Sequence record: NC_070966.1
DNA length: 64,000 bases
Reading direction: 5' to 3' (one strand)
Each line of letters begins with the position of its first letter. Within the stretch, counting starts at the first letter, position 1. This document shows positions 1 through 64,000 of the stretch, piece after piece. A program made the position numbers and the translations under genes. The notes below the pieces were generated by a model. It was not told the DNA's origin and ran no database searches. It saw only the letters and a program-made list of their open reading frames with translations.

Positions 1-18
1 GATCTTGATCAATTAGTT

Positions 19-957
19 ATGGAACTCTCGGATAATGAAATCCGTAAGGTTCTAAACAAGATGATCTCAAGATCTGAGGCTTCGAAGACTAATGACGTTA
101 TCAAGAGTGCTATCATTGCTCTTGGTCAGGCTAATGAGATCTCTGTCGATTATATTAACAAGATTCTCAGTCTGTACAAGTCAGTAGTTCCAACATCTAC
201 GATCAGTCTTGTTGATATCTTGAATCAGATTCCAGACGAGAATATCGTAAGTGGAGGGTCTGAGATTGTATTCAACTTCATAGATCTTGCTGCATTCCCT
301 GAACGTGATGTCATCTTACAGTCAGGTTCTGTCTCAGTAGGTACACCAGTTTCGACTAATCCTACTGATTATAAGTTCCTAGGCTACTTGAAGGTTCCAC
401 TTGAATTTGGGTCTGTTAATCTTGGATCTAAATATGAAAAGGATCAGAGACTTTACATTCGAAATATCATTCCTAACTGCTTCAGAATCATCTGTAATGC
501 TGATGCATTACAAGCGTACTATCGTTATGAGTTTACGATTTCTGATGCATTCTGGAAGATCGACACTATCAAACCTTCGACTAAACGATTTGAATACAAT
601 GTCGAATACGTAGCGAAGATTAAAGGTGTCAGCTTCAGAATGAAGATTGATAATATTCGTCATCCTGTAGCTCATAAGGATGGTGATCTGACTAAGCCTC
701 TGACTAAGGATACAATTATCCAACGTGATACGACAGTCTTGTCAGGTATGCTGGCTACACAAGCAGTAGTATCTGACTCTTCTGTTAGTAACTTGACTAA
801 GAATCTATCAGACGTTCTGACGGATGATGATATCACAATCATCAAAAGTACAGTGATGAAGAAGAAGGCAGATACTGCCAAGATGTCACTCACTAATGAC
901 TATATGCAACTCATCCTTGTCGGATGGCGTAAAGTCGAGCCTAAGTTCTCATTCTAA
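19..957 (+). CDS. hypothetical protein (312 aa)
   Basis: Long ORF with codon style like its neighbours; first gene of a tightly packed + strand run; no motif recognised. Confidence 0.8.
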   Translation: MELSDNEIRKVLNKMISRSEASKTNDVIKSAIIALGQANEISVDYINKILSLYKSVVPTSTISLVDILNQIPDENIVSGGSEIVFNFIDLAAFPERDVILQSGSVSVGTPVSTNPTDYKFLGYLKVPLEFGSVNLGSKYEKDQRLYIRNIIPNCFRIICNADALQAYYRYEFTISDAFWKIDTIKPSTKRFEYNVEYVAKIKGVSFRMKIDNIRHPVAHKDGDLTKPLTKDTIIQRDTTVLSGMLATQAVVSDSSVSNLTKNLSDVLTDDDITIIKSTVMKKKADTAKMSLTNDYMQLILVGWRKVEPKFSF

Positions 958-966
958 GGTGCAACC

Positions 967-1668
967 ATGCTTGTTTATTCTTACATCTTATACGGATGGG
1001 CACAATCCACTATCACAGGTGGAGATGGCAGTAGTGCTAAGCGTCTGACTCTGATCAGAAAGCTTAATCAGGAGTTCAATCTGCTACCCGACTCTCTCAG
1101 AGGGAAGGGTGGCAAGAATGACTTTGATACAGCTAGAGCATTGACGACATATCTATGTCAAATGTTGAAGGTACCTCCTATCAAGTTTCCTGATCCTGCT
1201 AGTTCTATCAAGTCTATGGATCAGGCTGTACTTGTTTCTGATAAACTCAGTATCGATGTCATCAACAAAGGTAGTCCTGTCTACTTTACGATGAGTAAAG
1301 TAATGCAGACGATTCAGAGTTCAGGTACAGATGCTCACAGAGCATATTTCTTGTCAGCTATCATCAATATGATGTTGGCAGGTAGTAGAATGTTCTTCAC
1401 ACTTGCAGCATCTCAAGGTAGTTATAACTACGATGAGTCGACTGCAATAACATCGTATATCAATCGATTTACGAAGATGAAGATCAGTACTTTTGGTAAG
1501 TCAATGACGTTCATGGAATTGAATTTCACTTCTATGACTGAACAGTTCAATAACTGCTACAGAGCTCTTGTCAGAGACTATCCGAATCTTCAAATAAGCG
1601 ATCCTAATGCGTTGATTGCATCAATTCGTCAGAATATCATTCTGTACCGTATGCAGGAGATCAAATGA
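967..1668 (+). CDS. hypothetical protein (233 aa)
   Basis: Long ORF, 9 nt after the previous stop, with an ATGA overlap with the next gene. Confidence 0.8.
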   Translation: MLVYSYILYGWAQSTITGGDGSSAKRLTLIRKLNQEFNLLPDSLRGKGGKNDFDTARALTTYLCQMLKVPPIKFPDPASSIKSMDQAVLVSDKLSIDVINKGSPVYFTMSKVMQTIQSSGTDAHRAYFLSAIINMMLAGSRMFFTLAASQGSYNYDESTAITSYINRFTKMKISTFGKSMTFMELNFTSMTEQFNNCYRALVRDYPNLQISDPNALIASIRQNIILYRMQEIK

Positions 1669-3080
1669 CTGAAACTATTTCATTGAATGAAGTAGATCAC
1701 TGGGTCGAGACTAATCTTGAGGTCGAGAGCATCGTTGATGCTCTCGGTCTTAGATACAAAGAGCCTGTTGAGAAGGACTATGGATACAGCTCAAAAGTTG
1801 AATTCACAGTAAATATCTCTCTGAACTCTGAAGGTCAAGATCTCATGATCATTGACGGTGGGTATTCATACAATAAACTCAAAATCCATGATCTACCTGA
1901 CAATGCTCCTGTTCAACTACAAGGTGCTACGAGAGCAGTATCAACAGATACTGACTTCAGACTGAAGACTCAGATTCCTATCCAGAATTATATTGAAGGA
2001 ATCCTTGATAAACTACCTAATTTGATCATCACTAAAGAAGACATTATCTTCTCGTCAATTTATGTATCCAATGTGACTGGATTCAAGACATTTGCTAACG
2101 ATATGAATCGATTCGAGACAATCGAAATCGACTCCAATCCTCAGGTGACATTATATGTTACTAAGGATCCTCTCGATCGTTACGTTTTAAGGTATAATCC
2201 TACGTTCATTTTGAAGACGATTATTCATGATTGGATCTTCAAGGCTACTGGATTCAAACTGATGGCCAAGTATGGTGGAGCAATGTCGACCTTTGCATAT
2301 ATGCTAGGTCATGAGATTCTTCACTATCGATTTGACCACTTCAATCCTGTTGTATCTGCAGCAATCGACTCCAAGTGTGTTGATGTAATTGCTCTTAAGA
2401 AAGCTGTCAATCCTAAAATGGCTAAATCGATCGTAAGATCGATGAGAACTGTTGCTGAAGAAATCATGGTTAATTCCTTGATGAGTCAGCTTATGGATAT
2501 GCCAGCAGTCGATAGTGGTCTAACGACAGGATCTAATGGATCAGAAGACTTTAGTTACAAGAATAAATATTATCTTGTGATTGAAGGTCGAAAGATGTAT
2601 TCTCAGGATCGCAAAGGTCGTACGACTTCTCATCTTCAGCCTTTAGATATTAATTCTGAAAAATTTAGTCGTAGAATAGCGTATAGTCTTAGTCTGACTA
2701 AGTATCAGGATGATGAACAGTACCCATATGGTAAAGTAATACTTAAACCAGGACATACTCATGTAGCTATACCTGTTGCAGGTAACTATGTGACATACCC
2801 TGATATTGTCTATCTGATGAATCTGTATGCTTCATTGACTACAGACGATTACTTCGGTAAGAAATATAAACCTAAGCCTCCGAAGATTGAGTATAAGATC
2901 GGTGATATTGTATCGACCTTCAATCATGAGATTTGCATCGTCTGTAATATAGTCAAAGCTAAAGGTGATGAACCTGACAACTTGACTCTTTCTAGACTGA
3001 GTGAACAACAGCTCGACGATCTACGTAATCGTAGAGTAACAATTGAACAACTCGTTGAGATAGGGAAGAAAGATGGCTAG
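1665..3080 (+). CDS. putative zinc metallopeptidase (HEXXH), DUF2201-N-like, partner of the downstream vWA protein
   Basis: AYMLGHEILHYRFDH motif followed by 'AEEIMVN', as in MoxR/vWA-associated metallopeptidase domains. Confidence 0.65.
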   Translation: MTETISLNEVDHWVETNLEVESIVDALGLRYKEPVEKDYGYSSKVEFTVNISLNSEGQDLMIIDGGYSYNKLKIHDLPDNAPVQLQGATRAVSTDTDFRLKTQIPIQNYIEGILDKLPNLIITKEDIIFSSIYVSNVTGFKTFANDMNRFETIEIDSNPQVTLYVTKDPLDRYVLRYNPTFILKTIIHDWIFKATGFKLMAKYGGAMSTFAYMLGHEILHYRFDHFNPVVSAAIDSKCVDVIALKKAVNPKMAKSIVRSMRTVAEEIMVNSLMSQLMDMPAVDSGLTTGSNGSEDFSYKNKYYLVIEGRKMYSQDRKGRTTSHLQPLDINSEKFSRRIAYSLSLTKYQDDEQYPYGKVILKPGHTHVAIPVAGNYVTYPDIVYLMNLYASLTTDDYFGKKYKPKPPKIEYKIGDIVSTFNHEICIVCNIVKAKGDEPDNLTLSRLSEQQLDDLRNRRVTIEQLVEIGKKDG

Positions 3081-4596
3081 ATTCGTTGTAAGTTCTGACG
3101 TTGTTAATCCGTACAAGGTTATCTATCACGATGAGATGCCTACAGATGATGGTGGAGATAAAGATCAAGAATATCAGGATGCTACTGATGAGTACAGTGG
3201 TGACGTAGTTAAATCTAAATCGCCTAAACTGAAACCTCCAGAAGAAGCTCCTATTCCTGGTATGGAGAATAAAAGACCTCAGACTCAAACGATTCTAGGG
3301 TCTAATAATCCTCCAGAAGAAGATCCTCCGCCACCTCCTCCTGGTCCAACTATGGATGAGCCTGACGATACTTCTGATCCATCTCAACCTCCTTCACCTG
3401 ATGCTCAATCATCTAATGATAAGACGACTCAGGATCTGTTGAATCAAAATCCTCCTACTCCTTCAGATGACTCTGATAGTGAATTTGATGACGATGATTT
3501 CGAAGATGGAGGAGACATTGAAGGGGATGATCCAGATGCTCTACCTGATCCTTCACGACCGTCTAATCGTAAGCCAGGTGATTCGTCTATAGATAGTAAT
3601 CCTGATGATACTGGATTTACTTATCCGACTTCTTTCGATGATCTCGAAGATAGTGACGGTGAAGCAGGTGAGAGTGGAGATATAGAGTCTGAAGATAGTG
3701 AACCTGATCCATTCGATGGTATGTCTGATGAAGAAATTCGTAAGGCTATTGAGAATGCTCAGGATGACATGTCAGATGATGTCAAAGATACTCAACAGCA
3801 GATCGATCAATCTAAAGAAGATCTAGCTTCTATGAAACGTGTCGGCAATGGTATGAGTGGAGGAGGTGCCTCTGGTATCAGTCTTCTATCTCGTGCTAGT
3901 GCTGAGAAATTCACTAATCTTATGAAGCCATTCGATCAGTGGATCCGAGATCTGAAAGGTAAAGCTGGTCAGAATCTTGTTTACAGTACTGATACTGTTT
4001 CAAGACGTGTCAAAGGACTATTCGGACGTGAGATCGACTCTGATAGTCACAAGGGTAAGGAACTGGACAAGGTTCTAGCTATTGTGTATGATACCTCAGG
4101 CTCGATGAACGCTAAGTTGATGACCAAAATCAGTAGTAGTCTGTTCTACAAATTGACTCGTGAAAAGATTGTCAAGTATATCTTGCCAATTCACTTCGAC
4201 GGTAGACTACCTACAAAATTCTATCGTGCTACTGAAGCTACTCCTGAGATCGAGAAGATGCTCAAGAATGGCTCGGGATCATATATCCAACCTGCTTATC
4301 GTCAGTTGGAGAAATTGATCCGTGAGAATAAAAGCAAGATGAAGGTATCAGGTATTGTTATCATCTCAGACTATGATATCTTCGATGCTGTAAAGCTACC
4401 AGACGATTTGTACAAAGAGTTGAAGGATATTCCGATCTTCTGCTTGCTAGTGGCAGACAGGAAACTGACTCCAACTAATACGTCATTAGCTACTAAGTAT
4501 AAGAATCAGTCTGGTCTAGATAGCAAGATGACTTTTGCTCTATTCGATGGATTGAACGTGAAAATGTTCATGAGAAACGGAAAAGTTTTGTCATGA
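3073..4596 (+). CDS. vWA-domain protein with a long acidic/Pro-rich N-terminal region
   Basis: MIDAS motif YDTSGSM, later 'IIISDYD'; N-terminal ~250 aa rich in D/E/P/S (low complexity). Confidence 0.75.
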   Translation: MARFVVSSDVVNPYKVIYHDEMPTDDGGDKDQEYQDATDEYSGDVVKSKSPKLKPPEEAPIPGMENKRPQTQTILGSNNPPEEDPPPPPPGPTMDEPDDTSDPSQPPSPDAQSSNDKTTQDLLNQNPPTPSDDSDSEFDDDDFEDGGDIEGDDPDALPDPSRPSNRKPGDSSIDSNPDDTGFTYPTSFDDLEDSDGEAGESGDIESEDSEPDPFDGMSDEEIRKAIENAQDDMSDDVKDTQQQIDQSKEDLASMKRVGNGMSGGGASGISLLSRASAEKFTNLMKPFDQWIRDLKGKAGQNLVYSTDTVSRRVKGLFGREIDSDSHKGKELDKVLAIVYDTSGSMNAKLMTKISSSLFYKLTREKIVKYILPIHFDGRLPTKFYRATEATPEIEKMLKNGSGSYIQPAYRQLEKLIRENKSKMKVSGIVIISDYDIFDAVKLPDDLYKELKDIPIFCLLVADRKLTPTNTSLATKYKNQSGLDSKMTFALFDGLNVKMFMRNGKVLS

Positions 4597-4598
4597 GA

Positions 4599-4626
4599 AG
4601 CGAAGAGGAGGGTGCATAGCCTTCCT
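4599..4626 (+). promoter_or_regulatory. conserved intergenic motif, copy 1 (AGCGAAG-N11-TAGCCTTCCT)
   Basis: AGCGAAG aggagggtgca TAGCCTTCCT just after a stop codon; same 11-nt spacing in six copies. Confidence 0.6.
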
Positions 4627-4635
4627 CTCTTGTCA

Positions 4636-4725
4636 GGAGAGGTGGCCGAGTGGTTGAAGGCACCTGACTACTAATCAGGCATACGAGCAATCGTATCGTG
4701 GGTTCGAAACCCACCCTCTCCGCCA
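4636..4725 (+). tRNA. tRNA-Ser(ACT)
   Basis: Acceptor GGAGAGG/CCTCTCC plus GCCA; anticodon arm CCTGA-CTACTAA-TCAGG; long variable arm; T loop TTCGAAA. Confidence 0.9.
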
Positions 4726-4747
4726 ATTATTAAGAATTGACTTACAT

Positions 4748-5170
4748 ATGTCTATTAGTTTGTATAACTACAAGATCAACGTCATTCGAGTTATCGATGG
4801 CGATACGATTTATGCAGAAATTGATCTAGGATTCAATATTCGCATCAAAGATTACATTCGATTTGATGGAGTTGATACTCCTGAGACTCGAGGATCGACA
4901 GCTACTGATTTAGGTCAGTGGGCTAAGATGTATACTAGTCTTTGGCTCAGAGGTCTTGAGGGACAATTTGATGAGTTGAAGACTCTGAATCTGGATGAGG
5001 CTTGGTCTAAAGTACCTCGTTCGGATACAGGTCCATGGCTTACTAATCTTTATCTGGATAGTAAATCATACAATGACCGTGAGAAATACGGTAGGATCCT
5101 CGGATATATCTATCGTAATGAAGCTCTATCTTTGAATACCAGACTGATTCAAGAAGGTCTCAAGAAGTAG
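4748..5170 (+). CDS. thermonuclease (SNase-like)
   Basis: VIRVIDGDT ... IRFDGVDTPE ... DREKYGRILG motifs. Confidence 0.85.
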   Translation: MSISLYNYKINVIRVIDGDTIYAEIDLGFNIRIKDYIRFDGVDTPETRGSTATDLGQWAKMYTSLWLRGLEGQFDELKTLNLDEAWSKVPRSDTGPWLTNLYLDSKSYNDREKYGRILGYIYRNEALSLNTRLIQEGLKK

Positions 5171-5263
5171 GAGAATTCTAATGGGTGACGATTCTAGCAT
5201 CATACTTTAACCTGTAGGTTCATACAGAAGAGGATCTCCTCTTTACCTACAGGTAAGGAGAGT

Positions 5264-5548
5264 ATGATGGATAAGTTCAATAGAGCAGTACGTAGACATC
5301 ATCGTAAACGTCTACGTGAAAATAGAAAGATTTACCATGGAGGACTCCAATGGGTGATCGATCGTGAGAAAGCTAAATCTTTCAGAGTAAATACTCCTAC
5401 GCCATGTTCATGTCATATGTGTGGCAATCCTCGTAAGTTCTTTAAAGAACTCACAATTCAGGAGCGTAAATTCGCCTTAGATTACGCGAAGTCGAGCTCC
5501 ATTAACCTTCCTTATTGTCAGGAGGAATTGTCCTCCGATGATTTCTGA
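5264..5548 (+). CDS. small basic hypothetical protein with a CSCHMC motif
   Basis: SD 'aaggagag' upstream; Arg/Lys-rich; PCSCHMCGNPRK. Confidence 0.7.
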   Translation: MMDKFNRAVRRHHRKRLRENRKIYHGGLQWVIDREKAKSFRVNTPTPCSCHMCGNPRKFFKELTIQERKFALDYAKSSSINLPYCQEELSSDDF

Positions 5549-5573
5549 ACCACTGAAAACTTATTCGGTTGGA

Positions 5574-5604
5574 TTCAGCGAAGTCAGGGTTGGTTAGCCT
5601 TCCT
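5574..5604 (+). promoter_or_regulatory. conserved intergenic motif, copy 2
   Basis: TTCAGCGAAG tcagggttggt TAGCCTTCCT. Confidence 0.6.
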
Positions 5605-5679
5605 TGTTACGAGGTCGAGGTTTTCGATCTTGAAGAATTCGATTTTTAGAGTACAAGTTTATAAAGAATCTCGTAATAT

Positions 5680-5756
5680 GTACGCTTAACTCAGCTGGAT
5701 AGAGTAGCGACCTTTTAAGTCGTTGGTCATCGGTTCAAGTCCGATAGCGTACACCA
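5680..5756 (+). tRNA. tRNA-Lys(TTT)
   Basis: GTACGCT/AGCGTAC-ACCA; anticodon loop CTTTTAA. Confidence 0.95.
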
Positions 5757-5798
5757 TATTGCATACATTAGAAGACATAGTTTTTAGAGTAAATTTTG

Positions 5799-5876
5799 AG
5801 TGGTGTGCCTGTACCTATGGTACAGAGTGCTCGGAGATCCTCAGGTAGTTGGCGACTTGAGGATCTCTGCTACACT
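5799..5876 (+). ncRNA. candidate small structured RNA (two hairpins in a closing stem)
   Basis: CTGTACC/GGTACAG and GAGATCCTCAGG/CTTGAGGATCTC hairpins, weak AGTG/CACT closure, between two tRNAs. Confidence 0.35.
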
Positions 5877-5883
5877 TTATGAC

Positions 5884-5961
5884 GGTCCTGTACGTTCAAT
5901 TGGATAGACGGCTGGATTTCTACTCCGGAGGTTGGGTGTTCGAGTCACTCCAGGATCGCCA
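5884..5961 (+). tRNA. tRNA-Arg(TCT)
   Basis: GGTCCTG/CAGGATC-GCCA; loop TTTCTAC. Confidence 0.92.
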
Positions 5962-5979
5962 TAAATTGTAGGTTATATT

Positions 5980-6618
5980 ATGGAATGCCCTTATTGTTCT
6001 AAGCTCTTTAAGAGTGAGAGATCAATGTCTGGACATAAGGGATTCTGTAAATCAGGACCCTATCGTGCAGATACGATTGATCGTAATGCAAAAGCTAAGT
6101 TTAAATTAAGAAAAGTCAGACAACCTAGAGGTGTCGACAAGAGGACTCTTCCTGCGTCTTGTAAATTCTGTGACCGAGAATTTGAAAATCTATTTCAGAA
6201 GAATGGTCATCAAGTTAGATGTGAGAAGAATCCTAATCCAGCTGAATCGTCAGGTCCAATAGGATATAAACACACTGAAAGTACTCGAAAGAAGCTCTCT
6301 GACGCTCGAAGAGCCTTCCTTATTGAGAACCCAGATAAGCAATTCTTCAATTATCGTGATTCTAAAGCAGAGCACGATCTTGCTAAGAAATTTGATGAAG
6401 TAGGTATCCTCTACGTAAGACAGTATCGAGGATCTGACTGGAAGAGAGCTTACAAGGCAGACTTCTATCTTCCAGAGTTTAATTACATCATTGAAGTTAA
6501 TGGTGAGTTCAAGTATGAGAACGGTAAGCTGCATCAGTATTACCTAAACCGACAGAGATATATTGAATCATTTGGATATAAAGTGATTCAAGTACACGCG
6601 TATGAAGTGTACGAGTAG
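5980..6618 (+). CDS. free-standing putative homing endonuclease: two Cys/His zinc fingers plus a DUF559/Vsr-like PD-(D/E)XK domain
   Basis: CPYC...H..FC and CKFC...H..RC repeats; 'YKADFYLPEFNYIIEVNGEF...QRYIESFGYKVIQV'. Confidence 0.75.
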   Translation: MECPYCSKLFKSERSMSGHKGFCKSGPYRADTIDRNAKAKFKLRKVRQPRGVDKRTLPASCKFCDREFENLFQKNGHQVRCEKNPNPAESSGPIGYKHTESTRKKLSDARRAFLIENPDKQFFNYRDSKAEHDLAKKFDEVGILYVRQYRGSDWKRAYKADFYLPEFNYIIEVNGEFKYENGKLHQYYLNRQRYIESFGYKVIQVHAYEVYE

Positions 6619-6635
6619 TTAAAGTACATCTTGGA

Positions 6636-6907
6636 CATAGCTAGTGAGTTGGTTCTTCGTGAGTCATATCGTTTCTCCTTTCGGTATGAGTGTATGACAA
6701 GCTATGAGTTCTGGCATTCTATCTACCTTTAATCCTTTTCTGTAGATAGAATAACGCACGCGTCAAGATGTTATCCTCGAAAGTCAGACAGAGGATCTCA
6801 GTTTTATAATCTAGATAACGATATGCCCGATCGTTATGTTCCAGTAAGATCAAGTCTTCCTCCCAGACGTCACTCATTCCCCTCTTGAGTTTATCTTAAC
6901 GCACGCG
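6636..6907 (+). ncRNA. candidate structured RNA with pyrimidine-rich loops and two TAACGCACGCG repeats
   Basis: Hairpins TCATATCG/CGGTATGA, ATTCTATCTAC/GTAGATAGAAT, ATAACGAT/ATCGTTAT, GTCT/AGAC, ACTCA/TGAGT; identical 11-mers at 6752-6762 and 6897-6907; no ORF. Confidence 0.5.
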
Positions 6908-6956
6908 CTAGATTATAGGTCTCTGAAAACTGGACAGGAGACCATCAGTTCACTAG

Positions 6957-7043
6957 GGAGTCAGAAGTATGTAATTCCTTGTCTTACCTGGAGGTCACAT
7001 GCGGGTGATCTCGGTTACTTTGAGGTTTACTACTTCTGACTCC
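6957..7043 (+). ncRNA. candidate rod-shaped small RNA
   Basis: 13-bp terminal stem GGAGTCAGAAGTA/TACTTCTGACTCC enclosing GTAATT/GGTTAC and GAGGTCAC/GTGATCTC stems. Confidence 0.5.
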
Positions 7044-7055
7044 TGCCGGATTTAT

Positions 7056-7131
7056 TCTAGGTTAGCCAAGTTGGTAAGGCACGAGTTTTTGGTGCTCGCA
7101 TACCTAGGTTCGAACCCTAGACCTAGAACCA
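7056..7131 (+). tRNA. tRNA-Gln(TTG)
   Basis: TCTAGGT/ACCTAGA-ACCA; arm CGAGT-TTTTGGT-GCTCG. Confidence 0.92.
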
Positions 7132-7176
7132 CTTTTTAGATGTTGATTAAGTTCCGTCTAACAATGAGAGAATACA

Positions 7177-7434
7177 ATGAGTAAAGCATCTGAAGTTATC
7201 AAGAAGCTGAATGAGACTAAACCTTCAGAAGATCTTCTGAAGAGCGAGGTCCAGGAAATTAAGCAGAAGATGATTAATCAAGGCATCGTCAGACCTGACT
7301 ATGCTGTTGAAAGATTTAGTCTGGTTAGTGATAGATTCAGAAATGTCTTGATACACGGTATTGTTCATGGAACAAATACTGCAGGATGGAGAGATCAGAT
7401 TAAAGATTTGAGATCTCAGAATTTGATTAGTTAG
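7177..7434 (+). CDS. hypothetical protein, MSKAS...NE N-terminal tag family
   Basis: N-terminus MSKASEVIKKLNE; its stop codon abuts tRNA-Gly. Confidence 0.7.
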   Translation: MSKASEVIKKLNETKPSEDLLKSEVQEIKQKMINQGIVRPDYAVERFSLVSDRFRNVLIHGIVHGTNTAGWRDQIKDLRSQNLIS

Positions 7435-7508
7435 CGGACGTAACTCAGAGGTAGAGTGCAATCCTTCCAAGTTTGAAGTCGTGGGTTCGATTCCCATCGT
7501 CCGCTCCA
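7434..7508 (+). tRNA. tRNA-Gly(TCC)
   Basis: GCGGACG/CGTCCGC-TCCA; loop CTTCCAA. Confidence 0.95.
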
Positions 7509-7509
7509 T

Positions 7510-7586
7510 GCATCCTTAGCTCAGTTGGTTAGAGCATCAGTTTTACATACTGAGGGTCACTAGTTCAAGTCTAGTAGGATGTACCA
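7510..7586 (+). tRNA. tRNA-Val(TAC)
   Basis: GCATCCT/AGGATGT-ACCA; loop TTTACAT. Confidence 0.95.
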
Positions 7587-7605
7587 GTTATATTAAACTA
7601 TTCGT

Positions 7606-7681
7606 GGGAGATTAGTTCAGTGGTTAGAACCGTCAGCTCATAACTGATTAAACAGAGGTTCGAATCCTCTATCTCCTACCA
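7606..7681 (+). tRNA. tRNA-Met or Ile2 (CAT)
   Basis: GGGAGAT/ATCTCCT-ACCA; loop CTCATAA; Met versus lysidine-Ile cannot be resolved by eye. Confidence 0.9.
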
Positions 7682-7684
7682 AGT

Positions 7685-7761
7685 ACCACCTTAACTCAGA
7701 TGGATAGAGTACTCGACCGATAATCGAGTTGTCATTGGTTCAAGTCCAATAGGTGGTACCA
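7685..7761 (+). tRNA. tRNA-Ile(GAT)
   Basis: ACCACCT/AGGTGGT-ACCA; loop CCGATAA. Confidence 0.93.
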
Positions 7762-7779
7762 ACTTTTATTGAGTAGATA

Positions 7780-8367
7780 ATGAAGTGCAGTTATTGTGAA
7801 ACTGAGTTTAGACATCTGAGTCGACATGTTAGATATTGTCCTCAGAATCCTGACAGAATTGTCAAGTTAAATCAGTTCTCTAAGGCTGAGTCATTAGGCT
7901 TACCTAAGCCGCCATTGTCTGAGAAATCTCGGAGAATGACTACTGAAAGAAATGCATCTCGAGTATGGACTCCAGAGATCAGATCTAAATTATCTAAGAG
8001 TATGATTAAGTACTTTAAAGATAATCCTGAAGCTCATCCGTACTTAAAGTATCATTCAAGTGGTGAATCATATGCTGAAGGATTCTTTCGAGAATTCTTT
8101 TTAAGTCATGATTTATCATTCAAACAAGAGTTGCAGGTTGGTCTCTATACACTTGACTTCGCATTTGAGGACAAGATGATTGATGTAGAGATCAACGGTA
8201 ACTTTCACTATAATAATCCTGGAATTGTTGAGAAAGATCAACGACGAAGACTCTTCTTGGAAGAGCGTGGATGGACTATTATAGAAGTTCGATGGTCTGA
8301 GTATAAGAAGATGAATGAGTCAGAGCGATCTGATTATCTGAATTCCTTATTATCTCAACTATCCTGA
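7780..8367 (+). CDS. free-standing putative homing endonuclease (zinc finger plus DUF559/Vsr-like domain)
   Basis: CSYC...H..YC; 'QVGLYTLDFAFEDKMIDVEINGNFH...DQRRRLFLEERGWTIIEV'. Confidence 0.8.
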   Translation: MKCSYCETEFRHLSRHVRYCPQNPDRIVKLNQFSKAESLGLPKPPLSEKSRRMTTERNASRVWTPEIRSKLSKSMIKYFKDNPEAHPYLKYHSSGESYAEGFFREFFLSHDLSFKQELQVGLYTLDFAFEDKMIDVEINGNFHYNNPGIVEKDQRRRLFLEERGWTIIEVRWSEYKKMNESERSDYLNSLLSQLS

Positions 8368-8443
8368 CGCGGGATGGCGCAGTCGGTAGCGCGCAAGAGT
8401 CATAATCTTGAGGTCGAGGATTCGAGTTCCTCTCCCGCAACCA
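8368..8443 (+). tRNA. tRNA-fMet-like (CAT)
   Basis: C1:A72 mismatch (CGCGGGA/TCCCGCA-ACCA); loop GTCATAA; anticodon stem CAAGA/TCTTG. Confidence 0.85.
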
Positions 8444-8449
8444 GTTTCA

Positions 8450-8640
8450 GTTAACGAGGCCACCGTATCTAGATTAATCTACCTCACAGGTATCTAGATC
8501 GTAGTGAGTTTGAGCGGAGCAGTCTTAACTGCATCGTTGTGGTCCCATCGATAATGCGGTCCTGAGATGGGATAGGACTCTATCTGAGTGCACAAGGATA
8601 GATGCACCTAAGCGGTCTCTGCGATGAGATCCACCGCTCC
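8450..8640 (+). ncRNA. candidate multibranch structured RNA
   Basis: GAGCGG(8512)/CCGCTC(8634) closes four hairpins (GCAGT/ACTGC, TCCCATC/GATGGGA, CTATCT/GGATAG, GGTCTC/GAGATC); upstream ATCTAGAT pair; no ORF. Confidence 0.5.
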
Positions 8641-8704
8641 ATAATCTGTAATCTTGATGTGAACAGTGTCGTAGATATCTCATCAGTAATATCGAGTTAA
8701 TGAG

Positions 8705-9205
8705 ATGATGTATATCCGATACGCTTTATACTTACCAGTTAATCTACTACTTGTACTGTCAGCATATGTGTTCTCACCTATTCTAGCAGCACTTTCTCTT
8801 GTCACCGGTCCTACGCTTCCTGGAGTACTTCAATGGTTCTCTACTACGGATGACGATTTAGATGGTGGAATTCATCAAAATGTCTCAGGTTATAAGTCTG
8901 GACTCAAAGGATTCTCACTATGGTGGCAACGTACATGTTGGATCTGCAGAAATCCTGCTCATGGGTGGCAGTCTAACTTACTAGGCATGTCTGTTGATGG
9001 ATTCGAATTTATCGAGAAGATCGATATTTCTACTCCTAAATGGTATCTGATGAAGAACAACAAGCATACGTTCTTCATGTGGAAGAAGGATCAACGTCTC
9101 TTCTCCAAGTACTATCTGAAACTATGGTTCGGATGGCTGAATACTGCATATGATGGTAAGAATCATCATTATGAATTTCAGATTGGATTGAAGAGTAAGA
9201 ATTAA
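8705..9205 (+). CDS. hypothetical membrane protein
   Basis: Hydrophobic N-terminal helix; Trp-rich 'WWQRTCWICRNPAHG'. Confidence 0.75.
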   Translation: MMYIRYALYLPVNLLLVLSAYVFSPILAALSLVTGPTLPGVLQWFSTTDDDLDGGIHQNVSGYKSGLKGFSLWWQRTCWICRNPAHGWQSNLLGMSVDGFEFIEKIDISTPKWYLMKNNKHTFFMWKKDQRLFSKYYLKLWFGWLNTAYDGKNHHYEFQIGLKSKN

Positions 9206-9206
9206 C

Positions 9207-9294
9207 GACCCTGTGACGGAGTGGTTGAACGTGCCGGTCTGCAAAATCGGTGGCATGAATTTGTCCGCGAGTTCGAATCTCGCTAGGGTCTCCA
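9207..9294 (+). tRNA. tRNA-Cys(GCA) with a long variable arm
   Basis: GACCCTG/TAGGGTC-TCCA (U73); arm CCGGT-CTGCAAA-ATCGG; 16-nt variable region containing GGCA/TGTC. Confidence 0.85.
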
Positions 9295-9304
9295 AGGTTA
9301 AACT

Positions 9305-9415
9305 ATGAAGTATGCAATCATTCTAGCACTTCTTCTAGCAGGATGTCAATCTGCTGAAGAGCGTTACTATTCAGATTTGTCTACAGGTGTAGGCATGGTT
9401 CTAAAGGATAAATAA
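9305..9415 (+). CDS. small lipoprotein (36 aa; not in the ORF track)
   Basis: MKYAIILALLLAGCQS: signal peptide with LAGC lipobox; SD 'aaggt' upstream. Confidence 0.65.
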   Translation: MKYAIILALLLAGCQSAEERYYSDLSTGVGMVLKDK

Positions 9416-9532
9416 ATGTCAACTATTATTGTTGCAGTTGTAGCATTCATTGCAGGTGGATACGCTAGTAAGAATTTTGGATTCGATCTAGTTGAGTATG
9501 CCAAGGCTGCTTATAACAAGTTTAAGGCATAA
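9416..9532 (+). CDS. small membrane protein (38 aa; not in the ORF track)
   Basis: [19 protein letters not shown]...; ATG immediately follows the previous TAA. Confidence 0.6.
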
Positions 9533-9541
9533 TGCCTTTGT

Positions 9542-9618
9542 CGGAGCGTAGCGCAGCCAGGTAGCGCAATAGTTTTGGGTACTATGGGTCGTCTGTTCGA
9601 ATCAGACCGTTCCGACCA
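9542..9618 (+). tRNA. tRNA-Pro(TGG)
   Basis: CGGAGCG/CGTTCCG-ACCA; loop TTTGGGT. Confidence 0.95.
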
Positions 9619-9620
9619 AT

Positions 9621-9697
9621 ATTCCCTTGGACAAGCGGTTTAAGTCATCTCACTTTCACTGAGAAGATCACGGGTTCAAATCCCGTAGGGAATACCA
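9621..9697 (+). tRNA. tRNA-Glu(TTC)
   Basis: ATTCCCT/AGGGAAT-ACCA; loop CTTTCAC. Confidence 0.93.
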
Positions 9698-9699
9698 AT

Positions 9700-9730
9700 T
9701 TCAGCGAAGTTAGGCTCTTGTAGCCTTCCT
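9700..9730 (+). promoter_or_regulatory. conserved intergenic motif, copy 3
   Basis: TTCAGCGAAG ttaggctcttg TAGCCTTCCT. Confidence 0.6.
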
Positions 9731-9795
9731 TCTTGTATCGGTTAGTAGTGTCAATCCGAGCTATTAATGTGAGTATTAAGTATCGGATTCTATGA

Positions 9796-9892
9796 TCGAG
9801 AGTGGTGGAACGGTAGACACATCCAGATAAAAGAGCAGTTTCTGGACGCTACTTAAATATGCGTGCTAGTTCAAGTCTAGCCTCTCGAACCA
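9796..9892 (+). tRNA. aberrant Leu-type tRNA with a 14-nt anticodon loop (no assignable anticodon)
   Basis: TCGAGAG/CTCTCGA-ACCA, Leu-like D arm and long variable arm, normal T arm; anticodon arm TCCAG-ATAAAAGAGCAGTT-CTGGA. Confidence 0.7.
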
Positions 9893-9926
9893 ATATTATA
9901 TGCTCATTCTTAGATAGGGATTACCA

Positions 9927-10688
9927 ATGGGTAAATTACATGAAATCCTCGCGGTTGAAGGTGACCTCGTAGGTGTAGCCAAGAAAGTTACTGAAGAAGC
10001 TATCGCTACGTTCAGCAAGCGTGCAGATCACTTCAGTGAGACTACTACTGAACAGAAATACTTTGCAGACGATGAGCAGCATCTCAATACGTCTGAATCT
10101 AAGGCAATGGTGACCACTGTACCTGACAAGCTCAAGTACATCGTTGATCCTATTGCTAAGTTCTTCGATGCGTACTATTCGAAGGAAGCTACCAATCAGA
10201 TCGCTAAGGCTGACGTAGAAGTCAAGGGTACAACGATCTTTGCAGATGTTCCAGCAACGGTTCTCCTAGGTATGGAGACTAAGCTTCGTGAACTCCGTAA
10301 GGTCTATGAATCGATTCCGACTCTCGCTCCTGGTGTATTCTGGGAGAAGGATGTTAATCGTCCGGCAGGTGTATACCGTGCTCGTGAACCTGAAGTCCGA
10401 TTCGTTACGAAGAAGACTGTACGTCCGATCACTCTTTCACCTGCTACTGACAAGCATCCTGCTCAGATTGAGAAGGTCAATGAAGATCTTCCTGTCGCTA
10501 AGAAGACGATTACTACCTGGAGTAGTATGATGTCGTCAGCTGACAAGAGCAAGGTCCTCGAACGTATCGATACTCTGATCCGTGCAGTTAAGACTGCTCG
10601 TCAGCGTGCAAACGGTACTGAGGCAGTATCTGCTTCATCCTTCGGTGATAAGATTTTCGACTTTATCCATCAAGGTATCGTCGACTAA
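9927..10688 (+). CDS. conserved-looking hypothetical protein (253 aa) followed by structured RNAs
   Basis: Strong ORF with SD; 'LSPATDKHPAQIEKV' and 'AVKTARQRAN' resemble a bacterial family I recall as DUF7873-like (unverified). Confidence 0.75.
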   Translation: MGKLHEILAVEGDLVGVAKKVTEEAIATFSKRADHFSETTTEQKYFADDEQHLNTSESKAMVTTVPDKLKYIVDPIAKFFDAYYSKEATNQIAKADVEVKGTTIFADVPATVLLGMETKLRELRKVYESIPTLAPGVFWEKDVNRPAGVYRAREPEVRFVTKKTVRPITLSPATDKHPAQIEKVNEDLPVAKKTITTWSSMMSSADKSKVLERIDTLIRAVKTARQRANGTEAVSASSFGDKIFDFIHQGIVD

Positions 10689-10736
10689 GAATTGAATGTT
10701 GAGGCTACCAGCATAGCCTCCATTCTCCGACTCCCA

Positions 10737-10826
10737 TAGGGACAAACTCAGCCTTAAACTTATTGTGAGTATCAAGAATTTATCTTCTGCTCAAGATAAA
10801 CAAACTAGCTTTGTATCCCTAAAACT
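10737..10826 (+). ncRNA. structured segment with four AAACT repeats
   Basis: TAGGGAC..AA/TTTGTATCCCTA closure; AAACT at 10744, 10756, 10802, 10822; inner TTTATCTT/AAGATAAA hairpin. Confidence 0.4.
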
Positions 10827-10847
10827 TAGACAAGATTTACCAGATCT

Positions 10848-10990
10848 AGTCGTAGCATATCTCTATTTTCCCGGAAGGTCGTGAGTTCGAGTCTCATCAC
10901 CGCACCCAATTACCTACAATTGGACTGATGCGGTGTAGCTCAGTGGTAGAGCGTTCGTTTTATCTTGAAGATATCCTATCGATGATGACT
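10848..10990 (+). ncRNA. divergent Y-RNA-like RNA with a circularly permuted tRNA module
   Basis: T arm GTGAG-TTCGAGT-CTCAT, then acceptor CACCGCA...TGCGGTG closed internally, then D arm TAGCTCAGTGGTAGAGC; outer ATATCT/AGATAT and AGTCGT/ATGACT stems. Confidence 0.7.
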
Positions 10991-11142
10991 GTATGAATCT
11001 ATCGTAACGATTAAATATGCTCCGCGATAGGAGTGTATGTTACATTAACAAGAACAGGGTGGTTCCATGCGGAATGTGGTTCCACCCACCTCTTCTTATA
11101 TAAGATCATTCGGATTTTATATAATAAGAATTTGAGGTTTAC

Positions 11143-11430
11143 ATGAGTAAGGCATCAAGATTACTTAGCAAGATCAATGAATTGGACGGTGGATCTAAGG
11201 ACCCACTGGTTCAATCAGGTTGTGCTAAGATTGTAGCTTATTGTCAGAAGAAGAGTCTTAGTGCTACTGAGATTGAGCAGATTAAGGATCAGATTCTTGA
11301 CGACGAGCCTCTTCACAATCATACTGCAGATACACTAGCTGCAATCGGTCTTGATATGAATATCAAGTCTGAGCTTGTAGCGATTGGTCTCAGTAGTGAT
11401 GAAGCTGATGCGATTATGAATGTAACCTAA
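11143..11430 (+). CDS. hypothetical protein, MSKAS...NE tag family
   Basis: MSKASRLLSKINE; SD 'gaggt'. Confidence 0.75.
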   Translation: MSKASRLLSKINELDGGSKDPLVQSGCAKIVAYCQKKSLSATEIEQIKDQILDDEPLHNHTADTLAAIGLDMNIKSELVAIGLSSDEADAIMNVT

Positions 11431-11437
11431 CAGACAT

Positions 11438-11511
11438 GCTCCTATAGTTAAGTGGTATAACTCCTGTTTTGTAATCAGGGTTCCTCAGTTCGATTCTGGG
11501 TGGGAGCACCA
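11438..11511 (+). tRNA. tRNA-Thr(TGT)
   Basis: GCTCCTA/TGGGAGC-ACCA; loop TTTGTAA. Confidence 0.92.
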
Positions 11512-11563
11512 TGATTTCTTGAATCCTAACTCATAGTGAGTTAGAGATAACAAGGAAGATAAA

Positions 11564-11860
11564 ATGAGTGATGAAGTTAATAAGACTGTCGTAACTAGAG
11601 AAGAACATCGAGGTACTGCTTGTAAGTACTATGATACTCGTGGTAAAGCATACGATGCTATTATCACTGAAGTATGGGGACCTCAATGCGTCAACCTTGT
11701 CTATGTCAATGATGTAGAAGGTCAGAAAGATTCTTATGGTCAGAAATTGATCAGATCATGTTCTGTGATGCATGGTAGTGTTCAGCAAGCTCATGGCAAC
11801 TATTGGATGTTACCAGGAGAGACTCGAGTTTCTAAATATGTTCATGATTCAGCTATTTAA
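11564..11860 (+). CDS. hypothetical protein
   Basis: SD 'aaggaag'; compact ORF. Confidence 0.75.
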   Translation: MSDEVNKTVVTREEHRGTACKYYDTRGKAYDAIITEVWGPQCVNLVYVNDVEGQKDSYGQKLIRSCSVMHGSVQQAHGNYWMLPGETRVSKYVHDSAI

Positions 11861-11925
11861 TTAACTTCTGTGATCTTCCGACCTTGACGCGACGAAGTAG
11901 CAGATAACTTATAAACTTTCTTGTT

Positions 11926-12513
11926 ATGTTTTATACTATCTATCGAATAACCAACAATGTTAACAGTAAGATATATGTTGGTATGCACCAGACTACTAAT
12001 TTAGATGACGGTTATATGGGATCGAGCAGATTATTGTTCAATGCTATGAAGAAGCACGGTCCTGATAACTTCTCTAAAGAGATTCTACATGTCTTTGATA
12101 ATAAAGAAGACATGTTTAGTATGGAAGCACAGATAGTAGACGAACAATTTGTTAAAAGATCTGATACATACAACCTAAAGACAGGTGGAGTAGGATCTTT
12201 TAGCTACATTAATTCATCTCCTGAATTTCGACAAAGGTCAATTTCAAGAATTCGTGAATTATGTAAGTCTGATACACCGTATCGTAGAATTCAATCTAAT
12301 AAATTGAAAGATGTTCGATACGATTTCACTGGTCATAAGCATACTGAAGAATCGATCTCTAAGATGAAAATATCTAAGGTCGGTCACGGAGAGGGTTCTT
12401 CGAATTCTCAGTATGGGACGATCTGGATTAATAATGGAGTGAAGAACTCTAAACTTAAATCTAATCTACCTATTCCAGATGGTTGGAGTAGAGGTAGAAA
12501 GATGGGCTTGTAG
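11926..12513 (+). CDS. GIY-YIG homing endonuclease (Seg-like, NUMOD3-type C-terminus)
   Basis: 'TIYRITNNVNSKIYVGMH...YMGS', 'TYNLKTGG', 'GHKHTEESISKM', 'NSQYGTIWINNG'. Confidence 0.9.
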   Translation: MFYTIYRITNNVNSKIYVGMHQTTNLDDGYMGSSRLLFNAMKKHGPDNFSKEILHVFDNKEDMFSMEAQIVDEQFVKRSDTYNLKTGGVGSFSYINSSPEFRQRSISRIRELCKSDTPYRRIQSNKLKDVRYDFTGHKHTEESISKMKISKVGHGEGSSNSQYGTIWINNGVKNSKLKSNLPIPDGWSRGRKMGL

Positions 12514-12578
12514 TGATAACGGGAGCACGATGCCTTTGCACGGCATAGGACAGGGTTCGATTCCCTGCTAGTCCACCA
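12504..12578 (+). tRNA. tRNA-Ala(TGC)
   Basis: GGGCTTG/CTAGTCC-ACCA with G3:U70; loop TTTGCAC. Confidence 0.93.
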
Positions 12579-12630
12579 CATTAGGTCGTATCAACCTGAG
12601 GTTAACCGTAGTTACTCAAACTGATACAAT

Positions 12631-12717
12631 GGGATTTCAGACGTGTTGGAGTGCGATCGGCAGACTGTAAATCTGTCCTCTTAGAGCTACTAGGTTCGAA
12701 TCCTAGAAGTCCCACCA
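12631..12717 (+). tRNA. tRNA-Tyr(GTA)
   Basis: GGGATTT/AAGTCCC-ACCA; loop CTGTAAA; long variable arm. Confidence 0.9.
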
Positions 12718-12722
12718 TATTT

Positions 12723-12764
12723 ATAGCCTCATATCGGAGCAATCTGGTATGAGGCTATTTCTTT
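12723..12764 (+). terminator. probable intrinsic terminator
   Basis: ATAGCCTCATATCGGA-GCAA-TCTGGTATGAGGCTAT followed by TTCTTT. Confidence 0.7.
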
Positions 12765-12838
12765 CATGTTAAAGAGAGGGGCGATGTATTATGATCGTTA
12801 CGACATCTTCTAGGTAAAACAACCTAGGAGTATAAAGC

Positions 12839-13141
12839 ATGAAGTCGCATTATATTAAGTCTGAGAAGTTTCGTTGGAATCGAGACGATAAGATCGAATA
12901 TATTTACAAGCTCAGAGCTGGTAATTATTACCGTGATCTTAAGACCTTTCAGGAGATCTCTGCGAATGAGTTCGTTAAGTTTGATCCTGACTGTATCGAG
13001 TATAAGATTCCTCCTCGTTATGGACGACTTAATCATTACTTGAACAAGTGGAATCTTGAGAGATTTCCTTCTAAGTCTTATAAGAAGTCTTGGAAGTTTG
13101 CTCACAGATGCCGTAAGCAATGGATGATCAATCTTGAATAA
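12839..13141 (+). CDS. hypothetical basic protein
   Basis: SD 'aggag'; overlaps the next ORF. Confidence 0.7.
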   Translation: MKSHYIKSEKFRWNRDDKIEYIYKLRAGNYYRDLKTFQEISANEFVKFDPDCIEYKIPPRYGRLNHYLNKWNLERFPSKSYKKSWKFAHRCRKQWMINLE

Positions 13142-13319
13142 GATGACATTCGATGATTGGTGTGATCAGGTCGATACTGTAGCGAGTAAAGCTATGGGAG
13201 GACCTGAATCATACACTAAGGCCACTGGCAGAGAATGCTGGATGGATATGTATAACGATGGATTCACTCCTGAAGATGCATGGACTGAAGAGTCTTTATG
13301 TATTCAGGAGTCCCTTTAA
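13134..13319 (+). CDS. hypothetical protein
   Basis: Small acidic ORF overlapping the previous stop. Confidence 0.65.
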   Translation: MNKMTFDDWCDQVDTVASKAMGGPESYTKATGRECWMDMYNDGFTPEDAWTEESLCIQESL

Positions 13320-13337
13320 TTCTAGATGGATAAGTTA

Positions 13338-13481
13338 ATGAATTTTCTCGGTAAAATCTTTTCTGCAGATTCTAAGAAGCTGGATGACGCGAAGGCTCTT
13401 CTTGCAGAAGTAACTGCATCGAAGAATCGTATCATCAATAATGATCTTAAGGGTCGTATTGAGACTTTCTTGAGTGCATGA
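13338..13481 (+). CDS. small hypothetical protein (47 aa; not in the ORF track)
   Basis: MNFLGKIFSADSKKLDDAK...; 'ggataag' upstream. Confidence 0.55.
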   Translation: MNFLGKIFSADSKKLDDAKALLAEVTASKNRIINNDLKGRIETFLSA

Positions 13482-13520
13482 GATAGAAGGCTAAAAGACG
13501 CGAATTATTCGCCTAGATTG

Positions 13521-13548
13521 AGCGAACTTAGCGTCTGATAGCCTTCCT
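13521..13548 (+). promoter_or_regulatory. conserved intergenic motif, copy 4 (3' arm of a long hairpin at 13486-13546)
   Basis: AGCGAAC ttagcgtctga TAGCCTTCCT; inverted partner GAAGGCTA..AGACGC..TTCGC upstream. Confidence 0.55.
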
Positions 13549-13565
13549 TCTTTGTCAGACGGTGA

Positions 13566-13641
13566 TGGCTAGTAGCTCAGTTGGTAGAGCATTGCACTGT
13601 TAATGCGACGGTCGTAGGTTCGAGCCCTACCTAGTCAGCCA
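13566..13641 (+). tRNA. tRNA-Asn(GTT)
   Basis: TGGCTAG/CTAGTCA-GCCA; loop CTGTTAA. Confidence 0.95.
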
Positions 13642-13664
13642 GTCTGCTTATAAAGGATTCTTAG

Positions 13665-13871
13665 ATGGAACGTGTATATAGTTTAGTTTATGTTGCTATC
13701 ATTACAGCAGGTGTAGTCGCAGGTATCACAGCACTCACTCTACCTTTGTACTATGGTACGATTGATAGTAATCGTAAACAATCTGAGTTGTCAAGTAAGT
13801 GTGTTGACTCAGGAGGGTCCTGGATCGTAGGTCCTAATGGATACTACCAGTGTATTGCTGGTCGTAAGTAA
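13665..13871 (+). CDS. small membrane-anchored protein
   Basis: N-terminal TM helix; C-terminal C..SGG.W......C motif. Confidence 0.7.
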   Translation: MERVYSLVYVAIITAGVVAGITALTLPLYYGTIDSNRKQSELSSKCVDSGGSWIVGPNGYYQCIAGRK

Positions 13872-13880
13872 TGTGAATAA

Positions 13881-13972
13881 GGATAGTTGGCTGAGTCTGG
13901 TCTAAGGCGCTCGACTTGAAATCGAGAGGACGTGAGAGCGTTCCGTGGGTTCGAATCCTACACTATCCGCCA
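13881..13972 (+). tRNA. tRNA-Ser(TGA)
   Basis: GGATAGT/ACTATCC-GCCA; loop CTTGAAA; long variable arm. Confidence 0.93.
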
Positions 13973-13990
13973 TATTTATTATTGAGTATA

Positions 13991-14377
13991 ATGGATCAAA
14001 TAGTAAAGAAAAAGAGGACTAGACGTCCTGTTTCTTTAGAGACTAGAATGAAATTATCTGCTGCTCTTAAGGGTAAACCTCAGAGTAAAGTTTCTAATGA
14101 AGAGATTTTTGCAGATAATACTACTCATCCTAGACATCGTATTAAAGAAAGAATAATTCGAGATAATCTTATTCCATACGAGTGTGCAATCTGTGAAAAT
14201 GATGGTACATGGAATGGTGAACCTTTATCTTTACATCTAGACCATGAAAATGGTAAGAATAATGATAATCGTCTTGAGAATCTTAGATTCTTATGTCCTA
14301 ACTGTCATAGTCAAACAGATACTTATGCAGGTAAGAATAAGAAACGTAAGAGAATCAAGAGAGAAGAGCGTGTTTAG
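13991..14377 (+). CDS. HNH homing endonuclease (start moved to 13991; the track start at 13916 lies inside tRNA-Ser)
   Basis: CAICEN...LSLHLDHENGKNNDNRLENLRFLCPNCHSQT. Confidence 0.88.
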   Translation: MDQIVKKKRTRRPVSLETRMKLSAALKGKPQSKVSNEEIFADNTTHPRHRIKERIIRDNLIPYECAICENDGTWNGEPLSLHLDHENGKNNDNRLENLRFLCPNCHSQTDTYAGKNKKRKRIKREERV

Positions 14378-14441
14378 TTCAATGGTAGAATGCGAGTCTC
14401 CAAAACTTGATATGAGAGTTCGATTCTCTCAGCACGTGCCA
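14368..14441 (+). tRNA. tRNA-Trp(CCA)
   Basis: GCGTGTT/AGCACGT-GCCA; loop CTCCAAA. Confidence 0.9.
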
Positions 14442-14477
14442 ATTCTAGATATTAAATAAACACTTGGATAAGAAGAA

Positions 14478-15122
14478 ATGTCAAAAGCAAGAGATTTACT
14501 TAATACCTTGAATGAAGCTGATGATTGGAATATTCACAAGAAAGAGTTGAAGAAGGCTGGATTTGATCTCCATCCTAATCATCACGCTAATGTGAATATC
14601 AATCGTAACAACTATCCTCAGAATCGTGATATCTATACGGGTAAAATGAGTAATGGTCATACGATGGTTATTACTCAATTAACTCCGATTGATATGGATC
14701 GATACGCATCTGTTAAGGATGCTTCTGGTAAATTTATCAAGCACTACTACGTAGCTCCTGTTAAACCTACACTGAGTAAAAGTCCTGTATTAAAGTCTAC
14801 AGCGATCGGTAATGATCCTAAGACAGTACTTGAAGAAATCAAAGCAGCTATGAGAATGGTTCCAGAAGGACGTCAGGCTACCTTTAGATCTGTTGAACAG
14901 AATGGTAAGTACTATGAGTTCGATGTCAGATACTGGGGAAGCTGGGAAGTTCCTGATGGTGAAGACGATGATGGAGACTACGACTTTGAAGTCTTGACAT
15001 CTAAATCGTCTAAGTCACTTCAGAACATTGTTGAGCCTATCATTAAGAAATATCCAAGTCTAGATATCTACTATCAAACTGGAGAGAAGAATTATATTAC
15101 TGTTCATGCTACTGTAAAGTAG
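14478..15122 (+). CDS. hypothetical protein, MSKA...NE tag family
   Basis: MSKARDLLNTLNE N-terminus. Confidence 0.8.
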   Translation: MSKARDLLNTLNEADDWNIHKKELKKAGFDLHPNHHANVNINRNNYPQNRDIYTGKMSNGHTMVITQLTPIDMDRYASVKDASGKFIKHYYVAPVKPTLSKSPVLKSTAIGNDPKTVLEEIKAAMRMVPEGRQATFRSVEQNGKYYEFDVRYWGSWEVPDGEDDDGDYDFEVLTSKSSKSLQNIVEPIIKKYPSLDIYYQTGEKNYITVHATVK

Positions 15123-15132
15123 TTGACAGTAT

Positions 15133-15217
15133 GTCGGTATGGCGGAATTGGTAGACGCCCTGGTTTTAGGTACCAGTGTCGAAAGACGTGTAGGTTCGAG
15201 TCCTATTACCGACACCA
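15133..15217 (+). tRNA. tRNA-Leu(TAG)
   Basis: GTCGGTA/TACCGAC-ACCA; loop TTTAGGT; long variable arm. Confidence 0.95.
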
Positions 15218-15223
15218 AATTAT

Positions 15224-15358
15224 GACTTGATGTTGCGAAAGAAATGGTTACTTCGTATTCCAAACGAGAAATGTAGGTATCGAATCCTGCTATCCTAATA
15301 GGATATCGTCTAAGATAGGACGCTAAAATTTCCATTTCTGACACTATCTCATCAAGTC
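15224..15358 (+). ncRNA. Y-RNA-like unit 1 (permuted tRNA-Gly-like module)
   Basis: GACTTGATG-TTGCGA...TATCT-CATCAAGTC; inner AGAAATGG/CCATTTCT; loop ATTCCAA, then T arm, TATCC-TAATA-GGATA, then D arm. Confidence 0.75.
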
Positions 15359-15366
15359 TCATATTC

Positions 15367-15449
15367 AGATCTTGACGTTGCGACTAGTATCGGATACTTC
15401 GCTTTGGTTGCTAAAAACTCCGATGCAATATACTATCTCGTCAAGATCT
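15367..15449 (+). ncRNA. Y-RNA-like unit 2 (short; no T/D arms)
   Basis: AGATCTTGACG-TTGCGA...TATCT-CGTCAAGATCT; inner GTATCGGA/TCCGATGC; apical GC-TTTGGTT-GC. Confidence 0.7.
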
Positions 15450-15459
15450 TTCAGTTTAT

Positions 15460-15604
15460 CCTAACGTTGCGAATTAAACAGTTACTTCGATATCAAGCAG
15501 AAGGTCAATGGTTCGAATCCATTCATGCGACACGCGTTGCATGTAGCTCAGTTGGTTAGAGCGTCCGCCACCACAAGATCTGTTTAAGTCATTATCTCGT
15601 TAGG
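15460..15604 (+). ncRNA. Y-RNA-like unit 3 (permuted tRNA module)
   Basis: CCTAACG-TTGCGA...TATCT-CGTTAGG; TTAAACAG/CTGTTTAA; AATGG-TTCGAAT-CCATT, CATGCGAC/GTTGCATG, TAGCTCAGTTGGTTAGAGC. Confidence 0.8.
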
Positions 15605-15613
15605 TCCTTATAA

Positions 15614-15758
15614 CCTAGTGTTGCGATCGGTACAACTTCATCGCATTGTAAGCCCTGTGTCATTGGTTCAAATCCAATTCCTCCGTCCATCTATCGGAGG
15701 ATAGCTCAGTCTGGTAGAGCAAGGAAAGTATGTTGTATCAATATACCATCTCACTAGG
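15614..15758 (+). ncRNA. Y-RNA-like unit 4 (permuted tRNA-Thr-like module)
   Basis: CCTAGTG-TTGCGA...CATCT-CACTAGG; loop ATTGTAA; ATTGG-TTCAAAT-CCAAT, TCCTCCG/CGGAGGA, TAGCTCAGTCTGGTAGAGC. Confidence 0.8.
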
Positions 15759-15896
15759 ATCCTTATCTCATCCACCAACCTCGGTGTAAGAGTGGAAAGA
15801 GTTACGTGATCGTATGAGAATACGATCACAGTCATTTAGGTCATGTACCATGTGTACAAGGATCATTCGAAGGTGCTCGTCATCTTCAGCAAATAA

Positions 15897-16040
15897 TGTA
15901 GAGTTGCGAATATATCAAGTTCATCGCTTACCATATACCAAGCGGGTAGCTCAGTGGTTAGAGCACTAGGATGTAACAGTCGTAGAGGTCGTCGGTTCGA
16001 ATCCGACTCTAACTTCTTGATATAGACTTATCTCTCTACA
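15897..16040 (+). ncRNA. Y-RNA-like unit 5 (tRNA arms in normal D-anticodon-T order)
   Basis: TGTAGAG-TTGCGA...TATCT-CTCTACA; TATATCAAG/CTTGATATA; D arm TAGCTCAGTGGTTAGAGC precedes T arm GTCGG-TTCGAAT-CCGAC. Confidence 0.75.
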
Positions 16041-16049
16041 ACTTTTATA

Positions 16050-16184
16050 TGTACTGTTGCGACTAATACGGTTACTTCGTTGCAAATGAAACATAGGTTC
16101 GAATCCTATCCAGAGGATTGTCGTAAGATGACATCTGGCTGAGCATTGGTGAGCTCATCTCCGTATTAACTACATCTCAGTACA
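16050..16184 (+). ncRNA. Y-RNA-like unit 6 (permuted tRNA-Cys-like module)
   Basis: TGTACTG-TTGCGA...CATCT-CAGTACA; TAATACGG/CCGTATTA; loop TTGCAAA; ATAGG-TTCGAAT-CCTAT, CCAGA/TCTGG, TGAGC/GCTCA. Confidence 0.78.
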
Positions 16185-16195
16185 ATTACAATTCG

Positions 16196-16350
16196 TACCG
16201 TTGCGAATGATATGAATACATCGCTGTAGAACCGACGTCGTAAGACATGCTAGTTCAAGTCTAGCTCTCCGTCCCAATACTATGACGGAGATGGTGAAAT
16301 TGGTAGACACATCGGTAGATAAATCTTCATATCGGCTTACAATCTCGGTA
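16196..16350 (+). ncRNA. Y-RNA-like unit 7 (permuted type-II tRNA-Tyr-like module)
   Basis: TACCG-TTGCGA...AATCT-CGGTA; TGATATGAA/TTCATATCG; CTGTAGA, variable arm, GCTAG-TTCAAGT-CTAGC, TCTCCGTC/GACGGAGA, TGGTGAAATTGGTAGACAC. Confidence 0.8.
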
Positions 16351-16360
16351 TATCTTAGAC

Positions 16361-16385
16361 GCTATGTTGCGATAGTCCTCATAGC
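16361..16385 (+). promoter_or_regulatory. minimal Y-stem hairpin in the Ro60 5' leader
   Basis: GCTATG-TTGCGA-TAGTCCT-CATAGC, ending 20 nt before the Ro60 ATG. Confidence 0.55.
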
Positions 16386-16405
16386 ATTATCATAGGGAAA
16401 ATGTC

Positions 16406-17974
16406 ATGGCTTCGATCAATAATAAGTCAGTTGCTAATCTTGCACGTACGGTTGCTCCTAAGGCAGTTGTAGCACCTCGTACATTCACTGGTTTATCTCA
16501 TAACATTCGTAACAATAATGGTGCGATGGCGTATGATATCACTCCTATCGAGCAATTGAGACGTACTGTTCTCTCTTGCATGCTCTGGGAGGATTCTGCA
16601 TATGAGTCTGGTGAACAGATTGCTAATCGTATTGAAAGATTGATCGGAGAGTGTGATCCCTCTGATGTAGCACATCTTGCTCGTGAAGCAAGACATATCA
16701 TGAAGCTACGTCATGTTCCTCTCTTTATGTGCATCACGATGCTGAAGTATCCCGAACATAAGAAATATGTTCGTAAGACACTCGCATCAGTTATTGAGCG
16801 TCCTGATGAGCTTGGTCAAGCTCTCGCTCTCTACTGGAAGGATGCTCTTTCTCCTGCTCGTACTACTGAAGATACTGAAATCGGACCTCGAGTTACTTAC
16901 GTTTCTCAGAGAAAGTCTGATCTGAATCTTCCTCTCCAACTACGTAGAGGTCTTGAAGATGCTCTACAGAAGTTTGACTCTTATCAGTTGAAGAAGTACC
17001 TTATGAAGGACAAGCCTGTCTCTATGGCTGACATTCTTCGTATCGTCCACCCTAAGGGTAAGACTGATGAGATCAAAGCTACCTATGGCGAAATCGTCAA
17101 GGGTACTGCTACTGCACCTGATACATGGGAGTCTCGTCTCTCATCTTCTGGTAGATCTGAGAAAGCTACAATCTTCACAGATATGCTCGAACGTAACAAA
17201 TTAGGTGCAATGGCTCTACTGAAGAATCTGCGTGGTATGACTGAGGCTGGTGTTGATACCAATCTTATTAATACTGCGATTCAGAAGATGAATACTGAAC
17301 GTGTTCTTCCTTTCAGATTCCTCACAGCTGCTCGTCATGCTCCTCAGTTCAAGTCTAGTCTCGGTGAGGCTATGCTAAAATCTCTGAAGGACATTCAGAA
17401 TCTGCCTGGTCATACAGTACTACTGATTGACATCTCAGGTAGTATGGGTGGACGTATTTCAGGTAAGTCTGATCTGAGACGTATTGATGCTGCAGCTGCT
17501 ATTGCTATCATGTTGAAGGAAATTTGTCAGTCTTCTGATATGTTTGTCTTCAATTATGGTACGTATCAAGTACGTAACGATAACGTCTTCTGCGTGAATC
17601 AACCTACTGCTAACAATCACGGATACTCCAGGATTGTTGAGAGTACGAGGATCTACAATTACGAAGAAGATGCTGTAGTGAAGAGAGGATTTGATCTATC
17701 AGATCTTATCGTCAATTCAGTAGTTGGTGGAACTGATCTCCAGCAAGCTGTCAGTTATATCAATAATACTGTAGAGTATGATCGTATGATTATCTTTACA
17801 GATGACGAATCATCTACTGTTCCGCCAGCTCCTAGAGATCTTTCCTATTCGATCAACGTATCGACTGGAAACTATGGAGTGACGTACGGTGACTATGTCC
17901 ACATCAACGGATTCTCTGAAGGTGTGATTGGCTATGTCACTGAGTACGATAAGTACGTGAAGAGTCAGAATTAA
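16406..17974 (+). CDS. rsr: Ro60/Rsr ribonucleoprotein (TROVE domain plus vWA)
   Basis: N-terminal 'NNNGAMAY...EQLRRTVLSCMLWEDSAYESG', 'LKLRHVP', 'PDTWESRLS', 'ALLKNLRGM', 'RVLPFRFLTA'; vWA 'LIDISGSM...GGTD...IIFTDDES'. Confidence 0.92.
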   Translation: MASINNKSVANLARTVAPKAVVAPRTFTGLSHNIRNNNGAMAYDITPIEQLRRTVLSCMLWEDSAYESGEQIANRIERLIGECDPSDVAHLAREARHIMKLRHVPLFMCITMLKYPEHKKYVRKTLASVIERPDELGQALALYWKDALSPARTTEDTEIGPRVTYVSQRKSDLNLPLQLRRGLEDALQKFDSYQLKKYLMKDKPVSMADILRIVHPKGKTDEIKATYGEIVKGTATAPDTWESRLSSSGRSEKATIFTDMLERNKLGAMALLKNLRGMTEAGVDTNLINTAIQKMNTERVLPFRFLTAARHAPQFKSSLGEAMLKSLKDIQNLPGHTVLLIDISGSMGGRISGKSDLRRIDAAAAIAIMLKEICQSSDMFVFNYGTYQVRNDNVFCVNQPTANNHGYSRIVESTRIYNYEEDAVVKRGFDLSDLIVNSVVGGTDLQQAVSYINNTVEYDRMIIFTDDESSTVPPAPRDLSYSINVSTGNYGVTYGDYVHINGFSEGVIGYVTEYDKYVKSQN

Positions 17975-17981
17975 GTAGTGA

Positions 17982-18009
17982 GAATTGGGAGTGAAATACC
18001 TCCCAATTC
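17982..18009 (+). terminator. stem-loop after Ro60 (terminator or processing site)
   Basis: GAATTGGGAG-TGAAATAC-CTCCCAATTC; weak U tract. Confidence 0.45.
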
Positions 18010-18022
18010 CATTTATCTAAAT

Positions 18023-18106
18023 GCCCACTTGTCGGAATTGGTAGACGACCGAGACTTAAAATCTTGTGCCTATGGCGTACCGGTTCGAGTCCGGTAGTGG
18101 GTACCA
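18023..18106 (+). tRNA. tRNA-Leu(TAA)
   Basis: GCCCACT/AGTGGGT-ACCA; loop CTTAAAA. Confidence 0.95.
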
Positions 18107-18224
18107 TCAAACTCAACCCCAAAATCACCTAGCCAAACTCATTATAAATCATAGGCTTCATGAAGAGACCGATGTATCAGATAAGCTAACAAGCTATCTT
18201 GATTTCGTAGAAGGGATTCTCAAC

Positions 18225-18398
18225 ATGCCTAGTCTTGACTTTGCACAGATAGTACCTGTTGAAGCGACTATTCTGAAAATTGTAGTCATGCCAAAGGATG
18301 GGACTTGTTCAGTCTGGTATAGTATTCGCAACACTGTACATAAGACTGATCTAATCAGAGAAGAAGACAAATGGACGAGAGTAGTAACAGTACATTAG
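18225..18398 (+). CDS. small hypothetical protein (start moved from 18066, which lies within tRNA-Leu)
   Basis: SD 'gaaggga' before the ATG at 18225. Confidence 0.5.
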   Translation: MPSLDFAQIVPVEATILKIVVMPKDGTCSVWYSIRNTVHKTDLIREEDKWTRVVTVH

Positions 18399-18622
18399 AT
18401 GAGTTAGATATCCGTATCTGGATTGCCCTATCTAACTTAAAAAGTGCTGTTAATGCTAAAATGAAAGATAGAGGTATATCAAACTATCTTGTTGATCTGA
18501 ACCTTAAGATCAGCGAACGAGATATTTTGACAGACGGAAAATTTCACTCTGAATTTCCCATACCTGACTACAAAGATATTGATCCTCAAATCCTGAGCGT
18601 TTACATGAGCGAGGATCGTTAG
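18371..18622 (+). CDS. hypothetical protein
   Basis: Overlaps the previous ORF end; followed by a terminator. Confidence 0.6.
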   Translation: MDESSNSTLDELDIRIWIALSNLKSAVNAKMKDRGISNYLVDLNLKISERDILTDGKFHSEFPIPDYKDIDPQILSVYMSEDR

Positions 18623-18650
18623 TCAATTAGTCAATGTATTGTAATGAATT

Positions 18651-18701
18651 AGCCTAGTTAATATTGATTCTTCGAATTAGTATTAACTAGGCTTTCTTTT
18701 T
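18651..18701 (+). terminator. intrinsic terminator ending the tRNA island
   Basis: AGCCTAGTTAATA...TATTAACTAGGCT followed by TTCTTTTT. Confidence 0.8.
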
Positions 18702-18767
18702 GTCCGATAGGTTCAGTTACGCATTATAAGGGATTCCTCCTTGAAGGTTCCCTCTTGGAGAAGTTAG

Positions 18768-20666
18768 ATGCTAGAATTTGCAGGTAAGTATGAGGATCTG
18801 AAGGGTATCATACCCTCATCTGTTCATACAATCGAGGATCTGGAGAATCAGGTCATCGCATGGGCTAAGGCCTATTACGAGAAAGAATCAGAGTTGATCT
18901 CTGATGAAGAATTCAATCTCGTTACGGAGTATATTGCAGAATTCTACCCTAATAGTCTCGTTCTGAAGACTGGATGGGGCTATAGACCTGAGGCTACTGA
19001 CCATCTTCAGGAGTATCCTCACAAGATTCACGCTGGATCTCTCGCTAAGATCAAGTATGCGGACGTTAAGTCTGGTAATACGACTTATGATCCTCTGTTA
19101 CGATTCTCTCTGATGCCTAAGGGTGATGGAGGTAGTGTCGTTGCATACTACCACGAAGGCCTCCTGGAAAGAGCTTTGTCTCGAGGAGATGGAAATGTAG
19201 GTCTCGATATTACCAAAAATCTGGTAGCATCTGGATCTCTTCCTACCAAGATCGAGAACAAGAATATCGAATGGGTACGAGCAGAATTGATGCTCACCTG
19301 GACTGACTATGAAGCTATCGGGGGTAAGCATCCTCGTAACAAGGCAGTAGGTCTTAGCCAGTCTGAGAATGCTGATCCTGAAGAACTGGCATGCTTGAAG
19401 TTCGTAGCTTACCAGTCTAATCTGGACTTCGACTTCGGTATGGAATTGACTCTTCTCAGGAATCTTGGATTCACTACTGTCAATCATGTTGAGATGAACT
19501 GGTCTGAATTTCTTCAGAAGATTGACGATCAAGTATTCCTGAAATTGTTGAATGAGGATTATCCGACGGATGGTCTTGTTCTTCGATTCAGTGACGATGC
19601 TGCAATCGCATTCAAGTTTCCTGATGAACGAGTTAAGACCAAGATCAAAGACATTGAATGGAATCTGTCAAGAACTGGTCGTATGGTTCCTAAGGCAATC
19701 TTAGAACCTGTCAATCTTGCAGGAGCTACAATCTCCAGAGCGACCTTGAATAACTATGAATACTTGACTGAACTCGGATGCGGTCCAGGATCTGAAGTTG
19801 AGATCATCCGATCTAATCTGATTATCCCTAAGATTGTGAAGGTTCTGAATAAGGAACCTGCAAGACGACCACTTGTATGCAACAGGTGCTATGAAGTACT
19901 GAAGGTCGTAAAGACTGATTTGATGTGCGTCAATGAGATGTGCGCATGTCGAGTTATGTCGTCAGTCAATCGTCTCTTCTCATTGACGAAACCTGATGGT
20001 ATCGGTGGTAGTGCTTGTACGACTCTCGTTAATAGTCTTGCAATCGATAGTTGGGAGACTGCTAAGTCAAGATTCATAGATCAAGACGTGAGTGGTTTGG
20101 ATAAGATCTTCGGTACCAAGACTGAGATTAAGATTCAAGAAATGATCTCGAAGATCAAGAATCTGAATCAGATAATCACTGTCAAGGGTGTACTTTATCT
20201 CGCGAATATTCCTAAGCTTGGTAACTCAAGTATAGGTCCTATCGCTGAGAATGTCTCAGTGGATGCATTCTTGACTGCTATCCGTGAAGATGAGATTCCT
20301 GTTTCATGGAAGCAATACTGTGCATCTGAGCCAGCATTCAACAATCTTCGTAAGTCGATTCAACGAATTCGACTGATATTAGACTTCCTTAATTGGAAGG
20401 TTAATGCTGTAGTGAAAGTCGAGAAAGTAGAAACTCGTCTGAAGTACTGCATGACTGGAACATTCAGTAAGAAGAGATCTGAGCTACAAACTGAGTTCTC
20501 TAAGTTAGGTCTTGAATTCGTCGATGTCAAGAAAGCTCAAGTCTTGATGTGGGATGGAGAAGATCAGAAGAATAAGTATCATACTGCCAAGAAGCTCGGG
20601 ATTGAGATTATCTCCGAGAAGGAATTCAGAAGTCGATATGTCCAATCAGAAGAAGCCATCGTATAA
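18768..20666 (+). CDS. ligA: NAD-dependent DNA ligase
   Basis: KxDG (PKGDG), 'ALSRGDGNVG', 'PTDGLV', 'AIAFKF', OB fold 'SRTGRMVPKAILEPVNLAGATISRATLNN', Cys zinc finger, C-terminal BRCT. Confidence 0.95.
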   Translation: MLEFAGKYEDLKGIIPSSVHTIEDLENQVIAWAKAYYEKESELISDEEFNLVTEYIAEFYPNSLVLKTGWGYRPEATDHLQEYPHKIHAGSLAKIKYADVKSGNTTYDPLLRFSLMPKGDGGSVVAYYHEGLLERALSRGDGNVGLDITKNLVASGSLPTKIENKNIEWVRAELMLTWTDYEAIGGKHPRNKAVGLSQSENADPEELACLKFVAYQSNLDFDFGMELTLLRNLGFTTVNHVEMNWSEFLQKIDDQVFLKLLNEDYPTDGLVLRFSDDAAIAFKFPDERVKTKIKDIEWNLSRTGRMVPKAILEPVNLAGATISRATLNNYEYLTELGCGPGSEVEIIRSNLIIPKIVKVLNKEPARRPLVCNRCYEVLKVVKTDLMCVNEMCACRVMSSVNRLFSLTKPDGIGGSACTTLVNSLAIDSWETAKSRFIDQDVSGLDKIFGTKTEIKIQEMISKIKNLNQIITVKGVLYLANIPKLGNSSIGPIAENVSVDAFLTAIREDEIPVSWKQYCASEPAFNNLRKSIQRIRLILDFLNWKVNAVVKVEKVETRLKYCMTGTFSKKRSELQTEFSKLGLEFVDVKKAQVLMWDGEDQKNKYHTAKKLGIEIISEKEFRSRYVQSEEAIV

Positions 20667-21582
20667 AAAGACTTATGAGATTCTAGATCCTAATGATCCT
20701 CCTACTCTAGCTAAAGAGACGGAGGATCATTATGTATTCTATTGTCCTAATTGTGTTGAGAAGAGAGGAAAGCCTGACAAAGACGGTAGGCTTTATTGGA
20801 GTAAACCTAAGCAGGTAGGTTATTGCTTCAAATGTGTCACTTCATTCTTTCCTGCAGCAGATGAGAATCTTACTCCTGAGGAGAATGAGCTCTTCCATAT
20901 GATTGGACGGACTCTTTCAAAGATGGATAAGGATGAGTCGATCGTCGACCCTCCTCCTATGGACTTCTCATTCGATGCCCTGGATTACGATCTTCTTACT
21001 TATTTGAAGAATCGTAATCCATTTTTGCCGTCTCTAGTGAAATTGCTCGGATGTAGAGCATGGTATGGCAAGATTAATGGTGTAGCATTTCCATTTATCT
21101 ATAAAGATTACGTAGGTAAATTCCAGGTCCGATTTGATACCAAGATCAAGGATAAGAGATATTATACATCTCCTGGCAAGGACAAGCTACCGTATTCTCC
21201 TACAGGTCTGTTCACTGACTTCAAGTTGAGAGATGAACCTACCATCACAATCTGTGAAGGTGTATTCGATGCCATTGCATTGATGATTCTTGGTTATCCT
21301 AATCCAATCGCTGTTCTAGGTAAAACATTGACAGCATTCCAAATCAGATTATTGAGAACTATGATGCCATCTAATGCATTCGTAGTAATGGATGATTGGG
21401 AAATCTCAAAGGCTATTAAAGGTCAATTGATGAGCAATGTGATCTCGATGGAAGACGTCAGAATTGTTTCGTATGGAGATGACGTGGATCCTGAAGAGTA
21501 TCTAGTTGAAGAGATTAAGGATCCTGAGAAATTTAAGATATATGCTGGAAATGTTGCAGAGATTATAAGAACTTATTCGTAA
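20638..21582 (+). CDS. DNA primase (zinc finger plus TOPRIM); start moved to 20638
   Basis: CPNC...CFKC; 'ITICEGVFDAI', 'VVMDDW'. Confidence 0.8.
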   Translation: MSNQKKPSYKKTYEILDPNDPPTLAKETEDHYVFYCPNCVEKRGKPDKDGRLYWSKPKQVGYCFKCVTSFFPAADENLTPEENELFHMIGRTLSKMDKDESIVDPPPMDFSFDALDYDLLTYLKNRNPFLPSLVKLLGCRAWYGKINGVAFPFIYKDYVGKFQVRFDTKIKDKRYYTSPGKDKLPYSPTGLFTDFKLRDEPTITICEGVFDAIALMILGYPNPIAVLGKTLTAFQIRLLRTMMPSNAFVVMDDWEISKAIKGQLMSNVISMEDVRIVSYGDDVDPEEYLVEEIKDPEKFKIYAGNVAEIIRTYS

Positions 21583-22292
21583 TGAAGTTTAATATTATTG
21601 AGACTAAAATCCAAGGATATCTAAGGAAGGGATCTCTCCTTTTGACTAAGGAAGATCTCAATATTAACATCAAGCGTCATACACGTGCTCACTACGTAGG
21701 CATTTCGACAATCTCAGGATGTGCTCGAATGCTATGGATGAAGTACTTTCATCCTAATTTGATCAAATGGCCTGATAATTCAGCTAGTGATCATAAGAGT
21801 GTCCGAATCTTCGACATGGGACATATTTGTGAGTGGATTACTGTTAGATGCTTAGAATTAGGTGGTGCCACGATCACCGGTGCTCAAGATACCTACGAAG
21901 AATTCGGTATCTTTAAAGGTCATCCAGATGCGACTATTGATGGTAACCTAACAGGTGAAATCAAGTCAATGAATGATAATCATTTCCAACATTTTGTTGA
22001 ACAAGGTGTCAAGAAGAGTCATTGGGGATATTATGTCCAAACTCAGATGTATGAATATTACTCTGGAACTCATGACGGATGCTTGATAGCTACCAATAAA
22101 AATACTGGTGAGATGAAATGTGAGCACGTTCCTTATGATGAAGCAGTTGTAGAGCACCATCGTCAAAAAGCTAAGCATATTTCAGAGACTAAACATTTCT
22201 GGGATATTGATAAAGAGTTTATAGCACAAGATTTGAATAGCTGCTCATTTTGTCCTCTCAGAAAATTATGTCATGGAGACAAGCAATGGTGA
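21582..22292 (+). CDS. Cas4-like PD-(D/E)XK exonuclease
   Basis: One N-terminal Cys (SGCAR) plus three C-terminal Cys (CSFCPLRKLC); 'GHPDA...GEIKS', 'YVQTQMY'. Confidence 0.8.
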   Translation: MKFNIIETKIQGYLRKGSLLLTKEDLNINIKRHTRAHYVGISTISGCARMLWMKYFHPNLIKWPDNSASDHKSVRIFDMGHICEWITVRCLELGGATITGAQDTYEEFGIFKGHPDATIDGNLTGEIKSMNDNHFQHFVEQGVKKSHWGYYVQTQMYEYYSGTHDGCLIATNKNTGEMKCEHVPYDEAVVEHHRQKAKHISETKHFWDIDKEFIAQDLNSCSFCPLRKLCHGDKQW

Positions 22293-22591
22293 CAAAGATT
22301 GTTAACATGCATAAGGATCGTCACTTTGATATCGACATTACTCGAAATGGAATGTACGGTAATCCATTTATGATAGGTCGAGATGGTGATCGTGTCCAGG
22401 TCATCAATAAATTTAGAGACTGGATCAAAGGAATTAGTTGTCAAGAAGTGGAGCCAATTCGACGTAGAAGCATAGTTGAAAGCCTTCCTTCTATGAAGGA
22501 TAAGGTACTAGGATGTGTATGTTCTCCTAATCCTTGTCATGGTGATGTTTATGTGGATTTCATTGAAGGAGTTGAAGAGATAATATGTTGA
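22286..22591 (+). CDS. DUF4326-like protein
   Basis: 'DIDITRNGMYGNPF..GRDGDR..VI.KF...LGCVCSPNPCHGDV'; second ATG chosen as start. Confidence 0.8.
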   Translation: MVTKIVNMHKDRHFDIDITRNGMYGNPFMIGRDGDRVQVINKFRDWIKGISCQEVEPIRRRSIVESLPSMKDKVLGCVCSPNPCHGDVYVDFIEGVEEIIC

Positions 22592-23088
22592 AATGGCGTA
22601 AGAGATTCCTCAGGTTGGCTAGAGAAGTCGCATCCTGGAGTAAAGATCCTTCGACTAAAGTTGGATGTGTAGTAGTCGATCCTAAGACTAAGAAGATTAT
22701 CTCACTCTCATACAATGGATTTCCTCGCAATCATCCTGACGATGAAGAGTTGTACAAAGACCGACAGTATAAGCTTGATAATATTATCCATGCAGAGATG
22801 AATTCGGTCATCGGTAATGATGTCAACGGGATGGATTTATATGTCTGGCCATTCTTCTGTTGTTCAAATTGTGCTAAACATGTAGTTCAATCAGGTATTA
22901 AGATGGTATGTTCATCTAATCTTACACCTGAAAGATGGATAGATGATCTTAACAAATCTAAGAGTATATTTGAAACTAGTGAAGTTGAATATATTATCTT
23001 CAAAGATAAATTCCTAGATATGTCCGAAGATGAGATAGAAATCGAAGTCATAGTAGATGAAGGTTATATTAAACCTGCAAGTTGGTAA
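22585..23088 (+). CDS. dCMP deaminase
   Basis: 'SKDPSTKVGCVVV', 'YNGFPR', 'HAEMN', 'CCSNCAK'. Confidence 0.88.
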   Translation: MLKWRKRFLRLAREVASWSKDPSTKVGCVVVDPKTKKIISLSYNGFPRNHPDDEELYKDRQYKLDNIIHAEMNSVIGNDVNGMDLYVWPFFCCSNCAKHVVQSGIKMVCSSNLTPERWIDDLNKSKSIFETSEVEYIIFKDKFLDMSEDEIEIEVIVDEGYIKPASW

Positions 23089-24803
23089 TAATGGCATCTC
23101 GTAGAATTTACAGTCAGCAAGAAATTGATAAGATTACTCCAATGGTCTGGAGGGAGATTGATAAACAATTTCCTTTCGATAGTGCTCGTTCAGGTCAGAA
23201 AGATCTGATTTTCAGAATTGTTAAAGCTTATATGGAAGGCAAGAAGTACTTCATTCTTGAAGCTCCTACTGGTACAGGTAAGTCAGTTATTGGTACAACT
23301 GCTGCAAAAGTGATTTCAGCACTATTCACTCTAGAAGCAGAAGACGATAAGAAGGCTCCTCCTAGCAATAGTTGTGTATGTACTAAGACGAAGGCACTTC
23401 AGAAACAGTACTCTGACTCCTTTCCAGATATCGTTACACTCTGGTCAAAGACAGGATATCCTTGTAACCTAGAACCGTACAATCCGGATGCTTATTACGG
23501 ATCGTATACATGTTCCAAGAAGTACTGCAAGCTATTCAATGAATGTAATTTCAGAGTAGCTCGTGAGAAGTTTAACAGTGCTAGTACTGGTACACTCAAC
23601 TATGCGTACTACTTGAATTTTCGTCATTATCGATCAAAAGTACTAGTGCTTGACGAATGCCATACACTAGAGCAAGTTCTATGCAATCACCTGAGTGTTA
23701 AGTTCAATGTAGAATTCACTCATCGTACTCTACAAGTTATGCTTAAGTACGATTTGATATCCTCTGAACTAGCTTCTAAACTTTATGCACTGCTGACTAA
23801 TGCGATTTCTATCAAGGATACAATGCCGAGATGGTTTCTTGTTATGAAGTCGATCATTCAAGCTATGAAGCCTATTGTATCCCTGATGGTATCGAATTTT
23901 AATAGTCTTCAGGATGAAATTGATATGGGTAACTATACAATTGATCCTACGGCTAAGAAGAATCTGTACCATCATGCTGGTTTAGTGAATACTCTAGAAG
24001 GTAAGTTACAGAAGCTACTTCATTCTTCTGTTGAATGGGTTATTTCTGAACGTAAGGACAATGACTTCATTGAATTGAAGCCTGTGGAATTGCATGAAGA
24101 GGCACATATTCTATTCAATAGATGTGAGTTCGCAATCTTAATGTCTGCTACGATCTGTGGTATTCAAGTCTTCGCAGAGAATCTTGGTATCAAGCTGCAT
24201 GAGTATTCATCAGCTCAGTTGAATTCTACTGTACCAGTCGAGAATCGTCGAGTATATTCTGTTGGACTACCTTCATTCTCTCGTGAGACTAAAGAGGAAG
24301 TATTTCCACTTTATGTCCATGTTATGGACGAGTTGATTAGTCAATTCGCACCTAATGATCGAGGAATTATTCATAGCGTATCTTACGACAATGCGAGATT
24401 TATCGTTGATAACTCTAAGCATTCTCATCGCATGAAGATTCCTGAATCTTATGAGTTGATGCATATCAAAGACTATATGTCAATGGAAGATGATCGTATT
24501 ATCGTGACTCCTGCAGCAATCGAAGGTCTTGATCTTGAAGGCGATCTATCCAGATTTCAAGCATTCTTGAAAGTACCTTATCCATATCTTGGAGATAAGT
24601 GGGTAGCTCGTAAGAAAGAAATCAGTAATGATTGGTACCTGCGAGAGACTATCTCGGCTATCGTACAAGGTGCTGGACGAAGCGTTCGTGGTGGTGATGA
24701 TTATGCTACCACTTTTATTATGGATAGTAATTTTGATCGCTTAACTTATCGAGGAGATTTGATTCCTCAATGGTTCAGTGAAGCTATTGTTAAATTAGGT
24801 TAA
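23082..24803 (+). CDS. DinG/YoaA-like SF2 helicase (Fe-S type)
   Basis: APTGTGKS, Cys cluster, LDECH, 'LMSATI', 'EGLDLEG', 'KVPYPYLGD', 'QGAGRSVR'. Confidence 0.9.
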   Translation: MVIMASRRIYSQQEIDKITPMVWREIDKQFPFDSARSGQKDLIFRIVKAYMEGKKYFILEAPTGTGKSVIGTTAAKVISALFTLEAEDDKKAPPSNSCVCTKTKALQKQYSDSFPDIVTLWSKTGYPCNLEPYNPDAYYGSYTCSKKYCKLFNECNFRVAREKFNSASTGTLNYAYYLNFRHYRSKVLVLDECHTLEQVLCNHLSVKFNVEFTHRTLQVMLKYDLISSELASKLYALLTNAISIKDTMPRWFLVMKSIIQAMKPIVSLMVSNFNSLQDEIDMGNYTIDPTAKKNLYHHAGLVNTLEGKLQKLLHSSVEWVISERKDNDFIELKPVELHEEAHILFNRCEFAILMSATICGIQVFAENLGIKLHEYSSAQLNSTVPVENRRVYSVGLPSFSRETKEEVFPLYVHVMDELISQFAPNDRGIIHSVSYDNARFIVDNSKHSHRMKIPESYELMHIKDYMSMEDDRIIVTPAAIEGLDLEGDLSRFQAFLKVPYPYLGDKWVARKKEISNDWYLRETISAIVQGAGRSVRGGDDYATTFIMDSNFDRLTYRGDLIPQWFSEAIVKLG

Positions 24804-24805
24804 TT

Positions 24806-25114
24806 ATGAGCAAATATCGTACAGTACATACTCTCAAGACGCTTGCACCATTCTACTATGCTGTAATGAATGGTGAGAAGACATTTGAGATTCGTAAGAA
24901 TGACCGACAGTTTCAGAAGGGTGATCTTCTAGTCCTTGATCTTTATGAACCAGACAATCAAACAAAGAATACTATGATTAGACCAGTATCCGTTTATTGT
25001 GAAGTAACATGGGTACTTGCTGGAGGTCAGTTTGGTATCGAGCTAGGATATGCAGGATTGGCTATTCGTATTCTTAACTCACAGGAATTTAATGAATTAA
25101 GAGGTCCTTTCTGA
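24806..25114 (+). CDS. ASCH/DUF3850-domain protein
   Basis: 'HTLKT...FYYAVMNGEKTFEIRKNDRQFQKGD.LVL'. Confidence 0.85.
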   Translation: MSKYRTVHTLKTLAPFYYAVMNGEKTFEIRKNDRQFQKGDLLVLDLYEPDNQTKNTMIRPVSVYCEVTWVLAGGQFGIELGYAGLAIRILNSQEFNELRGPF

Positions 25115-25119
25115 GATTA

Positions 25120-25150
25120 TTCAGCGAAATTCGGCTCTGAGAGCCTTCCT
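25120..25150 (+). promoter_or_regulatory. conserved intergenic motif, copy 5
   Basis: TTCAGCGAAA ttcggctctga GAGCCTTCCT upstream of the HD/polymerase genes. Confidence 0.6.
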
Positions 25151-25182
25151 TTCTACGACCCCTTAGATGAGATCGACACTTT

Positions 25183-25854
25183 ATGAAAGACATTGTCTTT
25201 AATCCTCTCCTTAAGATCTCTAGTGTGAACCGGTACTCCGGAGTTTATCTGACCAAGAATGAGTCAGTTTCAGATCACACTACTCAAACTGGATTACTAT
25301 GTATTCTAGTCGGCAACGAGATCAATAAACGTCTTGCGAAATTGAAATCCTCTGTTAGAGTGAATCTCGAGAAATTAGCCTACAAGGCTTTAATCCACGA
25401 TCTCGAGGAATCCAAGACTTGTGACACTCCTAGAAATGTTAAATACTTCAATGACTTGATTTATCAAGAATTTGAGAGAATGGGTGACCAGGTTGTTCTT
25501 GAACTATCTGAACTCTATGAATTTCCTGAGCTCTATGAGCAATGGAAAAATGCTAAGGATAAGACTCTAGAAGGGTATATTCTTAAGATCTGCGATATGA
25601 TTCATGTCGTACGTAAACTAGTTGATGAAGTTGTACTTCTTGGAAATCTTAACATGCTTCAGGTAGCACTGGAGTTGAAGGATCATCTGAAGAAGACTCA
25701 CGATTATATTAATAAGATTACAGATCTACCTGCTGAAGCGATTGACGTCTTTAATGAATTGACGATTTTCTCATTGGATACCGTTAACTATATTCTTAAG
25801 AAACATCAATCGGAGATTACAGATTATAACTTTACATCTCTGAAGAGCGCATAA
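25183..25854 (+). CDS. HD-domain 5'-deoxynucleotidase (YfbR-like)
   Basis: 'NRYSG...ESVSDHT', 'ALIHDLEESKTCDTPRNVK', 'LKICDMI'. Confidence 0.85.
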   Translation: MKDIVFNPLLKISSVNRYSGVYLTKNESVSDHTTQTGLLCILVGNEINKRLAKLKSSVRVNLEKLAYKALIHDLEESKTCDTPRNVKYFNDLIYQEFERMGDQVVLELSELYEFPELYEQWKNAKDKTLEGYILKICDMIHVVRKLVDEVVLLGNLNMLQVALELKDHLKKTHDYINKITDLPAEAIDVFNELTIFSLDTVNYILKKHQSEITDYNFTSLKSA

Positions 25855-28800
25855 TGTCCTTAGAAATTGAATCCATTATTAACAAAGTTGATCTGACTAG
25901 TGATGTTCGTGTATGTCACATGTGCCCACTAGCTGAGAAGTTTGGTGGATGTGATAATCTTGGACGAGTATCTTTTGAGATTGTAGGTCAGAATCCTAAG
26001 GTTCTACTTGTAGGTGAAGCACCTGCAGCTGAGGATCTGAAATCTGAACGACCATTCAGTAGTCAGTCTGGTTCATTCTTGAGAATGGCGATGGCTGAAA
26101 TTGGCATTAATGATTACGCTCTAGCGAATGTGATCATGTGTCAACCTAAGAGTGTAAATATCTACACTCCGACTCCTGAAGAGTCCGCTCACTGTAAAGC
26201 ACATATTCAAAGATTTGTTGAAAAGTACAAACCTGAGACAGTCATCTTGCTCGGACGAGGAGCATATGAAGTCATTCTACCAGAGAGTTACTTCGCAGGT
26301 CAGTCAGTTACGAATGTAACCAAGAAGAAGGCTATCGAAATTGATGGTGTACGTTATGGAGCAGCATTTCATCCATCGTATATCTTCCGTAATGGTGGTA
26401 AAGAATCACCACAGTACATCGACTTCTTGAATCGATTGAGACGACTGACTCAGAATAGTGTTGATGCAGAATTCATCGTACCGTTTAAGATCGTTAATCT
26501 CGATCAACTAGATGAGACTCTCGAAGAGTTTGATGTCTACAAAGAACTAGGCTTCGACTATGAAGGTACCTCGCTTGATCCGTATGACGTCAATTATCAG
26601 GTTCTCGGACTTGGTATGTCATCGATGGACAAGGCAGTTTATATCGACTTTCATCGAGAGCCTACTCAAGAAGAAAAGAATAAGATATCTGACTTCATTC
26701 GTAAGAAGCAGATGTGGGTTTATAACGTCAACTATGAAACCAAAGTTACATGGTCTAAGTTGAGTAATGATCTTATTCGATTCCACGATGCGATGACTCT
26801 TGTAAAGATCGACTGTTCTCCTGGATCACTGAAGGACAATGCTCGTAAATATCTGAATGCAGAAATCTGGGAAGAGATCGTAGGTAACTTGACTACCTTG
26901 TTCTACGATATCTTCCAATTTATGAAGAAGATTGAGGAGAAATCTCCTAAACTATATAATGCTTGTAGACAAGCTAATATGGAGGCGATCTATCTTCTTA
27001 AGGAAGATACTGCTGAGAAAATCACTGGTGGTAAGAAGAATCCTAAGGTTACGAGATATCGTACCAAGCAGGCAGATCATGCAGACTACATATCTGCTAA
27101 GATCTCTGCACTTAGAGAATTCTGCTCTGATGAAGATATCCAACGTGGATTTACTAAGTTTCCTTACGAGTGGGCAGCTGTTCCTCCGAAGATTCTAGGT
27201 GAATACTGCTGCTACGACTCTTATTACACACTAGGTCTTAAGAATCATCTGTGGGATAAGTATAAGAGCGTTTACCAGTATTATATCACCCAAGGGTGGC
27301 TAGGCTCTACGATGGAGAGCTATGGTCTGAATTGGGATGATGATAAAGCTTCTGAGCATGAACGATTCTATCTCGTTGAAGCTACGACATGCTTGAATCA
27401 GATCATTCAGAAATTGGATTTTGGTGAGAAAACTCTTGATATTCATACAAGAGCAAGCATGATTTTCAATGACTCTAGTCTTCCTGATGCTAGGAAACTC
27501 ATTGATCTGAAAGGTATCTTTAATCCAGGTACTCCAGATAAACTTAAACAGAAACCCTTCTGGGATAAGTACGTAACTGACTTTACGACTGCAATATCCA
27601 TCTATCTTGTTCTCAGTGAACAGATTCTAATGTCTCCAATCATTCCTGACCAAGCGATTGAGTTAGTCGATCGTCAAGATCTCAATAAAGCTATTGAGAA
27701 TTTGATGTCAGTAGATTGGACTAAGTACGATGGAGTTGATCTTAAGACTGCCAAGTCAATTCAGAAATTGATGATGGATCTTATTGGTACACTCGATGAG
27801 AAGATCGGATGGAAGCTATATGCATTCAGAAGTGATGTTCTAGAGTGGCAATATAAAGCTCACGAAACGTACGGTGGACTAGATATCGACAATCGTGAGA
27901 CTTGGACTCCTGAGTTCGAGTTGTTATATCTTCTGAGAAGATATAAAAAGGTTGAGAAGAGTAAGAATACGTACATCAATGGTAAGGTAGGTAGAGCACG
28001 AGTATGGTTGTCGACAGTCGATGATTACCAGAAGCCTCCTGTTCGACTGAAGCGTTACTTTGATGTTATGGAAGAGAGACAGTGGAAGAAGTATGAACTT
28101 CAGCATAACGAGAGATGGATTCTTGATACAGAATTCAATGTTGCTGGTGCAAATACTAAACGATGGAAAGCAGCTATTCATACTGTTCCATGGGGATCAG
28201 AACTCCGAGAGATCTATGCATCTCGTTGGTGGGATGGTCTGTTTATGCATTACGACTACTCTCAGGCAGAAGTTCGAATTCTAGCAGCTATCTCTCAGGA
28301 TAGAGCACTACTGGAAGCATTCGCTGATCCTGATACTGACATTCACATGTTCGTTGCATCTCGAATCTGGAAGAAAGATCCTAAGGATGTGACTCCAGCT
28401 GAGCGTCGATATGCTAAGGTCTGCTCGTTCTCGATTTTGTACGGTAAGTCTATCGAAGGATTTGCTACTGAACATACCAAGGGTGATGTTGCAGCAGCTA
28501 AGCGTATCTTTGATGACTTCTATGCAGCATTCCCTCAAGTTAAGGAGTGGATTGAGAAACAGCATAGAGATGCGAAAGTATCTGGTAAGGTCTTTACCTT
28601 ATTCGGAGATCCTCTGTATCTTGATATGTCGGACCCTAATGGTGCTATGCGTGATGCTCAAAACTGGCCAATTCAGTCCTCGAGCAGCTGTGTAGCAGGA
28701 TGGGCTATCTGGATGAACTACGAGTTTTCTAGAAATAGAAACATTCCGATTCTTCCAATGGTCTTTACTCACGACTCTCACGATATGGAATTCAGATGTC

Positions 28801-29183
28801 AACATCTATTCGAGACGATTGATACTGTTCTCGAAACTGCAGTTGATCTACCTAAGCGTAGATTTAATCTTCCGATGAAGATCGACTGGGAAATCGGTGT
28901 TAATCAGTCTGATGCAATTGAGTTCAAAGAAACATCTCGATTTGATGAAGGTCGAGGTCGTACGTATCACTTTGAATGCAATGAAAATGCAATGATGCCT
29001 GTATTCGATCGTCTAAAGAACTACTTTGACATCGAATATGAAGTCACTTCTAGAGAGACTGAGAGAGCATCGCTGAAAGAAATGTTCGTTGCAAGACGAG
29101 CATTCTCTAAGTATCTTGGTACAGATGTAACCGTCGTAGGTGGTAACCTCAAACTAGTGAAGAAAAATGGGATAAAAATATGA
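25854..29183 (+). CDS. family A DNA polymerase with an N-terminal uracil-DNA-glycosylase-like (family 4) domain and 3'-5' exonuclease
   Basis: UDG: CHMC, GEAPA, 'NVIMCQP', HPSY; exonuclease: FDYEGT, 'FHDAM', 'YCCYDS'; polymerase: DYSQAEVRILA, RRYAKVCSFSILYG, NWPIQS, THDS. Confidence 0.92.
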   Translation: MSLEIESIINKVDLTSDVRVCHMCPLAEKFGGCDNLGRVSFEIVGQNPKVLLVGEAPAAEDLKSERPFSSQSGSFLRMAMAEIGINDYALANVIMCQPKSVNIYTPTPEESAHCKAHIQRFVEKYKPETVILLGRGAYEVILPESYFAGQSVTNVTKKKAIEIDGVRYGAAFHPSYIFRNGGKESPQYIDFLNRLRRLTQNSVDAEFIVPFKIVNLDQLDETLEEFDVYKELGFDYEGTSLDPYDVNYQVLGLGMSSMDKAVYIDFHREPTQEEKNKISDFIRKKQMWVYNVNYETKVTWSKLSNDLIRFHDAMTLVKIDCSPGSLKDNARKYLNAEIWEEIVGNLTTLFYDIFQFMKKIEEKSPKLYNACRQANMEAIYLLKEDTAEKITGGKKNPKVTRYRTKQADHADYISAKISALREFCSDEDIQRGFTKFPYEWAAVPPKILGEYCCYDSYYTLGLKNHLWDKYKSVYQYYITQGWLGSTMESYGLNWDDDKASEHERFYLVEATTCLNQIIQKLDFGEKTLDIHTRASMIFNDSSLPDARKLIDLKGIFNPGTPDKLKQKPFWDKYVTDFTTAISIYLVLSEQILMSPIIPDQAIELVDRQDLNKAIENLMSVDWTKYDGVDLKTAKSIQKLMMDLIGTLDEKIGWKLYAFRSDVLEWQYKAHETYGGLDIDNRETWTPEFELLYLLRRYKKVEKSKNTYINGKVGRARVWLSTVDDYQKPPVRLKRYFDVMEERQWKKYELQHNERWILDTEFNVAGANTKRWKAAIHTVPWGSELREIYASRWWDGLFMHYDYSQAEVRILAAISQDRALLEAFADPDTDIHMFVASRIWKKDPKDVTPAERRYAKVCSFSILYGKSIEGFATEHTKGDVAAAKRIFDDFYAAFPQVKEWIEKQHRDAKVSGKVFTLFGDPLYLDMSDPNGAMRDAQNWPIQSSSSCVAGWAIWMNYEFSRNRNIPILPMVFTHDSHDMEFRCQHLFETIDTVLETAVDLPKRRFNLPMKIDWEIGVNQSDAIEFKETSRFDEGRGRTYHFECNENAMMPVFDRLKNYFDIEYEVTSRETERASLKEMFVARRAFSKYLGTDVTVVGGNLKLVKKNGIKI

Positions 29184-29911
29184 GTCGAGCAAAATCACTG
29201 ATCGACATGATTAAAGGAACCAAGAACGAGTCTGGTGACGATGACGACGAAATCTCAAATCGTCGTCGTGGTGGTACTTGGATTGATCCTCATCATGTTG
29301 ACGCAGCATCCAAGAATCTGAAGCGTACTCAGTCATTCTACAAGAAGGCTAGTAATGCTAGCTCAGTTGAAGATCAAGAGTATTGGTTAGCTCGAGTCTT
29401 TAACAAGAATGCTGTTGCTAAGAGAATCTCCTCTGGATTCTATAACAAGGAAGCTAAGGCAGGAGTCGTAGGCGTCGATGACGTTGAAGATCTGTCAGCA
29501 TCTCTTGTTACAGGTAATCCAAGAGCATCGGGTCGTGTTACGACTAAGGATCACACACGTAATCCTGAAGAGATCTTTGCTGCTAACCAGATCGTTAAAG
29601 CTCTCTACGATACGATTGACAAGAAGTGGCCTGGACGTCCTCAGAACAAGATGGTTCTGACATACTTCCTCAAGGTCAATAAAGCTGATCATCTTATTAA
29701 CTTTAAGCTTCCATACGATGATCGTGTGGAAGAAATCATCTCTTCTATTGAGAAATATGCTAAAGACAATAACTCCAAGATTACTTGGACTACTCCTAAG
29801 CAGTTTCAGAATTTTTCAGGTATTGAAGACAGAATGTATGCAAAGGTCATGCAGTTCCTAGCAGATAATGCTGTAGAATTGGGTGCTCTTATCATTCGAG
29901 GTAAGAAATAA
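29180..29911 (+). CDS. hypothetical protein (MSRA tag; possible divergent sigma-like C-terminal half)
   Basis: MSRAKSLIDMIK..KNE; 'NPEEIFAANQIVKALYDTI...KMVLTYF'. Confidence 0.75.
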   Translation: MSRAKSLIDMIKGTKNESGDDDDEISNRRRGGTWIDPHHVDAASKNLKRTQSFYKKASNASSVEDQEYWLARVFNKNAVAKRISSGFYNKEAKAGVVGVDDVEDLSASLVTGNPRASGRVTTKDHTRNPEEIFAANQIVKALYDTIDKKWPGRPQNKMVLTYFLKVNKADHLINFKLPYDDRVEEIISSIEKYAKDNNSKITWTTPKQFQNFSGIEDRMYAKVMQFLADNAVELGALIIRGKK

Positions 29912-30258
29912 TGGACCAGAGAGTACTTGACGTTCTAGCTCAAGGATATATTAATCGTGAGCTTACACTACCAGCCGCTGATCTATCTAAGGCTGTTATT
30001 TATATTGTTAATTATCATGTTAGACATAAGACAAGTGGACTGGCAGATCTAAAGACTGCTTATGGTAGTCCTGAGTCTTCTAATCTGGCAGTTAGGTTCT
30101 ACTCTACAGGTCTATTTAATGGTGTTGTAGATAATGATTCTAAGAGCTCAGATCTATTCTGGTCTCTATTCAATTCGATGACTACATCTCTGATGATTGA
30201 GTCCATCAATGAATCGTTAGCTGAATCCTCGAAAGAAGTTGAAGTGATCGCCGAATAA
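29911..30258 (+). CDS. hypothetical protein
   Basis: TAATG coupling to the previous gene. Confidence 0.7.
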   Translation: MDQRVLDVLAQGYINRELTLPAADLSKAVIYIVNYHVRHKTSGLADLKTAYGSPESSNLAVRFYSTGLFNGVVDNDSKSSDLFWSLFNSMTTSLMIESINESLAESSKEVEVIAE

Positions 30259-30353
30259 AGGCGCTTACTTGTTGGGTAAATGGGTGCAGTTAGGCTCTTG
30301 GAGGGATTCTTATTCGGTGAGCCCTCCAAGGCTTCCAGAAAGAGGGTAATGTA

Positions 30354-31010
30354 ATGGCTAGCGATAGACAGATGAAAGGTTACATCTGGGGAGAGCAAAT
30401 CCTGGATCATGCTCACATTGAGCATTATGCAAGGGCGATGAGATCCGATGATGTACGTACCGAGGAGTACTGGTACCAGGCAGTATTTCATGGGAAGAAC
30501 CACTCTAAGGTTCTTCAGTCGGAAGTCTTTCATAAGAAAATCCGCAACAACGTTACAAATAAAGTAGAAGTTGAGACTCTGGTTTCTACTTCTAACTCTG
30601 ACGTCGTTAATGATGTTCTAGCAGAGGAGAGAAAGAATGAAGTAAAATATTCTCGAGTTATCGAGGATGATAAGGTCGGTAATATGTCCGACTATCTTCC
30701 CGATGCAACTGTTGGGTTCTCAGTTATTATCAGAGAAATAGCTGACAAATGCAACGATGATGAAATCAAGGTCCTGAGCTACTTTGTATGTCAGGAACAT
30801 CTGGATAATATCCTATTCGAGGGGAATTCGATTCATTCATCAAACGATCGCTTCAATCGTACGATCCTAGGTATCTGGGAAAAGAATGTGAAGAGCATCA
30901 ATGATCTGAATCGATTTGTAGGTACTCGTGCTCGTGCTGATAAAGCTAGGTGGAGACTCTGCAATCTCTTGAAGAAGGAGTATCCTGAACTCTTGTCAGG
31001 AAAACGATGA
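30354..31010 (+). CDS. hypothetical protein (possible divergent sigma region-4-like C-terminus)
   Basis: SD 'agaggg'; 'IIREIADKCNDDEIKVLSYF...RARADKARWRLCNLL'. Confidence 0.75.
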   Translation: MASDRQMKGYIWGEQILDHAHIEHYARAMRSDDVRTEEYWYQAVFHGKNHSKVLQSEVFHKKIRNNVTNKVEVETLVSTSNSDVVNDVLAEERKNEVKYSRVIEDDKVGNMSDYLPDATVGFSVIIREIADKCNDDEIKVLSYFVCQEHLDNILFEGNSIHSSNDRFNRTILGIWEKNVKSINDLNRFVGTRARADKARWRLCNLLKKEYPELLSGKR

Positions 31011-31246
31011 GTCCATCTAACAAGCCCTATGACCCAAAGTTAGACACAATCATCTACGAAAATAGACATCCTGAAACGGGTTTGTGCATCTCGGTGCATA
31101 AATACGGAAGCAGTGAACCGAAGATCAAGTTAGGTCCAAGAATCGTCGGTGACGACTCCAAACCTGTCTACTTGAAATTAGGTAGAATATCTATAAACGA
31201 GTTTTTGTGGATATCCGAGGTCCTAAAACCCTACGTTAAATCTTAG
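31007..31246 (+). CDS. small hypothetical protein, possibly PC4-like ssDNA-binding
   Basis: ATGA overlap; 'ISVHKY...PKIKLGPR...KLGRIS' pattern. Confidence 0.55.
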   Translation: MSPSNKPYDPKLDTIIYENRHPETGLCISVHKYGSSEPKIKLGPRIVGDDSKPVYLKLGRISINEFLWISEVLKPYVKS

Positions 31247-31258
31247 AGGATCTAAAAC

Positions 31259-34200
31259 ATGCAACTTTCTCTGAAGCCAGTCTCTCCAGAATCTGTACTC
31301 TTGACTTCACAAGGAGAGGTCAAGTCGTATGAGACTCTGAACTTCAAGACAGGTCTACCTGTTCGAGACGGTCTCTTGTGCCAGAAGGTATTCGGACCGA
31401 TTAGAGACTACGTATGTGAATGCGGCAAGTACGATGGTAAGAAATACCAGGGACATACTTGTGAGAAGTGCGGTGTTACGGTAGCGAGTTCACGTGCTCG
31501 TACTGTGAGAATGGGTCATATTGATCTTCAAGTTCCCATTCTTAATCCGTTGATGATCGAGTCGATCGAATCGATTATAGGTCTCCCATCCAGAAAGATG
31601 GAGGACTTTATGAAGAACAAGATCTGCCTGAAATTTTCAGCATCTGGTACAGGTAATCTTGTTCGTAAGGACGGTACACGAGGTATCGCGTATTTTGTAG
31701 ATCCTAAGGAATCTGATCCTCGATCTCCTACTCTGCAGCATACGAAGTCGTCTCTGGTTCTTTATGAACTCTTGACGGATCTCGATATTGAAGAGACGCT
31801 CAAAGTCAATGGATCCAAGATCCTGAAGACCTATGTGCAGAAGAACTTCCCTCTTTCTAATCTCTTCATTCGTTATCTACCGGTATCTCCAGCAGGATAC
31901 CGTCCAGTCACTCGTATGAGAAACTACTATTCTCAGCATCCCAAGAATGACCTTTATCAGAAGATCATTCGACGTACTCTGCGAGTGAAGGAACTGGTTA
32001 ATATCAATGCAGACTCAATGATTCTTCAGGAAGAGGCAGGCATTCTGTATAAGTCTGTCGATCAACTCTTCACTGGAGGAGCTCGAGATGGCGATGGGAA
32101 CCCTCTTCCTGGAACCATTGAGAAGATGATGGGTAAGAGAGGTATTCTCCGAGGAAATCTTCTCGGTAAGCGTACCGACTACTCTGGACGTTCAGTTATC
32201 ACTTCAGCAGGTGATCGTGTAGAAGTGGACCAGATTGGTCTACCTCGTAAGATGGCATACATCTTGTTTCGTCCTTTCATTCTCCGTTATCTGATGACGG
32301 AGTATCTGGATCATTATACTGAAGCACTGAAGCACTACGAGAAGAAGACTGTTATCGCACTGAAGTCTCTCGAGATGGTAGCTAAGGATTATCCGATCAT
32401 CATGAATCGTGCTCCTACGCTTCATAGATACGGTGTAATGTCTTTCCGTACCAAGTTGGTAAATGGTAAGGCTATCCTCGTTCATCCGATTGTATGTTCT
32501 CCATTCAATGCAGACTTCGACGGAGATACTGTAGCTATCCACTTGCCTCTTTCAGCTAAGTCTGTTCAGGAGTGCAAAGATTATCTCATGCCTCAGAACA
32601 ATCTCCTGTCTTCACTTGATGGTGATCCGATCATCAATATGTCGCACGAGATGGTTATCGGTCTTGCTATCATGTCTCGTATTAAGGATCATGATAAGGG
32701 ATTCGGTACATTCCGACGTATGGATGAGCTCGAGTATCTTCATACTGTCACCAATCCTCAGACTAGCCGTCCTACACTTGAGATCTACGATAGAATCAAG
32801 TGGAAAGATGAACGAGGAGTGACAGAGACGTGCTATGGTCGACTTCTTCTCGAGCAGACATTCAAGACCAAGAATCTTCCGAAGGACTTCTCTAAGAAGA
32901 CTATTCGTCGGATGATCAGTGATGCGTACGACAAGCTTGGACCTGATGAACTGATTAAGGTACTGGATGTAGCTACTCAGCTTTCATTCAAGTATGCTAC
33001 GAACTCTGGTTTCTCAGTTTCGATTGATGATTGTAAGGTACCTTCTACGAAACCTGCTAAGATTGCGAAAGCTAGAGAGCAGGAAGCTGAGAATTATCGT
33101 CAATTCGATAACAATGAAATCAATCTTGCAGAGCGTCGAGAGAACAATATTCGTCTCTGGAACGATGTCTTTGAAGATCTTCATCACGATTGGATGAAAG
33201 AAGCAGGTGAGGACAATCCGGTAGTTCTTATGTATACTACTGGTGCTCGTGTTAGTAAGTCTCAGGTCAATCAGATCGGAGTCGCTAAGGGTCTTGTATC
33301 CAATGCACTCAATCAGATCATCGAGAAGCCTATGGTTAACTCCTTCCGTGAAGGATTGTCGACGTTTGAGTACTTTGCATCTTGCTCTGGATCTCGTAAG
33401 TCCATGGCAGACAAGAAGAATCTGACTCCCAAGTCTGGTTATCTTACACGTCGAATGATTACTGCTAGCCGAGATTTCTTCATTAATTCAGATGATTGTG
33501 GTACCGATAAGGGTATCATGCGTACGATGAAGTCCTCGTATGGACGTTATCGTTGCGACAATGGTGAGATGATTGGTACGAACAATAGTGAAGAACTCGT
33601 TAAGGTTCGTAGTCCGATTCATTGTGAGTCGCATGGTGGTATCTGCGTTAAGTGCTACGGTATTGATCCTGCTAAGCGTAAGATCGTCACGAAGGGGTCC
33701 AACGTAGGAGCTATTGCAGCTCACTCGTTGACTGAATCTACAACTCAGATGACGATGCGTACCTTCCATACATCTGGTGCAGTCGTTCTGAAGGATAGTC
33801 CGATGGTCATTACTGCCCAGAAGGATGGTAAGATCAGCTGGGATACTCTTCATCCTGTCTACAGCAAGATTCATGTTGTTGCAGATATGGAAGATTGGGA
33901 TACACCTCTCAATGATCGATTGACGTATACAGTTCATAACAAGATGTCTCGCATTCTTGTTAAGGATGGTCAGTCTGTCAAGAAGGGTGATCCTCTAGCG
34001 ATCTACGTTGATGAAGATCTTGAGAGCGACGACGTCAGTGGATCGCTCCCTAAGATTGAATCTCTGTATGAAGGTCGAGTACCTCCGAAAGCGTACAAGT
34101 CAGTTATCTCGAAGGTAGCTGGTAAGATTGGTATTAACATCGGAGATGAAGGTCTTAAGATCTTCGTTGATGGTGAATACCAAGGTACTGCTCATCCTAA

Positions 34201-34642
34201 GACTCCGGTATTCGTTGCTCAAGGTCAGTATGTTGAAGCTGGTCAGACTCTCTCGTTTGGTTCTCCAGACGTAGTAGGTTTGTTCAAGGAGACAAAGGAT
34301 CTTGATCTCGCTTACAAGGTCTTTGAGAAGACTCTGATGGATATCTACAATAAGGAAGGTCTCCAGCCAGTACCAACTCATTCGGAGATGATCTTCAGAG
34401 CGATGTCTAATCTGGTATACACCGAGAGTGGTCCTTATGGTCTTCGATCCCATGGAGACAAGGGTAGCATTATGCTGAAGGGTATTACTCAGATTGGTGC
34501 GAATCATCCGTCCTGGTTGAAGTCAATCGGATTCGGATGGGTAGCTCAGACGATCAGAACTTCTGCTGTGAATCTTGCTACCACGTACGATCTTCCTACC
34601 GAACGTCTGATGTCTGGTGAATTGATTTACGAGGATAAATAA
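31259..34642 (+). CDS. rpoC: DNA-directed RNA polymerase beta' subunit (single polypeptide, phage-encoded)
   Basis: 'GLLCQKVFGP.RDYVCECGKY...CEKCGV', 'RMGHIDL', 'GNLLGKRTDYSGRSVI', NRAPTLHR, NADFDGD, 'TPKSGYLTRR', 'TQMTMRTFH'. Confidence 0.96.
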   Translation: MQLSLKPVSPESVLLTSQGEVKSYETLNFKTGLPVRDGLLCQKVFGPIRDYVCECGKYDGKKYQGHTCEKCGVTVASSRARTVRMGHIDLQVPILNPLMIESIESIIGLPSRKMEDFMKNKICLKFSASGTGNLVRKDGTRGIAYFVDPKESDPRSPTLQHTKSSLVLYELLTDLDIEETLKVNGSKILKTYVQKNFPLSNLFIRYLPVSPAGYRPVTRMRNYYSQHPKNDLYQKIIRRTLRVKELVNINADSMILQEEAGILYKSVDQLFTGGARDGDGNPLPGTIEKMMGKRGILRGNLLGKRTDYSGRSVITSAGDRVEVDQIGLPRKMAYILFRPFILRYLMTEYLDHYTEALKHYEKKTVIALKSLEMVAKDYPIIMNRAPTLHRYGVMSFRTKLVNGKAILVHPIVCSPFNADFDGDTVAIHLPLSAKSVQECKDYLMPQNNLLSSLDGDPIINMSHEMVIGLAIMSRIKDHDKGFGTFRRMDELEYLHTVTNPQTSRPTLEIYDRIKWKDERGVTETCYGRLLLEQTFKTKNLPKDFSKKTIRRMISDAYDKLGPDELIKVLDVATQLSFKYATNSGFSVSIDDCKVPSTKPAKIAKAREQEAENYRQFDNNEINLAERRENNIRLWNDVFEDLHHDWMKEAGEDNPVVLMYTTGARVSKSQVNQIGVAKGLVSNALNQIIEKPMVNSFREGLSTFEYFASCSGSRKSMADKKNLTPKSGYLTRRMITASRDFFINSDDCGTDKGIMRTMKSSYGRYRCDNGEMIGTNNSEELVKVRSPIHCESHGGICVKCYGIDPAKRKIVTKGSNVGAIAAHSLTESTTQMTMRTFHTSGAVVLKDSPMVITAQKDGKISWDTLHPVYSKIHVVADMEDWDTPLNDRLTYTVHNKMSRILVKDGQSVKKGDPLAIYVDEDLESDDVSGSLPKIESLYEGRVPPKAYKSVISKVAGKIGINIGDEGLKIFVDGEYQGTAHPKTPVFVAQGQYVEAGQTLSFGSPDVVGLFKETKDLDLAYKVFEKTLMDIYNKEGLQPVPTHSEMIFRAMSNLVYTESGPYGLRSHGDKGSIMLKGITQIGANHPSWLKSIGFGWVAQTIRTSAVNLATTYDLPTERLMSGELIYEDK

Positions 34643-34645
34643 AGG

Positions 34646-34843
34646 ATGCAAGACCTATCTCAACTATGTGAAGTTGAGATGGAGAAGTTAGTTGAAATAC
34701 TAATGAGATCGACTCACTTGACACTCGACGGTGTTGAGCTGAGTCGATCTCATGAATATCATAATAGCCCATCTGTCTCTACAATTAAAACTCATAAAGT
34801 CCTTGATGACTCATACATTACAGTTAGACTGAAATATGTATAA
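34646..34843 (+). CDS. hypothetical protein
   Basis: Short ORF tightly packed after rpoC. Confidence 0.55.
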   Translation: MQDLSQLCEVEMEKLVEILMRSTHLTLDGVELSRSHEYHNSPSVSTIKTHKVLDDSYITVRLKYV

Positions 34844-35549
34844 CTTGCAATACGATGATGGAATTCTTAAATCAAATAGGGAGTCTCTCGTAAACATACG
34901 AGCTCCATTCTTCAAACGGATTGATCGACGATCTCGCAAGTCGTCCATCGAGAGATTAATGATCTCACCTGATACAACAAGAAATTGTAGTCAGATTAAG
35001 AGATTTCTCGTTCCGTTCAACGATAAGTACTTGTACAGCATGCATGTGACTTATCGTGACGACTTAAAGTGTCAATCTATTTATGACACTAACAAGTCTC
35101 TCAAGCGAATCCTCCGATCTAAAATGTTAATGTCAGCTGTGAACAGGATAAATGAGTATCCTCAACTCAAAGCAGACATATTGTCTGTAATCAAGCTTGT
35201 AGTTAATTCTTGGGAGTTTGATGGTCTTATCACAGACATTGAATGGCTCCAGGATGAAAATCTACTGGATACTGTGATATCTAAGTGGAAACTGAAGAAG
35301 TACGAATCCTCTACAGAGCGAGGGTCAGTGATCAATCTCTTAATAAAGAGTTTTGATGGAGTTCCACTTAATCTTCTATCTCATCTAGAGATGAAGAAAA
35401 TCAGTATTGAGGATACTGACATTGAGGACGTTAAGTTTAAATGTCCTCTGATATTAATGCGATCGAATTCATCTTGTGCAGGATTCATATCTAAGTCCTT
35501 GGATAAAGGACTACCTGTGAGTCTGTTCAAGATTGATATAAAAGAGTAA
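34836..35549 (+). CDS. hypothetical protein
   Basis: Long ORF ending at a bidirectional terminator. Confidence 0.75.
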   Translation: MYNLQYDDGILKSNRESLVNIRAPFFKRIDRRSRKSSIERLMISPDTTRNCSQIKRFLVPFNDKYLYSMHVTYRDDLKCQSIYDTNKSLKRILRSKMLMSAVNRINEYPQLKADILSVIKLVVNSWEFDGLITDIEWLQDENLLDTVISKWKLKKYESSTERGSVINLLIKSFDGVPLNLLSHLEMKKISIEDTDIEDVKFKCPLILMRSNSSCAGFISKSLDKGLPVSLFKIDIKE

Positions 35550-35605
35550 AAATAAAGGCCACTAGGCGGACCCTTCTCGGAGGATTCACCTAGTGGCCTA
35601 TTTTT
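35550..35605. terminator. bidirectional intrinsic terminator at the strand switch
   Basis: AGGCCACTAGG...CCTAGTGGCCT with an A-run before and a T-run after, between convergent genes. Confidence 0.8.
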
Positions 35606-35610
35606 GTGTC

Positions 35611-35865
35611 TTATGGAAGAAGTGGTACGAAACTCTTCAGCTTATTGTACACATCATCCTGCTTACCCATTTCAGTCGAATACTTATCAAGAATCGTCTG
35701 ATTATCTGGGAATTCATTACCTTGATTAGCTACCCAGTCGACATAATCATGCCAATCCTGGTCATCGTGAAGATCACGATGCTGCTTAATCAGATTTGCA
35801 TATTCAGCATCTGTGAATTCATGCAATGATGAAAGCTTCTCAAGAATGTCTTTAGCTCTACTCAT
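35611..35865 (-). CDS. hypothetical protein, MSRA tag family (second Met chosen)
   Basis: MSRAKDILEKLSSLHE. Confidence 0.7.
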   Translation of the reverse strand: MSRAKDILEKLSSLHEFTDAEYANLIKQHRDLHDDQDWHDYVDWVANQGNEFPDNQTILDKYSTEMGKQDDVYNKLKSFVPLLP

Positions 35866-35876
35866 ATTAATCTCCG

Positions 35877-36332
35877 TCAAGCTACTACAGCGAGTTCATT
35901 ACTTGGTACTTCATGAACGTCACCATCGACTTCGATCATGCAGATTTCACCGTTCACTTTAAGAACAGTGCCTGTACCGTGAACTGATTCAACAGTGTTA
36001 TTAAGAAGGATCTCACGACCATTCTTATCTTCGCATTCGATGAATGCTCTCTGACCATTGTCAGGAGTGTAATCAGGAGCTTTACCTGTTACGCCATCTG
36101 CATTCACATTGTTCCAGTGACCGTATGCGTCAAAGTATAGTACGTCGAGATCCGAACTATCTTGGAACTTGTCACGTTCAGCCATAGCATCCTTGAAAGG
36201 CATTGCTAGAGGACCTAGGATAACTTTATTGTTGGTACGATTAACAATGTACGTACCAATGCGTTTACTGGTATCTTCGTCGATACCTGTGATCTTTGAC
36301 AGATCACTAATCAGACCTGATGCTCTGCTCAT
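35877..36332 (-). CDS. hypothetical protein, MSRA tag family
   Basis: MSRASGLISDLSKI. Confidence 0.75.
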   Translation of the reverse strand: MSRASGLISDLSKITGIDEDTSKRIGTYIVNRTNNKVILGPLAMPFKDAMAERDKFQDSSDLDVLYFDAYGHWNNVNADGVTGKAPDYTPDNGQRAFIECEDKNGREILLNNTVESVHGTGTVLKVNGEICMIEVDGDVHEVPSNELAVVA

Positions 36333-36360
36333 ATTAAATATCCTTGTTAGCGTTTATGAC

Positions 36361-36660
36361 TTAGAGACCAGCAGCCTTGCGCTTTCTCATAGTCATTTGA
36401 CGCTTACGAGAGATAGCAGCTTGCTGTCCTCTCTTCTTACGAGCACCCATCTTCGCAGCCTTACGCTTAGCGATGATCTCACCGGCACTCATCTTGACGC
36501 AAGTCTTACCATCAATCTTGTAACCTGGAGGGCAATCAAGAATAACACTCTTGGCTCCACCTCTGAATGTTACTTTCTTCTTAGGAGCAGCTTCACTAGC
36601 TGGAATAGAAGACTCATAGTAAGCATCAATTTTAGTGATCAAATCTGCAGATTTAGACAT
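36361..36660 (-). CDS. putative prohead core protein (T4 gp68-like)
   Basis: Highly basic C-terminus 'KRKAAKMGARKKR...RKRQMTMRKRKAAGL' resembling T4-type gp68; N-terminus MSKSADLITKIDAYYE. Confidence 0.6.
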   Translation of the reverse strand: MSKSADLITKIDAYYESSIPASEAAPKKKVTFRGGAKSVILDCPPGYKIDGKTCVKMSAGEIIAKRKAAKMGARKKRGQQAAISRKRQMTMRKRKAAGL

Positions 36661-36728
36661 AATGTACATCCATTTTAGTTTATTTAATGAGGATTATCAC
36701 TTTACACAATTATAAAGTGTGCACAAAG

Positions 36729-36759
36729 AGGAAGGCTTATGTCGCCTTCCTTCGCTGAA
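36729..36759 (-). promoter_or_regulatory. conserved intergenic motif, copy 6 (minus strand)
   Basis: Reverse complement TTCAGCGAAG gaaggcgacat AAGCCTTCCT, co-oriented with the minus-strand genes. Confidence 0.6.
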
Positions 36760-36772
36760 TCCTTAGCTTTAT

Positions 36773-38617
36773 TTACGTTATTAACTTATTCTTCTCACTA
36801 GCAGGTATCCCATTAGCGATTCGATCCATCATTATAGGATACGGATGAACACCATCTTGTGTAACACTAGGTCGTACAATAGATCCTACAGGTAAAATTG
36901 CAGCACGTGGAATTGAGAGTATAAGAGTATTTCCACTAACACTTAGAATAGTAGTCGTAGATAGTCTAGCAATTCCATCAGGCGCTGCATAAGTATTGAT
37001 TTCTTGTTCTCCTCTAAACAAGTTAGCATTAGCAACTTGAATAGATGAATAAGTTTCTACTCCATCAGTACCAGCTTGGACAGTGACAGTTGTGCTAGGT
37101 AGTTCTAACGTACCTGGCCATGCACCACCCTTTACACTTGATACCCATGCGTAATAAGTATCAATAGAATCATCGCAACATGATGATGTCTTTGCTAAGA
37201 TATCATTTCTCAGGCGCCATTTACCACTATTGTCTGTTCCATCAGCAGGCCATGAATTCTGAGATGAGTATGTCTGGAATTCTGCCTGAAGATATAGATT
37301 ACTAGCAGTGATCGACCCTGTAGCAGGAGTCGTAGCAGACCCTGCAAAGTTATAAGTGAAACTATTTGGACCTGTGACTGTTATAATCACATTACCATTG
37401 TACTCAGTTTGAGTAGCTCCACCAATCGTAACTGTTTGACCTGTTACAAGTCCGTTAGTACCAGAAGCGATAGCCGCAGTTACAACAGTTCCTACAGATG
37501 TCAATGTGACAGTACGTGTAGTCACTGTACGACCGAGAGGGGTCGTCGCAACGATCTTAACACCTGGATAACGTGCACGTAGTCTGGTAACCAAGCTGCG
37601 GTAATTGGTATTGAAGAATGTCGTATAAACTGTACTAGTATCATTCTGACCCATCTGATTCAAGATAACAGTAAAAGGTTTCTTATTGTTATTGAATGCA
37701 GTGATTTCATCAAGAATTGCCCATCGACGAGTAGCAATCGTACTACCACTACCTGTAAGTTCGAGTACAGAGTGTGATCCTGGCATACCAATCATAAAGT
37801 GAGGAAGACGTCCAATACCGTCTGCTTTATCTAGCCATCTACGTAACCATCCTAAGTTACCTCGAGCATCAGCACCTGCACTATATTCTTGACGAGCTTC
37901 ACCGATACTATCAACGACTGCTAGTACTACAGGTCGACCATCCCAGTCACCTTTAGCAACCATAAAATCAGGACCGTAGTATGCTGGTTGAGTTACTAGA
38001 ATGTAATTTATATCGAGTGATGCAGTGCAGTCTGCAAGTGGTGTATCTTTATAAGCTAGAAGTGTATTGAGATCACTAGCGCCCCATATTCTTTCACCAC
38101 GATGTTTCTGAATACGATATACTGGCCAGACTTTCTCACCTACTGCAGTATGATAGAAAGTCCAAATTTCCATCTCACTTTCAGGAGCAACATCGCGTAG
38201 AACTAATTCATCCGTCCATGCACCATTACTCTGGTCAGCAATTGTTATAGTATCTAGACCTGAGAACTTGCACTGATAGAATACGCCAGCAACTTTGATA
38301 AACAAAGCATCGACTACTACAGAGTTACCAGGAGTACCAATTGTACCAGTTACAACTGTTTCTTGAGGTGAATTTCCACCTTCTGTTGCAGCGAATCCAG
38401 ATAGATGGAATTTGAATGAACGTGTTGCATATGAAGGAGTATTTACAATAATCTTACTGCAAAGATAGTTCGTGCCAGATGCTGCTGTAACTAAGTTACC
38501 AGATGGTACACGATTTCTAGTTGCAAAGAACATATAGCGACTAGGATCAACTGGACGAGCTCTTCGTCCATTAAATGCAGTATTAACAATTTTTAATGAT
38601 TTTTTGGATATAGCCAT
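36773..38617 (-). CDS. virion appendage protein with an SGNH-hydrolase-like domain
   Basis: 'VLAVVDSIGE', 'NQMGQND', 'DGVHP'; inserted beta-repeat 'GLVTGQTVTIGGATQTEYNG'; MAISK N-terminus. Confidence 0.7.
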   Translation of the reverse strand: MAISKKSLKIVNTAFNGRRARPVDPSRYMFFATRNRVPSGNLVTAASGTNYLCSKIIVNTPSYATRSFKFHLSGFAATEGGNSPQETVVTGTIGTPGNSVVVDALFIKVAGVFYQCKFSGLDTITIADQSNGAWTDELVLRDVAPESEMEIWTFYHTAVGEKVWPVYRIQKHRGERIWGASDLNTLLAYKDTPLADCTASLDINYILVTQPAYYGPDFMVAKGDWDGRPVVLAVVDSIGEARQEYSAGADARGNLGWLRRWLDKADGIGRLPHFMIGMPGSHSVLELTGSGSTIATRRWAILDEITAFNNNKKPFTVILNQMGQNDTSTVYTTFFNTNYRSLVTRLRARYPGVKIVATTPLGRTVTTRTVTLTSVGTVVTAAIASGTNGLVTGQTVTIGGATQTEYNGNVIITVTGPNSFTYNFAGSATTPATGSITASNLYLQAEFQTYSSQNSWPADGTDNSGKWRLRNDILAKTSSCCDDSIDTYYAWVSSVKGGAWPGTLELPSTTVTVQAGTDGVETYSSIQVANANLFRGEQEINTYAAPDGIARLSTTTILSVSGNTLILSIPRAAILPVGSIVRPSVTQDGVHPYPIMMDRIANGIPASEKNKLIT

Positions 38618-38648
38618 AACATCAACTCTCAGATTTATCCATGATTAC

Positions 38649-39926
38649 TTATAGAGGAGCAAGTCTCACGTAGTTAGGTGGGACCCAATAAGGATCTAGC
38701 ATAGGAGCCATAGCTGCAGCGAAGTATGGTGCCATGTTAGCATGATCTGTTTGCCCAGGGTGAATTGTATCTGACGGATACGAATTAGGATCTCCCTGAT
38801 ATGGTCTCATATCGATCGCAACATCACAATATCCATCAGCTCCTGATAGAATCCAATTGTTGTAATCATTCTTTACAGTATTCTGAGCACCTGTGAACGT
38901 TCCACGATTCAAGCAGCAGACTGCTACCATAAGTAGCGGGAGTCCATAAGGTCCGATTGTATTCTTAACTGCAGTAGCAATTGAGATGAAGTCAGCTTTG
39001 ATCGCTGCTAATGTTCTATTTGCTGCAATATCGTTAGTAATACATTGTAGAATTACACAAGTTAGCAGGTCAAGATTGACCCATTGAAGAGGAGCGAGTG
39101 CAGGAGTCTGAAGTTGCATTTTATTAGCATCAACAGCAGCAAACTGCCATACAAACGTCTCTCCATTAATATTATTTAATCCACGTTTGATGTAACCACC
39201 AGTCGTTCCTGTATTGGTATCATTGAGATACTGAGCAATACTGTCACCGATGACTCTACAAGCAGCCATAGGAACATCAGGAATTCCTGTAATCATCCAT
39301 GGCCATACAGCGTTACCTCCACCAGATCCAGATGCATTCATAGCACCTACGCTATTAACCTGAGCACCACCTACTGTACGAAATCCTTGTGATGATGGGC
39401 CAACCATGTTGACACCATTAATATTGTCAAGCGCTGGATCGAATACTCCAGTCGTAGCATTCTTTACAGTTCTAGTACCTCTGGTGAAGATCTGACTATT
39501 AGCAAGAGCAAATGCTCCAACAATATTGTCAGTTTCAATCAATCCACCACTGACTAGATCTTTAGATATCGCACCACTATAGGTTGCAGGATACGTAGTT
39601 GATCCAATTTCAATTGCACGCCTCCAGATACTTGTAGCAGCAGGAGATGCAACTTCTGCTCCAGATCCAGGTGTCAGTCTTGCTTGTATATCCTGAATTC
39701 TAAGATCTTTAATATTAGCTCGCCCGATTTTATGAGCATTTCTAACTTGGTTAGCAGTATACGATCCACCTGAAGCCATTAATGATGGAGCTAGGTTAGG
39801 AGTTGCGCACCAACTAGCTACAAGTTGTCTTTTAGTAGGTGTAGGTCGAACTAAAGGTCGATTATTGTTGCGAGGATTTATTAAGATTAATTTTGACTTC
39901 AATAATCTGGTTTTAGAGATTGCCAT
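38649..39926 (-). CDS. virion appendage protein with an SGNH/GDSL esterase domain
   Basis: 'VIGDSIA', 'CITND', 'DTIHP'; MAISK N-terminus. Confidence 0.75.
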   Translation of the reverse strand: MAISKTRLLKSKLILINPRNNNRPLVRPTPTKRQLVASWCATPNLAPSLMASGGSYTANQVRNAHKIGRANIKDLRIQDIQARLTPGSGAEVASPAATSIWRRAIEIGSTTYPATYSGAISKDLVSGGLIETDNIVGAFALANSQIFTRGTRTVKNATTGVFDPALDNINGVNMVGPSSQGFRTVGGAQVNSVGAMNASGSGGGNAVWPWMITGIPDVPMAACRVIGDSIAQYLNDTNTGTTGGYIKRGLNNINGETFVWQFAAVDANKMQLQTPALAPLQWVNLDLLTCVILQCITNDIAANRTLAAIKADFISIATAVKNTIGPYGLPLLMVAVCCLNRGTFTGAQNTVKNDYNNWILSGADGYCDVAIDMRPYQGDPNSYPSDTIHPGQTDHANMAPYFAAAMAPMLDPYWVPPNYVRLAPL

Positions 39927-39997
39927 AATGCTATCCTTAATGAGATATAAATGTTAGTAGGTGAAATTTTCCACCTACTAACAGATTTGAGAGTCTA

Positions 39998-42358
39998 TTA
40001 ACTCTGTATGTATCTCCAGCAATATCCGTCATCATAACGAGCAGGTACAGCTACTGTTGCTCCATTTGAGAGCGTATAAACTACAGCACATGATACAGTT
40101 GGTGTGTTACGATATGTTGGCATATTCGGATTAACAACTTGTCCAGCAGGAATAATGAACGTCAATCCTGTTTCATTAAGGACTTTCTGGTCATTAATTA
40201 GCCATTGAACAACAGATGTTGCTCCAGCAATTTCAGGAACAGTCACTGTCAGAGTAGATCCTGCAGTCATCGTACCAGAGATTGTAGGTTTAACTACAGG
40301 ATCAGTAGTCGTTACTGAATTAACGAAATTAGGACCCTTCGTGAATGCAGGGTAGTCTGGTGTGACGAATGTACCACTAGCGTTTGTATAACCGGTAGCT
40401 GCTCCACCACTTCCTGAGAATCCATTATTGTTATTCTGTTCAGCGATATTGTCTGTAACGAACCCTGTTGCAGGACGGTCTTGCTTGAAGAATGCTTTAT
40501 TCTTACGCGTATGGTTATAAAGGATTTCATAGTCCATACGCTGCCATCCACCGTCTGGGTCATCATATCCAGATAGTGCCATAGCAAACCAGTTACCTTC
40601 GATACGATTGAAAATCCATCGTTGATCACGAGTATGAATGATTGCACCAGTACCGATACCGAATGAGTTATCATTCAATATAGCACCACGAAGATAGTTA
40701 TCACGTACGGTAACGAGACTTGATAGTGATGACAAGCAGAAGTAGTTACCTTCACAGTCGTTACGTTCGAATAGAACTCTACTTGCACCTTCAATAACGC
40801 AGTTACCTTTAAGAGCATTCGAAAGTACTGAGTGTCTGAAGATATTGTCTGAGACTTCTACGTCAGCAGGTTCCATACCAGACTTGCGTTCGGAGGTGAT
40901 CTGAAGATTATCTGCTCCAGTACCTGTAGGAATACCAAACTTACACCAACGAACTCGACCTTGTCTCCATTTACGGAGATACATTCCGTCACCGTCAATA
41001 CCATCAACAAGTGTACAATGATAGATATTACTATTAACGAATCCATGTAAGTAGATACCGTTACCGTACTGACTATTCTTCTCAATCTGGAGTCGCAAGA
41101 ATGTACTTCCTGTACCATCCGTAAGACTGATCGCTCGTTGTGTGCCAGTAATCTTCAGATCTTTAAGAATAACGTTAGTTAATGTACCAGATACTGATGC
41201 ACCAATTGCAAATCCACTTGGAACTGTGGTTATAAAGTGAGGAGGTGGTTGTGAAGGGTCACCATAAGCTTGAATTGTTGTATAATTGCGAAGTGCGTGA
41301 CCTGTTGTAGTCGTAGGAGTATCGTAAACAGTACCACGCTTATACATCGTGATATATGTACTGAAAACGTCTGCTCCTCGAATACCATTAGCCTTACCAA
41401 AGGTCTTGAATGGAGTAGCAGGAGTCTTACCATTGTTAAGACTATCGTCACCATTGACACTATCAACGAAGTAGGTTCTTGTTAGTCCAGCAGTCGGTAC
41501 AAGAGTAATAGGAACAATTGTGCTCTGACTTCCAGCAATATTAGATGCTGTGATCGTTACATAATAAGTTCCTGCAGCTTTTGCTGAATTGACAAGAGTG
41601 ATCATACCTGTACTTGCATCAATAGCAAAATCAACATCATCAATTGAATAAGTGACTGCAGGTTTAGGTGAATTCAATGCAAGGACACGTCCTACACTCG
41701 TACCAGATGCAGCACCTTGAGTTATATACATATAACCTAGGTATCCATACTTACCATTCTTCTCACTATCAACCCATGTCGTATAAGAAGGAGGCATCTG
41801 AGGAGCTTCATTAGGCTTATCTGTAGTAACACTAATCGTATTACTGATGATTTCGATGAATCCACTAGCTACCGTACCAGCAGTTACACGGAATTGATAA
41901 GTACCATCTTCTAACACGTCTTGGAATACGTGAGTAGAATTACCAGAAATATCTGACAATTCTGAACCGTCAACGATCCATTCTGTATTACCGAAAACTC
42001 TATATTCATAAACTATGATTCTATCATTGACAGGAGCGCCATTCTCTAGATATAGATTAGAACTAAGAGTAGGGTGGATAGTATTTTGCGGACTAGTACC
42101 TGTAATTTTTAGACGTGCCAAGGAGATCTCCATATCTGTAACTTTAGGAATATTGATTTTGTCGTATTCACGAGCTTTAATCTCAACACTTCCTGGTGGT
42201 AAATTTGAGAACGATACAGACCAGTCCCCATTCTCGTCTGCTACGATAGAATAAGTATTTGATCCTATCGTACCCTTAACGCGCTTCCCAGGAGTAGCTT
42301 TACCATGGACTGTTGCAGTATTACCTGAAGCATTTTTAGATGTAATTGATATAGCCAT
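39998..42358 (-). CDS. tailspike/depolymerase-like protein (Ig/cadherin-like repeats plus right-handed beta-helix)
   Basis: 'YFVDSVNGDDSLNNGKTPATPFKT', parallel beta-helix-like repeats, Ig-like ends. Confidence 0.7.
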   Translation of the reverse strand: MAISITSKNASGNTATVHGKATPGKRVKGTIGSNTYSIVADENGDWSVSFSNLPPGSVEIKAREYDKINIPKVTDMEISLARLKITGTSPQNTIHPTLSSNLYLENGAPVNDRIIVYEYRVFGNTEWIVDGSELSDISGNSTHVFQDVLEDGTYQFRVTAGTVASGFIEIISNTISVTTDKPNEAPQMPPSYTTWVDSEKNGKYGYLGYMYITQGAASGTSVGRVLALNSPKPAVTYSIDDVDFAIDASTGMITLVNSAKAAGTYYVTITASNIAGSQSTIVPITLVPTAGLTRTYFVDSVNGDDSLNNGKTPATPFKTFGKANGIRGADVFSTYITMYKRGTVYDTPTTTTGHALRNYTTIQAYGDPSQPPPHFITTVPSGFAIGASVSGTLTNVILKDLKITGTQRAISLTDGTGSTFLRLQIEKNSQYGNGIYLHGFVNSNIYHCTLVDGIDGDGMYLRKWRQGRVRWCKFGIPTGTGADNLQITSERKSGMEPADVEVSDNIFRHSVLSNALKGNCVIEGASRVLFERNDCEGNYFCLSSLSSLVTVRDNYLRGAILNDNSFGIGTGAIIHTRDQRWIFNRIEGNWFAMALSGYDDPDGGWQRMDYEILYNHTRKNKAFFKQDRPATGFVTDNIAEQNNNNGFSGSGGAATGYTNASGTFVTPDYPAFTKGPNFVNSVTTTDPVVKPTISGTMTAGSTLTVTVPEIAGATSVVQWLINDQKVLNETGLTFIIPAGQVVNPNMPTYRNTPTVSCAVVYTLSNGATVAVPARYDDGYCWRYIQS

Positions 42359-42364
42359 CTTATG

Positions 42365-43864
42365 TTATCCATGACTCTTAAGTTCAACTGTAATAAGCAT
42401 ACTATCTGTACCGCTATTAGTGAATGCTGACTGCGGATCTGTATTAACAGGTCCATTAGTATCATAAACTGCTAGTCTTGATGTAGACGATGAGTTAGTA
42501 TGGTCTTGTCTGACTGTCCATGAAGCTCCTATACTACCTAACGTGGTACTACGGATAGCAGCCATACAAATCAACCATGAGGTACTATCAGTATTCTGAA
42601 GTGCCATAACATCAGCATTCTTACGCGTAGTTCCTGAAGCTGCGAATACAGTATTAATTGCACCTATTGGTGCAGCATTGTTTGCACCTCTATACACCAT
42701 TACTACAGTATCTGTAGCACTTGTTGAAACGATAGAAGGTTCTGAGCTAGTAGCAGCCACCTTCCAGAAGACTCTACCTAGATAACCACCAGCACTTAAG
42801 AAAGCACTAGTAGCAGTCCAACCTGAAGGTAGTGTGAATGTTCCTCCATCACGGAATACACATGCTACAAATAGGTCACCCGCTTGGTGAGTAGGCATAG
42901 CTACAGTAGAAACACCCATTGCAGATGATACGAACGTAATTGCATCATCGATCGTAATAGAGTCGAGTGCTTCTTCACCTACTGGAAAGTCAGTAACCAT
43001 CAAGTCAGCTAGATTGTAGCTACCTGCTGGTAGATCTTCTGTGTATGTATAAGTCCAATCACCTTCTGCATCTGTAACTGCTGTGCCATTTTCTGTACCA
43101 CTAGGCATAAGGAAGTGAATCGTAAGACCTGATACACCTGTATTTGATCGAACGTAACCTGTTAATGTAGGTCTAGTATTCGTTGTGATATTACCTGAAG
43201 AAACCGGTACACCGTCAATCGCAGATAGGTACAGACCTTCTACTTCAGTAGCTGTAATCAAAATTGTCAATGTTCTACCTGCTGTCGTAGTAACAAGTAG
43301 TTCAGTCGACCCTACTGTTACTGGACTCTCTCCTTTAAGAATTCTATTAGTAGTATCACTGAATGTGAATCGGCCATCATCTGGAGAGATGCTAAAGATC
43401 TTCTCATCAGCACCTATATCAAGACCTGTCAAGGTAGCGATAGTTGTTCCTTCGAGATCGTCAATGGTAAGAGTACCAGTAGTAGGTCCTAATACACCTT
43501 CGATCGTATTAACAACGTTAATTGTAAAGGTACGGATAACAGGAAAATCTATTCCGTTATCAGCTTGAATCGTGACTGTGTGTGAACTATTAGTTTCAAA
43601 ATCTAATGAGCCACTAAGTCGTAGAGTTTTATTAACTAGAGAGAATTTGTTGTCTGGATCATCAATTTTAGTAAAGATATAATTAGCTTGTCCACCTGTA
43701 ATTGACAGATGTCCAATGACTGAATTATTCAAAGAATTCTCGAATATTGTAGCATTAGAAAGATAAATTGTACCAGGCAGTCTCGTAGATTTAACGATAC
43801 TGTTACCGAGAATTCTAATAAATTTCTTGGATATAGTCATTTCAGGTATCTTACCTCCGAACAT
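42365..43864 (-). CDS. virion surface protein with cadherin/Ig-like domains
   Basis: 'IFENSLNNSVIGHLS...LDFETNSSHTVTIQADNG'; probable start at MTISKK. Confidence 0.7.
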   Translation of the reverse strand: MFGGKIPEMTISKKFIRILGNSIVKSTRLPGTIYLSNATIFENSLNNSVIGHLSITGGQANYIFTKIDDPDNKFSLVNKTLRLSGSLDFETNSSHTVTIQADNGIDFPVIRTFTINVVNTIEGVLGPTTGTLTIDDLEGTTIATLTGLDIGADEKIFSISPDDGRFTFSDTTNRILKGESPVTVGSTELLVTTTAGRTLTILITATEVEGLYLSAIDGVPVSSGNITTNTRPTLTGYVRSNTGVSGLTIHFLMPSGTENGTAVTDAEGDWTYTYTEDLPAGSYNLADLMVTDFPVGEEALDSITIDDAITFVSSAMGVSTVAMPTHQAGDLFVACVFRDGGTFTLPSGWTATSAFLSAGGYLGRVFWKVAATSSEPSIVSTSATDTVVMVYRGANNAAPIGAINTVFAASGTTRKNADVMALQNTDSTSWLICMAAIRSTTLGSIGASWTVRQDHTNSSSTSRLAVYDTNGPVNTDPQSAFTNSGTDSMLITVELKSHG

Positions 43865-43908
43865 AGAATAGTGACGCTACTTACATCGTGTAAGTAGCGT
43901 CATATTAC

Positions 43909-44574
43909 TTACACTTCGATGGTATGAAGAGTTACCTTATAAACTTCGCTATTAGCTGCAGGTGTATAAGCTCCAGCAGTAACAAGATAAGCGAATAGAT
44001 CTGTACCTGTGGTACGAATCTGCTTACCAATGTTATTAACTTCGACGTATAGAGTTGAACCGATCAGAACAGGCGTACCTAGATCGACGTATCCAAGGAA
44101 TGATGGACGATCAGTTGCATCGAATACGAATGCTCCATTATCTGCAACAGCAGATCCTGGTGTTGCACTGTAAAGATATAGTCTGAAAGAAGTCATACCT
44201 GCTGGAACAGATGCAATATCGAGTTCCAGCTGTGTACCTGTAACAAGGAGAGCTCCTGCAGCAGATCTTACAGCAGCAAACGTAAGAGGTCCACCTACAA
44301 CGTCGTTAGCAGCATATGCGTTCATATCTGCAGGACGTGTAATAGTTAGAGCAACATCCTTAGCAGATGATGTCTGGTTGACAGGTAGAGTATCTTGGTT
44401 ACTTGCGAGAACTACAGGTAGAGATGCAGTCTTAGTCTGTTGACCAAACGTCAGATCTGCTGCTGCACCATCAGCTCCAATAGCTACCTTAATTCTTTGA
44501 TAGAGTACGCCACCAACATCGTCAGCAGCGATTGTTGCACCATTACCTGGTGTTACACTCATATTATCAGCCAT
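43909..44574 (-). CDS. putative structural protein
   Basis: Ala/Gly/Thr-rich ORF in the structural block. Confidence 0.7.
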   Translation of the reverse strand: MADNMSVTPGNGATIAADDVGGVLYQRIKVAIGADGAAADLTFGQQTKTASLPVVLASNQDTLPVNQTSSAKDVALTITRPADMNAYAANDVVGGPLTFAAVRSAAGALLVTGTQLELDIASVPAGMTSFRLYLYSATPGSAVADNGAFVFDATDRPSFLGYVDLGTPVLIGSTLYVEVNNIGKQIRTTGTDLFAYLVTAGAYTPAANSEVYKVTLHTIEV

Positions 44575-44588
44575 TTTCGTATCCTAAT

Positions 44589-44900
44589 TTAGCTGTTTAA
44601 CAATAGAAGACCACGGTATGTACTACCGGAGGTCGGTGGTGAAGTATTTTGACCTGCATAGGTCATGAGTAGTGTTAGTCCCATAGGACGTCCTACTCTG
44701 TCATCTACAGGAGGCGTGTCACCTGCTGTATAAGTCAATAACAATAGAAGTCCTAGAGACTTACCTGTTAAACTCGGATCTGGAGGATCAGGAGGATCTA
44801 CAGGCGTTCCAGGACTATCAATTGTAGTCGAAGAGTATTGGTAGCCGTAACTGAACACTCCTTTGACTCCTTGGAATTCGTTAAATATAACGCCAACCAT
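44589..44900 (-). CDS. small protein with three G..GL.LL.TY-like repeats
   Basis: GKSLGLLLLLTY, GRPMGLTLLMTY, YRGLLLLNS separated by Pro-rich linkers. Confidence 0.65.
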   Translation of the reverse strand: MVGVIFNEFQGVKGVFSYGYQYSSTTIDSPGTPVDPPDPPDPSLTGKSLGLLLLLTYTAGDTPPVDDRVGRPMGLTLLMTYAGQNTSPPTSGSTYRGLLLLNS

Positions 44901-44940
44901 CTTATGTCCTACTCAGAGATTTGAATCTCTATAAGATTCA

Positions 44941-45282
44941 TTAGTCGTGTTCTACGTGAATTTCGACACCAGTACCTACAACTGATACAATTCTTCTAAC
45001 AAATTTTGGTAGAATCCATGCTCCTTGTGGACGTTTATATGTCTGAGGTTCACTATCTTCATTACTGATTGGGACTACAGTGATTTCAGCTACGATACCC
45101 GATGGAACATAGATATCCAATGCCTTACCATAAATTGGTAATTCTTTATTACCTATCATTTCCGATGTAAGTAGATATGATTTTGTAGACTGATGAGTTC
45201 TTCTCTTCTCACCAAGGTTGTAGAGATTAGACTCTCTATCGCTATACCAACCAGATGGATCTTTTTCTATGTCGTAAGGCAT
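44941..45282 (-). CDS. hypothetical protein
   Basis: ORF in a co-oriented run. Confidence 0.7.
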   Translation of the reverse strand: MPYDIEKDPSGWYSDRESNLYNLGEKRRTHQSTKSYLLTSEMIGNKELPIYGKALDIYVPSGIVAEITVVPISNEDSEPQTYKRPQGAWILPKFVRRIVSVVGTGVEIHVEHD

Positions 45283-45297
45283 CGAATCTATTCCGTA

Positions 45298-45882
45298 TCA
45301 CTGATTAAAATATTTTATGACACCATCGTAGATTGCATCTGCAACAAAGTCATGTTTATCATTAGCAATATACTTATCACAGTCTTTAATTGAAGAGATG
45401 TAATAAGGTTCAATAATTGCACTAGGCGCATTAATCTTACTCAAGAAGAGATCGATCTTAGGTTTAAAGTCAACTTTAAATTTGTTGCTTTCTACCATAG
45501 ATGGAGACATCTTCTTAAACCATCCTACCCATGCTCCTCTATTGTGAGATCCTAGCATTCTCACACATGACTCTAATAGATTTTCAGCGAGCTTCTTAGA
45601 TGAATCTTTGTGCATCATAAAGAAAGCTCGACTGCCATCAGTCTTGGTATTGTTAGTATTACCAAGATGAACTTCGATAGCTAGATCCGGATTGATTTCG
45701 TTGATGCGAGTAACCTTGTCTAAAAGCTTACCTTCAACAACGTGAATCTGGTAAATCGACGGATCGAACTTAAGTTTTAATTGATCTACAATTTTGACTA
45801 CTTCGTCGTATTCGACGTAGCCATTTTTAGATACTCCACGATAATTCTCATAATGACCAGGACTGATGGCAATAACCTTCAT
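45298..45882 (-). CDS. N-acetylmuramoyl-L-alanine amidase (Amidase_3) endolysin
   Basis: 'IAISPGH', 'VEYDEV', 'AIEVHLG', 'AIIEPYYIS'. Confidence 0.85.
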   Translation of the reverse strand: MKVIAISPGHYENYRGVSKNGYVEYDEVVKIVDQLKLKFDPSIYQIHVVEGKLLDKVTRINEINPDLAIEVHLGNTNNTKTDGSRAFFMMHKDSSKKLAENLLESCVRMLGSHNRGAWVGWFKKMSPSMVESNKFKVDFKPKIDLFLSKINAPSAIIEPYYISSIKDCDKYIANDKHDFVADAIYDGVIKYFNQ

Positions 45883-45891
45883 TTTATATCT

Positions 45892-46209
45892 CTACTTTTT
45901 CTTCTTGTGACGGTATGCGTCTAATTGTGTTTCTAATCTACCAGCGTAGTTAGAAAGAATTTCTATAGACATTAATGCAGCTTTAGCTACACTAGGTGAA
46001 CTTGTATCGAAGTCTTCAGTACTTAAACTTGTGATAGGTAGCTTAGGTCTGACATTCTTAGGTGGCTCAGGCCAGTCTTGTACAACGACTTTCTCGACGA
46101 CCTTGACTGGAGGCGGGAGAGGCGTCCGTGACTTGCTCGTACTTACACAAGAACTCAGAAGAATTACAGGAATCATTGCATATACGTACTTCATTGTCCT
46201 GATTCCCAC
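45892..46209 (-). CDS. o-spanin-like lipoprotein
   Basis: Lipobox 'ILLSSC', Pro-rich, overlaps the i-spanin 3' end. Confidence 0.75.
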   Translation of the reverse strand: MGIRTMKYVYAMIPVILLSSCVSTSKSRTPLPPPVKVVEKVVVQDWPEPPKNVRPKLPITSLSTEDFDTSSPSVAKAALMSIEILSNYAGRLETQLDAYRHKKKK

Positions 46210-46622
46210 TTATTACCTAGCTTATTACCCTCTTCTTTGAGCCATTTCATAGATTCTTGACAAGAATTGCCAATAACTGCTGAAGATAGTTCACTTAGAA
46301 GGTGATTATGCTCGATATCTTTCTTATTAATGACCGTTTCAGAGTCTTCGAGATTCTTCATAAGATCTCTCTTATTCGCCTCAAGAGCGCTGATTTTCTC
46401 GTTATTAAGAGTGACAACTTCTGACATTTGATTGTAAGAATTCTGCCACTGTTTGATAGCTTCATCTTTGATTTCAATCGTCATAGCAGAATTAACTAAT
46501 TGAGTCTTAAGACTCTTAATTTCGATATGACAGTAATAAAGATAAAGTCCAAGAATTGCTACGACGAACAGTCCAATAATTTTAGTTAGATTGTTTGTCA
46601 GAAGGGTTGCTAGTATACTCAT
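46191..46622 (-). CDS. i-spanin-like protein
   Basis: N-terminal TM helix, long coiled coil, C-terminal Cys. Confidence 0.75.
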   Translation of the reverse strand: MSILATLLTNNLTKIIGLFVVAILGLYLYYCHIEIKSLKTQLVNSAMTIEIKDEAIKQWQNSYNQMSEVVTLNNEKISALEANKRDLMKNLEDSETVINKKDIEHNHLLSELSSAVIGNSCQESMKWLKEEGNKLGNKWESGQ

Positions 46623-46971
46623 CTGTTGGAGAACCTCTAAAATCTAAATATTTCTTCCCGAGTACTTCTACCATGAAGATTGACATATAAATTGTCATAA
46701 ACCATTCTGTGAGTTTATCATTTAAGACAAGAAATATGAAAGCCCATGTAGATACTACTGTTGCCAGAAGCATACGAATCTTCGAACCACTTAATTTGTT
46801 ATCCTGAGGATCAACAATTAAATCTGTAAGATCGATGTTAGGATACTTTCTGGATGAATGCAATTTGAGGATAACCATGATAGCTACCACAAGAACTACA
46901 ACGAGACTGAATGCTCGCTCTGACATCCACCCAGAGATGTCATGAATTAAATTGAATAGTGCGTCATCCAT
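46582..46971 (-). CDS. holin-like membrane protein
   Basis: Three hydrophobic segments; next to the spanins. Confidence 0.55.
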   Translation of the reverse strand: MDDALFNLIHDISGWMSERAFSLVVVLVVAIMVILKLHSSRKYPNIDLTDLIVDPQDNKLSGSKIRMLLATVVSTWAFIFLVLNDKLTEWFMTIYMSIFMVEVLGKKYLDFRGSPTDEYTSNPSDKQSN

Positions 46972-46979
46972 AATAGTTC

Positions 46980-47759
46980 CTATGAATATTTCTCCTTGAG
47001 AGTTTTCATGGAGATCATTTGATGGTCGATGATCTTACCTTCACCAACTCGTAATCTACAAATTCCGTATGTCCAACCAGTAGCACTTAGTCCAGCGTAG
47101 TGTTCAACTTCTCCATCAGGTAGAGAGGTGCCGACATTGAACACTTGAACAGATTGATTAGAACCAATCTTAGCTTCATGGTGAATACGGTGACGATGAG
47201 TGTGTCCTAGAACGACTGAGAAGAGAGTATCTCTTGCGATCGCTGCTTCGACATTCTTACCTTTATAAGGTACACCCATCGTATTGAATGGAACATGAGT
47301 AAATCCTACTCCACCTAAGAATAGAAATTTACCGTATGCGGATACATTAAAATTGTATCTGGCGTATAATTGCTCGATGAGAAGACCGAAATGACCACAC
47401 TCCTTTGGTCTAGCTTTAGCTTCTCGATGAGCTCTGTCCTCGTGATTTCCTAGTGTAATATGGCGTTCGACTTCTGTATGAGATGGAGCTTCTTTATCAA
47501 ACATATAAAGAGCTTCTTCACCAGCACTAATATCGTCCATAAAAGTTGGACGTTCAAGATCCTCTTTGGATCCAGGCAATTGATGCCTAGACAAACTATC
47601 GAGAGATAGAAAGTCACCTATGCTAACAACACAGTCAGATGGATTGGCAGATAGATAACGACCGATCCAAGTCATTCTTTCATTGGATCTTTTGGGACTG
47701 ACGTGAGCATCAGCGATGACCACCACGTCTTGAGATTTGTCGTCAGTAGATTTAATCAC
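46980..47759 (-). CDS. calcineurin-like metallophosphoesterase
   Basis: DAH, GDF, GNHE, 'FTH', GHTH motifs. Confidence 0.88.
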   Translation of the reverse strand: MIKSTDDKSQDVVVIADAHVSPKRSNERMTWIGRYLSANPSDCVVSIGDFLSLDSLSRHQLPGSKEDLERPTFMDDISAGEEALYMFDKEAPSHTEVERHITLGNHEDRAHREAKARPKECGHFGLLIEQLYARYNFNVSAYGKFLFLGGVGFTHVPFNTMGVPYKGKNVEAAIARDTLFSVVLGHTHRHRIHHEAKIGSNQSVQVFNVGTSLPDGEVEHYAGLSATGWTYGICRLRVGEGKIIDHQMISMKTLKEKYS

Positions 47760-47823
47760 GGAATAATCCTTAAGGAGACATTAGAGAGGTCACAAGAATG
47801 TGACCTCTCCCTCGTCAATTCAA

Positions 47824-48429
47824 CTACGCAAGTACTGAATTAAACTTCTGAGCGTAAGTTGCTACATCTTTGGCTCGATCGAGACCATTGATGATTCTTC
47901 TTGCATTTACCCAGTCAGTTGTATTAGAGTTAAAGTAATTCTCTAGAGATACTCCTGTGAAGTCACCTCTAGTGCTCTGCCCCTTAGTCATTCCTTCAAT
48001 CATGATTCTAGCAGCGATCTTAGGATCCATTGCTAGTTCAGGATTGCCTACCAGATCAACTCCTAGGAGTTTACCCATATTTAAATAGTTATTGTACCAT
48101 GTAAGTTGTACATATCCTCGTCCACAGTACTTAGCTCCATCGCCTGGATTTTTATTACCCATTTGAAGAGCTAACTTAGGACGAGTCCCCTTGATGTCGT
48201 ACATCTTGGTATAATAAGCATTGCCACCATACTCCTTAACAGGGAGCATAGTCTTAGCAGTTTCATGATAAGCAGTTGCTAACATGTAAGCTGCCCATCT
48301 TGTATCTTCTACTTCAGCCTCGATTTCTCCAAGAATGAAGTTTAATCCATTAACTTGAGATTGAGTCAATGAAGTGAAGAGACCATTCTTCTTAATGCCA
48401 TCGTAAAATTTTTCACGATTGATTAACAT
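47824..48429 (-). CDS. glycoside hydrolase family 19 endolysin
   Basis: 'AAYMLATAYHET', 'YCGRGYVQLTW..NY', 'ARRIING'. Confidence 0.9.
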   Translation of the reverse strand: MLINREKFYDGIKKNGLFTSLTQSQVNGLNFILGEIEAEVEDTRWAAYMLATAYHETAKTMLPVKEYGGNAYYTKMYDIKGTRPKLALQMGNKNPGDGAKYCGRGYVQLTWYNNYLNMGKLLGVDLVGNPELAMDPKIAARIMIEGMTKGQSTRGDFTGVSLENYFNSNTTDWVNARRIINGLDRAKDVATYAQKFNSVLA

Positions 48430-48442
48430 ATTGCACCTATCG

Positions 48443-48796
48443 CTAAGGGTTAATCTTACTGTTCAAGGTCTGGATCTGTACCTTCAGATTATCATTCTCT
48501 AATTTAAGATCACTGATTTCATCTAGAAGAAACTTAACTTGCATCTCTAATTTGGCACTATCTGCAATAGCCTTGTTACGCTCTTCATTCAGCTTGTCAG
48601 TTCTAGCTTCAAGTTCTAGTACTCTTTTAACGAGACTATCTCTGTAACTATCAAATGACTCCGTGGCACGATCATCTCTCAGATCTCGCTTAACCATACG
48701 GAATGCTTTGTAAGAACCTCCAATTATTAGAGCAGCACACGATCCGACTGCAGCCCAGAATCCTCCTGAAGCATCGGTCGGTAAAAAGTCCACCAT
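48443..48796 (-). CDS. TM plus coiled-coil protein (lysis accessory/holin-like)
   Basis: N-terminal TM helix, C-terminal heptads, next to GH19. Confidence 0.6.
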   Translation of the reverse strand: MVDFLPTDASGGFWAAVGSCAALIIGGSYKAFRMVKRDLRDDRATESFDSYRDSLVKRVLELEARTDKLNEERNKAIADSAKLEMQVKFLLDEISDLKLENDNLKVQIQTLNSKINP

Positions 48797-48798
48797 GG

Positions 48799-49260
48799 CT
48801 ATTCTCCAACAGATTTATCGATTTTATTTTTATCAAATCTTAAGAAGTCCCACCAAGCAGCAACCATAACAATTGCAGTATCCATTACTGCAGCAGCTGG
48901 AGGATATTTAGAGCTGATACAGGATAGAGATACAAATGTCCATACTGCACATGAAAAGAATTTGATGAGGAGTTCAAATTTGAATGTCTTCTTACTCGAT
49001 ACACGATAAAATCTCCACAATTGAATCGATGCGAGAAAGAAGAATAGCAATACCCATTGAATCTCAGACAGGATAGAACTCATTAATCCGTAGACAGGTC
49101 TGTCAGGACTCATTGTCTGTCCAGGTAAAGCTAATGAAATTGCCCAGAGATATCCTGACATAATCGAACAGATTATGGCAGGACTTGTGTCAGCATTTTT
49201 AACTGTTGATGAGAATGCATAATATATCTCAAATATATTATTTTTAAAATGGCTTAACAT
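48799..49260 (-). CDS. multi-pass membrane protein (start moved to 49260)
   Basis: Four hydrophobic helices; ATGA overlap with the upstream fibre gene. Confidence 0.65.
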   Translation of the reverse strand: MLSHFKNNIFEIYYAFSSTVKNADTSPAIICSIMSGYLWAISLALPGQTMSPDRPVYGLMSSILSEIQWVLLFFFLASIQLWRFYRVSSKKTFKFELLIKFFSCAVWTFVSLSCISSKYPPAAAVMDTAIVMVAAWWDFLRFDKNKIDKSVGE

Positions 49261-50180
49261 CACAACTCCGCATCTAAGCTGAATGCAAACGTATTTGTAA
49301 CCGAATGAGTAAAGTACATCCCAGTCGCGAATACTTGTGTATTTCCATTTGCAGCCGTACCAATCCATGAAATCGATGGAACTGTTCTCATTGGAGTTGG
49401 CGTGATATGGACTGTATAGTTTCCAGAATTACCAACAGTTACAGGATATTTTATATAGTATCTGTAGCAGAGCAAAGTTTCAGTTATAAGTGGACGCTCA
49501 TAGAATGGATCCGACTCACTTGTGGCATCACCTTCAACTAGAGATACTCTAGCGATATCGAATGTCCCTGACTGTTGACCTAAGCTGACAGTATTCGCGT
49601 TCCAATTTGATCCTGCATCGAACCAAAATCTTAACCCTAAATAATTATCAGGATTCGATCCTAAAGTTTTACCGCTGATCGACGGGATATTAACAGTATA
49701 CGAGAATTTCTGCCAGCTAGTACTCAGAAGAACTTTCTTAGGAGCAAAATCAACATTCGATGAGGGAGATCCACCAGTACCGAATACTTGAACTAGATCT
49801 ACAGCAATATTTTTAGCTGAGTCAGCCTTAGCATAAAATGTAATAGTAGCTCTCTTTCCGACGAGCGTTCGTACATTTTCAATCTTTTGATGCTTTAATA
49901 CATAATTTCCTGCACCTGCAACTGATGTTACTACTGTTCTTGAGAAGTAAATCGGTTCGCCAGGTACTTCAGTCTGACCTACTGTAAATGGTTGCTGCGA
50001 ATGAGTCTTTGTTGATCCTACATGAGTATTAGCCCATCTATCGTCAGATCCATAGTCTGCAGTTGTCTGAGAAGTAGCACGTTGCCAGATTCTAAAATCA
50101 CCATTAATAATTTTATTTCTTGATGGATCTGAGATCGGTATACTAGCTCGACCTGCTAATAATGTATTTTTACTAGTCAT
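49260..50180 (-). CDS. tail fibre-associated carbohydrate-binding-like protein (paralog A)
   Basis: 'RNKIINGDFRIWQRATS', 'DDRW', jelly-roll-like core. Confidence 0.75.
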   Translation of the reverse strand: MTSKNTLLAGRASIPISDPSRNKIINGDFRIWQRATSQTTADYGSDDRWANTHVGSTKTHSQQPFTVGQTEVPGEPIYFSRTVVTSVAGAGNYVLKHQKIENVRTLVGKRATITFYAKADSAKNIAVDLVQVFGTGGSPSSNVDFAPKKVLLSTSWQKFSYTVNIPSISGKTLGSNPDNYLGLRFWFDAGSNWNANTVSLGQQSGTFDIARVSLVEGDATSESDPFYERPLITETLLCYRYYIKYPVTVGNSGNYTVHITPTPMRTVPSISWIGTAANGNTQVFATGMYFTHSVTNTFAFSLDAEL

Positions 50181-50200
50181 TTAATTATCCTCAGGTCCGA

Positions 50201-51508
50201 TCAGAATTCCCACATCACATTAGCATTACCTGTCATCGTAGGAGTACCACTAACAGTAGTTAATCTTAGTGATGCTAACTCACCTGGTAGTGTGACTTGA
50301 GCATTACCTCGAGAGTTACCACTACCTTGATAAGTTCCATCCACTGTCATCATCCAAGTACTAGCACCTGCCGATCCAGTTACTCTGTTAATGACTACAG
50401 TTACTGATGCATAAGCATTGACTGTAGTTCCACTAACAAAATTTAATCCTAGTGTATTCATAACAGCACTACTCATACTACTAGCACCTAAATTAGTAAT
50501 AACTCCAGTGTAGCCTGTAGTAACAATGCCAGTTGAAATTCCTAGTTGAAGAATTGGTGTCTGATTAGCACTTAATGTTAATGTAGGAATTAGAACAGTG
50601 ACTCTATTAATTGCAGGTGGTAAATTAGGCCAATCTATAAATGTACCGGATAGAGTGGTTACTGCATTTCTCTTTAGACCTTTAGTAGTCTGGAGATTTA
50701 CAACATCATTAGTAAGATTAGTTAGATTGATTGTTGCAATATCGACGGGAGCATTATATGCTTTGATCCAGTAAGTAACTGTAATGTTAGTAGGACGAGT
50801 TTCAGATGCAGTACGAGGAGTACCATTAACACCGTCGGTGACAGGATCACCTGTACTTCTTGATCCGCTACCATATGAGTTAGGATCATTTGAACCTGCT
50901 TGGACAATACCTGTAGTTGTCGATACGTTACTAACTACAAATCTATGACCTTGGAATGCATCTTGTTGAGTTGATCCAAATACGCGGCCTGAGTCCACAG
51001 TCTGACCAGGAGTCCATCCACGCATGAAGTAACCGCCCATATCAGGTAGGAGTGGATCTCCGTTTCCATTCAATGGTCGACCAATCGTGATTAAGTGAGC
51101 TCTGAGTTCAGGATATGTACTCGTAACTGCTGCACCATTCATCAGTAGGCATCCAGGAGGAGGCGTCGTGTCACTACCAAACATAGTAACAATCTCACCT
51201 ACTCTACGTCCAACAGATGCCTGAAGATCAGATACTGACTTAGTTATAGCAGTCGATCCATATGATCTAATGACAACATTGTCATTAGCATTTCGACCAT
51301 CAATTAAAGTAACAGTTGATGGAGTAGCGAATACAATATCTGACTGGAGAATTAAGATACCATTGATAAAGATATCGTAATTGTAAGGATCTATACTTAA
51401 AATTCTGCCGTCATTTGAGACGCCACTGAATACAGTTTGACCCTCGGTCGCAGTAAATGAATAGTCAGATCGAGCTACTAAATTTGGTCTATTTCCGAGA
51501 TAGGTCAT
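50201..51508 (-). CDS. tail fibre protein with a tail-collar domain
   Basis: 'VGEIVTMF...PPPGCLLMNG...LPDMGGYFMRG...QQDAFQGH...ETRPTNITV..WIKA'. Confidence 0.85.
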   Translation of the reverse strand: MTYLGNRPNLVARSDYSFTATEGQTVFSGVSNDGRILSIDPYNYDIFINGILILQSDIVFATPSTVTLIDGRNANDNVVIRSYGSTAITKSVSDLQASVGRRVGEIVTMFGSDTTPPPGCLLMNGAAVTSTYPELRAHLITIGRPLNGNGDPLLPDMGGYFMRGWTPGQTVDSGRVFGSTQQDAFQGHRFVVSNVSTTTGIVQAGSNDPNSYGSGSRSTGDPVTDGVNGTPRTASETRPTNITVTYWIKAYNAPVDIATINLTNLTNDVVNLQTTKGLKRNAVTTLSGTFIDWPNLPPAINRVTVLIPTLTLSANQTPILQLGISTGIVTTGYTGVITNLGASSMSSAVMNTLGLNFVSGTTVNAYASVTVVINRVTGSAGASTWMMTVDGTYQGSGNSRGNAQVTLPGELASLRLTTVSGTPTMTGNANVMWEF

Positions 51509-51525
51509 TGATCAAAATCCAATTA

Positions 51526-52032
51526 TTAATCAGTCCAGTATTCATCGTCTGCAAAATTATAAGGAATAGGATCCATTGCTTTAATCGTCCAGGATTTGTC
51601 GTAAAGATACGATAAATATGCAGTGGACTTTAAGAATAATTCAACGATTTGACCAGGAGTAAGATTCTGGGTTGCATTATTGGCGTCTCTAAAAGGTGTA
51701 ATTGTTGTTGTGTCACCTGTAGAGATCCTACTTGTAGCTACTGAGAATAGTGATTGAAGATTTCTGGTATCTTGTGTTGTACCTGTAATAGGTATAGATC
51801 CTACTCCAGTTACTTCAATCGAGATTCCTTTAGAAATACGTCTCTCACGTTCTGCATTAATTTGATCTGAGGTAGGTCTAGGTGGAATGTAAGGAGAAAT
51901 CTCATTACCTTGACTCTCCCACTCAAGAACCATTTGACGATAACGATTTCCCATATCGTCTGGAATAATTACAGTCTGACCGTCAATATCCGCTTGGATC
52001 GACCCATTTTCTAAGTATTTTACATTTTCCAT
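51526..52032 (-). CDS. tail fibre assembly/DUF4376-like protein
   Basis: 'INAERERRI', 'FRDANN....LT..Q', follows a fibre gene. Confidence 0.7.
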   Translation of the reverse strand: MENVKYLENGSIQADIDGQTVIIPDDMGNRYRQMVLEWESQGNEISPYIPPRPTSDQINAERERRISKGISIEVTGVGSIPITGTTQDTRNLQSLFSVATSRISTGDTTTITPFRDANNATQNLTPGQIVELFLKSTAYLSYLYDKSWTIKAMDPIPYNFADDEYWTD

Positions 52033-52046
52033 CTGATTCTCTTTAA

Positions 52047-53099
52047 TTATAATTCAGCGTCAGCTGTAAATTGGAACTGATAAAATCCACTTTGATTTGT
52101 TGCATTAGCAGTTAGATATACTCTGCATCTATCGGCATTCAAGTCATCAGTAGTTGGCGTACTACTAGGAAAACTATTAACACTGATTATAGTAAGTCCA
52201 AGTGTAGGAGCAGTTCTCATTGTTACAGGAAAATATAACATCGTAGTATATGTAGCACCTGAAATCGTATCACCTTGCCATGTAACTGCATTTAATGATT
52301 TTGTGTAGTACCGATAGCACAGTCTGATTTCATCACCTAGATGTCTTTTTGAAAAAGGGTCAGTTTCATATTGAGCGTCACCCTCTACTACAGATACATG
52401 AGATAGATCAAATGTTCCAGACTGTTGACCTAAGTTACTTGCTCGACTCGCAAGAGTCGATCCAGCATCAAACCAGAAGTTGAGTATTAGTGTATGATTG
52501 CTATCACTTCCTAGAATTTTTCCTGAAATCGATGGGAGAGTTACAAGTATAGAGTATCTCTTCCATGATGATGTAAGAGATACTAGACCTAGTGGGATCG
52601 AAACTGAAGTTGATGGTGATCCACCACTACCAAAACTTTGGTAAAATTCTAGAGCAATATTACGATTAGTATCAGCTTTAGCATAAAATGTAACTGTAAC
52701 TGTTTTGTTAGCTAGAAAATGAACACCTTCTATAGCTTGTGATTTTACAGCATAATTTCCAGAACCTGCTACAGAGGCTACAACTGTACGACTGAAGTAA
52801 GACGGATTATTTGGAACTTCAGTATGACCCAATGTGAATGACTGCCTGGATGCAGTTTTAGTAGTTCCGATATTCAGATTCATCCATCGATCATCAGATC
52901 CGTAACCAGAAGATGTCTGAGAAGTACCTCGTTGCCATATATCAAAGTCACCGTTGATAATCTTATTTCTGAAACCTGGCAGATTATCAACTAGTAGATT
53001 AGCACGTGATTTAGGTAGTGAAATTAAGTCGCTTAGATTATTAGAACTGTCTAATTTACCATAAGCAACTTCAGGAGTTTCTGCTCCAATATATGACAT
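52047..53099 (-). CDS. tail fibre-associated carbohydrate-binding-like protein (paralog B)
   Basis: 'NNLSDL...RANL', 'RNKIINGDFDIWQRGTS'; clear similarity to 49260-50180. Confidence 0.75.
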   Translation of the reverse strand: MSYIGAETPEVAYGKLDSSNNLSDLISLPKSRANLLVDNLPGFRNKIINGDFDIWQRGTSQTSSGYGSDDRWMNLNIGTTKTASRQSFTLGHTEVPNNPSYFSRTVVASVAGSGNYAVKSQAIEGVHFLANKTVTVTFYAKADTNRNIALEFYQSFGSGGSPSTSVSIPLGLVSLTSSWKRYSILVTLPSISGKILGSDSNHTLILNFWFDAGSTLASRASNLGQQSGTFDLSHVSVVEGDAQYETDPFSKRHLGDEIRLCYRYYTKSLNAVTWQGDTISGATYTTMLYFPVTMRTAPTLGLTIISVNSFPSSTPTTDDLNADRCRVYLTANATNQSGFYQFQFTADAEL

Positions 53100-53431
53100 T
53101 AACTACTCTCCATCAAAGATACATAAGCATCAATCGATGCAGCTGTACTGGATACAATATATAAAGAATATCCTGGCATCAATACAAGTTTCTGATCTCC
53201 ACCTACAAGTACAAGAGATGACCCTTGAATAATCGGAGCATTCTTAACAATATAAATATTGTTAGTTCCATCGTTGACATACACGTCGACATTTACAGAT
53301 GCGATCAGTAGGTTAGCGACTGAAAATCCGATAACTGTAGCTGTAGTACTAGCAGGTACGTTGTAATTAGAAATCTTAACAGGAGTCGTACCGATTACTC
53401 TACTGTTAATAGATTTAAATACAGTAGCCAT
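53099..53431 (-). CDS. small virion structural protein
   Basis: Beta-rich; translationally coupled within the fibre cluster. Confidence 0.7.
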   Translation of the reverse strand: MATVFKSINSRVIGTTPVKISNYNVPASTTATVIGFSVANLLIASVNVDVYVNDGTNNIYIVKNAPIIQGSSLVLVGGDQKLVLMPGYSLYIVSSTAASIDAYVSLMESS

Positions 53432-53435
53432 TTTA

Positions 53436-53666
53436 TTATCCTAACGCAATAGCCATAGCAATTGCAGTTGAAGTATCCGATACAGAATTTGCATCAATTG
53501 CAGTAGATAGTTCTGCAAGTGTATCACGACTAGCAGGTGCACTACCTTTGATTGTATTGATCTTATCTGTTACAACAGTATTAACAAATTCTGTCGTAGC
53601 TACTCGGCTGGAACTATTATTATTCTCAGCAGTTATTCCGACGAATGGTGGAACTGATAGTGGCAT
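53436..53666 (-). CDS. small fibre-like structural protein
   Basis: 'RVATTEFV', 'APASRDTLAEL', C-terminal AIAMAIALG. Confidence 0.7.
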   Translation of the reverse strand: MPLSVPPFVGITAENNNSSSRVATTEFVNTVVTDKINTIKGSAPASRDTLAELSTAIDANSVSDTSTAIAMAIALG

Positions 53667-53670
53667 TGTA

Positions 53671-54453
53671 TTATCCTCTAATCCCTTCTAGAACAATATT
53701 TCCAGTGATGTTACCTGCAGATGCAATAAATCTAATAGCATTTTGACTACCTGTTAAAGTAGCTGACTTAGACGCTAGTGTAACTCCTGCATGCAAGCTA
53801 CTTGTAACTAGTCCTGTAAAGTGGGTAATCATATACTTGATAGTTGATGCTTTATTAAGATTAATCAACGTTGCAGTAATCAGAGAAGGATCATTAGCCA
53901 ATGTAGTAACTGTCATTTGATAACCAACTGCAGTACTTGAGGTACCATTTACAACTGCTGTACTATATCCATAATAAGCCAAAGAATGATTTCCACTCGT
54001 TGTGAATGTCGATCCGTTATCTGAACTTAATTGAATAAATCCTAAACCACCTGAAGTCAGTGCTAAGTCACCAACAATTCTCAGAGTCTTAAATGCTGCT
54101 AGATTAGTAATAGGAAAGTTTGCAACGTTCGTAAATGAGTAAGATCCAATAAGTTCCCAGGCATTAGGTCTAAATACTTTCGTGCCAGTCCCATCACCTA
54201 CTGCTATAGAGTTATCGTCGGTATCCCATTCCATCACACCCTCTTCGGTTGGAAGAGATGATGTGCTTTGAGTGAGAATAATCTTAGGACTCGATAAAGT
54301 TTTATTAGTAAGTGTTTCAGATCCAGTCAAGGATGCTTTGGCGTCTAAACTTGACTGAACAGTTGATGCGACTGCCTTTGTAGCTAGTGCGTCTTTAATC
54401 GAGGAGTTAGATCCTCGTAATGCTTCAATTGAGTCTCTAACTTTGCTCGACAT
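53671..54453 (-). CDS. fibre-like structural protein
   Basis: 'SETLTNKTL' fibre repeat; beta-rich C-terminus. Confidence 0.7.
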   Translation of the reverse strand: MSSKVRDSIEALRGSNSSIKDALATKAVASTVQSSLDAKASLTGSETLTNKTLSSPKIILTQSTSSLPTEEGVMEWDTDDNSIAVGDGTGTKVFRPNAWELIGSYSFTNVANFPITNLAAFKTLRIVGDLALTSGGLGFIQLSSDNGSTFTTSGNHSLAYYGYSTAVVNGTSSTAVGYQMTVTTLANDPSLITATLINLNKASTIKYMITHFTGLVTSSLHAGVTLASKSATLTGSQNAIRFIASAGNITGNIVLEGIRG

Positions 54454-54454
54454 A

Positions 54455-55147
54455 TTAAGTACTTTCTGAGAATACTACAACATCCACTACGTCACCTAAA
54501 GTTAAAGCAGGTGTGAATGTTATAAGAGTAGCTTCTATAACATAATCAGTACCAGCTACAATTTTCATACCGTTGACCCATACCATAACGATTTTATTTA
54601 GGAATGAACCATTGAATGTCGATTGACCTGCTACTGCTGTGAATGAGGATGAACCGTCAAAACTGAGAGATGTTGGAGTATAAAGAATCGTTAGATTTGA
54701 TTCTTTACATGTAAACTGATCACCTGTGGTACCGTAAACATACATCTTACCAGGATTGATCATATAGGATGGCATTTCGTAAAGTGCATAAGGAGGTAAT
54801 ATAATACTACCAGCACCTAACGTGGCAGGTGAGTCAAAATTGATCGCCATCACATTTTGTTGACTCAAATTCTGAAATGTAAGTCCTGATCGATTAAAGT
54901 TCGTATCAACAACCATCGAATTGGTAGTGTTAATAGCTCTACTGTAATCTATCCAACTAGTTAAATTAGCCTTTGTACGGATCAGTTCATTTTCACCGAT
55001 CGTAACATTCAAAGGATTAGTTTCACTAACTGGTACTCCATCAGGAGTCGAAGGAACGTGCTGATGGACATGAATCCCACCCGTTTCAATCGAACGGAAT
55101 GTCTTCATATTACCAGAAGCGTCTACAACATTATAATTATTGCTCAC
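54455..55147 (-). CDS. putative structural protein
   Basis: ORF in the structural run. Confidence 0.7.
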   Translation of the reverse strand: MSNNYNVVDASGNMKTFRSIETGGIHVHQHVPSTPDGVPVSETNPLNVTIGENELIRTKANLTSWIDYSRAINTTNSMVVDTNFNRSGLTFQNLSQQNVMAINFDSPATLGAGSIILPPYALYEMPSYMINPGKMYVYGTTGDQFTCKESNLTILYTPTSLSFDGSSSFTAVAGQSTFNGSFLNKIVMVWVNGMKIVAGTDYVIEATLITFTPALTLGDVVDVVVFSEST

Positions 55148-55201
55148 TTTAATACTCCTGAAGAGAAGGAGATAGGATTTAAGATCCTATCTCCTTATGT
55201 C

Positions 55202-55429
55202 TTAGACTTCGTCCCAGGTAAACTCACCCTTGTATCTAAATCTCTTACCAGTATCGTTTTCGACAACAATCGTACCGCGTACAGGATTCATTGTCTTACG
55301 ATCTTCAGAAGATCTGTACAGAAGAGAAGGTTCACTTGCAGATACCTCTACGAATGTATGAGTGTACTCAATAACTCGCGTAGGATCTTCTTGTCCAAGT
55401 TCTGGTTTGACTTCAGTTTTCTTAGCCAT
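55202..55429 (-). CDS. hypothetical protein
   Basis: Short ORF between structural genes. Confidence 0.6.
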   Translation of the reverse strand: MAKKTEVKPELGQEDPTRVIEYTHTFVEVSASEPSLLYRSSEDRKTMNPVRGTIVVENDTGKRFRYKGEFTWDEV

Positions 55430-55438
55430 ATTTACACC

Positions 55439-58400
55439 TTAAGAGATTGTAAGTCTGATATTACGAATTGCAGGAGCAGTTGTAAAGTCAGTCTTGTCTA
55501 GAGTTAATCTCAGTCGACTTGCGTTAGCAGCCAGACCTGTATACGTGTAGACTGAAGTCGTCCACTCGTTACCGATTTGAGTACTAGATACGAAAGTCAT
55601 TGAGGCAAACGATGAGTTAGCCAACTGGACTGATGGTTGGAAGGTTGACCCTGTAGGAACATACTGATCGATAACGAGCTTGAGAGTCGCTGGCGTAGTA
55701 GATCCATTAGGAATGTCAAACTGACGAGAAGTATACGTACCAGGCTTAACAGGTGTTCCACCATATAAGCAGAGACCCTTTCCGATAATCGGAGACTTGT
55801 TAGTAGATGATGAGATCATATCTACTTTAAGTAGAACCGTACCAGAAAGTGGGACTGTATAGAGAGGAATACCAGGAGTGATATCGTACTGAGTACCTGC
55901 TTGATCCTGAAGATAGAATCTTGCTGTTGTACTCTGAGGAACCGTAATCGTCTCGTCTGATAGAACCCAATCAGAGATTGAGGTCAATCCTGTTAGAGTT
56001 AGAAGTGTAGCTGTCGAAGTTCCACTAGTGTAGACAGCTTTTCTCAGAATCATCGTCAAGTCAGAGTCCTGGAATGCAGTCCATGTAGACTCGTTAGCCG
56101 AGACTTGGAATACACCACCATAAGGCTGCTGAGTGACACGCTTCTGAGTAAGCATATCATTGTAACCGAGTTTAGCAATACCTACTGAACCAGCAGGTTG
56201 AGATGTAAGTACAACAAGTGCCTTTTCATCACCTCGAGATACAGGAATTGGAGACTCGAATGAAATCTTATTCCAACCTGCTACAACACTGGCTTTCTTG
56301 ATACGACCAGACTCTGACTGCGTAGCAGATAGAGGAATACCGTATTCAGCTTCTGCTACCTTGGTAACGATATCGTCATCTGGTAGCTCTGTAACATACA
56401 GTGAAACTGATGTCAAGTCACCGTCATCTTCATCCAGAACGAATGTTTCAGCAATCGGATCGTAATAAACAACTTCAGTAGTAGCCGTCGTCATGACACG
56501 AAGGACCGCACTGGCAGTTGTATTACTTGACAGTCCTACACCTTTGATTTCGTAGTTGTTAGTAGGCGTACCTGCTGCAACTGAGAGGTTATAAGTGTAA
56601 GAACCACTACCATCTGCTGTTACGTTCTGACTGATGGAACGATACGTAATATGAATCGTTTCACCTGGAGCAAATCCTAAGAATCGAGCCTGAACAGTTT
56701 CTGTCGTGATCGTACTAGTCTTAGTCTGAGACGTCAACGGAGTTGAGAACAGATCACGAATTGTATTCCAGACGTTCTTCTTCCAAGATCCTGTAGCAGA
56801 TGGAATTGTACGATACTGATACCAGATCGTAGTCTGCGTGATATTGGATGGAGTTAACTGGAGCTGACCAATAGGAGGTGCACCTGCAACTGCATAAGGA
56901 TTGATCTTCTGACTAGTCGTAACTTGTGTCTGACTAATTACATCAGTTTCCGTGAATGGAAGAGTTGTAGTAGCAGATGTAACACCAAGTCTGTTGTATG
57001 TTGAATCAAGAATCAGAGATTCAAGATACAGAATCATATTGTTAGTAAGACCTAGGTCTTGCTTAACATTCGACTTCAAGTTATCAACGAACAGATTTCT
57101 CTTGTTAGTTGTCGGATCTGTTGAACGTGCACTATCCATTAGCGATAGAGTTGCAACATTATCTTCAACTGAGAAGAGTCTTGATTTCAGACTATTCAAT
57201 TCTGACTGCGGAATATTAGTAACGGTATCTGCAGTAATTACAGGATTCGAACCATTGATCAATTCGATCGTGAACAGTGAAAGAGCATTGCTCAGATACT
57301 GCGGAGGATTATAAGTTGTATAACCTGGAGTACCTCTACTGATAACGAACTGCTTGTTCTCAGTAATACTGAGACGATCAATACGTTTCAAGAAGTAGTC
57401 GTAGTCAACGTAGAACACACTACCATTAACAAGAACGTTACTTGAATCAAGAACGACTCCTAGACCGTCACCTGAAATCGTAGGTACGAACGTCGAGATG
57501 TAAGTATAAGTTACAGTGTAGGTTGAACCTGGAGCAGGTTCAGCACCACCTGGAGACCAGTTAATACTATCACCTGATACAATGTAATCTGTGTTTACAA
57601 CGTAAGTCGTACCACCTTGTGTAACGGATGATACTGCAAGAACTGGAGTATCTGGCAGTACGTCAATCGCTCCTGAGAAGCTACCGTGCGTAATCGTACG
57701 AGTTACAGACTTAGTACCTTGAATACGAGTTACTGTATTGATCTTATTGTATCGAAGATTGTACGTTGCACTACCTGTGTAGGTATATGGTTCACCAGCT
57801 ACTGCACGATTGTCAACAACAGGGTCGAATAGAACCTTCTGCTGAGTTTCAATGATAACTGGTACACCATTCACACGAGCTTTACCAGAACTGATATTAA
57901 CAATCGCAGAATTACTACCATCGAATGAGTCAAACGATGCACTCATACCATAAAGAACAGTACTACCACGAGTTTCTCTATCGTACTGGTTAAGAAGCTT
58001 ATTCATAACCAAGGATACATCATCAGTCTGACGAGAGATCGTCTGAATGACACCATCAACAATAGTGATAATCGGGAAGAATACTTCATCACCGGTTAGC
58101 TCACCTTGTGCGATCCATCTTGCAGACATCTTCTCGCGCATAGCACCTGGCTGACCTACGTTAGGAGATGCAGGATCTGGCTCGAGAATGAGAGGATCTT
58201 CAAGTTCAGTGATGAGAACAGTCTTAGCAGCAACACCTACAACGTAGGTGCCAGTTGCAGTAATCGGAACTACTCGAGTAGGTACTTGAGCGGTTACACC
58301 ATCAAGATATACCGTAGCATTCTTAAGAGTGATACCTGTAGTTGTAACAGCTTCAACTTCACCACCAGTAAGAATGCTACCGTTAGTGACAAGCTGAGTT

Positions 58401-58549
58401 AGAATGAGCTTTAGATCGTTTCTAATCGACTCCTGAATTTCATTCAATTCAGCTGCTTGTAGACCACTACCTGCAAGGAATAGAAGACGACTATAATTCT
58501 TAGTCGCATCAAATCTATTAAAATATGCGTTAGGAGGCGTATATGTCAT
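55439..58549 (-). CDS. large baseplate/tail protein (DUF4815-like)
   Basis: 'YFNRFDATKNYSRLLFLAGSGLQAAELNEIQ', 'DPIAETF', 'SANESTWT...QDSDL'. Confidence 0.8.
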   Translation of the reverse strand: MTYTPPNAYFNRFDATKNYSRLLFLAGSGLQAAELNEIQESIRNDLKLILTQLVTNGSILTGGEVEAVTTTGITLKNATVYLDGVTAQVPTRVVPITATGTYVVGVAAKTVLITELEDPLILEPDPASPNVGQPGAMREKMSARWIAQGELTGDEVFFPIITIVDGVIQTISRQTDDVSLVMNKLLNQYDRETRGSTVLYGMSASFDSFDGSNSAIVNISSGKARVNGVPVIIETQQKVLFDPVVDNRAVAGEPYTYTGSATYNLRYNKINTVTRIQGTKSVTRTITHGSFSGAIDVLPDTPVLAVSSVTQGGTTYVVNTDYIVSGDSINWSPGGAEPAPGSTYTVTYTYISTFVPTISGDGLGVVLDSSNVLVNGSVFYVDYDYFLKRIDRLSITENKQFVISRGTPGYTTYNPPQYLSNALSLFTIELINGSNPVITADTVTNIPQSELNSLKSRLFSVEDNVATLSLMDSARSTDPTTNKRNLFVDNLKSNVKQDLGLTNNMILYLESLILDSTYNRLGVTSATTTLPFTETDVISQTQVTTSQKINPYAVAGAPPIGQLQLTPSNITQTTIWYQYRTIPSATGSWKKNVWNTIRDLFSTPLTSQTKTSTITTETVQARFLGFAPGETIHITYRSISQNVTADGSGSYTYNLSVAAGTPTNNYEIKGVGLSSNTTASAVLRVMTTATTEVVYYDPIAETFVLDEDDGDLTSVSLYVTELPDDDIVTKVAEAEYGIPLSATQSESGRIKKASVVAGWNKISFESPIPVSRGDEKALVVLTSQPAGSVGIAKLGYNDMLTQKRVTQQPYGGVFQVSANESTWTAFQDSDLTMILRKAVYTSGTSTATLLTLTGLTSISDWVLSDETITVPQSTTARFYLQDQAGTQYDITPGIPLYTVPLSGTVLLKVDMISSSTNKSPIIGKGLCLYGGTPVKPGTYTSRQFDIPNGSTTPATLKLVIDQYVPTGSTFQPSVQLANSSFASMTFVSSTQIGNEWTTSVYTYTGLAANASRLRLTLDKTDFTTAPAIRNIRLTIS

Positions 58550-58556
58550 TTTATCC

Positions 58557-59387
58557 TCAGAATGTCATAACTATTTCGTAGAACTCTCTAGTTGAAGAGT
58601 TTCTAATAATAGGAGAAACGTTCTCAATTGAAAGTAGTGAACCCTTATCGGAGACTTCACTTGGTATTAGGTATTGCTTATTCTCATTACCTGCTGTAGG
58701 TACTGTACCAATAAATATACCGTATTGATAGATAGTATTATTAGGCGCATCTGTGAGATCGTAAGCAATATAAGCGTAGATATATTTCGTCGGAGTTAAT
58801 GACTCAGCCCATCGTCCCTGGTTTGTAACATACGCACCATTCACATCAGGTTTAACATACTTAACACTCATAACTTTTCTACGACCAAGTTCTCTATAAA
58901 GACCTTCATAGGTCAATAGAGGACTTGGAGGGGATGTAGTCCAAAGTGCAGAAGAAGTAGTGTTAACAGTCGGTATTGAAACAGTACCGACTGTAACTGA
59001 ACCGTTATCAATCCATTCAGCAGCAGTAACTGTTACAAGATACTTGTAATCATTTGATGCTGTTCTACCATAAACTTTGTAGGATTTAGCACCAGATACT
59101 GCACTCCAAGTCAACTTGATTGAACTACCAACTGAACTTAGAGTGAATGCAATAGCAGAAGATCCCGTAGTTTCTCCAGCATCTGTCGTACAAGTAACCT
59201 TGTAAGTATAACTTCCCAGAGGAAGCGTTCCTGCAACAGCTGATAGTGTGGCAGCTCCACTTGTCGGAGGGTCCATGTAAGGAGGGATATCTCCCCATGC
59301 AAGGTACAGTTGCTGATCTTTAATCGATTTAGCGATCGCAACGTGACCTGTATTGGTTAGCACCATAAAAGCCATAATTAACTCCAA
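58557..59387 (-). CDS. baseplate wedge protein
   Basis: 'LTNTGHVAIAKSI...LYLAWG', 'IYQYGIF', C-terminal 'IRNSSTREFYEIVMTF'. Confidence 0.65.
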   Translation of the reverse strand: MELIMAFMVLTNTGHVAIAKSIKDQQLYLAWGDIPPYMDPPTSGAATLSAVAGTLPLGSYTYKVTCTTDAGETTGSSAIAFTLSSVGSSIKLTWSAVSGAKSYKVYGRTASNDYKYLVTVTAAEWIDNGSVTVGTVSIPTVNTTSSALWTTSPPSPLLTYEGLYRELGRRKVMSVKYVKPDVNGAYVTNQGRWAESLTPTKYIYAYIAYDLTDAPNNTIYQYGIFIGTVPTAGNENKQYLIPSEVSDKGSLLSIENVSPIIRNSSTREFYEIVMTF

Positions 59388-60566
59388 TTATAGAACAGTA
59401 AGATAGATACTGTTGAACTTCTTACCAAAATTCAAGGTACCTCCACTGCTCTGATCGCCAGCGAGTGTAGGTGTTGTAATCGCATCTACATCTGCACTAA
59501 TACCATGTCGATACATCGCGATGTGATTAGTTCTTAAAGTTTCAGCTCTATCTAGCATCGACTTACCGAGTACGAAGTTATGCGAAAGTGATTTATCTTG
59601 CCATGAATAATTTATGTTACCATCAAGTGGTCTTAGATCCTGGTCAAGCTTACTTTCATCAAGTGTGAAAGCATAGATATTATGACGTCTACGTCTGATA
59701 TCGAATGCGAACGAGTCGTCTATAACAAGATCGTGAGATGTAATACGACCAGTTGTTGTCTGGAACATATAATAATCTTCACGGACGAATCTGTCCAGAA
59801 TAAGATTAACGTCAAGCAGATTAGGTCTGAATCTATCGTAAACAAGATCCGACGATATCTGGTGACCTCTGATGGTCTCAATCTTGATTTCAGAATAATC
59901 GTAAATCAGATCCGAGTCAAAAGTATTACATAGAAGTAGATTAATCGTATTTGAGGTCGAAGTTGATGTTGATCCATAAGGTCTGCTCAACTTACTCATA
60001 TCAAGAGTAAAGTCTCTTGACAGACGATGCATACCTAGAGATACAACATTGTTAGAATAATCGACTGATTCATCATAAACTCGACAATTCGTAATACCTT
60101 GAAGAGTCAAGCATAGAGGAAAGATTTCTCTCGCGAAGTCTTCAAGAGTAAGAATCTGATCAAGTGTGATTCTTACCTCATTCTCGAATACGAGAGTAAC
60201 GTCTGTACAACCATTCTCTGACTTAACATAGATTATGTTCTTAGGTTGGAGATTCAATAGTCTCAAGACTAATTGAAATCCTTCTTCAGTACCTTTGATA
60301 TTAGCCAAGTCTGACATAATCATCGAAACTGATGTTTCGTCGACATTGCCAGAAAGTAGCTTACCTAGAGTACTGGAACCTAAAAACTTAAGAATCTGCT
60401 GAGCATCGTAGTGTTCGGATGCTGGATTGTACAGATTCTTGATCTTGTTAATTTCTGGAGATACTGTATCATTGATAACCTTATCGAGAACGTTCGTTAC
60501 GTTCTCGTAAAGTGGATACTCTCGCAGATTAGGTGGTAAGTAATTAATACTTTTCATCATATTCAT
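59388..60566 (-). CDS. baseplate/tail protein
   Basis: 'IKGTEEGFQLVL' tail-protein-like motif; position between wedge genes. Confidence 0.6.
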   Translation of the reverse strand: MNMMKSINYLPPNLREYPLYENVTNVLDKVINDTVSPEINKIKNLYNPASEHYDAQQILKFLGSSTLGKLLSGNVDETSVSMIMSDLANIKGTEEGFQLVLRLLNLQPKNIIYVKSENGCTDVTLVFENEVRITLDQILTLEDFAREIFPLCLTLQGITNCRVYDESVDYSNNVVSLGMHRLSRDFTLDMSKLSRPYGSTSTSTSNTINLLLCNTFDSDLIYDYSEIKIETIRGHQISSDLVYDRFRPNLLDVNLILDRFVREDYYMFQTTTGRITSHDLVIDDSFAFDIRRRRHNIYAFTLDESKLDQDLRPLDGNINYSWQDKSLSHNFVLGKSMLDRAETLRTNHIAMYRHGISADVDAITTPTLAGDQSSGGTLNFGKKFNSIYLTVL

Positions 60567-61933
60567 TAGCTATATCCTAAATCAGGATCAGTACCTGAAA
60601 CATCCAGTGTATTGATATCAAGAGAATACTGGATATCATAGCTGTTGATTTTAAAGTATTGATTATAGTTTGCACGCTTGTCTGCGATCGGATACTTAGG
60701 ATAAACTCTCTTGACTCCAGGTAGATCCATAGCGATCAAACCTGAGACTGAGAAGATTCCACCTAACTTGTATTCCATTGATTGGAAGTAAGACTTAATA
60801 AGAGCATCTACTTCAACACTGTCTGCAATTGTACTGAGTACGACTAGTACCTTGATATTGACACCTAGTTCAACAGGATCTTGAAGAACAATATTCGTAC
60901 CTAGAACTTTATGTTTATCTAAGTACGCATAAAATTGATCTTTCTCGTAACTGAGAAGATGTCTTTTCTGGTCTGTAACGTATGCGAGATCAACAGTACA
61001 ACACGTATTTTGTCTCTTCACTGCATAACTTGAGATGATACCTGCATAAGATAGCGAGATACTATTGTAGTCCGCTAGTGTAATTAGACGTCTCTTAGTC
61101 GTGAAGTATCCTGGAGCAACTGACTTTAGTTTCTCGAGACTATCTTCATTAGATCCATAAGAGAGAATTGTACCAGATAAGACTTCACCAGCATTGAATG
61201 TCAACTGAGATAGATCCAAACTCAGATCTTCAGTAGCTGCTCCAGGTTGAATGTATTCAACTTTAACGATATCGCCATTGTTAAGTTTCATCCCTAGATC
61301 GTCATCACCAAAGATGAAGTAGGTACCTGCCGTATAAGTTCTTTCTAGAACATCAGCATCAACTAGCTCTTCAGCATTTCGTACAACAGTTACAAGTTCG
61401 TCATTTACCATGACGTTGTAGAGATTGTTGTCAATGGTGTCTTCAACAAGAAATCGTTCGAATACTTTCGTACTTGTAGAAGTGAATTGTACTGACTTCC
61501 AGAGACCAATAACTACATCAACAGTATTCTGACCAGCAACAAATCCTGTATCAGATAGAATCGAAAGAAACTCACCTCGATAGTTACCGATCGGAGTCTC
61601 TTTGGTCCACTGAACAGGATTAGTTAATGTGAATGTAATTCTGAATCTAGGTGCTGCCATTCTATTGACATTGTAACCTAGAGTCGTTGACAATCCTACT
61701 ACTGAAGATCGTAGTCGAGCAGTATCAATGTAGGCCTCTCTACGATTAGCAGATGCCATGTAGCTCAAGAATGATCCAAGACCTGCAGCGAGTTCGATGG
61801 TGGTCATACCAGCACCACCCTCGTAGAAGTCTTTCCATCTTCTCTGGTAGTCGTTCAGTGACTGAACATATGTCTTCAAGTCGTTTCTGATAGACTCAAA
61901 GGAGATTGAAGTAGGATTGATAATATTACTCAT
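60566..61933 (-). CDS. baseplate wedge subunit (T4 gp6/baseplate J-like)
   Basis: 'SFESIRNDLKTYV', 'REAYIDTARLRSSVV', 'EDSLEKLK..AP..F...RLITLADY'. Confidence 0.85.
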   Translation of the reverse strand: MSNIINPTSISFESIRNDLKTYVQSLNDYQRRWKDFYEGGAGMTTIELAAGLGSFLSYMASANRREAYIDTARLRSSVVGLSTTLGYNVNRMAAPRFRITFTLTNPVQWTKETPIGNYRGEFLSILSDTGFVAGQNTVDVVIGLWKSVQFTSTSTKVFERFLVEDTIDNNLYNVMVNDELVTVVRNAEELVDADVLERTYTAGTYFIFGDDDLGMKLNNGDIVKVEYIQPGAATEDLSLDLSQLTFNAGEVLSGTILSYGSNEDSLEKLKSVAPGYFTTKRRLITLADYNSISLSYAGIISSYAVKRQNTCCTVDLAYVTDQKRHLLSYEKDQFYAYLDKHKVLGTNIVLQDPVELGVNIKVLVVLSTIADSVEVDALIKSYFQSMEYKLGGIFSVSGLIAMDLPGVKRVYPKYPIADKRANYNQYFKINSYDIQYSLDINTLDVSGTDPDLGYS

Positions 61934-62298
61934 TTGGACAGTCCTATGACTTGTTCAAATCTATCGTCTCCTAGTCCGACGACCTCAAATACAAGATATA
62001 CTCGATAGATATGATTATCGTAATCCGGATCAACACTAGATCTTGATGTGTCCAGAATTACTCTAGGCTCCCATCTGTAGATAGCTTCGACGATTTCGTT
62101 ATACATCTGAAACGCGAGAGCTTCAGTCATAGGTTCGAAAAGTAAGTCTTCCAGATTAGATCCGAAGTCTGCTAGGAATAGTCTCGTATTTTTACTCGTG
62201 GTTAGGATCGATATGATTGATTGTTTGATCGAATCAATATCGTAAACGTAATTAGATTTCAACGATTGATTGATATCGGAGTAAACATAATACTGCAT
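61930..62298 (-). CDS. baseplate wedge subunit (T4 gp25/gpW-like)
   Basis: 'IKQSIISILTT..NTRLF..DFGSNL..LLFEP', 'IYRWEPRV'. Confidence 0.9.
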   Translation of the reverse strand: MQYYVYSDINQSLKSNYVYDIDSIKQSIISILTTSKNTRLFLADFGSNLEDLLFEPMTEALAFQMYNEIVEAIYRWEPRVILDTSRSSVDPDYDNHIYRVYLVFEVVGLGDDRFEQVIGLSK

Positions 62299-62299
62299 G

Positions 62300-62908
62300 T
62301 CAATTCAGATTAATCTTATCACCAGTAACATTGATTTCTCCATTACTGGTAACATTAATCTCTCCCTCTGCACTAATGTTAATCGTACCTTTGAGACTGA
62401 GACTCAAGGAGCCATCCTTCTCAATTTTCATATTCAACTTAGGCTCGTCAGACGATTGAGTAGAAGAAGACCCTTCATCTTCTTCAGTAGCCATGTGGAT
62501 GTACTCTGCAGTACCTTTCTTCTTATTCTGTCGATAGACATTACCAGAAGTATCTCTCCAACCATAGCTCTCAGGATAATCTTCGTCGAAATCTCCTGTA
62601 GACTCTTTCTCACTCTGCCAATGACCTGAGTAGAATGGCTGATAAACATTACCATGAGGAAAGGTAACAGATAGATGTGATCCAATCACTGGCACACTAA
62701 ACTGACTACCTTTTCCAGACCCTCCTTGGAAGGTAGGTTGATTAGGATAAACCCATGGAAGGTCTTCAGTATTACCTTTGTAAATACCATCAATCGTGAC
62801 TTTAACTCGACCTAGCTTCTTAGGGTCTTTGTTGTCAACAACAGTACCCTTCTGAGGCTTATTCAAATTATTAGTCTTGCTCATCCACTCTGCTGGTTTT
62901 AGAAGCAT
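62300..62908 (-). CDS. baseplate spike (gp5/gpV OB-fold)
   Basis: 'GTVVDNKDP.KLGRVKV', 'LPW', 'VPVIGS.LSVTF..GN..QP'. Confidence 0.88.
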   Translation of the reverse strand: MLLKPAEWMSKTNNLNKPQKGTVVDNKDPKKLGRVKVTIDGIYKGNTEDLPWVYPNQPTFQGGSGKGSQFSVPVIGSHLSVTFPHGNVYQPFYSGHWQSEKESTGDFDEDYPESYGWRDTSGNVYRQNKKKGTAEYIHMATEEDEGSSSTQSSDEPKLNMKIEKDGSLSLSLKGTINISAEGEINVTSNGEINVTGDKINLN

Positions 62909-63999
62909 TAATTATTTCCTACTGCACCGTTCATAGCTTCACGATTCAATACGAGATTAGTTTTGAATGAATAATCTTCGATGATTCTAGCTACTTTAGA
63001 TACAATCCAGTAACCTGAATAGTTCTCTGAACTGTATTCACGAGTGGTAGGACCGTCTGTGAATTTAACTAGATCGAGAGCACGTACTGGAAAGAATCTA
63101 TTTGAACAATTGACGGTCAACTTATTGCTACTGAAAGTAGCAAGATTAGCTAGATTGTTAGATTTAGCTTCATGGAATTTCTTATTAGTATTCTCATTAA
63201 GAATCAGATTCTCACCTGTTCTAAGAAGAGCACTAGCCGACTGTTCAAGACCTGATCCCATCGACATTACTTGAGATACGACTGAACTGAATAGAGAAAG
63301 AAGTCCTCCGTCGAGATCAATAACATTGTTAGATCTGGAGTAACCTTGCCAATAGTTCATAAATCCTGTATCTGCTTCAATTACATAATTGGTATCGTAA
63401 TAGATCGTATTCGGACCTTCATTACGATTTGACAGAATGAATTTAGGACTACCTGCCATAACATTTTCGATAGATCGTAATCTGAATCTTCCATCTGAAG
63501 TAATTGCGACCATAGGAAAATTCTTAGATCCTAAGTCGGATCTCGTCCACAATTCATTAACGAATGACTTATCTGTGATACTATGTTGGATCCAATTTTG
63601 GATATCTGAAGATGCTGAGATATCGAAATCTGGAATAAAGTGCTTGCTAACAATTTGACTCATTGTGGCAATAGCTGACTGCTTAGGGGTGACCATAACA
63701 TCGGTACCAGTTAGGTATTCGATTCTATCGTACAACCCCTTCACAGTCATAATGTAACTCGAACCTGAACGTCTTGAAAGCTCTTTCTTCATAGGCTTCA
63801 ATCTCATGTTCGATAGTTCTAAGGTATCTAATCCCATCGCAGCGTTGATGACAGATTTCTCATTCATATGAGAGATAACTTCGTCACTATCAGACTCGAA
63901 TGTCAACTCGAAAGTTGGTAAAGTATTACCAGCTTCTTCGACAACCATGAATCTCTTTAGATCTGAGTTACCGAGAAAGTTACGTCCATTGATATCGAA
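62908..63999 (-). CDS. baseplate hub protein (gp27/gpD-like), 5' end probably beyond the window
   Basis: Frame stays open from 63948 to the window edge (FDINGRNFLGNSDLKRF-M...); position just upstream of the spike gene. Confidence 0.65.
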   Translation of the reverse strand, partial: FDINGRNFLGNSDLKRFMVVEEAGNTLPTFELTFESDSDEVISHMNEKSVINAAMGLDTLELSNMRLKPMKKELSRRSGSSYIMTVKGLYDRIEYLTGTDVMVTPKQSAIATMSQIVSKHFIPDFDISASSDIQNWIQHSITDKSFVNELWTRSDLGSKNFPMVAITSDGRFRLRSIENVMAGSPKFILSNRNEGPNTIYYDTNYVIEADTGFMNYWQGYSRSNNVIDLDGGLLSLFSSVVSQVMSMGSGLEQSASALLRTGENLILNENTNKKFHEAKSNNLANLATFSSNKLTVNCSNRFFPVRALDLVKFTDGPTTREYSSENYSGYWIVSKVARIIEDYSFKTNLVLNREAMNGAVGNN

Positions 64000-64000
64000 T

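What the first reader, a model, noticed from the sequence alone, without database searches (positions are those of the whole stretch)
15224..17974. Ro60/Rsr gene preceded by a tandem array of seven Y-RNA-like, tRNA-mimicking RNAs
Seen: GTTGCGA occurs at 15232, 15377, 15466, 15620, 15903, 16056 and 16200 (and 16366). Each is followed 55-140 nt later by (T/C/A)ATCTC. The 5-11 nt flanking these motifs differ in every unit yet always base-pair (GACTTGATG/CATCAAGTC, AGATCTTGACG/CGTCAAGATCT, CCTAACG/CGTTAGG, CCTAGTG/CACTAGG, TGTAGAG/CTCTACA, TGTACTG/CAGTACA, TACCG/CGGTA). A second unit-specific inner stem and a shared (A/G)C/TTC-like linker follow. In units 1, 3, 4, 6 and 7 the apex is a T arm, then an acceptor-like stem closed by a loop, then a D arm, with no CCA end. 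Established: bacterial Ro60 (Rsr) binds Y RNAs; YrlA-class Y RNAs have this permuted T/acceptor/D tRNA mimicry; some phages carry rsr plus a Y RNA. Inference: this phage expresses a diversified panel of seven or more Y RNAs rather than one or two, each loading Ro60 with a different tRNA-like head. They could act as decoys or adaptors against host anticodon nucleases, or in tRNA repair and decay. I do not know of a described array of this size.
Basis: partly seen in the sequence, partly recalled or inferred. Interest (0 to 1): 0.95.

Follow-up and report, generated by a model that had tools for sequence, protein, structure and literature searches.

The report
Seven Y-RNA genes before phage Ro60
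A Rhizobium phage carries seven different small RNA genes of the Y-RNA type, most with a tRNA-shaped head, in a row in front of its Ro60 gene; this is a real, unannotated, large example of a known RNA-protein partnership, and equally large arrays occur elsewhere.

Summary
The window is Rhizobium phage RHph_TM30. Bases 15224-16351 lie between tRNA-Leu and a TROVE/Ro60 gene and are unannotated in GenBank. They hold seven discrete units of 83-157 nt.

Each unit has:
- a unit-specific outer stem;
- an invariant asymmetric internal loop (5' TTGCGA, 3' ATCT);
- a unit-specific 8-9 bp inner stem;
- a conserved (T)TACTTCG or TTCATCGC element;
- a variable head.

Five heads have the YrlA layout (T arm, closed acceptor-like stem, D arm). 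One (u5) has the normal tRNA order. One (u2) has no tRNA-like head.

Covariation is strong among the seven paralogs, against the 97% identical phage Y65, and across arrays of six other phages. Rfam YrlA matches are below threshold. A model built here finds the non-seed units at E 1e-9 to 1e-13.

The array is not unique in size. By the same criteria CcrColossus and CcrPW have eight units and an alphaproteobacterial genome contig has seven. Most Ro60 loci have one to three.

Expression, Ro60 binding and function are untested. I file it as a new, large member of the known Y-RNA/Ro60 kind, with fast-changing heads. An eighth, separate YrlA-like RNA lies at 10833-11001.

The parts
15133..15217 (+). 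tRNA-Leu(UAG), 6 nt upstream of unit 1; the array continues the phage tRNA cluster
   Evidence: ARAGORN, Rfam tRNA 53.7 bits, GenBank annotation
15224..15358 (+). Unit 1, 135 nt. Outer stem GACTTGATG/CATCAAGTC, loop TTGCGAA / GACACTATCT, inner stem AGAAATGG/CCATTTCT. Head has V hairpin, T-like arm, closed acceptor-like stem and a degenerate D arm
   Evidence: Fold z -4.3; model R1 65.1 bits, E 1.3e-13, not a seed sequence; parse
15367..15449 (+). Unit 2, 83 nt, short form. It has an 11-bp outer stem, the same internal loop, an 8-bp inner stem and TACTTCG, but no tRNA-like head
   Evidence: Fold z -4.2; parse; not matched by R1, as expected
15460..15604 (+). Unit 3, 145 nt, YrlA layout: T arm, 8-bp closed acceptor-like stem, TA, D arm
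   Evidence: Rfam YrlA 36.2 bits full length, below the gathering score of 69; 0 of 39 predicted pairs broken against Y65 despite 16 substitutions
15614..15758 (+). Unit 4, 145 nt, YrlA layout with a 7-bp acceptor-like stem. Its variable loop plus T arm match phage tRNA-Ile at 20 of 21 bases
   Evidence: Rfam YrlA 37.3 bits; fold z -3.6; blastn against the phage tRNAs
15759..15896 (+). Structured spacer with four hairpins, not a Y unit. The hairpin at about 15868-15886 keeps pairing through two double substitutions in Y65
   Evidence: Fold z -3.3; TM30/Y65 alignment, positions 15871-2 and 15884-5
15897..16040 (+). Unit 5, 144 nt. Same basal module, but the head is in normal tRNA order: extra hairpin, D arm, stem-loop, T arm. 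The inner stem takes the place of the acceptor stem
   Evidence: Rfam tRNA 33.9 bits over model positions 6-65; compensatory U-A to C-G in the middle stem against Y65
16050..16184 (+). Unit 6, 135 nt, YrlA layout with a long acceptor-like stem-loop
   Evidence: R1 48.2 bits, E 1.9e-9, not a seed sequence; fold z -2.2
16195..16351 (+). Unit 7, 157 nt, YrlA layout with an extra hairpin, an 8-bp acceptor-like stem and a class II (Leu-like) D arm
   Evidence: R1 46.7 bits, E 4.3e-9, not a seed sequence; 0 of 40 pairs broken against Y65 with 23 substitutions, and a D-stem U-A to G-C change
16361..16385 (+). Leader hairpin GCTATG-TTGCGATAGTCCT-CATAGC, 20 nt before the Ro60 start codon. It carries the 5' motif and a near copy of the 3' motif in one loop. 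It may be a Ro60 site on the gene's own mRNA
   Evidence: Sequence; eighth GTTGCGA; the fold of the leader is not better than shuffles, z +0.2
16406..17974 (+). Ro60/Rsr homolog, 522 aa: TROVE ring domain plus a vWA domain with DISGSM (DxSxS)
   Evidence: Pfam TROVE 2.8e-13 with vWA_Ro60 below cut-off; PDB 9KOP/9L5Y phage phiLo Ro60, E 1.5e-12; GenBank product 'TROVE domain-containing protein'
17982..18009 (+). Terminator-like hairpin after the Ro60 gene, with a weak T tail
   Evidence: Consensus scan only
18023..18106 (+). tRNA-Leu(UAA), closing the locus
   Evidence: ARAGORN
10833..11001 (+). Separate YrlA-like RNA 5.4 kb upstream, in an unannotated gap: T arm, 7-bp closed acceptor-like stem with a 24-nt loop, TA, D arm. 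It lacks TTGCGA/ATCT and has GTCGTAG ... TATCGATGATGAC instead
   Evidence: R1 35.1 bits, E 3e-6; Rfam YrlA 35.9 bits full length; 6 compensatory double changes and no broken pair against Y65 at 87% identity

Best explanation
Bases 15224-16351 encode seven distinct Y RNAs, the small non-coding RNA partners of the Ro60 protein encoded just downstream.

Shown from sequence:
- Each unit closes its 5' and 3' ends into a stem.
- Each carries one and the same asymmetric internal loop (5' UUGCGA, 3' AUCU, closed by a G-C pair).
- Then come a second stem and a conserved ACUUCG or UCAUCGC element.
- Then comes a head. The head is a circularly permuted tRNA body in five units, a tRNA body in normal order in one, and absent in one.

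Inferred from what is known of Ro60 and Y RNA in Xenopus, Deinococcus, Salmonella and Thermus phage phiLo:
- The units are probably transcribed with the tRNA cluster and the Ro60 gene.
- They are probably cut apart at the AU-rich spacers of 6-10 nt.
- The invariant loop and its flanking helices would dock on the outer face of the Ro60 ring.
- The head would project outward as the effector module.

My committed view of function, least certain:
- The tRNA-shaped heads engage proteins that recognise the tRNA elbow and acceptor region.
- The phage would thus make a mixed population of Ro60 particles.
- These would tether Ro60 to an exoribonuclease such as host PNPase for decay or quality control of structured RNA, including the phage's own 20 or more tRNAs.
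- They would also gate access to the Ro60 cavity.
- Competitive binding of host enzymes that target tRNA is the main alternative use of the same heads.
For: Position and strand next to a TROVE/Ro60 gene.

Anatomy: folds of single units recover outer stem, loop, inner stem and V, T, acceptor-like and D arms. The T stem abuts the acceptor-like stem with no spacer, and 1-2 nt (2 in four of the five units) separate that stem from the D stem, as in tRNA.

Covariation among the seven paralogs:
- 94.6% of cells paired against 61% in shuffles;
- 14 of 16 pairs changed on both sides;
- slid controls 31-43% paired.

Covariation in 35 units of seven phages: 92.8% paired against 52% in shuffles, and 16 of 16 pairs changed on both sides.

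TM30 against Y65: 47 substitutions in units 3, 5 and 7, none of 116 predicted pairs broken, and 3 double compensatory changes.

The loop motif is identical in all paralogs of one phage but differs between phage lineages, as expected of the site for a shared, co-evolving protein:
- TTGCGA/ATCT in TM30 and in three actinophage-like viral contigs (two of them near-identical);
- TGGCGTA/TTCC in the Caulobacter and Brevundimonas phages;
- TGGTGWA/TTCC in the Xanthomonas phage;
- GATGCGTA/TTTTTCTA (TTTTACTA in one unit) in Streptomyces phage BRock.

Model matches:
- Rfam YrlA gives sub-threshold matches to units 3 and 4, with E about 1e-6.
- Model R1 finds the non-seed units 1, 6 and 7 full length at E 1e-13 to 4e-9.
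- R1 gives 157 hits at E no more than 0.001 in 80 bacterial loci oriented on the Ro60 gene, all on the Ro60 strand and nearly all upstream of it.

Literature:
- YrlA-type RNAs were found near Ro60 in 254 bacteria and 22 phages (PMC4201824).
- Phage phiLo Ro60 binds two upstream Y-like RNAs and forms a complex with host PNPase (PMC12135203).
Against: - No unit reaches the Rfam YrlA gathering score (36-37 bits against 69), and five units give no Rfam YrlA match at all.
- The 5' motif UUGCGA fits only the CGA(A) core of the published GNCGAAN0-1G box.
- There are no data on transcription, processing or Ro60 binding for this phage.
- No promoter or terminator was called inside the array.
- My inner-helix register was chosen by best pairing within a few bases, and alignment A7 was fitted to the model. 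Both inflate the pairing figures. The outer helix register was fixed by sequence motifs alone.
- No PNPase or RNA-repair gene was seen among the nine neighbouring proteins tested. The effector is therefore a guess.
Confidence: 0.8

Rival explanations
1. Decoy panel. The same RNAs exist mainly to bind and neutralise host enzymes that attack or modify tRNA, such as defence nucleases. Ro60 would serve as a stabilising carrier rather than as an RNA-decay factor.
For: - The heads differ from unit to unit and resemble tRNA bodies.
- Divergence between TM30 and Y65 is 8.2% in heads, 1.7% in basal modules and 1.4% in the Ro60 gene. It is concentrated in three heads, as expected of parts under conflict or frequent exchange.
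- A Ro60-like protein of phage Bas63, next to a tRNA block, counters the ppl defence system (PMC11482910).
- Competitive inhibition of an anticodon nuclease by YrlA has been proposed (PMC7790460).
Against: - TM30 heads have no canonical anticodon loop, so nucleases that read the anticodon loop would not be engaged through it.
- The patchy divergence can equally be mosaic recombination; the ORF just upstream is 24% divergent.
- No defence target is known in Rhizobium.
- Bacterial chromosomes carry similar arrays, which argues against a purely phage-specific counter-defence role.
Confidence: 0.25
2. Cis-acting scaffold. The units are not free RNAs. They would be structured parts of a long precursor that punctuate processing of the tRNA cluster and control stability or translation of the Ro60 mRNA.
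For: - The array lies between a tRNA and the Ro60 start, with no promoter or terminator called inside it.
- tRNA-like parts could attract RNase P or RNase Z.
- The leader hairpin at 16361-16385 carries the same motif.
Against: - Each unit closes on itself, and spacers are only 6-10 nt.
- The same unit design is found downstream of Ro60 in a Microcystis phage and in crAss001.
- A separate copy lies 5.4 kb away in TM30.
- In Salmonella, Deinococcus, Mycobacterium and phage phiLo, related units are free Ro60-bound RNAs (PMC4201824, PMC12135203).
Confidence: 0.07
3. Decayed tRNA duplications. The units are dead remnants of tandem tRNA genes with no function.
For: - They lie in a tRNA cluster.
- T and D arms resemble those of resident tRNAs; unit 4 matches tRNA-Ile at 20 of 21 bases.
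- A tRNA-dimer origin of YrlA has been proposed (bioRxiv 10.1101/312249).
Against: - A non-tRNA basal module is kept letter for letter in all seven units while the stems covary.
- No pair is broken by 47 substitutions against Y65.
- The same architecture sits next to Ro60 genes in distant phages and bacteria.
- ARAGORN calls no tRNA in the array.
Confidence: 0.02

Closest known systems
Salmonella Typhimurium YrlA and YrlB with Rsr (Rfam RF02553; Chen et al. 2013, 2014)
   Same: - Same-strand neighbours of a Ro60 gene.
- Terminal stem with a CGA-containing 5' strand motif.
- Head with T arm, closed acceptor-like stem, D arm and an optional long variable arm.
- A long tRNA-like form together with a shorter form.
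   Different: - Seven units instead of two, upstream rather than downstream of the gene.
- Motif UUGCGA instead of GNCGAA.
- D and T arms vary between units, whereas they are reported as nearly invariant in YrlA RNAs (PMC4201824).
- Scores are half the Rfam threshold.
- No rtcBA repair genes were seen nearby.
Deinococcus radiodurans Yrn1/Yrn2 and the Ro60-Y RNA-PNPase machine (RYPER)
   Same: - Several small RNAs upstream of rsr.
- A Y RNA head with D-like and T-like arms in normal order, as in TM30 unit 5.
- This is the proposed working model: the Y RNA tethers Ro60 to PNPase and gates the ring.
   Different: Yrn1 keeps both strands of the metazoan-like Ro60 helix. In TM30 the normal-order head sits on the same basal module as the permuted heads. 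The two layouts therefore coexist in one array instead of marking separate lineages.
Thermus phage phiLo Ro60 with Yrl1 and Yrl2 (PMC12135203; PDB 9KOP, 9L5Y)
   Same: - A phage Ro60 homologous to the TM30 protein (E 1.5e-12).
- Y-like RNAs directly upstream.
- A CGA(A)-containing internal loop between two stems.
- RNA binding and a complex with host PNPase were shown in vitro.
   Different: phiLo has two units and TM30 has seven. The tRNA-like heads and the tRNA cluster context of TM30 are not described for phiLo.
Caulobacter phage CcrColossus and CcrPW, Brevundimonas jumbo phages, Xanthomonas phage 10KY502B, Streptomyces phage BRock
   Same: - Same design and same position before a TROVE gene.
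- By the criteria used here they have 8, 8, 5-6, 5 and 4 units, mixing long and short forms.
- The ACTTCG element is shared.
- Unit order is partly conserved among the Caulobacter and Brevundimonas phages.
   Different: - The loop motifs are lineage-specific.
- In those phages a TTGACA-type promoter-like box precedes the first unit, whereas TM30's array directly follows a tRNA.
- CcrColossus was listed as having Y-like RNAs by Chen et al. 2014 (as cited in PMC12135203). I could not read how many, because the supplement is not held.
Phage Bas63 gp130, a Ro60-like counter-defence protein (PMC11482910)
   Same: A phage Ro60-like protein encoded beside a tRNA block. The authors suspect that some of the annotated tRNAs are Y RNAs.
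   Different: The evidence there is genetic (it counters the ppl system), and no Y RNA was defined. No sequence comparison with TM30 was made here.

Membership tests
Bacterial/phage Y RNA, YrlA class (Chen et al. 2014; Rfam RF02553) | Encoded within 4 kb of a Ro60/TROVE gene, on the same strand | tested here: met
   Units at 15224-16351 and gene at 16406-17974, all on the + strand
Bacterial/phage Y RNA, YrlA class (Chen et al. 2014; Rfam RF02553) | The 5' and 3' ends pair into a long stem that carries the conserved 5'-strand box GNCGAAN0-1G | tested here: inconclusive
   Stems are present and covary. The box reads (U)UGCGA(A/C/U): the CGA core is kept, but the first G of the box is U. The same variant occurs in three actinophage-like contigs (two near-identical) before Ro60-like genes
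Bacterial/phage Y RNA, YrlA class (Chen et al. 2014; Rfam RF02553) | tRNA-like module with the T arm 5' of the D arm and a closed acceptor-like stem between them | tested here: met
   Met in units 1, 3, 4, 6 and 7. Not met in unit 2 (no head) or unit 5 (normal order)
Bacterial/phage Y RNA, YrlA class (Chen et al. 2014; Rfam RF02553) | Score at or above the Rfam gathering threshold of 69 bits | tested here: not met
   No YrlA hit at gathering. Unit 3 scores 36.2 bits and unit 4 scores 37.3 bits; the other units give no YrlA hit even at E up to 10
Bacterial/phage Y RNA, YrlA class (Chen et al. 2014; Rfam RF02553) | Bound by Ro60/Rsr | not testable with these tools
   Needs pull-down or EMSA. Only indirect support exists: the loop is identical in all paralogs and lineage-specific between phages
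Bacterial/phage Y RNA, YrlA class (Chen et al. 2014; Rfam RF02553) | Accumulates as a discrete small RNA carrying tRNA-type modifications | not testable with these tools
   No transcript data for this phage were available
Ro60/Rsr protein | TROVE (HEAT-repeat ring) domain | tested here: met
   PF05731, 50.3 bits against a cut-off of 23; aligned to the phiLo Ro60 structure over residues 34-371
Ro60/Rsr protein | C-terminal vWA domain with a MIDAS motif | tested here: inconclusive
   PF25045 scores 22.7 bits, below its cut-off of 27.7. DISGSM (DxSxS) is present and invariant in the alignment of nine phage homologs
Deinococcus Yrn1-type Y RNA (unit 5 only) | D-like arm 5' of the T arm with a stem-loop between them, on a Ro60-binding stem | tested here: met
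   The order is shown by an Rfam tRNA match over model positions 6-65, 33.9 bits. The metazoan-like two-strand Ro60 helix of Yrn1 is not present
Genuine tRNA genes or tRNA pseudogenes | Cloverleaf with an open acceptor stem and an anticodon arm | tested here: not met
   ARAGORN finds none in 15224-16351. The only Rfam tRNA match lacks the acceptor stem

The most novel reading that the evidence does not exclude
The constant Ro60-binding base is a socket. tRNA-derived heads would be swapped onto it by recombination with tRNA genes or with other phages. That would give each phage a fast-changing library of uncleavable tRNA-body decoys, displayed on Ro60, that neutralise host tRNA-directed defence or modification enzymes. 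The motif-bearing hairpin in the Ro60 leader would let free Ro60 set its own synthesis to the supply of Y RNA.
Probability: 0.15. Interest if true: 0.85.

Novelty: new member of a known kind. Interest (0 to 1): 0.5.

Why it matters
What the tRNA-like domain of bacterial Y RNAs is for remains an open question. Here one cultured phage, on a non-pathogenic laboratory host, offers seven natural variants on one constant Ro60-binding base. They comprise five permuted tRNA-like heads, one in normal order and one headless.

A sister phage is 97% identical, and three of its heads have changed while keeping every base pair. That is a ready-made series for asking which partners each head recruits.

The survey also shows that arrays of 3-8 Y-like RNAs before Ro60 genes are common in Alphaproteobacteria and their phages. 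They are unannotated in the GenBank records examined, and in three phage records a unit is partly annotated as a short tRNA. This matters for genome annotation and for estimates of phage tRNA content.

Tried and rejected
- **Related loci with the single Ro60 protein.** A scan of IMG/VR found none. An alignment of nine homologs was needed.
- **Exact pattern scan.** I scanned IMG/VR for GTTGCGA N8-11 TTACTTCG and got 113 or more hits. None encodes a Ro60 relative within the fetched DNA, and only L024, L072 and L108 (the last two near-identical) have real units. The rest are chance matches of a 15-base pattern.
- **MAFFT alignment of whole units.** Alignments A1 and A2 were unreliable at the 3' end, and in A2 I gave wrong coordinates for the Y65 row. 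I replaced them with a hand-registered alignment padded with N, which stayed ungapped.
- **Automatic parsing.** My first parsers mis-assigned stems in other phages. I fixed this with lineage-specific 3' motifs.
- **Bacterial genomes.** The first scan failed because no alignment stretch was conserved enough. A four-sequence alignment worked.
- **Tandem Repeats Finder.** It finds nothing: the units are too diverged to register as a repeat.
- **Promoter and terminator scan.** It is no richer than shuffles and finds nothing inside the array.
- **Fold of the Ro60 leader.** It is not better than shuffles, so the autoregulation idea rests on the motif alone.
- **Neighbouring proteins.** Pfam on nine of them found no RNA ligase, kinase, cyclase or PNPase.
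- **Descriptor hit at 60522-60687.** It is antisense to two long ORFs and is a false positive.
- **Head similarity to resident tRNAs.** Most matches (15 of 15 T arms, a 19 of 19 D arm) are within what tRNA consensus gives by chance. Only unit 4 against tRNA-Ile is clearly more.
- **Literature access.** The supplement of Chen et al. 2014 and three reviews could not be read.

Full report
**Identity of the window**

Bases 15100-18100 are 100% identical to Rhizobium phage RHph_TM30 (MN988521, 207.6 kb, Kleczkowskaviridae, Cuauhnahuacvirus). Seven further phage isolates (nine further database records) match at 97-99.4%. Window position equals record position minus 124000.

GenBank annotates tRNA-Leu(tag) at 15133-15217, nothing from 15218 to 16405, and a 'TROVE domain-containing protein' at 16406-17974. 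tRNA-Leu(taa) follows at 18023-18106. The locus is the tail of a cluster of 20 tRNA genes on one strand.

**Check of the observation**

GTTGCGA is at all eight stated positions. The window holds 15 copies on both strands against 4.3 expected, and eight of them lie in 1.14 kb on one strand.

Each of the first seven is followed 58-142 nt later by ATCTC, and every quoted flanking stem is there. When the 5' strand of one unit is paired with the 3' strand of another, outer-stem pairing drops from 6.9 to 4.6 of 7. Inner-stem pairing drops from 7.0 to 3.2 of 7. Only the true assignment, among 5040 permutations, reaches the observed total. Tandem Repeats Finder sees nothing, so the units share an architecture rather than a sequence.

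**Anatomy**

The units are:

| Unit | Coordinates | Length (nt) |
|---|---|---|
| u1 | 15224-15358 | 135 |
| u2 | 15367-15449 | 83 |
| u3 | 15460-15604 | 145 |
| u4 | 15614-15758 | 145 |
| u5 | 15897-16040 | 144 |
| u6 | 16050-16184 | 135 |
| u7 | 16195-16351 | 157 |

They are separated by AU-rich spacers of 6-10 nt, except for a 138-nt structured spacer between u4 and u5.

From the outside in, each unit has:
- an outer stem of 6-11 bp closed by an invariant G-C pair;
- an asymmetric internal loop, 5' TTGCGA plus 1-3 nt and 3' 4-7 nt plus (Y)ATCT;
- an inner stem of 8-9 bp;
- a conserved (T)TACTTCG (u1, u2, u3, u6) or TTCATCGC / TACATCGC (u4, u5, u7).

Single-sequence folds recover this layout, with z-scores from -1.7 to -4.3.

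In u1, u3, u4, u6 and u7 the head is a variable hairpin, a T arm, an acceptor-like stem closed by a loop, and a D arm. The T stem abuts the acceptor-like stem with no spacer. Two nucleotides (one in u1) link that stem to the D stem, as in tRNA. The inner stem occupies the place of the anticodon stem.

The exceptions are:
- u1 has a degenerate D arm.
- u2 has no tRNA-like head.
- u5 has an extra hairpin, then D arm, a stem-loop and T arm in normal tRNA order. Rfam's tRNA model matches it over positions 6-65 at 33.9 bits.

ARAGORN calls no tRNA in the array.

**Comparison with the known family**

Chen et al. 2014 (PMC4201824) defined YrlA RNAs by four traits:
- a Ro60 neighbour on the same strand;
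- a terminal stem with a GNCGAAN0-1G box on the 5' strand;
- T, acceptor-like and D arms in permuted order;
- often a variable arm.

They reported 355 such RNAs in 254 bacteria and 22 phages. According to PMC12135203, CcrColossus was among those phages.

Against Rfam 15, no TM30 unit reaches the YrlA gathering score of 69 bits. At an E-value threshold, u3 (36.2 bits, full length) and u4 (37.3 bits) match YrlA at E about 1e-6, and the other units do not. The TM30 box (U)UGCGA(A) keeps the CGA core of the published box only.

So the units work like YrlA-type Y RNAs and share the defining anatomy. They fail the curated score test, and binding to Ro60 cannot be tested here.

**The protein**

The 522-aa product has a TROVE domain (2.8e-13) and a vWA region below the Pfam cut-off, with a DISGSM motif. 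Its only solved relative by sequence is the Ro60 of Thermus phage phiLo (9KOP/9L5Y, E 1.5e-12). That protein binds two upstream Y-like RNAs and forms a complex with host PNPase in vitro (PMC12135203).

**Covariation**

I registered the basal modules by hand, anchoring on the loop motifs and padding with N. MAFFT left that register ungapped. The counts were as follows.

| Data set | Cells paired | Shuffled | Pairs changed on both sides | Slid controls |
|---|---|---|---|---|
| 7 TM30 units | 94.6% | 61% | 14 of 16 | 31-43% |
| 35 units of 7 phages | 92.8% | 52% | 16 of 16 | 39-49% |
| 39 matches aligned to model R1 | 93.9% | 56% | 31 of 31 | 40-45% |

For the seven TM30 units the covariation score was 1.07 against 0.31 in shuffles, with 0 of 500 shuffles as high.

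Three caveats apply:
- The inner-helix register was chosen by best pairing within a few bases.
- The third alignment was fitted to the model and includes weak hits.
- Paralogs and related phages are not independent samples.

An independent test uses phage Y65. Units 3, 5 and 7 differ from it at 16, 8 and 23 positions. Yet none of the 116 pairs predicted by RNAalifold is broken. Three pairs changed on both sides: the u3 T stem A-U to C-G, the u5 middle stem U-A to C-G, and the u7 D stem U-A to G-C. Nine pairs changed on one side and stayed paired.

**A model built here**

I built covariance model R1 from u3, u4 and one unit each of CcrColossus and Brevundimonas phage Gurke (142 positions, 31 pairs). 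It finds the non-seed units full length:
- u1 at 65.1 bits (E 1.3e-13);
- u6 at 48.2 bits (E 1.9e-9);
- u7 at 46.7 bits (E 4.3e-9).

It also finds long units before the TROVE genes of the other phages. As expected, it does not find u2 or u5. Partial hits at 7468-7552 and 7654-7717 are the tandem-tRNA artefact that Chen et al. warn about.

**How unusual is seven?**

tblastn finds TROVE homologs in 89 phage records. The upstream non-coding DNA of the ones I fetched shows the same unit design with lineage-specific loop motifs.

| Phage | Units | Position |
|---|---|---|
| CcrColossus | 8 | upstream |
| Gurke | 6 | upstream |
| Bambus | 5 | upstream |
| Xanthomonas phage 10KY502B | 5 | upstream |
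| Streptomyces phage BRock | 4 | upstream |
| Microcystis phage Mvi-JY20 | 1 | downstream |
| crAss001 | 1 | downstream |

A descriptor search, with a control-strand false-positive rate of about 0.07-0.11 per kb, gave these counts of upstream units per locus.

| Set | 0 | 1 | 2 | 3 | 4 | 5 | 6 | 8 |
|---|---|---|---|---|---|---|---|---|
| 75 IMG/VR Ro60 loci | 14 | 23 | 20 | 10 | 3 | 2 | 1 | 2 |
| 73 bacterial loci | 4 | 11 | 28 | 20 | 5 | 5 | 0 | 0 |

The two viral loci with 8 units are CcrColossus and CcrPW. In the 80 bacterial loci, R1 gave 157 hits at E no more than 0.001. All are on the Ro60 strand and nearly all lie upstream of the gene.

Reading one bacterial locus by eye, L268 (a 791-kb alphaproteobacterial contig) has seven units starting right after a tRNA.

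So seven is in the upper tail, but it is neither unique nor restricted to phages. I found no paper in the held library that describes arrays of five or more. However, the supplement of Chen et al. and the main reviews could not be read.

**The heads**

Divergence between TM30 and Y65 differs sharply by region.

| Region | Divergence |
|---|---|
| Heads | 8.2% |
| Basal modules | 1.7% |
| Ro60 gene | 1.4% |
| Two flanking tRNAs | 0% |

Almost all head changes lie in u3, u5 and u7, while u1, u4 and u6 are unchanged. This points to block exchange or selection on particular heads, with the Ro60-side module held fixed.

The variable loop and T arm of u4 match phage tRNA-Ile at 20 of 21 bases. That is more than consensus alone would give. 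The other matches to resident tRNAs are within what chance allows. This fits the published idea that YrlA arose from tRNA dimers (bioRxiv 10.1101/312249).

A normal-order head (u5) and permuted heads share one basal module in one array. Head and base therefore behave as exchangeable modules. The two layouts need not mark separate lineages, as was suggested for YrlA against Yrn1.

**Mechanism**

Shown:
- the anatomy;
- conservation of the basal loop within a phage and its change between lineages;
- covariation of all helices;
- linkage to Ro60.

Inferred from Xenopus, Deinococcus, Salmonella and phiLo work: the loop with its flanking helices is the Ro60 site, and the head is the effector module.

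My preferred function is a mixed set of Ro60 particles. They would be tethered through tRNA-like heads to an exoribonuclease such as host PNPase, or to other tRNA-binding factors. They would act in decay or quality control of structured RNA in a phage that makes at least 20 tRNAs.

The main rival use of the same RNAs is competitive binding of host enzymes that target tRNA. This has been proposed for YrlA (PMC7790460). It is in line with the counter-defence phenotype of the Ro60-like gp130 of phage Bas63 (PMC11482910). TM30 heads lack a canonical anticodon loop, so they could be inhibitors but not substrates.

No RNA-repair or PNPase gene was found among nine neighbouring proteins, and no promoter or terminator was called inside the array.

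**Other things seen**

- A further YrlA-like RNA lies at 10833-11001 in an unannotated gap. It scores 35.1 bits with R1 and 35.9 bits full length with Rfam YrlA. It has six compensatory double changes and no broken pair against Y65 at 87% identity. It lacks the TTGCGA/ATCT loop.
- The eighth GTTGCGA lies in a 25-nt hairpin 20 nt before the Ro60 start codon. The loop of that hairpin joins TTGCGA to TCCT. This may be a Ro60 site on the gene's own mRNA, but the fold is not significant.
- The u4-u5 spacer is structured (z -3.3). One of its hairpins keeps pairing through two double changes in Y65.

**Verdict**

The finding is real and correctly identified in kind. It is a large, diversified and so far unannotated array of Y-RNA genes before a phage Ro60 gene. 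It is a new member of a known kind rather than a new kind, and its size is matched or exceeded elsewhere. Expression, binding and function remain to be tested.

Noticed in passing
window 10833-11001 (+): An eighth YrlA-like RNA lies apart from the array, in an unannotated gap of the tRNA cluster. It has T arm, closed 7-bp acceptor-like stem and D arm, but a different basal loop (GTCGTAG ... TATCGATGATGAC). It shows six compensatory double changes and no broken pair against phage Y65.
   Followed up: yes
window 16361-16385 (+): A hairpin lies in the Ro60 leader. Its loop joins the 5' motif TTGCGA to TCCT, a near copy of the 3' motif. GCTATG can alternatively pair with CATAGG at the ribosome-binding site or with CATGGC at the start codon. 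This may mean autoregulation, but the fold is not better than shuffles.
   Followed up: partly
window 15759-15896 (+): The 138-nt spacer between units 4 and 5 has four hairpins (z -3.3). The hairpin at about 15868-15886 keeps pairing through two double substitutions in Y65. Its role is unknown; it could be another small RNA or a processing signal.
   Followed up: partly
window 14478-15122 (+): The 214-aa ORF just upstream of tRNA-Leu has no Pfam match. It differs at 24% of bases between TM30 and Y65, while the flanking tRNAs are identical. It is a mosaic or fast-evolving gene.
   Followed up: no
L008 2143-2210; L006 2781-2855; L005 2816-2883: GenBank 'tRNA-Gln' (68 nt) in CcrColossus, 'tRNA-Ser' in Brevundimonas phage Gurke and 'tRNA-Thr' (68 nt) in Xanthomonas phage 10KY502B lie inside Y-like units. 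They are probably mis-annotated tRNA-like heads.
   Followed up: partly
L008 2334-2447: One CcrColossus unit has a head made of an anticodon-like arm with the loop CTGCAAA (Cys-type) followed by a T arm, with no D arm. At least some phage Y-like RNAs therefore do carry an anticodon-loop mimic.
   Followed up: no
L268 2300-3500: A 791-kb alphaproteobacterial genome contig has seven Y-like units between a tRNA gene and its Ro60 gene. A roughly 250-nt repeat-rich insert lies after the fifth unit. It could be a chromosomal locus or a prophage at a tRNA site.
   Followed up: partly
L006 6357-6702; L007 6789-7046: The Brevundimonas jumbo phages Gurke and Bambus carry a permuted tmRNA (Rfam tmRNA_permuted, about 58 bits, above gathering) about 2-2.4 kb downstream of their Ro60 genes.
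   Followed up: no
window 4636-4725 (+): ARAGORN and GenBank call a tRNA-Ser with anticodon ACT, which has an unmodified-A wobble position. That is unusual for a bacterial-type tRNA set.
   Followed up: no

What the first reader, a model, noticed from the sequence alone, without database searches (positions are those of the whole stretch)
15224..16350. The Y-like units keep anticodon loops, and some rejoin into complete cloverleaves
Seen: 7-nt anticodon-like loops sit just 3' of the shared linker: ATTCCAA (Gly TCC, unit 1), TTTGGTT (Pro TGG, unit 2), ATTGTAA (Thr TGT, unit 4), TTGCAAA (Cys GCA, unit 6) and CTGTAGA (Tyr GTA, unit 7). Unit 3 is ambiguous. Joining the D-arm end to the 5' piece gives a perfect stem in unit 4 (A-AGG|GC-ATTGTAA-GCCCT) and unit 7 (TCGGT|CTGTAGA-ACCGA, with a type-II variable arm as in real Tyr tRNAs). 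All five anticodons also occur as intact tRNAs in this window. Established: canonical YrlA models have the Ro-binding stem replacing the anticodon arm. Inference: each unit arose independently by circular permutation of a different tRNA, and the displayed anticodon loops may be substrates or decoys for specific anticodon nucleases, or ligase-processed intermediates.
Basis: partly seen in the sequence, partly recalled or inferred. Interest (0 to 1): 0.8.

Follow-up and report, generated by a model that had tools for sequence, protein, structure and literature searches.

The report
Phage Y RNAs keeping anticodon-like arms
Upstream of its Ro protein gene, a Rhizobium phage carries seven Ro-binding "Y RNA" units built like circularly permuted tRNAs. 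Two or three of them keep a genuine anticodon-arm look-alike that turns out to be conserved in many phage and bacterial Ro loci, while the other claimed "anticodons" are coincidences.

Summary
The window is Rhizobium phage RHph_TM30. The unannotated gap 15218-16405 holds seven Y-RNA units (stem-GTTGCGA ... ATCTC-stem) just upstream of a TROVE/Ro gene.

**What is in the sequence.** All five quoted 7-mers are there, and intact tRNAs with the same anticodons exist in the window.
- **U1 and U6:** only these have a self-contained anticodon-like hairpin.
- **U4:** a split version of the same hairpin.
- **U2:** its 7-mer lies in a conserved UGGUU loop motif.
- **U7:** its 7-mer lies in a conserved GGAAC motif, and its body resembles tRNA-Leu, not Tyr.

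**The rejoin test has no power.** Random 7-mers in rejoined U4 or U7 are called tRNA by ARAGORN 300 times out of 300.

**Comparative support is strong.**
- In 161 units from viral Ro loci, hairpins with exactly 7-nt loops occur in 40 units, against about 11 in shuffles.
- In 32 close matches, U33 is present in 31/32, a purine at 37 in 32/32 and A38 in 32/32.
- The stem covaries.
- The middle triplet takes 17 values and does not match the tRNA body.
- The same class occurs in Bradyrhizobium and Acidobacteria.

**What was already known.** Chen et al. 2014 drew this hairpin as a "V" arm.

**Verdict.** This is a new variant or reading of the known YrlA family. Independent origins from cognate tRNAs are not supported. 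The decoy function is untested.

The parts
15224..15358 (+). U1: Y-RNA unit with all four tRNA arms in permuted order (anticodon-like arm, T arm, closed acceptor hairpin, D arm) plus the Ro-binding stem as a fifth helix
   Evidence: Motifs GTTGCGA 15232 and ATCTC 15346. Fold, coordinates. Model R1 scores 26.8 bits at 15248-15290.
15252..15268 (+). U1 anticodon-arm look-alike: TTCGT-ATTCCAA-ACGAG (5 bp, 7-nt loop, U33, A37, A38)
   Evidence: The same TTCGT/ACGAG stem occurs in Rhizobium and Rhizomicrobium units L241 and L230 and in viral L174.
15368..15448 (+). U2: short Y-RNA unit without T or D arms. It has a small hairpin GC-TTTGGTT-GC (15401-15411) between the linker TACTTCG and TAAAAAC.
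   Evidence: The TGGTT(G) loop motif is shared with Gurke 2155, CcrColossus 1843, Bambus 2167, L142 and L138.
15460..15604 (+). U3: YrlA-like unit with good T arm, 7+1 bp closed acceptor and D arm. Its anticodon-like hairpin has decayed (CTTC/GAAG with an 11-nt loop, 15485-15503).
   Evidence: Rfam YrlA 36.2 bits; R1 27 bits. Y65 keeps the T stem through compensatory changes.
15614..15758 (+). U4: YrlA-like unit. The loop ATTGTAA (15645-15651) is flanked by GC/GC, and the 3' strand CCT pairs with AGG (15722-15724) after the D arm, giving a split anticodon-like stem.
   Evidence: Rfam YrlA 37.3 bits pairs CCT with AGG. Coordinates. R1 15.9 bits. The linker variant TTCATCGC matches L161 TTTCATCGC-CTGTTAA-GCGAG.
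15898..16039 (+). U5: Y-RNA unit whose tRNA-like part is in native order (D arm, anticodon-like arm of 3+3 bp with a 6-nt loop, T arm), as in the Yrn1 orientation. It has no canonical 7-nt loop.
   Evidence: Rfam tRNA 33.9 bits at 15945-16009, model positions 6-65. Y65 shows the compensatory change CTA/TAG to CCA/TGG and a 5-nt loop.
16051..16183 (+). U6: unit with the anticodon-like hairpin TTCG-TTGCAAA-TGAA (16076-16090), a T arm, an acceptor stem interrupted by an inserted hairpin, and a D arm
   Evidence: R1 19.1 bits. The minimum-energy fold prefers a 6-bp stem with a 3-nt loop.
16194..16351 (+). U7: type-II, tRNA-Leu-like unit. The stem ACCGA (16231-16235) / TCGGT (16312-16316) closes the tRNA-like domain. 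CTGTAGA (16224-16230) is single-stranded junction sequence carrying the class motif (G/A)GAAC.
   Evidence: Orthologs in CcrColossus 2132 and Bambus 2312. Y65 reads CTGTGGA.
16366..16372 (+). Eighth, isolated GTTGCGA motif inside a small hairpin, 34 nt before the Ro start codon. It has no ATCTC partner.
16406..17974 (+). Ro60/Rsr ortholog (TROVE + vWA), 522 aa, the presumed protein partner of all units
   Evidence: Annotated as a TROVE domain protein in MN988521. Homologs in 73 phage records.
15133..15217 (+). Intact tRNA-Leu(TAG), the closest relative of the U7 body
   Evidence: D arm 15/18, variable arm 11/14, overall 57/81 identical.

Best explanation
**What it is.** The 1.2-kb gap upstream of the phage Ro gene is a same-strand array of seven Ro-binding Y RNAs of the YrlA kind. 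Each unit has an outer stem carrying the Ro site (GTTGCGA / ATCTC, the phage form of the published GNCGAA motif). Next comes a second stem, then the conserved YUAY-UUCG linker, then an effector module.

**Unit classes.** The modules fall into at least four classes that recur in distant phage and bacterial Ro loci.
- One class keeps a hairpin colinear with a tRNA anticodon arm: positions 27-43, followed by a 5-nt AGGUC-type variable loop and the T arm. In this class the Ro stem is inserted between positions 26 and 27 rather than replacing the anticodon arm. TM30 members are U1 and U6, U4 in split form, and U3 in decayed form.
- Selection keeps the stem, the 7-nt loop size, U33, purine 37 and A38. 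The middle triplet is free to change and does not encode an amino-acid identity.
- U2, U5 and U7 belong to other classes, and their 'anticodons' are accidental readings.

**How it probably works (inferred, not shown).** The RNAs are cut out of a long transcript and bound by phage Ro. The full tRNA mimicry, including the anticodon end, lets the particle engage or competitively occupy a host factor that inspects the shape of tRNA anticodon loops. Candidates are an anticodon-loop nuclease or a loop-modifying enzyme. Ro may additionally be tethered to an exoribonuclease such as PNPase, as in characterised Ro/Y RNA systems.
For: **Locus.**
- The window is RHph_TM30. The Ro gene follows the array on the same strand.
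- There are eight GTTGCGA motifs here against two elsewhere in the 64 kb, and seven are paired with ATCTC.
- Rfam YrlA gives sub-threshold hits on U3 and U4.

**Homologous arrays.** They share the same linker and occur in Xanthomonas, Brevundimonas and Caulobacter phages, in 71 of the Ro loci screened (almost all IMG/VR viral contigs) and in Bradyrhizobium, Acidobacteria and Hyphomonadaceae genomes.

**Hairpin test.**
- With the linker TTC as the 5' strand and exactly a 7-nt loop, at least 4 contiguous pairs occur in 40/161 units.
- The shuffled mean is 10.8, with a maximum of 20 in 200 shuffles.
- Other loop sizes give 9-17 units. The 9-nt register gives 29, mostly the same hairpins read one pair out.

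**Covariance-model hits.**
- 97.5% of cells are paired, against 35-54% when partners are slid.
- 4 of 5 anticodon-stem pairs change on both sides (GC17/CG11/UA3; AU19/CG11/UA2).

**Loop make-up (n=32).**
- U33 in 31, R37 in 32, A38 in 32.
- 17 different triplets.
- Variable loop of 4-5 nt in 31 of 32.

**Colinearity with tRNA.**
- The same model hits the anticodon-variable-T region of real tRNAs in the window at up to 29 bits.
- Rejoined class members from other genomes are called tRNA by ARAGORN.

**Bradyrhizobium orthologs.** Diversity is 0 at position 33, 0.1 at 37, 0.6-0.7 at 35-36 and about 0 in the T arm. The rsr third codon position is 0.40.

**Literature.**
- YrlA is a permuted tRNA mimic modified by TruB and DusA. 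M. smegmatis YrlA is cut by RNase P and receives CCA. A 'V' stem-loop after a conserved YUAY was noted (PMC4201824).
- Salmonella YrlA 'lacks the anticodon loop' (10.1101/312249).
- A phage Ro/Yrl/PNPase complex has been described (PMC12135203).
- A competitive-inhibitor idea has been published (PMC7790460).
Against: **Missing direct evidence.**
- There is no expression, end-mapping, Ro-binding or structure-probing data for this phage.
- No promoter signal above shuffles was found, and the only terminator-like site lies after rsr.

**Weak points in the TM30 units themselves.**
- They score weakly with the class model (16-27 bits, within the range of ordinary tRNAs).
- U1 has an atypical T loop (8 nt) and a D loop without GG. 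U6 has a broken acceptor stem. ARAGORN rejects both when rejoined.
- TM30 and Y65 are identical in the U1, U4 and U6 hairpins, so they give no covariation within this phage lineage.

**Limits of the statistics.**
- The covariation count was made on an alignment fitted to the model, which leans towards the structure.
- The sequences are related, so counts are not independent events.

**Alternative geometry.** In three dimensions the hairpin might sit where a long variable arm sits, as Chen et al. drew it, with stem 2 stacking as the anticodon stem.

**Function.**
- The fast-changing triplet fits simple lack of constraint as well as it fits diversifying selection.
- No RNA ligase, RtcB or polynucleotide kinase is annotated in the roughly 180 of 207 kb inspected, though most genes there are 'hypothetical'.
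Confidence: 0.55

Rival explanations
1. Five units each arose by separate circular permutation of the tRNA with that anticodon (Gly, Pro, Thr, Cys, Tyr). Each displays that specific anticodon loop as a decoy or substrate for a matching anticodon nuclease, or as a ligation intermediate.
For: - All five triplets are also anticodons of intact tRNAs in the window.
- U7 does have a type-II body.
- U4 and U7 rejoin into ARAGORN-positive cloverleaves.
- Phage tRNAs are known to counter tRNA-targeting defences (my own knowledge).
- A competitive-inhibitor role has been proposed for YrlA (PMC7790460).
Against: - The cognate tRNA is never the best match of a rejoined unit.
- The U7 body is Leu-like. Its 7-mer overlaps a GGAAC class motif on segments of 4-7 nt in orthologs. 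Y65 reads GTG there, and no tRNA-His was found in the window or annotated in the 180 kb inspected.
- The U2 7-mer has T37 and overlaps a conserved TGGTT motif.
- Random 7-mers rejoin equally well.
- Class members in other genomes share one body with different triplets, including Ser and Tyr triplets on type-I bodies and A34 triplets not used by bacteria.
- Three real loops matching 19 of about 45 usable anticodons is expected by chance at about 0.08 (inference).
Confidence: 0.1
2. The hairpin after the YUAY linker is only a long variable arm, the 'V' stem-loop of Chen et al. 2014, or a generic stabilising hairpin. Its likeness to an anticodon arm would then be coincidental, and the helix leading to the Ro site would be the true anticodon-stem equivalent.
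For: - Chen et al. modelled it this way (PMC4201824).
- In the Salmonella YrlA crystal structure the helix towards the Ro site occupies the anticodon-stem position (10.1101/312249).
- Topologically, a hairpin between that helix and the T arm is where a type-II variable arm sits.
- The triplet is not conserved.
Against: - The preferred loop size is exactly 7 nt.
- The U33 / R37 / A38 signature holds at 97-100%.
- The hairpin is followed by a separate 4-5 nt AGGTC-type variable loop before the T stem. The 'V' region would therefore be about 26 nt, longer than natural variable arms (my knowledge).
- The model of hairpin + loop + T arm cross-hits real tRNA anticodon-variable-T regions.
- Rejoining at 26|27 gives ARAGORN-positive tRNAs with normal numbering.
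Confidence: 0.2
3. The units are permuted tRNA genes that mature into working tRNAs. This would need cleavage in the acceptor loop by RNase P and a 3' nuclease, CCA addition, and removal or tolerance of the Ro stem. They would then supplement the phage tRNA set.
For: - U3, U4 and U7 have 7-bp acceptor stems followed by the usual 2 nt before the D stem.
- M. smegmatis YrlA is cleaved by RNase P and gains CCA in vivo (PMC4201824).
- Permuted tRNA genes exist in algae (my knowledge).
Against: - Every unit keeps a Ro-binding motif and lies next to Ro.
- The units with the best acceptor, D and T arms (U3, U4, U7) lack a closed anticodon arm. Those with a closed arm (U1, U6) have defective elbows or acceptor stems.
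- Across homologs the triplet does not match the body identity, and it changes between close relatives.
- The phage already has intact tRNAs for these anticodons.
- No RNA ligase is annotated.
Confidence: 0.05
4. Nothing special: the 7-mers are chance strings in linker regions of ordinary YrlA RNAs.
For:
- The rejoin test has no power.
- U2 and U7 are explained by other motifs.
Against: The comparative enrichment, covariation and loop signature apply to the class that includes U1 and U6.
Confidence: 0.1

Closest known systems
YrlA bacterial Y RNAs (Rfam RF02553; Chen et al. 2014, PMC4201824; structure in Wang et al. 2018, 10.1101/312249)
   Same: - Encoded next to, and on the same strand as, a Ro60 ortholog.
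- Ro motif near the 5' end.
- Conserved YUAY.
- T arm, closed acceptor hairpin and D arm in circularly permuted order.
- Several copies per locus, and presence in phages, already reported.
- A 'V' stem-loop upstream of the T arm already noted.
   Different: - All TM30 units fall below the Rfam gathering score (36-37 bits against 69).
- The Ro motif reads TGCGA(A) instead of GNCGAA.
- There are seven units of several architectures in one array.
- In U1 and U6, and in the wider class, the hairpin has the size and conserved positions of an anticodon arm and is followed by its own variable loop. The Salmonella reference RNA 'lacks the anticodon loop'.
Deinococcus radiodurans Yrn1
   Same: - Ro-bound Y RNA with a T-arm-like element.
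- Arms in native order (D-like, anticodon-like, T).
- A potential 5-bp anticodon arm with a 6-nt loop. U5 has this order and a 6-nt loop.
   Different: U5 carries a full canonical D arm and T arm (Rfam tRNA 33.9 bits). No sequence similarity to Yrn1 was tested.
Circularly permuted tRNA genes of the red alga Cyanidioschyzon merolae and some green algae
   Same: The 3' half of the tRNA is encoded upstream of the 5' half, with the acceptor ends joined by a short loop.
   Different: - The algal genes mature into decoding tRNAs through a circular intermediate, and their anticodons match their bodies.
- Here each unit keeps a Ro-binding stem at the junction, and triplets are not matched to bodies.
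- No processing evidence exists for these units.
Phage Ro60 with Yrl RNAs of Thermus phage phiLo (PMC12135203)
   Same: A phage-encoded Ro with Y-like RNAs directly upstream, carrying a CGAA-type motif. That system forms a complex with host PNPase.
   Different: In what I read of that paper, the phiLo RNAs are described as stem-bulge-stem Y RNAs, and a term search found no mention of an anticodon. No sequence comparison was made here.
tRNA-like decoys and phage tRNAs that counter tRNA-targeting defence nucleases
   Same: Phage-encoded tRNA-shaped RNAs sit in a tRNA gene cluster, and an exposed anticodon-type loop could be recognised by anticodon nucleases.
   Different: No nuclease, cleavage or protection has been shown for any Y RNA of this class. 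Salmonella YrlA was reported not to be cut by the SOS-induced anticodon nuclease (PMC7790460).

Membership tests
YrlA / bacterial Y RNA (RF02553) | Encoded within a few kb of, and on the same strand as, a Ro60 (TROVE) gene | tested here: met
   Units lie at 15224-16351 (+) and Ro at 16406-17974 (+).
YrlA / bacterial Y RNA (RF02553) | Ro-binding motif GNCGAAN0-1G near the 5' end within a terminal stem | tested here: inconclusive
   All seven units have GTTGCGA flanked by a complementary outer stem, with ATCTC on the 3' side. CGAA is present in U1, U3, U5 and U7, and CGA in the rest. The first G of the published motif is T. Distant phage units carry the exact GGCGAAG / GGTGAAG forms.
YrlA / bacterial Y RNA (RF02553) | T arm, closed acceptor-like hairpin and D arm in that (permuted) order | tested here: met
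   Met for U1, U3, U4, U6 and U7. Not met for U2 (no arms) or U5 (native order).
YrlA / bacterial Y RNA (RF02553) | Score at or above the Rfam gathering threshold (69 bits) | tested here: not met
   No hit at gathering threshold. The best scores are 37.3 bits (U4) and 36.2 bits (U3).
YrlA / bacterial Y RNA (RF02553) | Conserved YUAY preceding the region upstream of the T arm | tested here: met
   TTAC in U1, U3 and U6, and ATAC in U2 and U7. U4 and U5 carry the TTCATCG variant.
YrlA / bacterial Y RNA (RF02553) | Physically bound by Ro, with tRNA-type modifications (pseudouridine 55, dihydrouridine) | not testable with these tools
   Needs immunoprecipitation and modification mapping.
Functional tRNA | Recognised as a tRNA in native gene order, with paired free 5' and 3' acceptor ends | tested here: not met
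   ARAGORN finds no tRNA between 15218 and 16405. Rfam tRNA hits only the U5 core, positions 6-65, without an acceptor stem.
Functional tRNA | Anticodon consistent with the identity features of the body | tested here: not met
   The U7 'Tyr' sits on a Leu-like body. In homologs, GCT and GTA triplets sit on bodies with 4-5 nt variable loops, and A34 triplets occur. The triplet varies among Bradyrhizobium orthologs.
Permuted tRNA genes (algal type) | 3' half upstream of the 5' half, with processing through a circular intermediate to a mature tRNA | tested here: inconclusive
   The gene order is met. Maturation is not testable here. The identity mismatch argues against it.
Anticodon stem-loop (as a structural element) | 5-bp stem, 7-nt loop, U33, purine 37, followed by a variable loop and T arm | tested here: met
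   U1 meets it fully. U6 has 4 bp. U4 meets it only in split form. U2, U3, U5 and U7 do not. Class-wide figures: 7-nt preference and shuffle control, covariation, U33 31/32 and R37 32/32.

The most novel reading that the evidence does not exclude
The anticodon-like hairpin of this Y-RNA class is a programmable specificity element. Its framework (stem, U33, R37, A38) is fixed, while the triplet turns over at least as fast as synonymous sites between close relatives.

Each phage or bacterium would then tune its Ro particles in one of two ways:
- to bait, block or report on particular anticodon-loop nucleases or modification enzymes;
- to capture particular tRNAs by loop-loop pairing for Ro/exonuclease handling.

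Arrays of several units, as in TM30, would be a repertoire of such baits deployed during infection.
Probability: 0.15. Interest if true: 0.8.

Novelty: new variant of a known kind. Interest (0 to 1): 0.5.

Why it matters
What the tRNA-like domain of bacterial and phage Y RNAs is for has been open since 2014.

A large, widespread subclass mimics the whole tRNA, including an anticodon arm. The loop architecture is under selection but the triplet is free. This narrows the candidate partners to factors that read anticodon-loop shape, and it gives a simple handle for experiments: mutate U33 or R37, or swap triplets.

It also has a practical side. Several phage genome records annotate pieces of these units as tRNA genes, and the Rfam YrlA model misses them at its threshold. 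Seven-unit arrays like this one therefore go unannotated.

Tried and rejected
1. **Brute-force rejoining with ARAGORN, exact rejoining and random 7-mers.** The test cannot discriminate, so it is rejected as evidence.
2. **Motif scan of IMG/VR, GTTGCGA-N6-16-TACTTCG.** I take these for chance matches: 14 specified bases, and no locus had more than one hit. This reading is an inference and the hits were not checked.
3. **Single-protein search of IMG/VR for close Ro relatives.** Nothing found. An alignment-based search was needed.
4. **Similarity of rejoined units to cognate phage tRNAs.** No support. It revealed the U7-Leu relation instead.
5. **Linker TCG(C) pairing with the Ro motif (G)CGA as a switch.** The complementarity is present in all seven units but is not above shuffles (161/1000). 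Dropped.
6. **Promoter and terminator scan.** Nothing above shuffles inside the array.
7. **Search for RNA-repair genes in the annotation of about 180 kb of the phage.** None are named, but most genes are hypothetical, so this says little.
8. **Two reviews on bacterial Y RNAs (PMC10870794, PMC6047535) and the supplement of Chen 2014.** None could be read. Prior description of the hairpin as anticodon-like cannot be fully excluded.
Full report
**Identity of the locus**

The window is 100% identical to Rhizobium phage RHph_TM30 (MN988521; Kleczkowskaviridae, Cuauhnahuacvirus). It contains 20 tRNA genes, all on the + strand between 4636 and 18106, interspersed with homing endonuclease genes. A 522-aa TROVE/vWA Ro60 ortholog lies at 16406-17974.

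The 1.2 kb between tRNA-Leu(TAG) (15133-15217) and the Ro gene is unannotated in GenBank. It contains eight copies of GTTGCGA, against two in the rest of the 64 kb. Seven are matched downstream by ATCTC, and the flanking bases form a complementary outer stem. This defines seven units:

| Unit | Coordinates |
|---|---|
| U1 | 15224-15358 |
| U2 | 15368-15448 |
| U3 | 15460-15604 |
| U4 | 15614-15758 |
| U5 | 15898-16039 |
| U6 | 16051-16183 |
| U7 | 16194-16351 |

An orphan motif sits at 16366. At the gathering threshold Rfam finds only the tRNAs and the tRNA-like core of U5. With a relaxed threshold, the YrlA family (RF02553) hits U4 at 37.3 bits and U3 at 36.2 bits, against a threshold of 69.

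**Anatomy of the units**

All units share this order: outer stem, GTTGCGA, a second stem, then a linker (TTACTTCG, ATACTTCG, TTCATCG or TACATCG). After the linker they differ.

- **U1:** a closed hairpin TTCGT-ATTCCAA-ACGAG, a 4-nt variable loop, a T arm with an 8-nt loop, a closed acceptor hairpin and a D arm. That is all four tRNA arms in permuted order, with the Ro stem as a fifth helix.
- **U6:** the same plan, with hairpin TTCG-TTGCAAA-TGAA and an interrupted acceptor stem.
- **U3 and U4:** the best T, acceptor (7 bp) and D arms. The U3 hairpin has decayed. The U4 loop ATTGTAA is closed by only two local pairs, and the next three pairs (CCT) are made with AGG after the D arm. This is the closing stem that the Rfam YrlA model also draws.
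- **U7:** a 3-bp D stem and a long variable arm. Its domain is closed by ACCGA/TCGGT, and CTGTAGA is simply the 7 nt before that stem.
- **U2:** no tRNA arms.
- **U5:** its arms are in native tRNA order.

**Checking the observation**

The five 7-mers and the five matching intact tRNAs are real.

This test has no power. With 300 random 7-mers each, U4 and U7 are called tRNA every time. A systematic scan of join points yields many different 'anticodons'. The cloverleaf therefore reflects the T, D and acceptor arms and the closing stem. That is the known description of YrlA as a circularly permuted tRNA (10.1101/312249; PMC4201824).

**Origin**

- None of the rejoined units is most similar to its 'cognate' phage tRNA.
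- U7 is closest to the neighbouring tRNA-Leu(TAG): 57/81 identical, D arm 15/18, variable arm 11/14. Against tRNA-Tyr it is 48/81, with a poor alignment.
- In the 97%-identical phage RHph_Y65, units U1, U2, U4 and U6 are essentially unchanged.
- U3, U5 and U7 differ heavily between the two phages, with compensatory changes that keep the U3 T stem, the U7 D stem (GTG/CAC to GGG/CCC) and the U5 stem (CTA/TAG to CCA/TGG).
- The U7 7-mer becomes CTGTGGA in Y65.

**Distant homologs**

Ro homologs of 31-40% identity occur in 63 further phage records. The loci of Xanthomonas phage 10KY502B, Brevundimonas phages Gurke and Bambus and Caulobacter phage CcrColossus carry arrays with the same plan. Each unit has a 5' strand GGTGGCGTAG or GGTGGTGAAG (the published GNCGAAN0-1G Ro motif), a second stem, the linker TTACTTCG and a 3' strand GTTCCCC.

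Some units there have perfect anticodon-type arms in which the linker supplies the 5' strand:

| Hairpin | Phage |
|---|---|
| TTCGA-CTTGTAA-TCGAG | Xanthomonas phage 10KY502B |
| TTCGA-CTGCTAA-TCGGG | Gurke |
| TTCGA-CTGTTAA-TCGAG | CcrColossus |
| TTCCT-ATCTCAA-AGGGG | Xanthomonas phage 10KY502B |

GenBank or ARAGORN call tRNA genes at these places.

Orthologs of U7, with a Leu-like D arm and a long variable arm, have TGGAA (CcrColossus) or TCTGGAA (Bambus) between the linker and ACCGG. The segment length is therefore not fixed at 7, and the conserved part is GGAAC, which Y65 also has. Orthologs of U2 share a TGGTT(G) loop motif. Both U2 and U7 'anticodons' are thus explained by other conserved motifs.

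**Statistics on a wider sample**

An alignment-based search found 502 viral contigs encoding Ro relatives, of which 80 loci were fetched. A regular expression for Ro motif plus linker found 186 units in 71 loci, 161 of them non-identical.

| Test | Result |
|---|---|
| Hairpin with linker TTC as 5' strand, exactly 7-nt loop, at least 4 contiguous pairs | 40 of 161 units |
| Same test after shuffling the downstream 22 nt | mean 10.8, maximum 20 in 200 shuffles |
| Loops of 4, 5, 6 or 8 nt | 9-17 units |
| 9-nt register | 29 units, mostly the same hairpins read one pair out |

A covariance model of linker + hairpin + variable loop + T arm found 33 strong matches.

- 97.5% of cells are paired, against 35-54% when partners are slid.
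- Four of the five hairpin pairs show changes on both sides. The alignment is fitted to the model, so this leans towards the structure.
- In 32 loops, U33 occurs in 31, a purine at 37 in 32 and A38 in 32. Position 32 is C, A or U.
- The middle triplet takes 17 values: GTT 6, GCT 6, TCT 3 and others.
- The following variable loop is 4-5 nt in 31 of 32. This includes the units with 'Ser' GCT and 'Tyr' GTA triplets, whose real bacterial tRNAs have long variable arms.
- The model also hits the anticodon-variable-T region of real tRNAs in the window at up to 29 bits.
- Rejoined class members are called tRNA by ARAGORN.

The hairpin is therefore colinear with, and has the conserved features of, an anticodon arm. 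Its triplet is not tied to a tRNA identity, and the class has a common body rather than many independent origins.

**Not phage-specific**

The same model gives 123 matches in 80 bacterial Ro loci: Bradyrhizobium, Rhizobium, Hyphomonadaceae, Acidobacteria and others. These loci again have 3-4 units each.

Nucleotide diversity among 21 Bradyrhizobium orthologs:

| Site | Diversity |
|---|---|
| Position 33 | 0 |
| Position 37 | 0.1 |
| T arm | about 0 |
| Position 34 | 0.3 |
| Position 35 | 0.6 |
| Position 36 | 0.7 |
| Closing pair 31/39 | 0.6 |
| rsr third codon position | 0.40 |

The triplet changes at least as fast as the fastest sites. This fits lack of constraint and does not prove diversifying selection.

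**Relation to the literature**

- Chen et al. 2014 reported YrlA RNAs next to Ro in 254 bacteria and 22 phages. [quoted passage not shown]
- Wang et al. 2018 state that Salmonella YrlA lacks the anticodon loop.
- Hughes et al. 2020 suggested the YrlA tRNA-like domain might competitively inhibit an anticodon nuclease.
- A Thermus phage Ro binds two upstream Y-like RNAs and host PNPase.
- In the papers I could read I found no statement that the 'V' hairpin has the size and invariant positions of an anticodon loop.

**Conclusion**

The array is a set of phage Y RNAs of the YrlA kind, a known kind. It points to a real, widespread and apparently under-described feature.

It is wrong for U2 and U7. 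The 'rejoining' argument is empty, and the inference of independent origins from cognate tRNAs is not supported.

The mechanism I favour is inferred, not shown. It is full-length tRNA mimicry that lets the Ro particle engage or block a factor reading anticodon-loop shape, with Ro possibly tethered to an exonuclease. No RNA-repair enzyme is annotated in the roughly 180 kb of the genome inspected, but most genes are unnamed. No promoter signal stands out within the array.

Noticed in passing
window 16356-16405: An eighth GTTGCGA (16366-16372) without an ATCTC partner sits in a small hairpin (GCTATG ... CATAGC) 34 nt before the Ro start codon. It may be a Ro-binding site in the rsr leader, which would suggest autoregulation.
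   Followed up: no
window 15764-15896: The 133-nt spacer between U4 and U5 has a second ATCTC (15765) and two perfect hairpins (GTGATCGTAT-GAGA-ATACGATCAC, and a TGTACA palindrome). Its function is unknown. It may be a remnant unit or a processing or termination signal.
   Followed up: no
window 15898-16039 (U5): One unit has its tRNA-like arms in native order (D, anticodon-like, T) and passes the Rfam tRNA threshold (33.9 bits, model positions 6-65) without an acceptor stem. Its anticodon-like arm has 3+3 bp with a G.G mismatch and a 6-nt loop. In Y65 the stem is kept by a compensatory change and the loop is 5 nt.
   Followed up: partly
window 15460-15604, 15898-16039, 16194-16351 against L002 (RHph_Y65): Divergence between two 97%-identical phages is mosaic. 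U3, U5 and U7 are heavily rewritten, with compensatory changes, while U1, U2, U4 and U6 are nearly identical and rsr has few differences (22 in 1569 nt). This suggests recombination or fast evolution of particular units.
   Followed up: partly
L121 2316-2383, L122 2281-2355, L124 1643-1710: 'tRNA' features in the GenBank records overlap Y-RNA units: tRNA-Thr in Xanthomonas phage 10KY502B, tRNA-Ser in Brevundimonas phage Gurke and tRNA-Gln in CcrColossus. The Ro-side strand, anticodon-like hairpin and T arm appear to have been read as a tRNA, so these are probably mis-annotations.
   Followed up: partly
window 9207-9294; also L122 5660-5746 and L123 6126-6212: tRNA-Cys(GCA) genes of 87-88 nt with a long variable arm and a Ser/Leu-like D arm occur in TM30 and in two Brevundimonas phages near their Ro loci. 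A type-II-shaped Cys tRNA is unusual.
   Followed up: no
L122 5857-6202 (Brevundimonas phage Gurke): Rfam permuted tmRNA (RF04321) hit at 57.7 bits, above its threshold of 47, about 2 kb downstream of the phage Ro gene.
   Followed up: no
L215-L288 (Bradyrhizobium and other bacterial Ro loci), about 300-700 nt upstream of rsr: Bacterial genomes also carry arrays of 3-4 different Y-RNA units upstream of rsr. Short units whose only module is the anticodon-like hairpin also occur, for example viral L128 2260 TTCA-CTGCTAA-TGAA.
   Followed up: partly
window 4636-18106: All 20 tRNA genes found lie in one + strand cluster interleaved with GIY-YIG/HNH homing endonuclease genes. No tRNA-His was found, although the Y65 U7 junction reads GTG.
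   Followed up: no

What the first reader, a model, noticed from the sequence alone, without database searches (positions are those of the whole stretch)
16361..16405. Minimal Y-stem hairpin in the Ro60 leader: possible autoregulatory operator
Seen: an eighth GTTGCGA sits in a 25-nt hairpin (GCTATG-TTGCGA-TAGTCCT-CATAGC) with no cargo. It ends about 10 nt before the GGGAAA purine tract and 20 nt before the Ro60 ATG. Inference: free Ro60 not titrated by the Y RNAs could bind its own mRNA leader and repress translation, matching protein level to RNA level, as ribosomal proteins do through RNA mimicry.
Basis: partly seen in the sequence, partly recalled or inferred. Interest (0 to 1): 0.7.

Follow-up and report, generated by a model that had tools for sequence, protein, structure and literature searches.

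The report
Stem-only Y RNA unit before rsr
A 25-base hairpin just upstream of a Rhizobium phage's Ro60 gene is a real, stripped-down eighth copy of the phage's Y RNA stems; it could let Ro60 sense its own level, but nothing yet shows that it does.

Summary
The window is Rhizobium phage RHph_TM30. The hairpin is exactly as described: arms at 16361-16366 and 16380-16385, with GTTGCGA at 16366-16372. It ends 8 nt before the AGGGA ribosome-binding site and 20 nt before the rsr (Ro60) ATG.

It is not a chance hairpin. It is the eighth unit of a tandem Y-RNA array. It follows unit 7 by the usual 9-nt spacer, has its own perfectly paired arms, and carries the exact 5' motif. It lacks the inner stem, the UACUUCG motif and any module.

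In about a third to a half of 87 non-redundant rsr loci with a detectable upstream Y RNA, a complete Y RNA (usually a short one) ends 10-45 nt from the start codon. The hairpin therefore sits in a standard "proximal Y" slot.

Autoregulation is plausible but unsupported:
- The hairpin is invariant only within one shallow genus, which is uninformative.
- It is absent from the nearest other Ro60 loci.
- It is thermodynamically weak.
- Forming it hardly changes predicted access to the ribosome-binding site.

I favour a cis Ro60-binding site on the rsr transcript (0.4) over a neutral remnant of a deleted unit (0.35).

The parts
16361..16366 (+). 5' arm of the hairpin (GCTATG); its last G is the first base of GTTGCGA
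   Evidence: It pairs perfectly with 16380-16385. Its sequence differs from the arms of all seven other units.
16366..16372 (+). GTTGCGA, the clade's version of the bacterial Ro60/Rsr recognition motif (GNCGAA type)
   Evidence: eight + strand copies in 15232-16372; the equivalent motif in other loci is UGGYGWAG. Motif definition from PMC4201824.
16373..16379 (+). Rest of the 13-nt loop (TAGTCCT). Its last bases, CCT, occupy the place of the conserved AUCU that precedes the 3' arm in units 1-7.
   Evidence: all seven full units have ATCT before the 3' arm, while the mini has TCCT.
16380..16385 (+). 3' arm of the hairpin (CATAGC)
16352..16360 (+). 9-nt A/U-rich spacer between Y unit 7 and the mini unit
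   Evidence: the same length class as the other inter-unit spacers (8-10 nt).
16386..16405 (+). 20-nt stretch between the hairpin and the start codon, with the Shine-Dalgarno-like AGGGA at 16394-16398
   Evidence: Invariant in TM30, TM40, TM39 and Y65.
16406..17974 (+). rsr, the Ro60 homologue (522 aa, TROVE + vWA)
15224..16351 (+). Array of seven Y-RNA-like units: Y1 15224-15358, Y2 15367-15449 (short, no module), Y3 15460-15604, Y4 15614-15758, Y5 15897-16040, Y6 16050-16184, Y7 16195-16351. A 138-nt unrelated insert lies at 15759-15896.
   Evidence: Sub-threshold Rfam YrlA hits in Y3 and Y4 and a tRNA-model hit in Y5.
15133..15217 (+). tRNA-Leu(tag), 6 nt upstream of Y1. The locus lies inside a co-oriented array of 20 tRNA genes.
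17982..18009 (+). Terminator-like hairpin after the rsr stop codon, followed by tRNA-Leu(taa) at 18023-18106

Best explanation
The hairpin is the eighth and last unit of the phage's Y-RNA array, reduced to the part that Ro60 recognises. It keeps the terminal stem, the GUUGCGA strand and a pyrimidine run before the 3' arm. It probably arose by an internal deletion that removed the inner stem and module.

It occupies the 'proximal Y' slot. In many other rsr loci that slot holds a complete short Y RNA ending 10-45 nt from the start codon.

No promoter or terminator is evident between the array and rsr. The hairpin therefore lies on, or at the very 5' end of, the rsr message.

My preferred mechanism is that it works as a cis Ro60-binding site on that message. 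Ro60 not occupied by the seven full Y RNAs binds it. Sitting 8 nt from the Shine-Dalgarno sequence, the bound protein hinders 30S docking and so lowers its own synthesis.

Shown: homology to the Y stems, the position, and co-orientation with the array. Inferred: co-transcription, Ro60 binding, and the sign of the effect. Stabilisation of the message by a bound 5' cap is the alternative outcome.

The confidence of 0.4 is for a cis Ro60-binding site of either sign; repression specifically is about 0.2. That the element is a paralogue of the Y stems is about 0.9.
For: Motif and architecture:
- GTTGCGA is exact, the 6-bp arms are perfect, and the spacer is the regular 9 nt.
- All eight units have different arm sequences yet keep pairing, always with an innermost G-C pair. 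The mini unit has therefore kept its stem and motif while its sequence diverged as far as any other unit.
- A random internal deletion would rarely leave exactly the stem, the motif and the pyrimidines. I estimate well under 1% of possible deletions.

Placement:
- The chance of such a hairpin falling in this slot is about 8e-4 (plus my arithmetic).
- The 3' arm ends 8 nt before the SD. Complete proximal short Y RNAs in other loci end 1-12 nt before theirs.
- Of 87 non-redundant loci with a detectable upstream Y RNA, 28 have the proximal unit ending within 30 nt of the start and 42 within 45 nt.

Literature:
- Ro60 contacts mainly the 5' strand of the motif (PMC4201824).
- A phage Ro60 binds a minimal stem-bulge-stem RNA with Kd about 17 nM (PMC12135203).
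- In M. smegmatis, a short Rsr-bound YrlB lies between YrlA and rsr and is cut from the same precursor.

Transcription signals: promoter-like sites in 13500-19000 are no more frequent than in shuffles, and no terminator-like site lies between tRNA-Leu and the rsr stop.
Against: - There is no binding or expression data.
- The unit lacks two features that every other unit has: the inner stem (stem-bulge-stem) and the UACUUC(G) motif. That motif is the most widely conserved Y-RNA signature, found in 139 of 164 loci.
- The 3' pre-arm is UCCU, not the AUCU that is invariant in units 1-7.
- The hairpin is weak. Its predicted occupancy is 0.09-0.84 depending on flanks, and forcing it changes the cost of opening the ribosome-binding site by at most 1.5 kcal/mol. 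Any effect would have to be purely steric.
- It is not found in the nearest other Ro60 loci, and mini hairpins are not enriched in other leaders.
- Its invariance within the genus is uninformative.
- In L002, Y units also sit in front of genes other than rsr. Adjacency to a start codon can therefore be simple genome compaction.
Confidence: 0.4

Rival explanations
1. Neutral remnant. The last Y unit of the array suffered an internal deletion. What is left is a non-functional 25-nt scar that Ro60 does not bind usefully. It sits near the ribosome-binding site only because the last unit always did.
For: - The proximal-Y slot is a general architecture, so the position needs no special explanation.
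- The unit lacks the inner stem and UACUUC(G), which all other units retain.
- The 3' pre-arm deviates from AUCU.
- The hairpin is weak and often out-competed in predicted folds.
- It is confined to one shallow genus and absent from the nearest relatives.
- Its zero substitutions are matched by whole neighbouring units, for example Y4 with 0 in 145 nt.
Against: - A random deletion rarely preserves exactly the stem and motif.
- The arms are unique, so this is not a recent copy of another unit, yet they are still perfectly complementary and the 7-mer is intact.
- The remnant idea needs the deletion to be recent but older than the TM30/Y65 split.
Confidence: 0.35
2. Free-standing minimal Y RNA. 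The hairpin is cut out of the precursor like the other units. It then acts in trans as a module-less ligand that occupies the Ro60 outer surface without tethering any partner.
For: - It has the same spacer on its 5' side as every other unit, and an A/U-rich stretch on its 3' side.
- Y RNAs upstream of rsr are processed from one precursor in M. smegmatis.
- Module-less hairpin Y RNAs are known: YrlB and Yrn2.
Against: - At 25 nt it is far shorter than any described Y RNA (80-130 nt in PMC4201824).
- Cutting on its 3' side would leave the rsr message with a leader of 20 nt or less.
- It lacks the long stem that protects known Y RNAs.
Confidence: 0.1
3. Ro60-independent leader hairpin. It acts as a 5' stabiliser or processing boundary for the rsr message after the array is cleaved in the spacers, and its resemblance to the Y stems is only historical.
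For: - Two of the nearest relatives also have hairpins without the motif just upstream of the ribosome-binding site (L003 and L004).
- The locus lies inside a tRNA/Y array that is presumably matured by endonucleases.
Against: - A 6-bp stem with a 13-nt loop is a poor protective hairpin.
- It does not explain why the exact 7-mer is kept in the loop.
- The 5' end of the message is unknown.
Confidence: 0.1

Closest known systems
[quoted passage not shown] 2014, PMC4201824)
   Same: They are encoded next to rsr on the same strand. In M. smegmatis, YrlB lies between the tRNA-like YrlA and rsr. They have a terminal stem plus the Ro-recognition motif and no tRNA-like module. I found equivalent short proximal units ending 10-22 nt before the rsr ATG in many phage and bacterial loci.
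   Different: Those RNAs form long hairpins with an inner stem and a small loop, and were shown to bind Rsr. I measured 62-87 nt for the analogous short units found in the loci here. The TM30 element is 25 nt, has no inner stem and no UACUUC motif, and has no experimental support.
YrlA family (Rfam RF02553), the tRNA-like Y RNAs
   Same: It belongs to the same tandem array as units that give YrlA and tRNA-model hits. It shares their closing-stem architecture and 5' motif.
   Different: It gives no Rfam hit at E <= 1. It has none of the T-arm or D-arm module that defines YrlA.
Minimal Yrl2 mimic bound by Thermus phage phiLo Ro60 (PMC12135203)
   Same: It involves a phage Ro60 and a small RNA that keeps only the motif-bearing stem. 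That RNA is bound at about 17 nM, and point changes in CGAA weaken binding 3-4 fold. The natural Yrl1 and Yrl2 also lie upstream of the Ro60 gene.
   Different: The mimic keeps a stem on both sides of the bulge, whereas the TM30 hairpin has the motif in a terminal loop. The mimic is a designed probe, not a natural leader element. The TM30 motif reads CGAU, not CGAA, although Y4 shares CGAU and Y2 and Y6 read CGAC.
Translational operators that mimic the protein's main RNA ligand: E. coli thrS operator, ribosomal-protein leaders, T4 RegA/gp32, MS2 coat-protein hairpin (my own knowledge)
   Same: It is a copy of the protein's normal RNA target placed at or just upstream of its own ribosome-binding site.
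   Different: In those systems, binding, repression and conservation of the operator are all demonstrated. Here none is shown, and the element is not conserved outside one genus. I found no report of Ro60 regulating its own message.

Membership tests
Bacterial Y RNA (YrlA/YrlB type) | Encoded close to rsr, usually on the same strand | tested here: met
   It lies 20 nt upstream of the rsr ATG on the same strand and is the last element of the array.
Bacterial Y RNA (YrlA/YrlB type) | 5' and 3' ends pair to form a closing stem | tested here: met
   The arms are a perfect 6 bp. The closing stems of Y6 and Y7 are 6-7 bp.
Bacterial Y RNA (YrlA/YrlB type) | Ro-recognition motif (GNCGAA-like) on the 5' strand next to the stem | tested here: met
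   The clade form GUUGCGA is exact. This form, UUG[C/U]GA, is shared by the Ro60 subfamily loci L002, L003 and L167. It departs from the published GNCGAAN0-1G by having U where that motif has its first G.
Bacterial Y RNA (YrlA/YrlB type) | Second stem beyond the motif (stem-bulge-stem) | tested here: not met
   Only 7 nt lie between the motif and the 3' arm. The predicted inner pairing is two weak pairs.
Bacterial Y RNA (YrlA/YrlB type) | UACUUC(G) motif 8-14 nt after the Ro motif, and an apical loop or module | tested here: not met
   The motif is present in units 1-7 (as variants in some) and in 139 of 164 loci. It is absent from the mini unit.
Bacterial Y RNA (YrlA/YrlB type) | Length of roughly 70-150 nt | tested here: not met
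   The mini unit is 25 nt. The other units in the window are 83-157 nt.
Bacterial Y RNA (YrlA/YrlB type) | Bound by Ro60/Rsr, with Ro60-dependent accumulation | not testable with these tools
   This needs EMSA, RIP and Northern blots.
Autoregulatory translational operator by RNA mimicry | Leader element resembles the protein's main RNA ligand | tested here: met
   It shares the closing stem, the exact 5' motif and the pyrimidine pre-arm with the seven Y units.
Autoregulatory translational operator by RNA mimicry | Element overlaps or abuts the ribosome-binding site | tested here: met
   The stem ends at -21 from the ATG, and the SD starts 8 nt after it. Whether the element is on the mature message is unknown.
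Autoregulatory translational operator by RNA mimicry | Protein binds the leader and represses translation | not testable with these tools
   Folding shows only that forming the stem does not itself change access to the ribosome-binding site.
Autoregulatory translational operator by RNA mimicry | Operator conserved, ideally with covariation, in homologous loci | tested here: not met
   It is invariant in four genomes 97-100% identical, which gives no covariation. It is absent in L002, L003, L165, L166 and L167. Mini hairpins occur at 0.39 per kb in leaders against 0.67 per kb in coding controls.
Intrinsic terminator or attenuator | G+C-rich stem followed by a U run | tested here: not met
   The scan does not report it. 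The stem has two G-C pairs at each end and is followed by AUUAUCAUAG.

The most novel reading that the evidence does not exclude
Ro60 controls its own synthesis through a stripped-down Y-RNA stem in its message. More generally, the Y RNA that abuts the rsr ribosome-binding site in a third to a half of the loci with a detectable upstream Y RNA acts in cis as the sensor. This would match Ro60 output to the pool of free Y RNAs. It would be the first autoregulatory circuit described for Ro60.
Probability: 0.2. Interest if true: 0.7.

Novelty: new variant of a known kind. Interest (0 to 1): 0.4.

Why it matters
Phage and bacterial Ro60-Y RNA systems are still poorly understood. It is not known how Ro60 and its RNAs are kept in balance, nor what the minimal natural Ro60 ligand is.

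A natural 25-nt stem-only unit would define that minimum and offers a simple probe.

If Ro60 binds the hairpin on its own message, that would give Ro60 the feedback logic known for ribosomal proteins and threonyl-tRNA synthetase. It would also suggest why the last Y RNA so often touches the rsr ribosome-binding site.

If the hairpin is only a deletion scar, it is a minor footnote on how Y-RNA arrays turn over.

Tried and rejected
1. RNA switch. The 5' arm can also pair with CAUAG at 16391-16395 or with CAUGGC at 16405-16410, which contains the start codon. I asked whether stabilising the Y stem would open or close the ribosome-binding site. Constrained partition-function folding in four contexts changed the opening cost by at most 1.5 kcal/mol, and fold z-scores were not significant. 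Rejected.

2. Giant Y unit enclosing the ribosome-binding site. ATCTCATAAC at 16495-16504 matches the 3' consensus at a typical unit span. However, it encodes the conserved S-x-N of the protein, the arm has a C-A mismatch, and the predicted long-range pairing buries the motif rather than displaying it. Not adopted.

3. Ro60 regulon of mini stems. The only other motif-plus-arm hairpins in the window with arms of at least 6 bp (33547, 39860) lie inside long ORFs. Rejected.

4. Closer relatives for covariation. All of these searches failed to find any:
- a single-protein scan of IMG/VR found nothing;
- profile scans of IMG/VR, GTDB genomes and JGI metagenomes gave only 41% identity or less;
- a DNA pattern scan for GTTGCGA plus TACTTCG gave only chance hits, with one distant TROVE locus;
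- the best homologue's contig (P0002) could not be read.

5. Substitution-rate test within the genus. The result is uninformative because divergence is very uneven between units.

6. Own promoter for rsr. There is only a weak 9-of-12 sigma-70-like match, at 16316-16343 inside Y7, and the number of such sites equals the shuffle expectation.

Full report
**Identity of the window.** Bases 15200-18000 are 100% identical to Rhizobium phage RHph_TM30 (207.6 kb). They are 97-99.8% identical to seven other phages (ten database records in all, two of them RefSeq duplicates). The three relatives whose records I read (TM39, TM40, Y65) are classified as Cuauhnahuacvirus, Kleczkowskaviridae. The ORF 16406-17974 encodes a 522-aa protein with TROVE and vWA domains, that is a Ro60/Rsr homologue. 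The locus sits inside a co-oriented array of 20 tRNA genes. tRNA-Leu(tag) ends 6 nt before the first Y unit, and tRNA-Leu(taa) starts 49 nt after the rsr stop codon.

**The observation.**
- AGGGA is at 16394-16398 and the ATG is at 16406.
- GTTGCGA occurs 15 times in the window against 4.3 expected. Eight copies lie on the + strand within 1.14 kb.
- A simple scanner recovers seven units in which a 6-11 bp terminal stem encloses GUUGCGA at the 5' side and AUCU at the 3' side. The 25-nt hairpin comes out as an eighth.
- Unit lengths are 83-157 nt. Spacers are 8-10 nt, except for a 138-nt insert between units 4 and 5. The spacer before the mini unit is 9 nt.
- Every unit has a different arm sequence but keeps pairing, always with an innermost G-C pair. 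The mini unit's arms are unique and perfectly paired.
- Shuffled windows give about 1.9 hairpins of this kind per 128 kb. The chance of one in this 54-nt slot on this strand is therefore about 8e-4.
- The element is real, and it is a paralogue of the Y stems.

**What it lacks.**
- All seven full units continue after the motif into an inner stem and a UACUUCG-like motif. Across 164 rsr loci, UACUUC is the most enriched upstream word, present in 139 loci.
- The mini unit has neither feature.
- Its 3' pre-arm is UCCU rather than the AUCU that is invariant in units 1-7. UCCU still fits the looser pyrimidine pattern of the wider family (UUCC, UUCU, UACU).
- It gets no Rfam hit.

**Motif homology.**
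- In distant loci the equivalent 5' motif is UGGYGWAG. This is the GNCGAAN0-1G motif that Chen et al. linked to Rsr binding and compared with the GGUCCGA contacted by Xenopus Ro60.
- The 511-529-aa Ro60 subfamily to which TM30 belongs uses UUG[C/U]GA, or CUGCGA, instead (L002, L003, L167).

**Thermodynamics.**
- Alone, the hairpin folds at -6.2 kcal/mol with z = -1.9.
- With flanks it is usually not the minimum-free-energy structure.
- Its ensemble probability ranges from 0.09 to 0.84 depending on where the RNA starts.
- Forcing it changes the cost of opening 16392-16419 by at most 1.5 kcal/mol.
- The hairpin is therefore not an RNA switch. Any effect on translation would have to come from a bound protein.

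**Comparative evidence, near relatives.**
- TM30, TM40, TM39 and Y65 are identical across 16352-16405.
- Divergence in the array is very uneven: Y7 14.6%, Y3 11%, Y4 0% and Y1 0.7%. Zero changes in 54 nt therefore carry no weight.

**Comparative evidence, next-nearest Ro60 genes.** These are only 44-50% identical.
- L002 has two full Y units and then a plain 42-nt leader.
- L003 has three Y units, a terminator-like hairpin and a motif-free hairpin.
- L167 has one Y unit and a 65-nt leader.
- L165 and L166 have no Y RNA in the short upstream sequence available.
- L004 is cut off 47 nt upstream of the gene.
- None has a mini Y stem.
- Across 148 distinct leaders from IMG/VR and GTDB, motif-bearing mini hairpins are no more frequent than in coding controls.
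- No closer relatives could be found in any collection.

**Comparative evidence, the proximal slot.**
- In many distant loci the element directly before rsr is a complete but short, module-less Y RNA of 62-87 nt. Its 3' arm ends 10-22 nt before the ATG and 1-12 nt before the Shine-Dalgarno sequence (for example L008, L015, L024, L029, L031, L051, L058, L062, L033).
- I examined 106 non-redundant loci with a confident start and at least 300 nt upstream. Of these, 87 have a detectable Y unit upstream.
- The proximal unit ends within 30 nt of the start in 28 loci (19 of them short type) and within 45 nt in 42 loci.
- This matches M. smegmatis, where the Rsr-bound YrlB lies between YrlA and rsr and both are cut from one precursor.
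- The TM30 hairpin ends 20 nt from the ATG and 8 nt from the SD, so it sits exactly in this slot.
- This cuts two ways. It explains the position without invoking an operator. It also shows that a Ro60-binding stem next to the rsr ribosome-binding site is a recurrent design.
- In L002, Y units also precede other genes, so adjacency may be plain compaction.

**Mechanism.**
- No convincing promoter or terminator separates the array from rsr. The gene is most likely expressed from a long tRNA/Y precursor. The hairpin is then in, or at the 5' end of, the rsr message. This is an inference.
- Ro60 contacts mainly the 5' strand of the motif.
- A phage Ro60 binds a minimal motif-bearing RNA at about 17 nM.
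- Binding to the mini stem is therefore plausible, though probably weaker than to full units.
- A roughly 60-kDa ring bound at -45 to -21 would lie within the region a 30S subunit contacts during initiation (my own knowledge). Negative feedback is therefore the most natural outcome. Protection of the processed 5' end is the alternative.

**Probabilities.**

| Explanation | Probability |
|---|---|
| Cis Ro60-binding site on the message | about 0.4 (roughly half of this for repression specifically) |
| Neutral deletion remnant | 0.35 |
| Free mini Y RNA | 0.1 |
| Ro60-independent leader hairpin | 0.1 |

The main argument against the remnant is the precision of what survives. The main argument for it is everything that is missing, together with the lack of conservation.

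**Known versus new.** Phage Ro60 genes with upstream Y RNAs, module-less Y RNAs and Y/rsr co-processing are all published. I found no description of a stem-only 25-nt unit, nor of Ro60 regulating its own message. The element is best classed as a new variant of a known kind, with an untested regulatory reading.

Noticed in passing
window 15759-15896: A 138-nt stretch interrupts the otherwise regular Y array between units 4 and 5. It has no GTTGCGA and contains a perfect 10-bp hairpin (15806-15815 with 15820-15829, loop GAGA). It differs at 6.5% of sites among the four genomes compared (all nine differences are in Y65). Its nature is unknown.
   Followed up: no
window 15224-16351 compared with L001, L358 and L359: Divergence among the four Cuauhnahuacvirus genomes is very uneven between Y units: Y7 14.6%, Y3 11%, Y5 5.6%, and Y1, Y2, Y4 and Y6 at 0-1.5%. 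In Y3, Y5 and Y7 the listed changes lie in the interior of the units, away from the terminal stems and motifs. The modules may be swapped or evolve fast while the Ro-binding stems stay fixed.
   Followed up: partly
window 15945-16009 (inside Y5): The module of Y5 scores above the Rfam tRNA gathering threshold (33.9 bits against 29), but ARAGORN does not call it. Y3 and Y4 give sub-threshold YrlA hits (36-37 bits against 69).
   Followed up: no
164 rsr loci (L001-L164), upstream 600 nt: The word UACUUC, lying 8-14 nt after the Ro motif, is present upstream of rsr in 139 of 164 loci and never in the coding control. It is more widespread than the published GNCGAA-type motif. It may mark a second contact with Ro60 rather than with the variable partner.
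   Followed up: partly
L002 3833, L003 716/842/990, L167 102; window array: The 511-529-aa Ro60 subfamily (TM30 and P0002-P0009) uses UUG[C/U]GA and a 3' (A/U)(U/A)CU. The common 435-445-aa Ro60s use UGGYGWAG and GUUCC. Protein subfamily and RNA motif therefore appear to co-vary.
   Followed up: partly
window 16380-16410: CAUAG recurs at 16380 and 16391, and CAUGG at 16405 (this one includes the start codon). The 5' arm of the hairpin therefore has three possible partners. Modelling showed no meaningful switch.
   Followed up: yes
window 16495-16504: ATCTCATAAC inside rsr codons 30-33 matches the 3' consensus of a Y unit plus the mini unit's 3' arm with one mismatch. It lies at a typical unit span (132 nt) from the motif. 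It is probably a coincidence helped by the conserved S-x-N codons.
   Followed up: partly
L002 1085-1145 and 3088-3220: In this related phage contig, further Y-like units of the same motif class lie 0.9 and 2.9 kb upstream of rsr, in front of other small genes. Y units can therefore be scattered like tRNA genes rather than confined to the rsr leader.
   Followed up: no
L003 1150-1215: Between the Y array and rsr there is a terminator-like hairpin followed by a T run. An 11-bp motif-free hairpin then lies directly before the ribosome-binding site. This is a different leader design in a relative.
   Followed up: no
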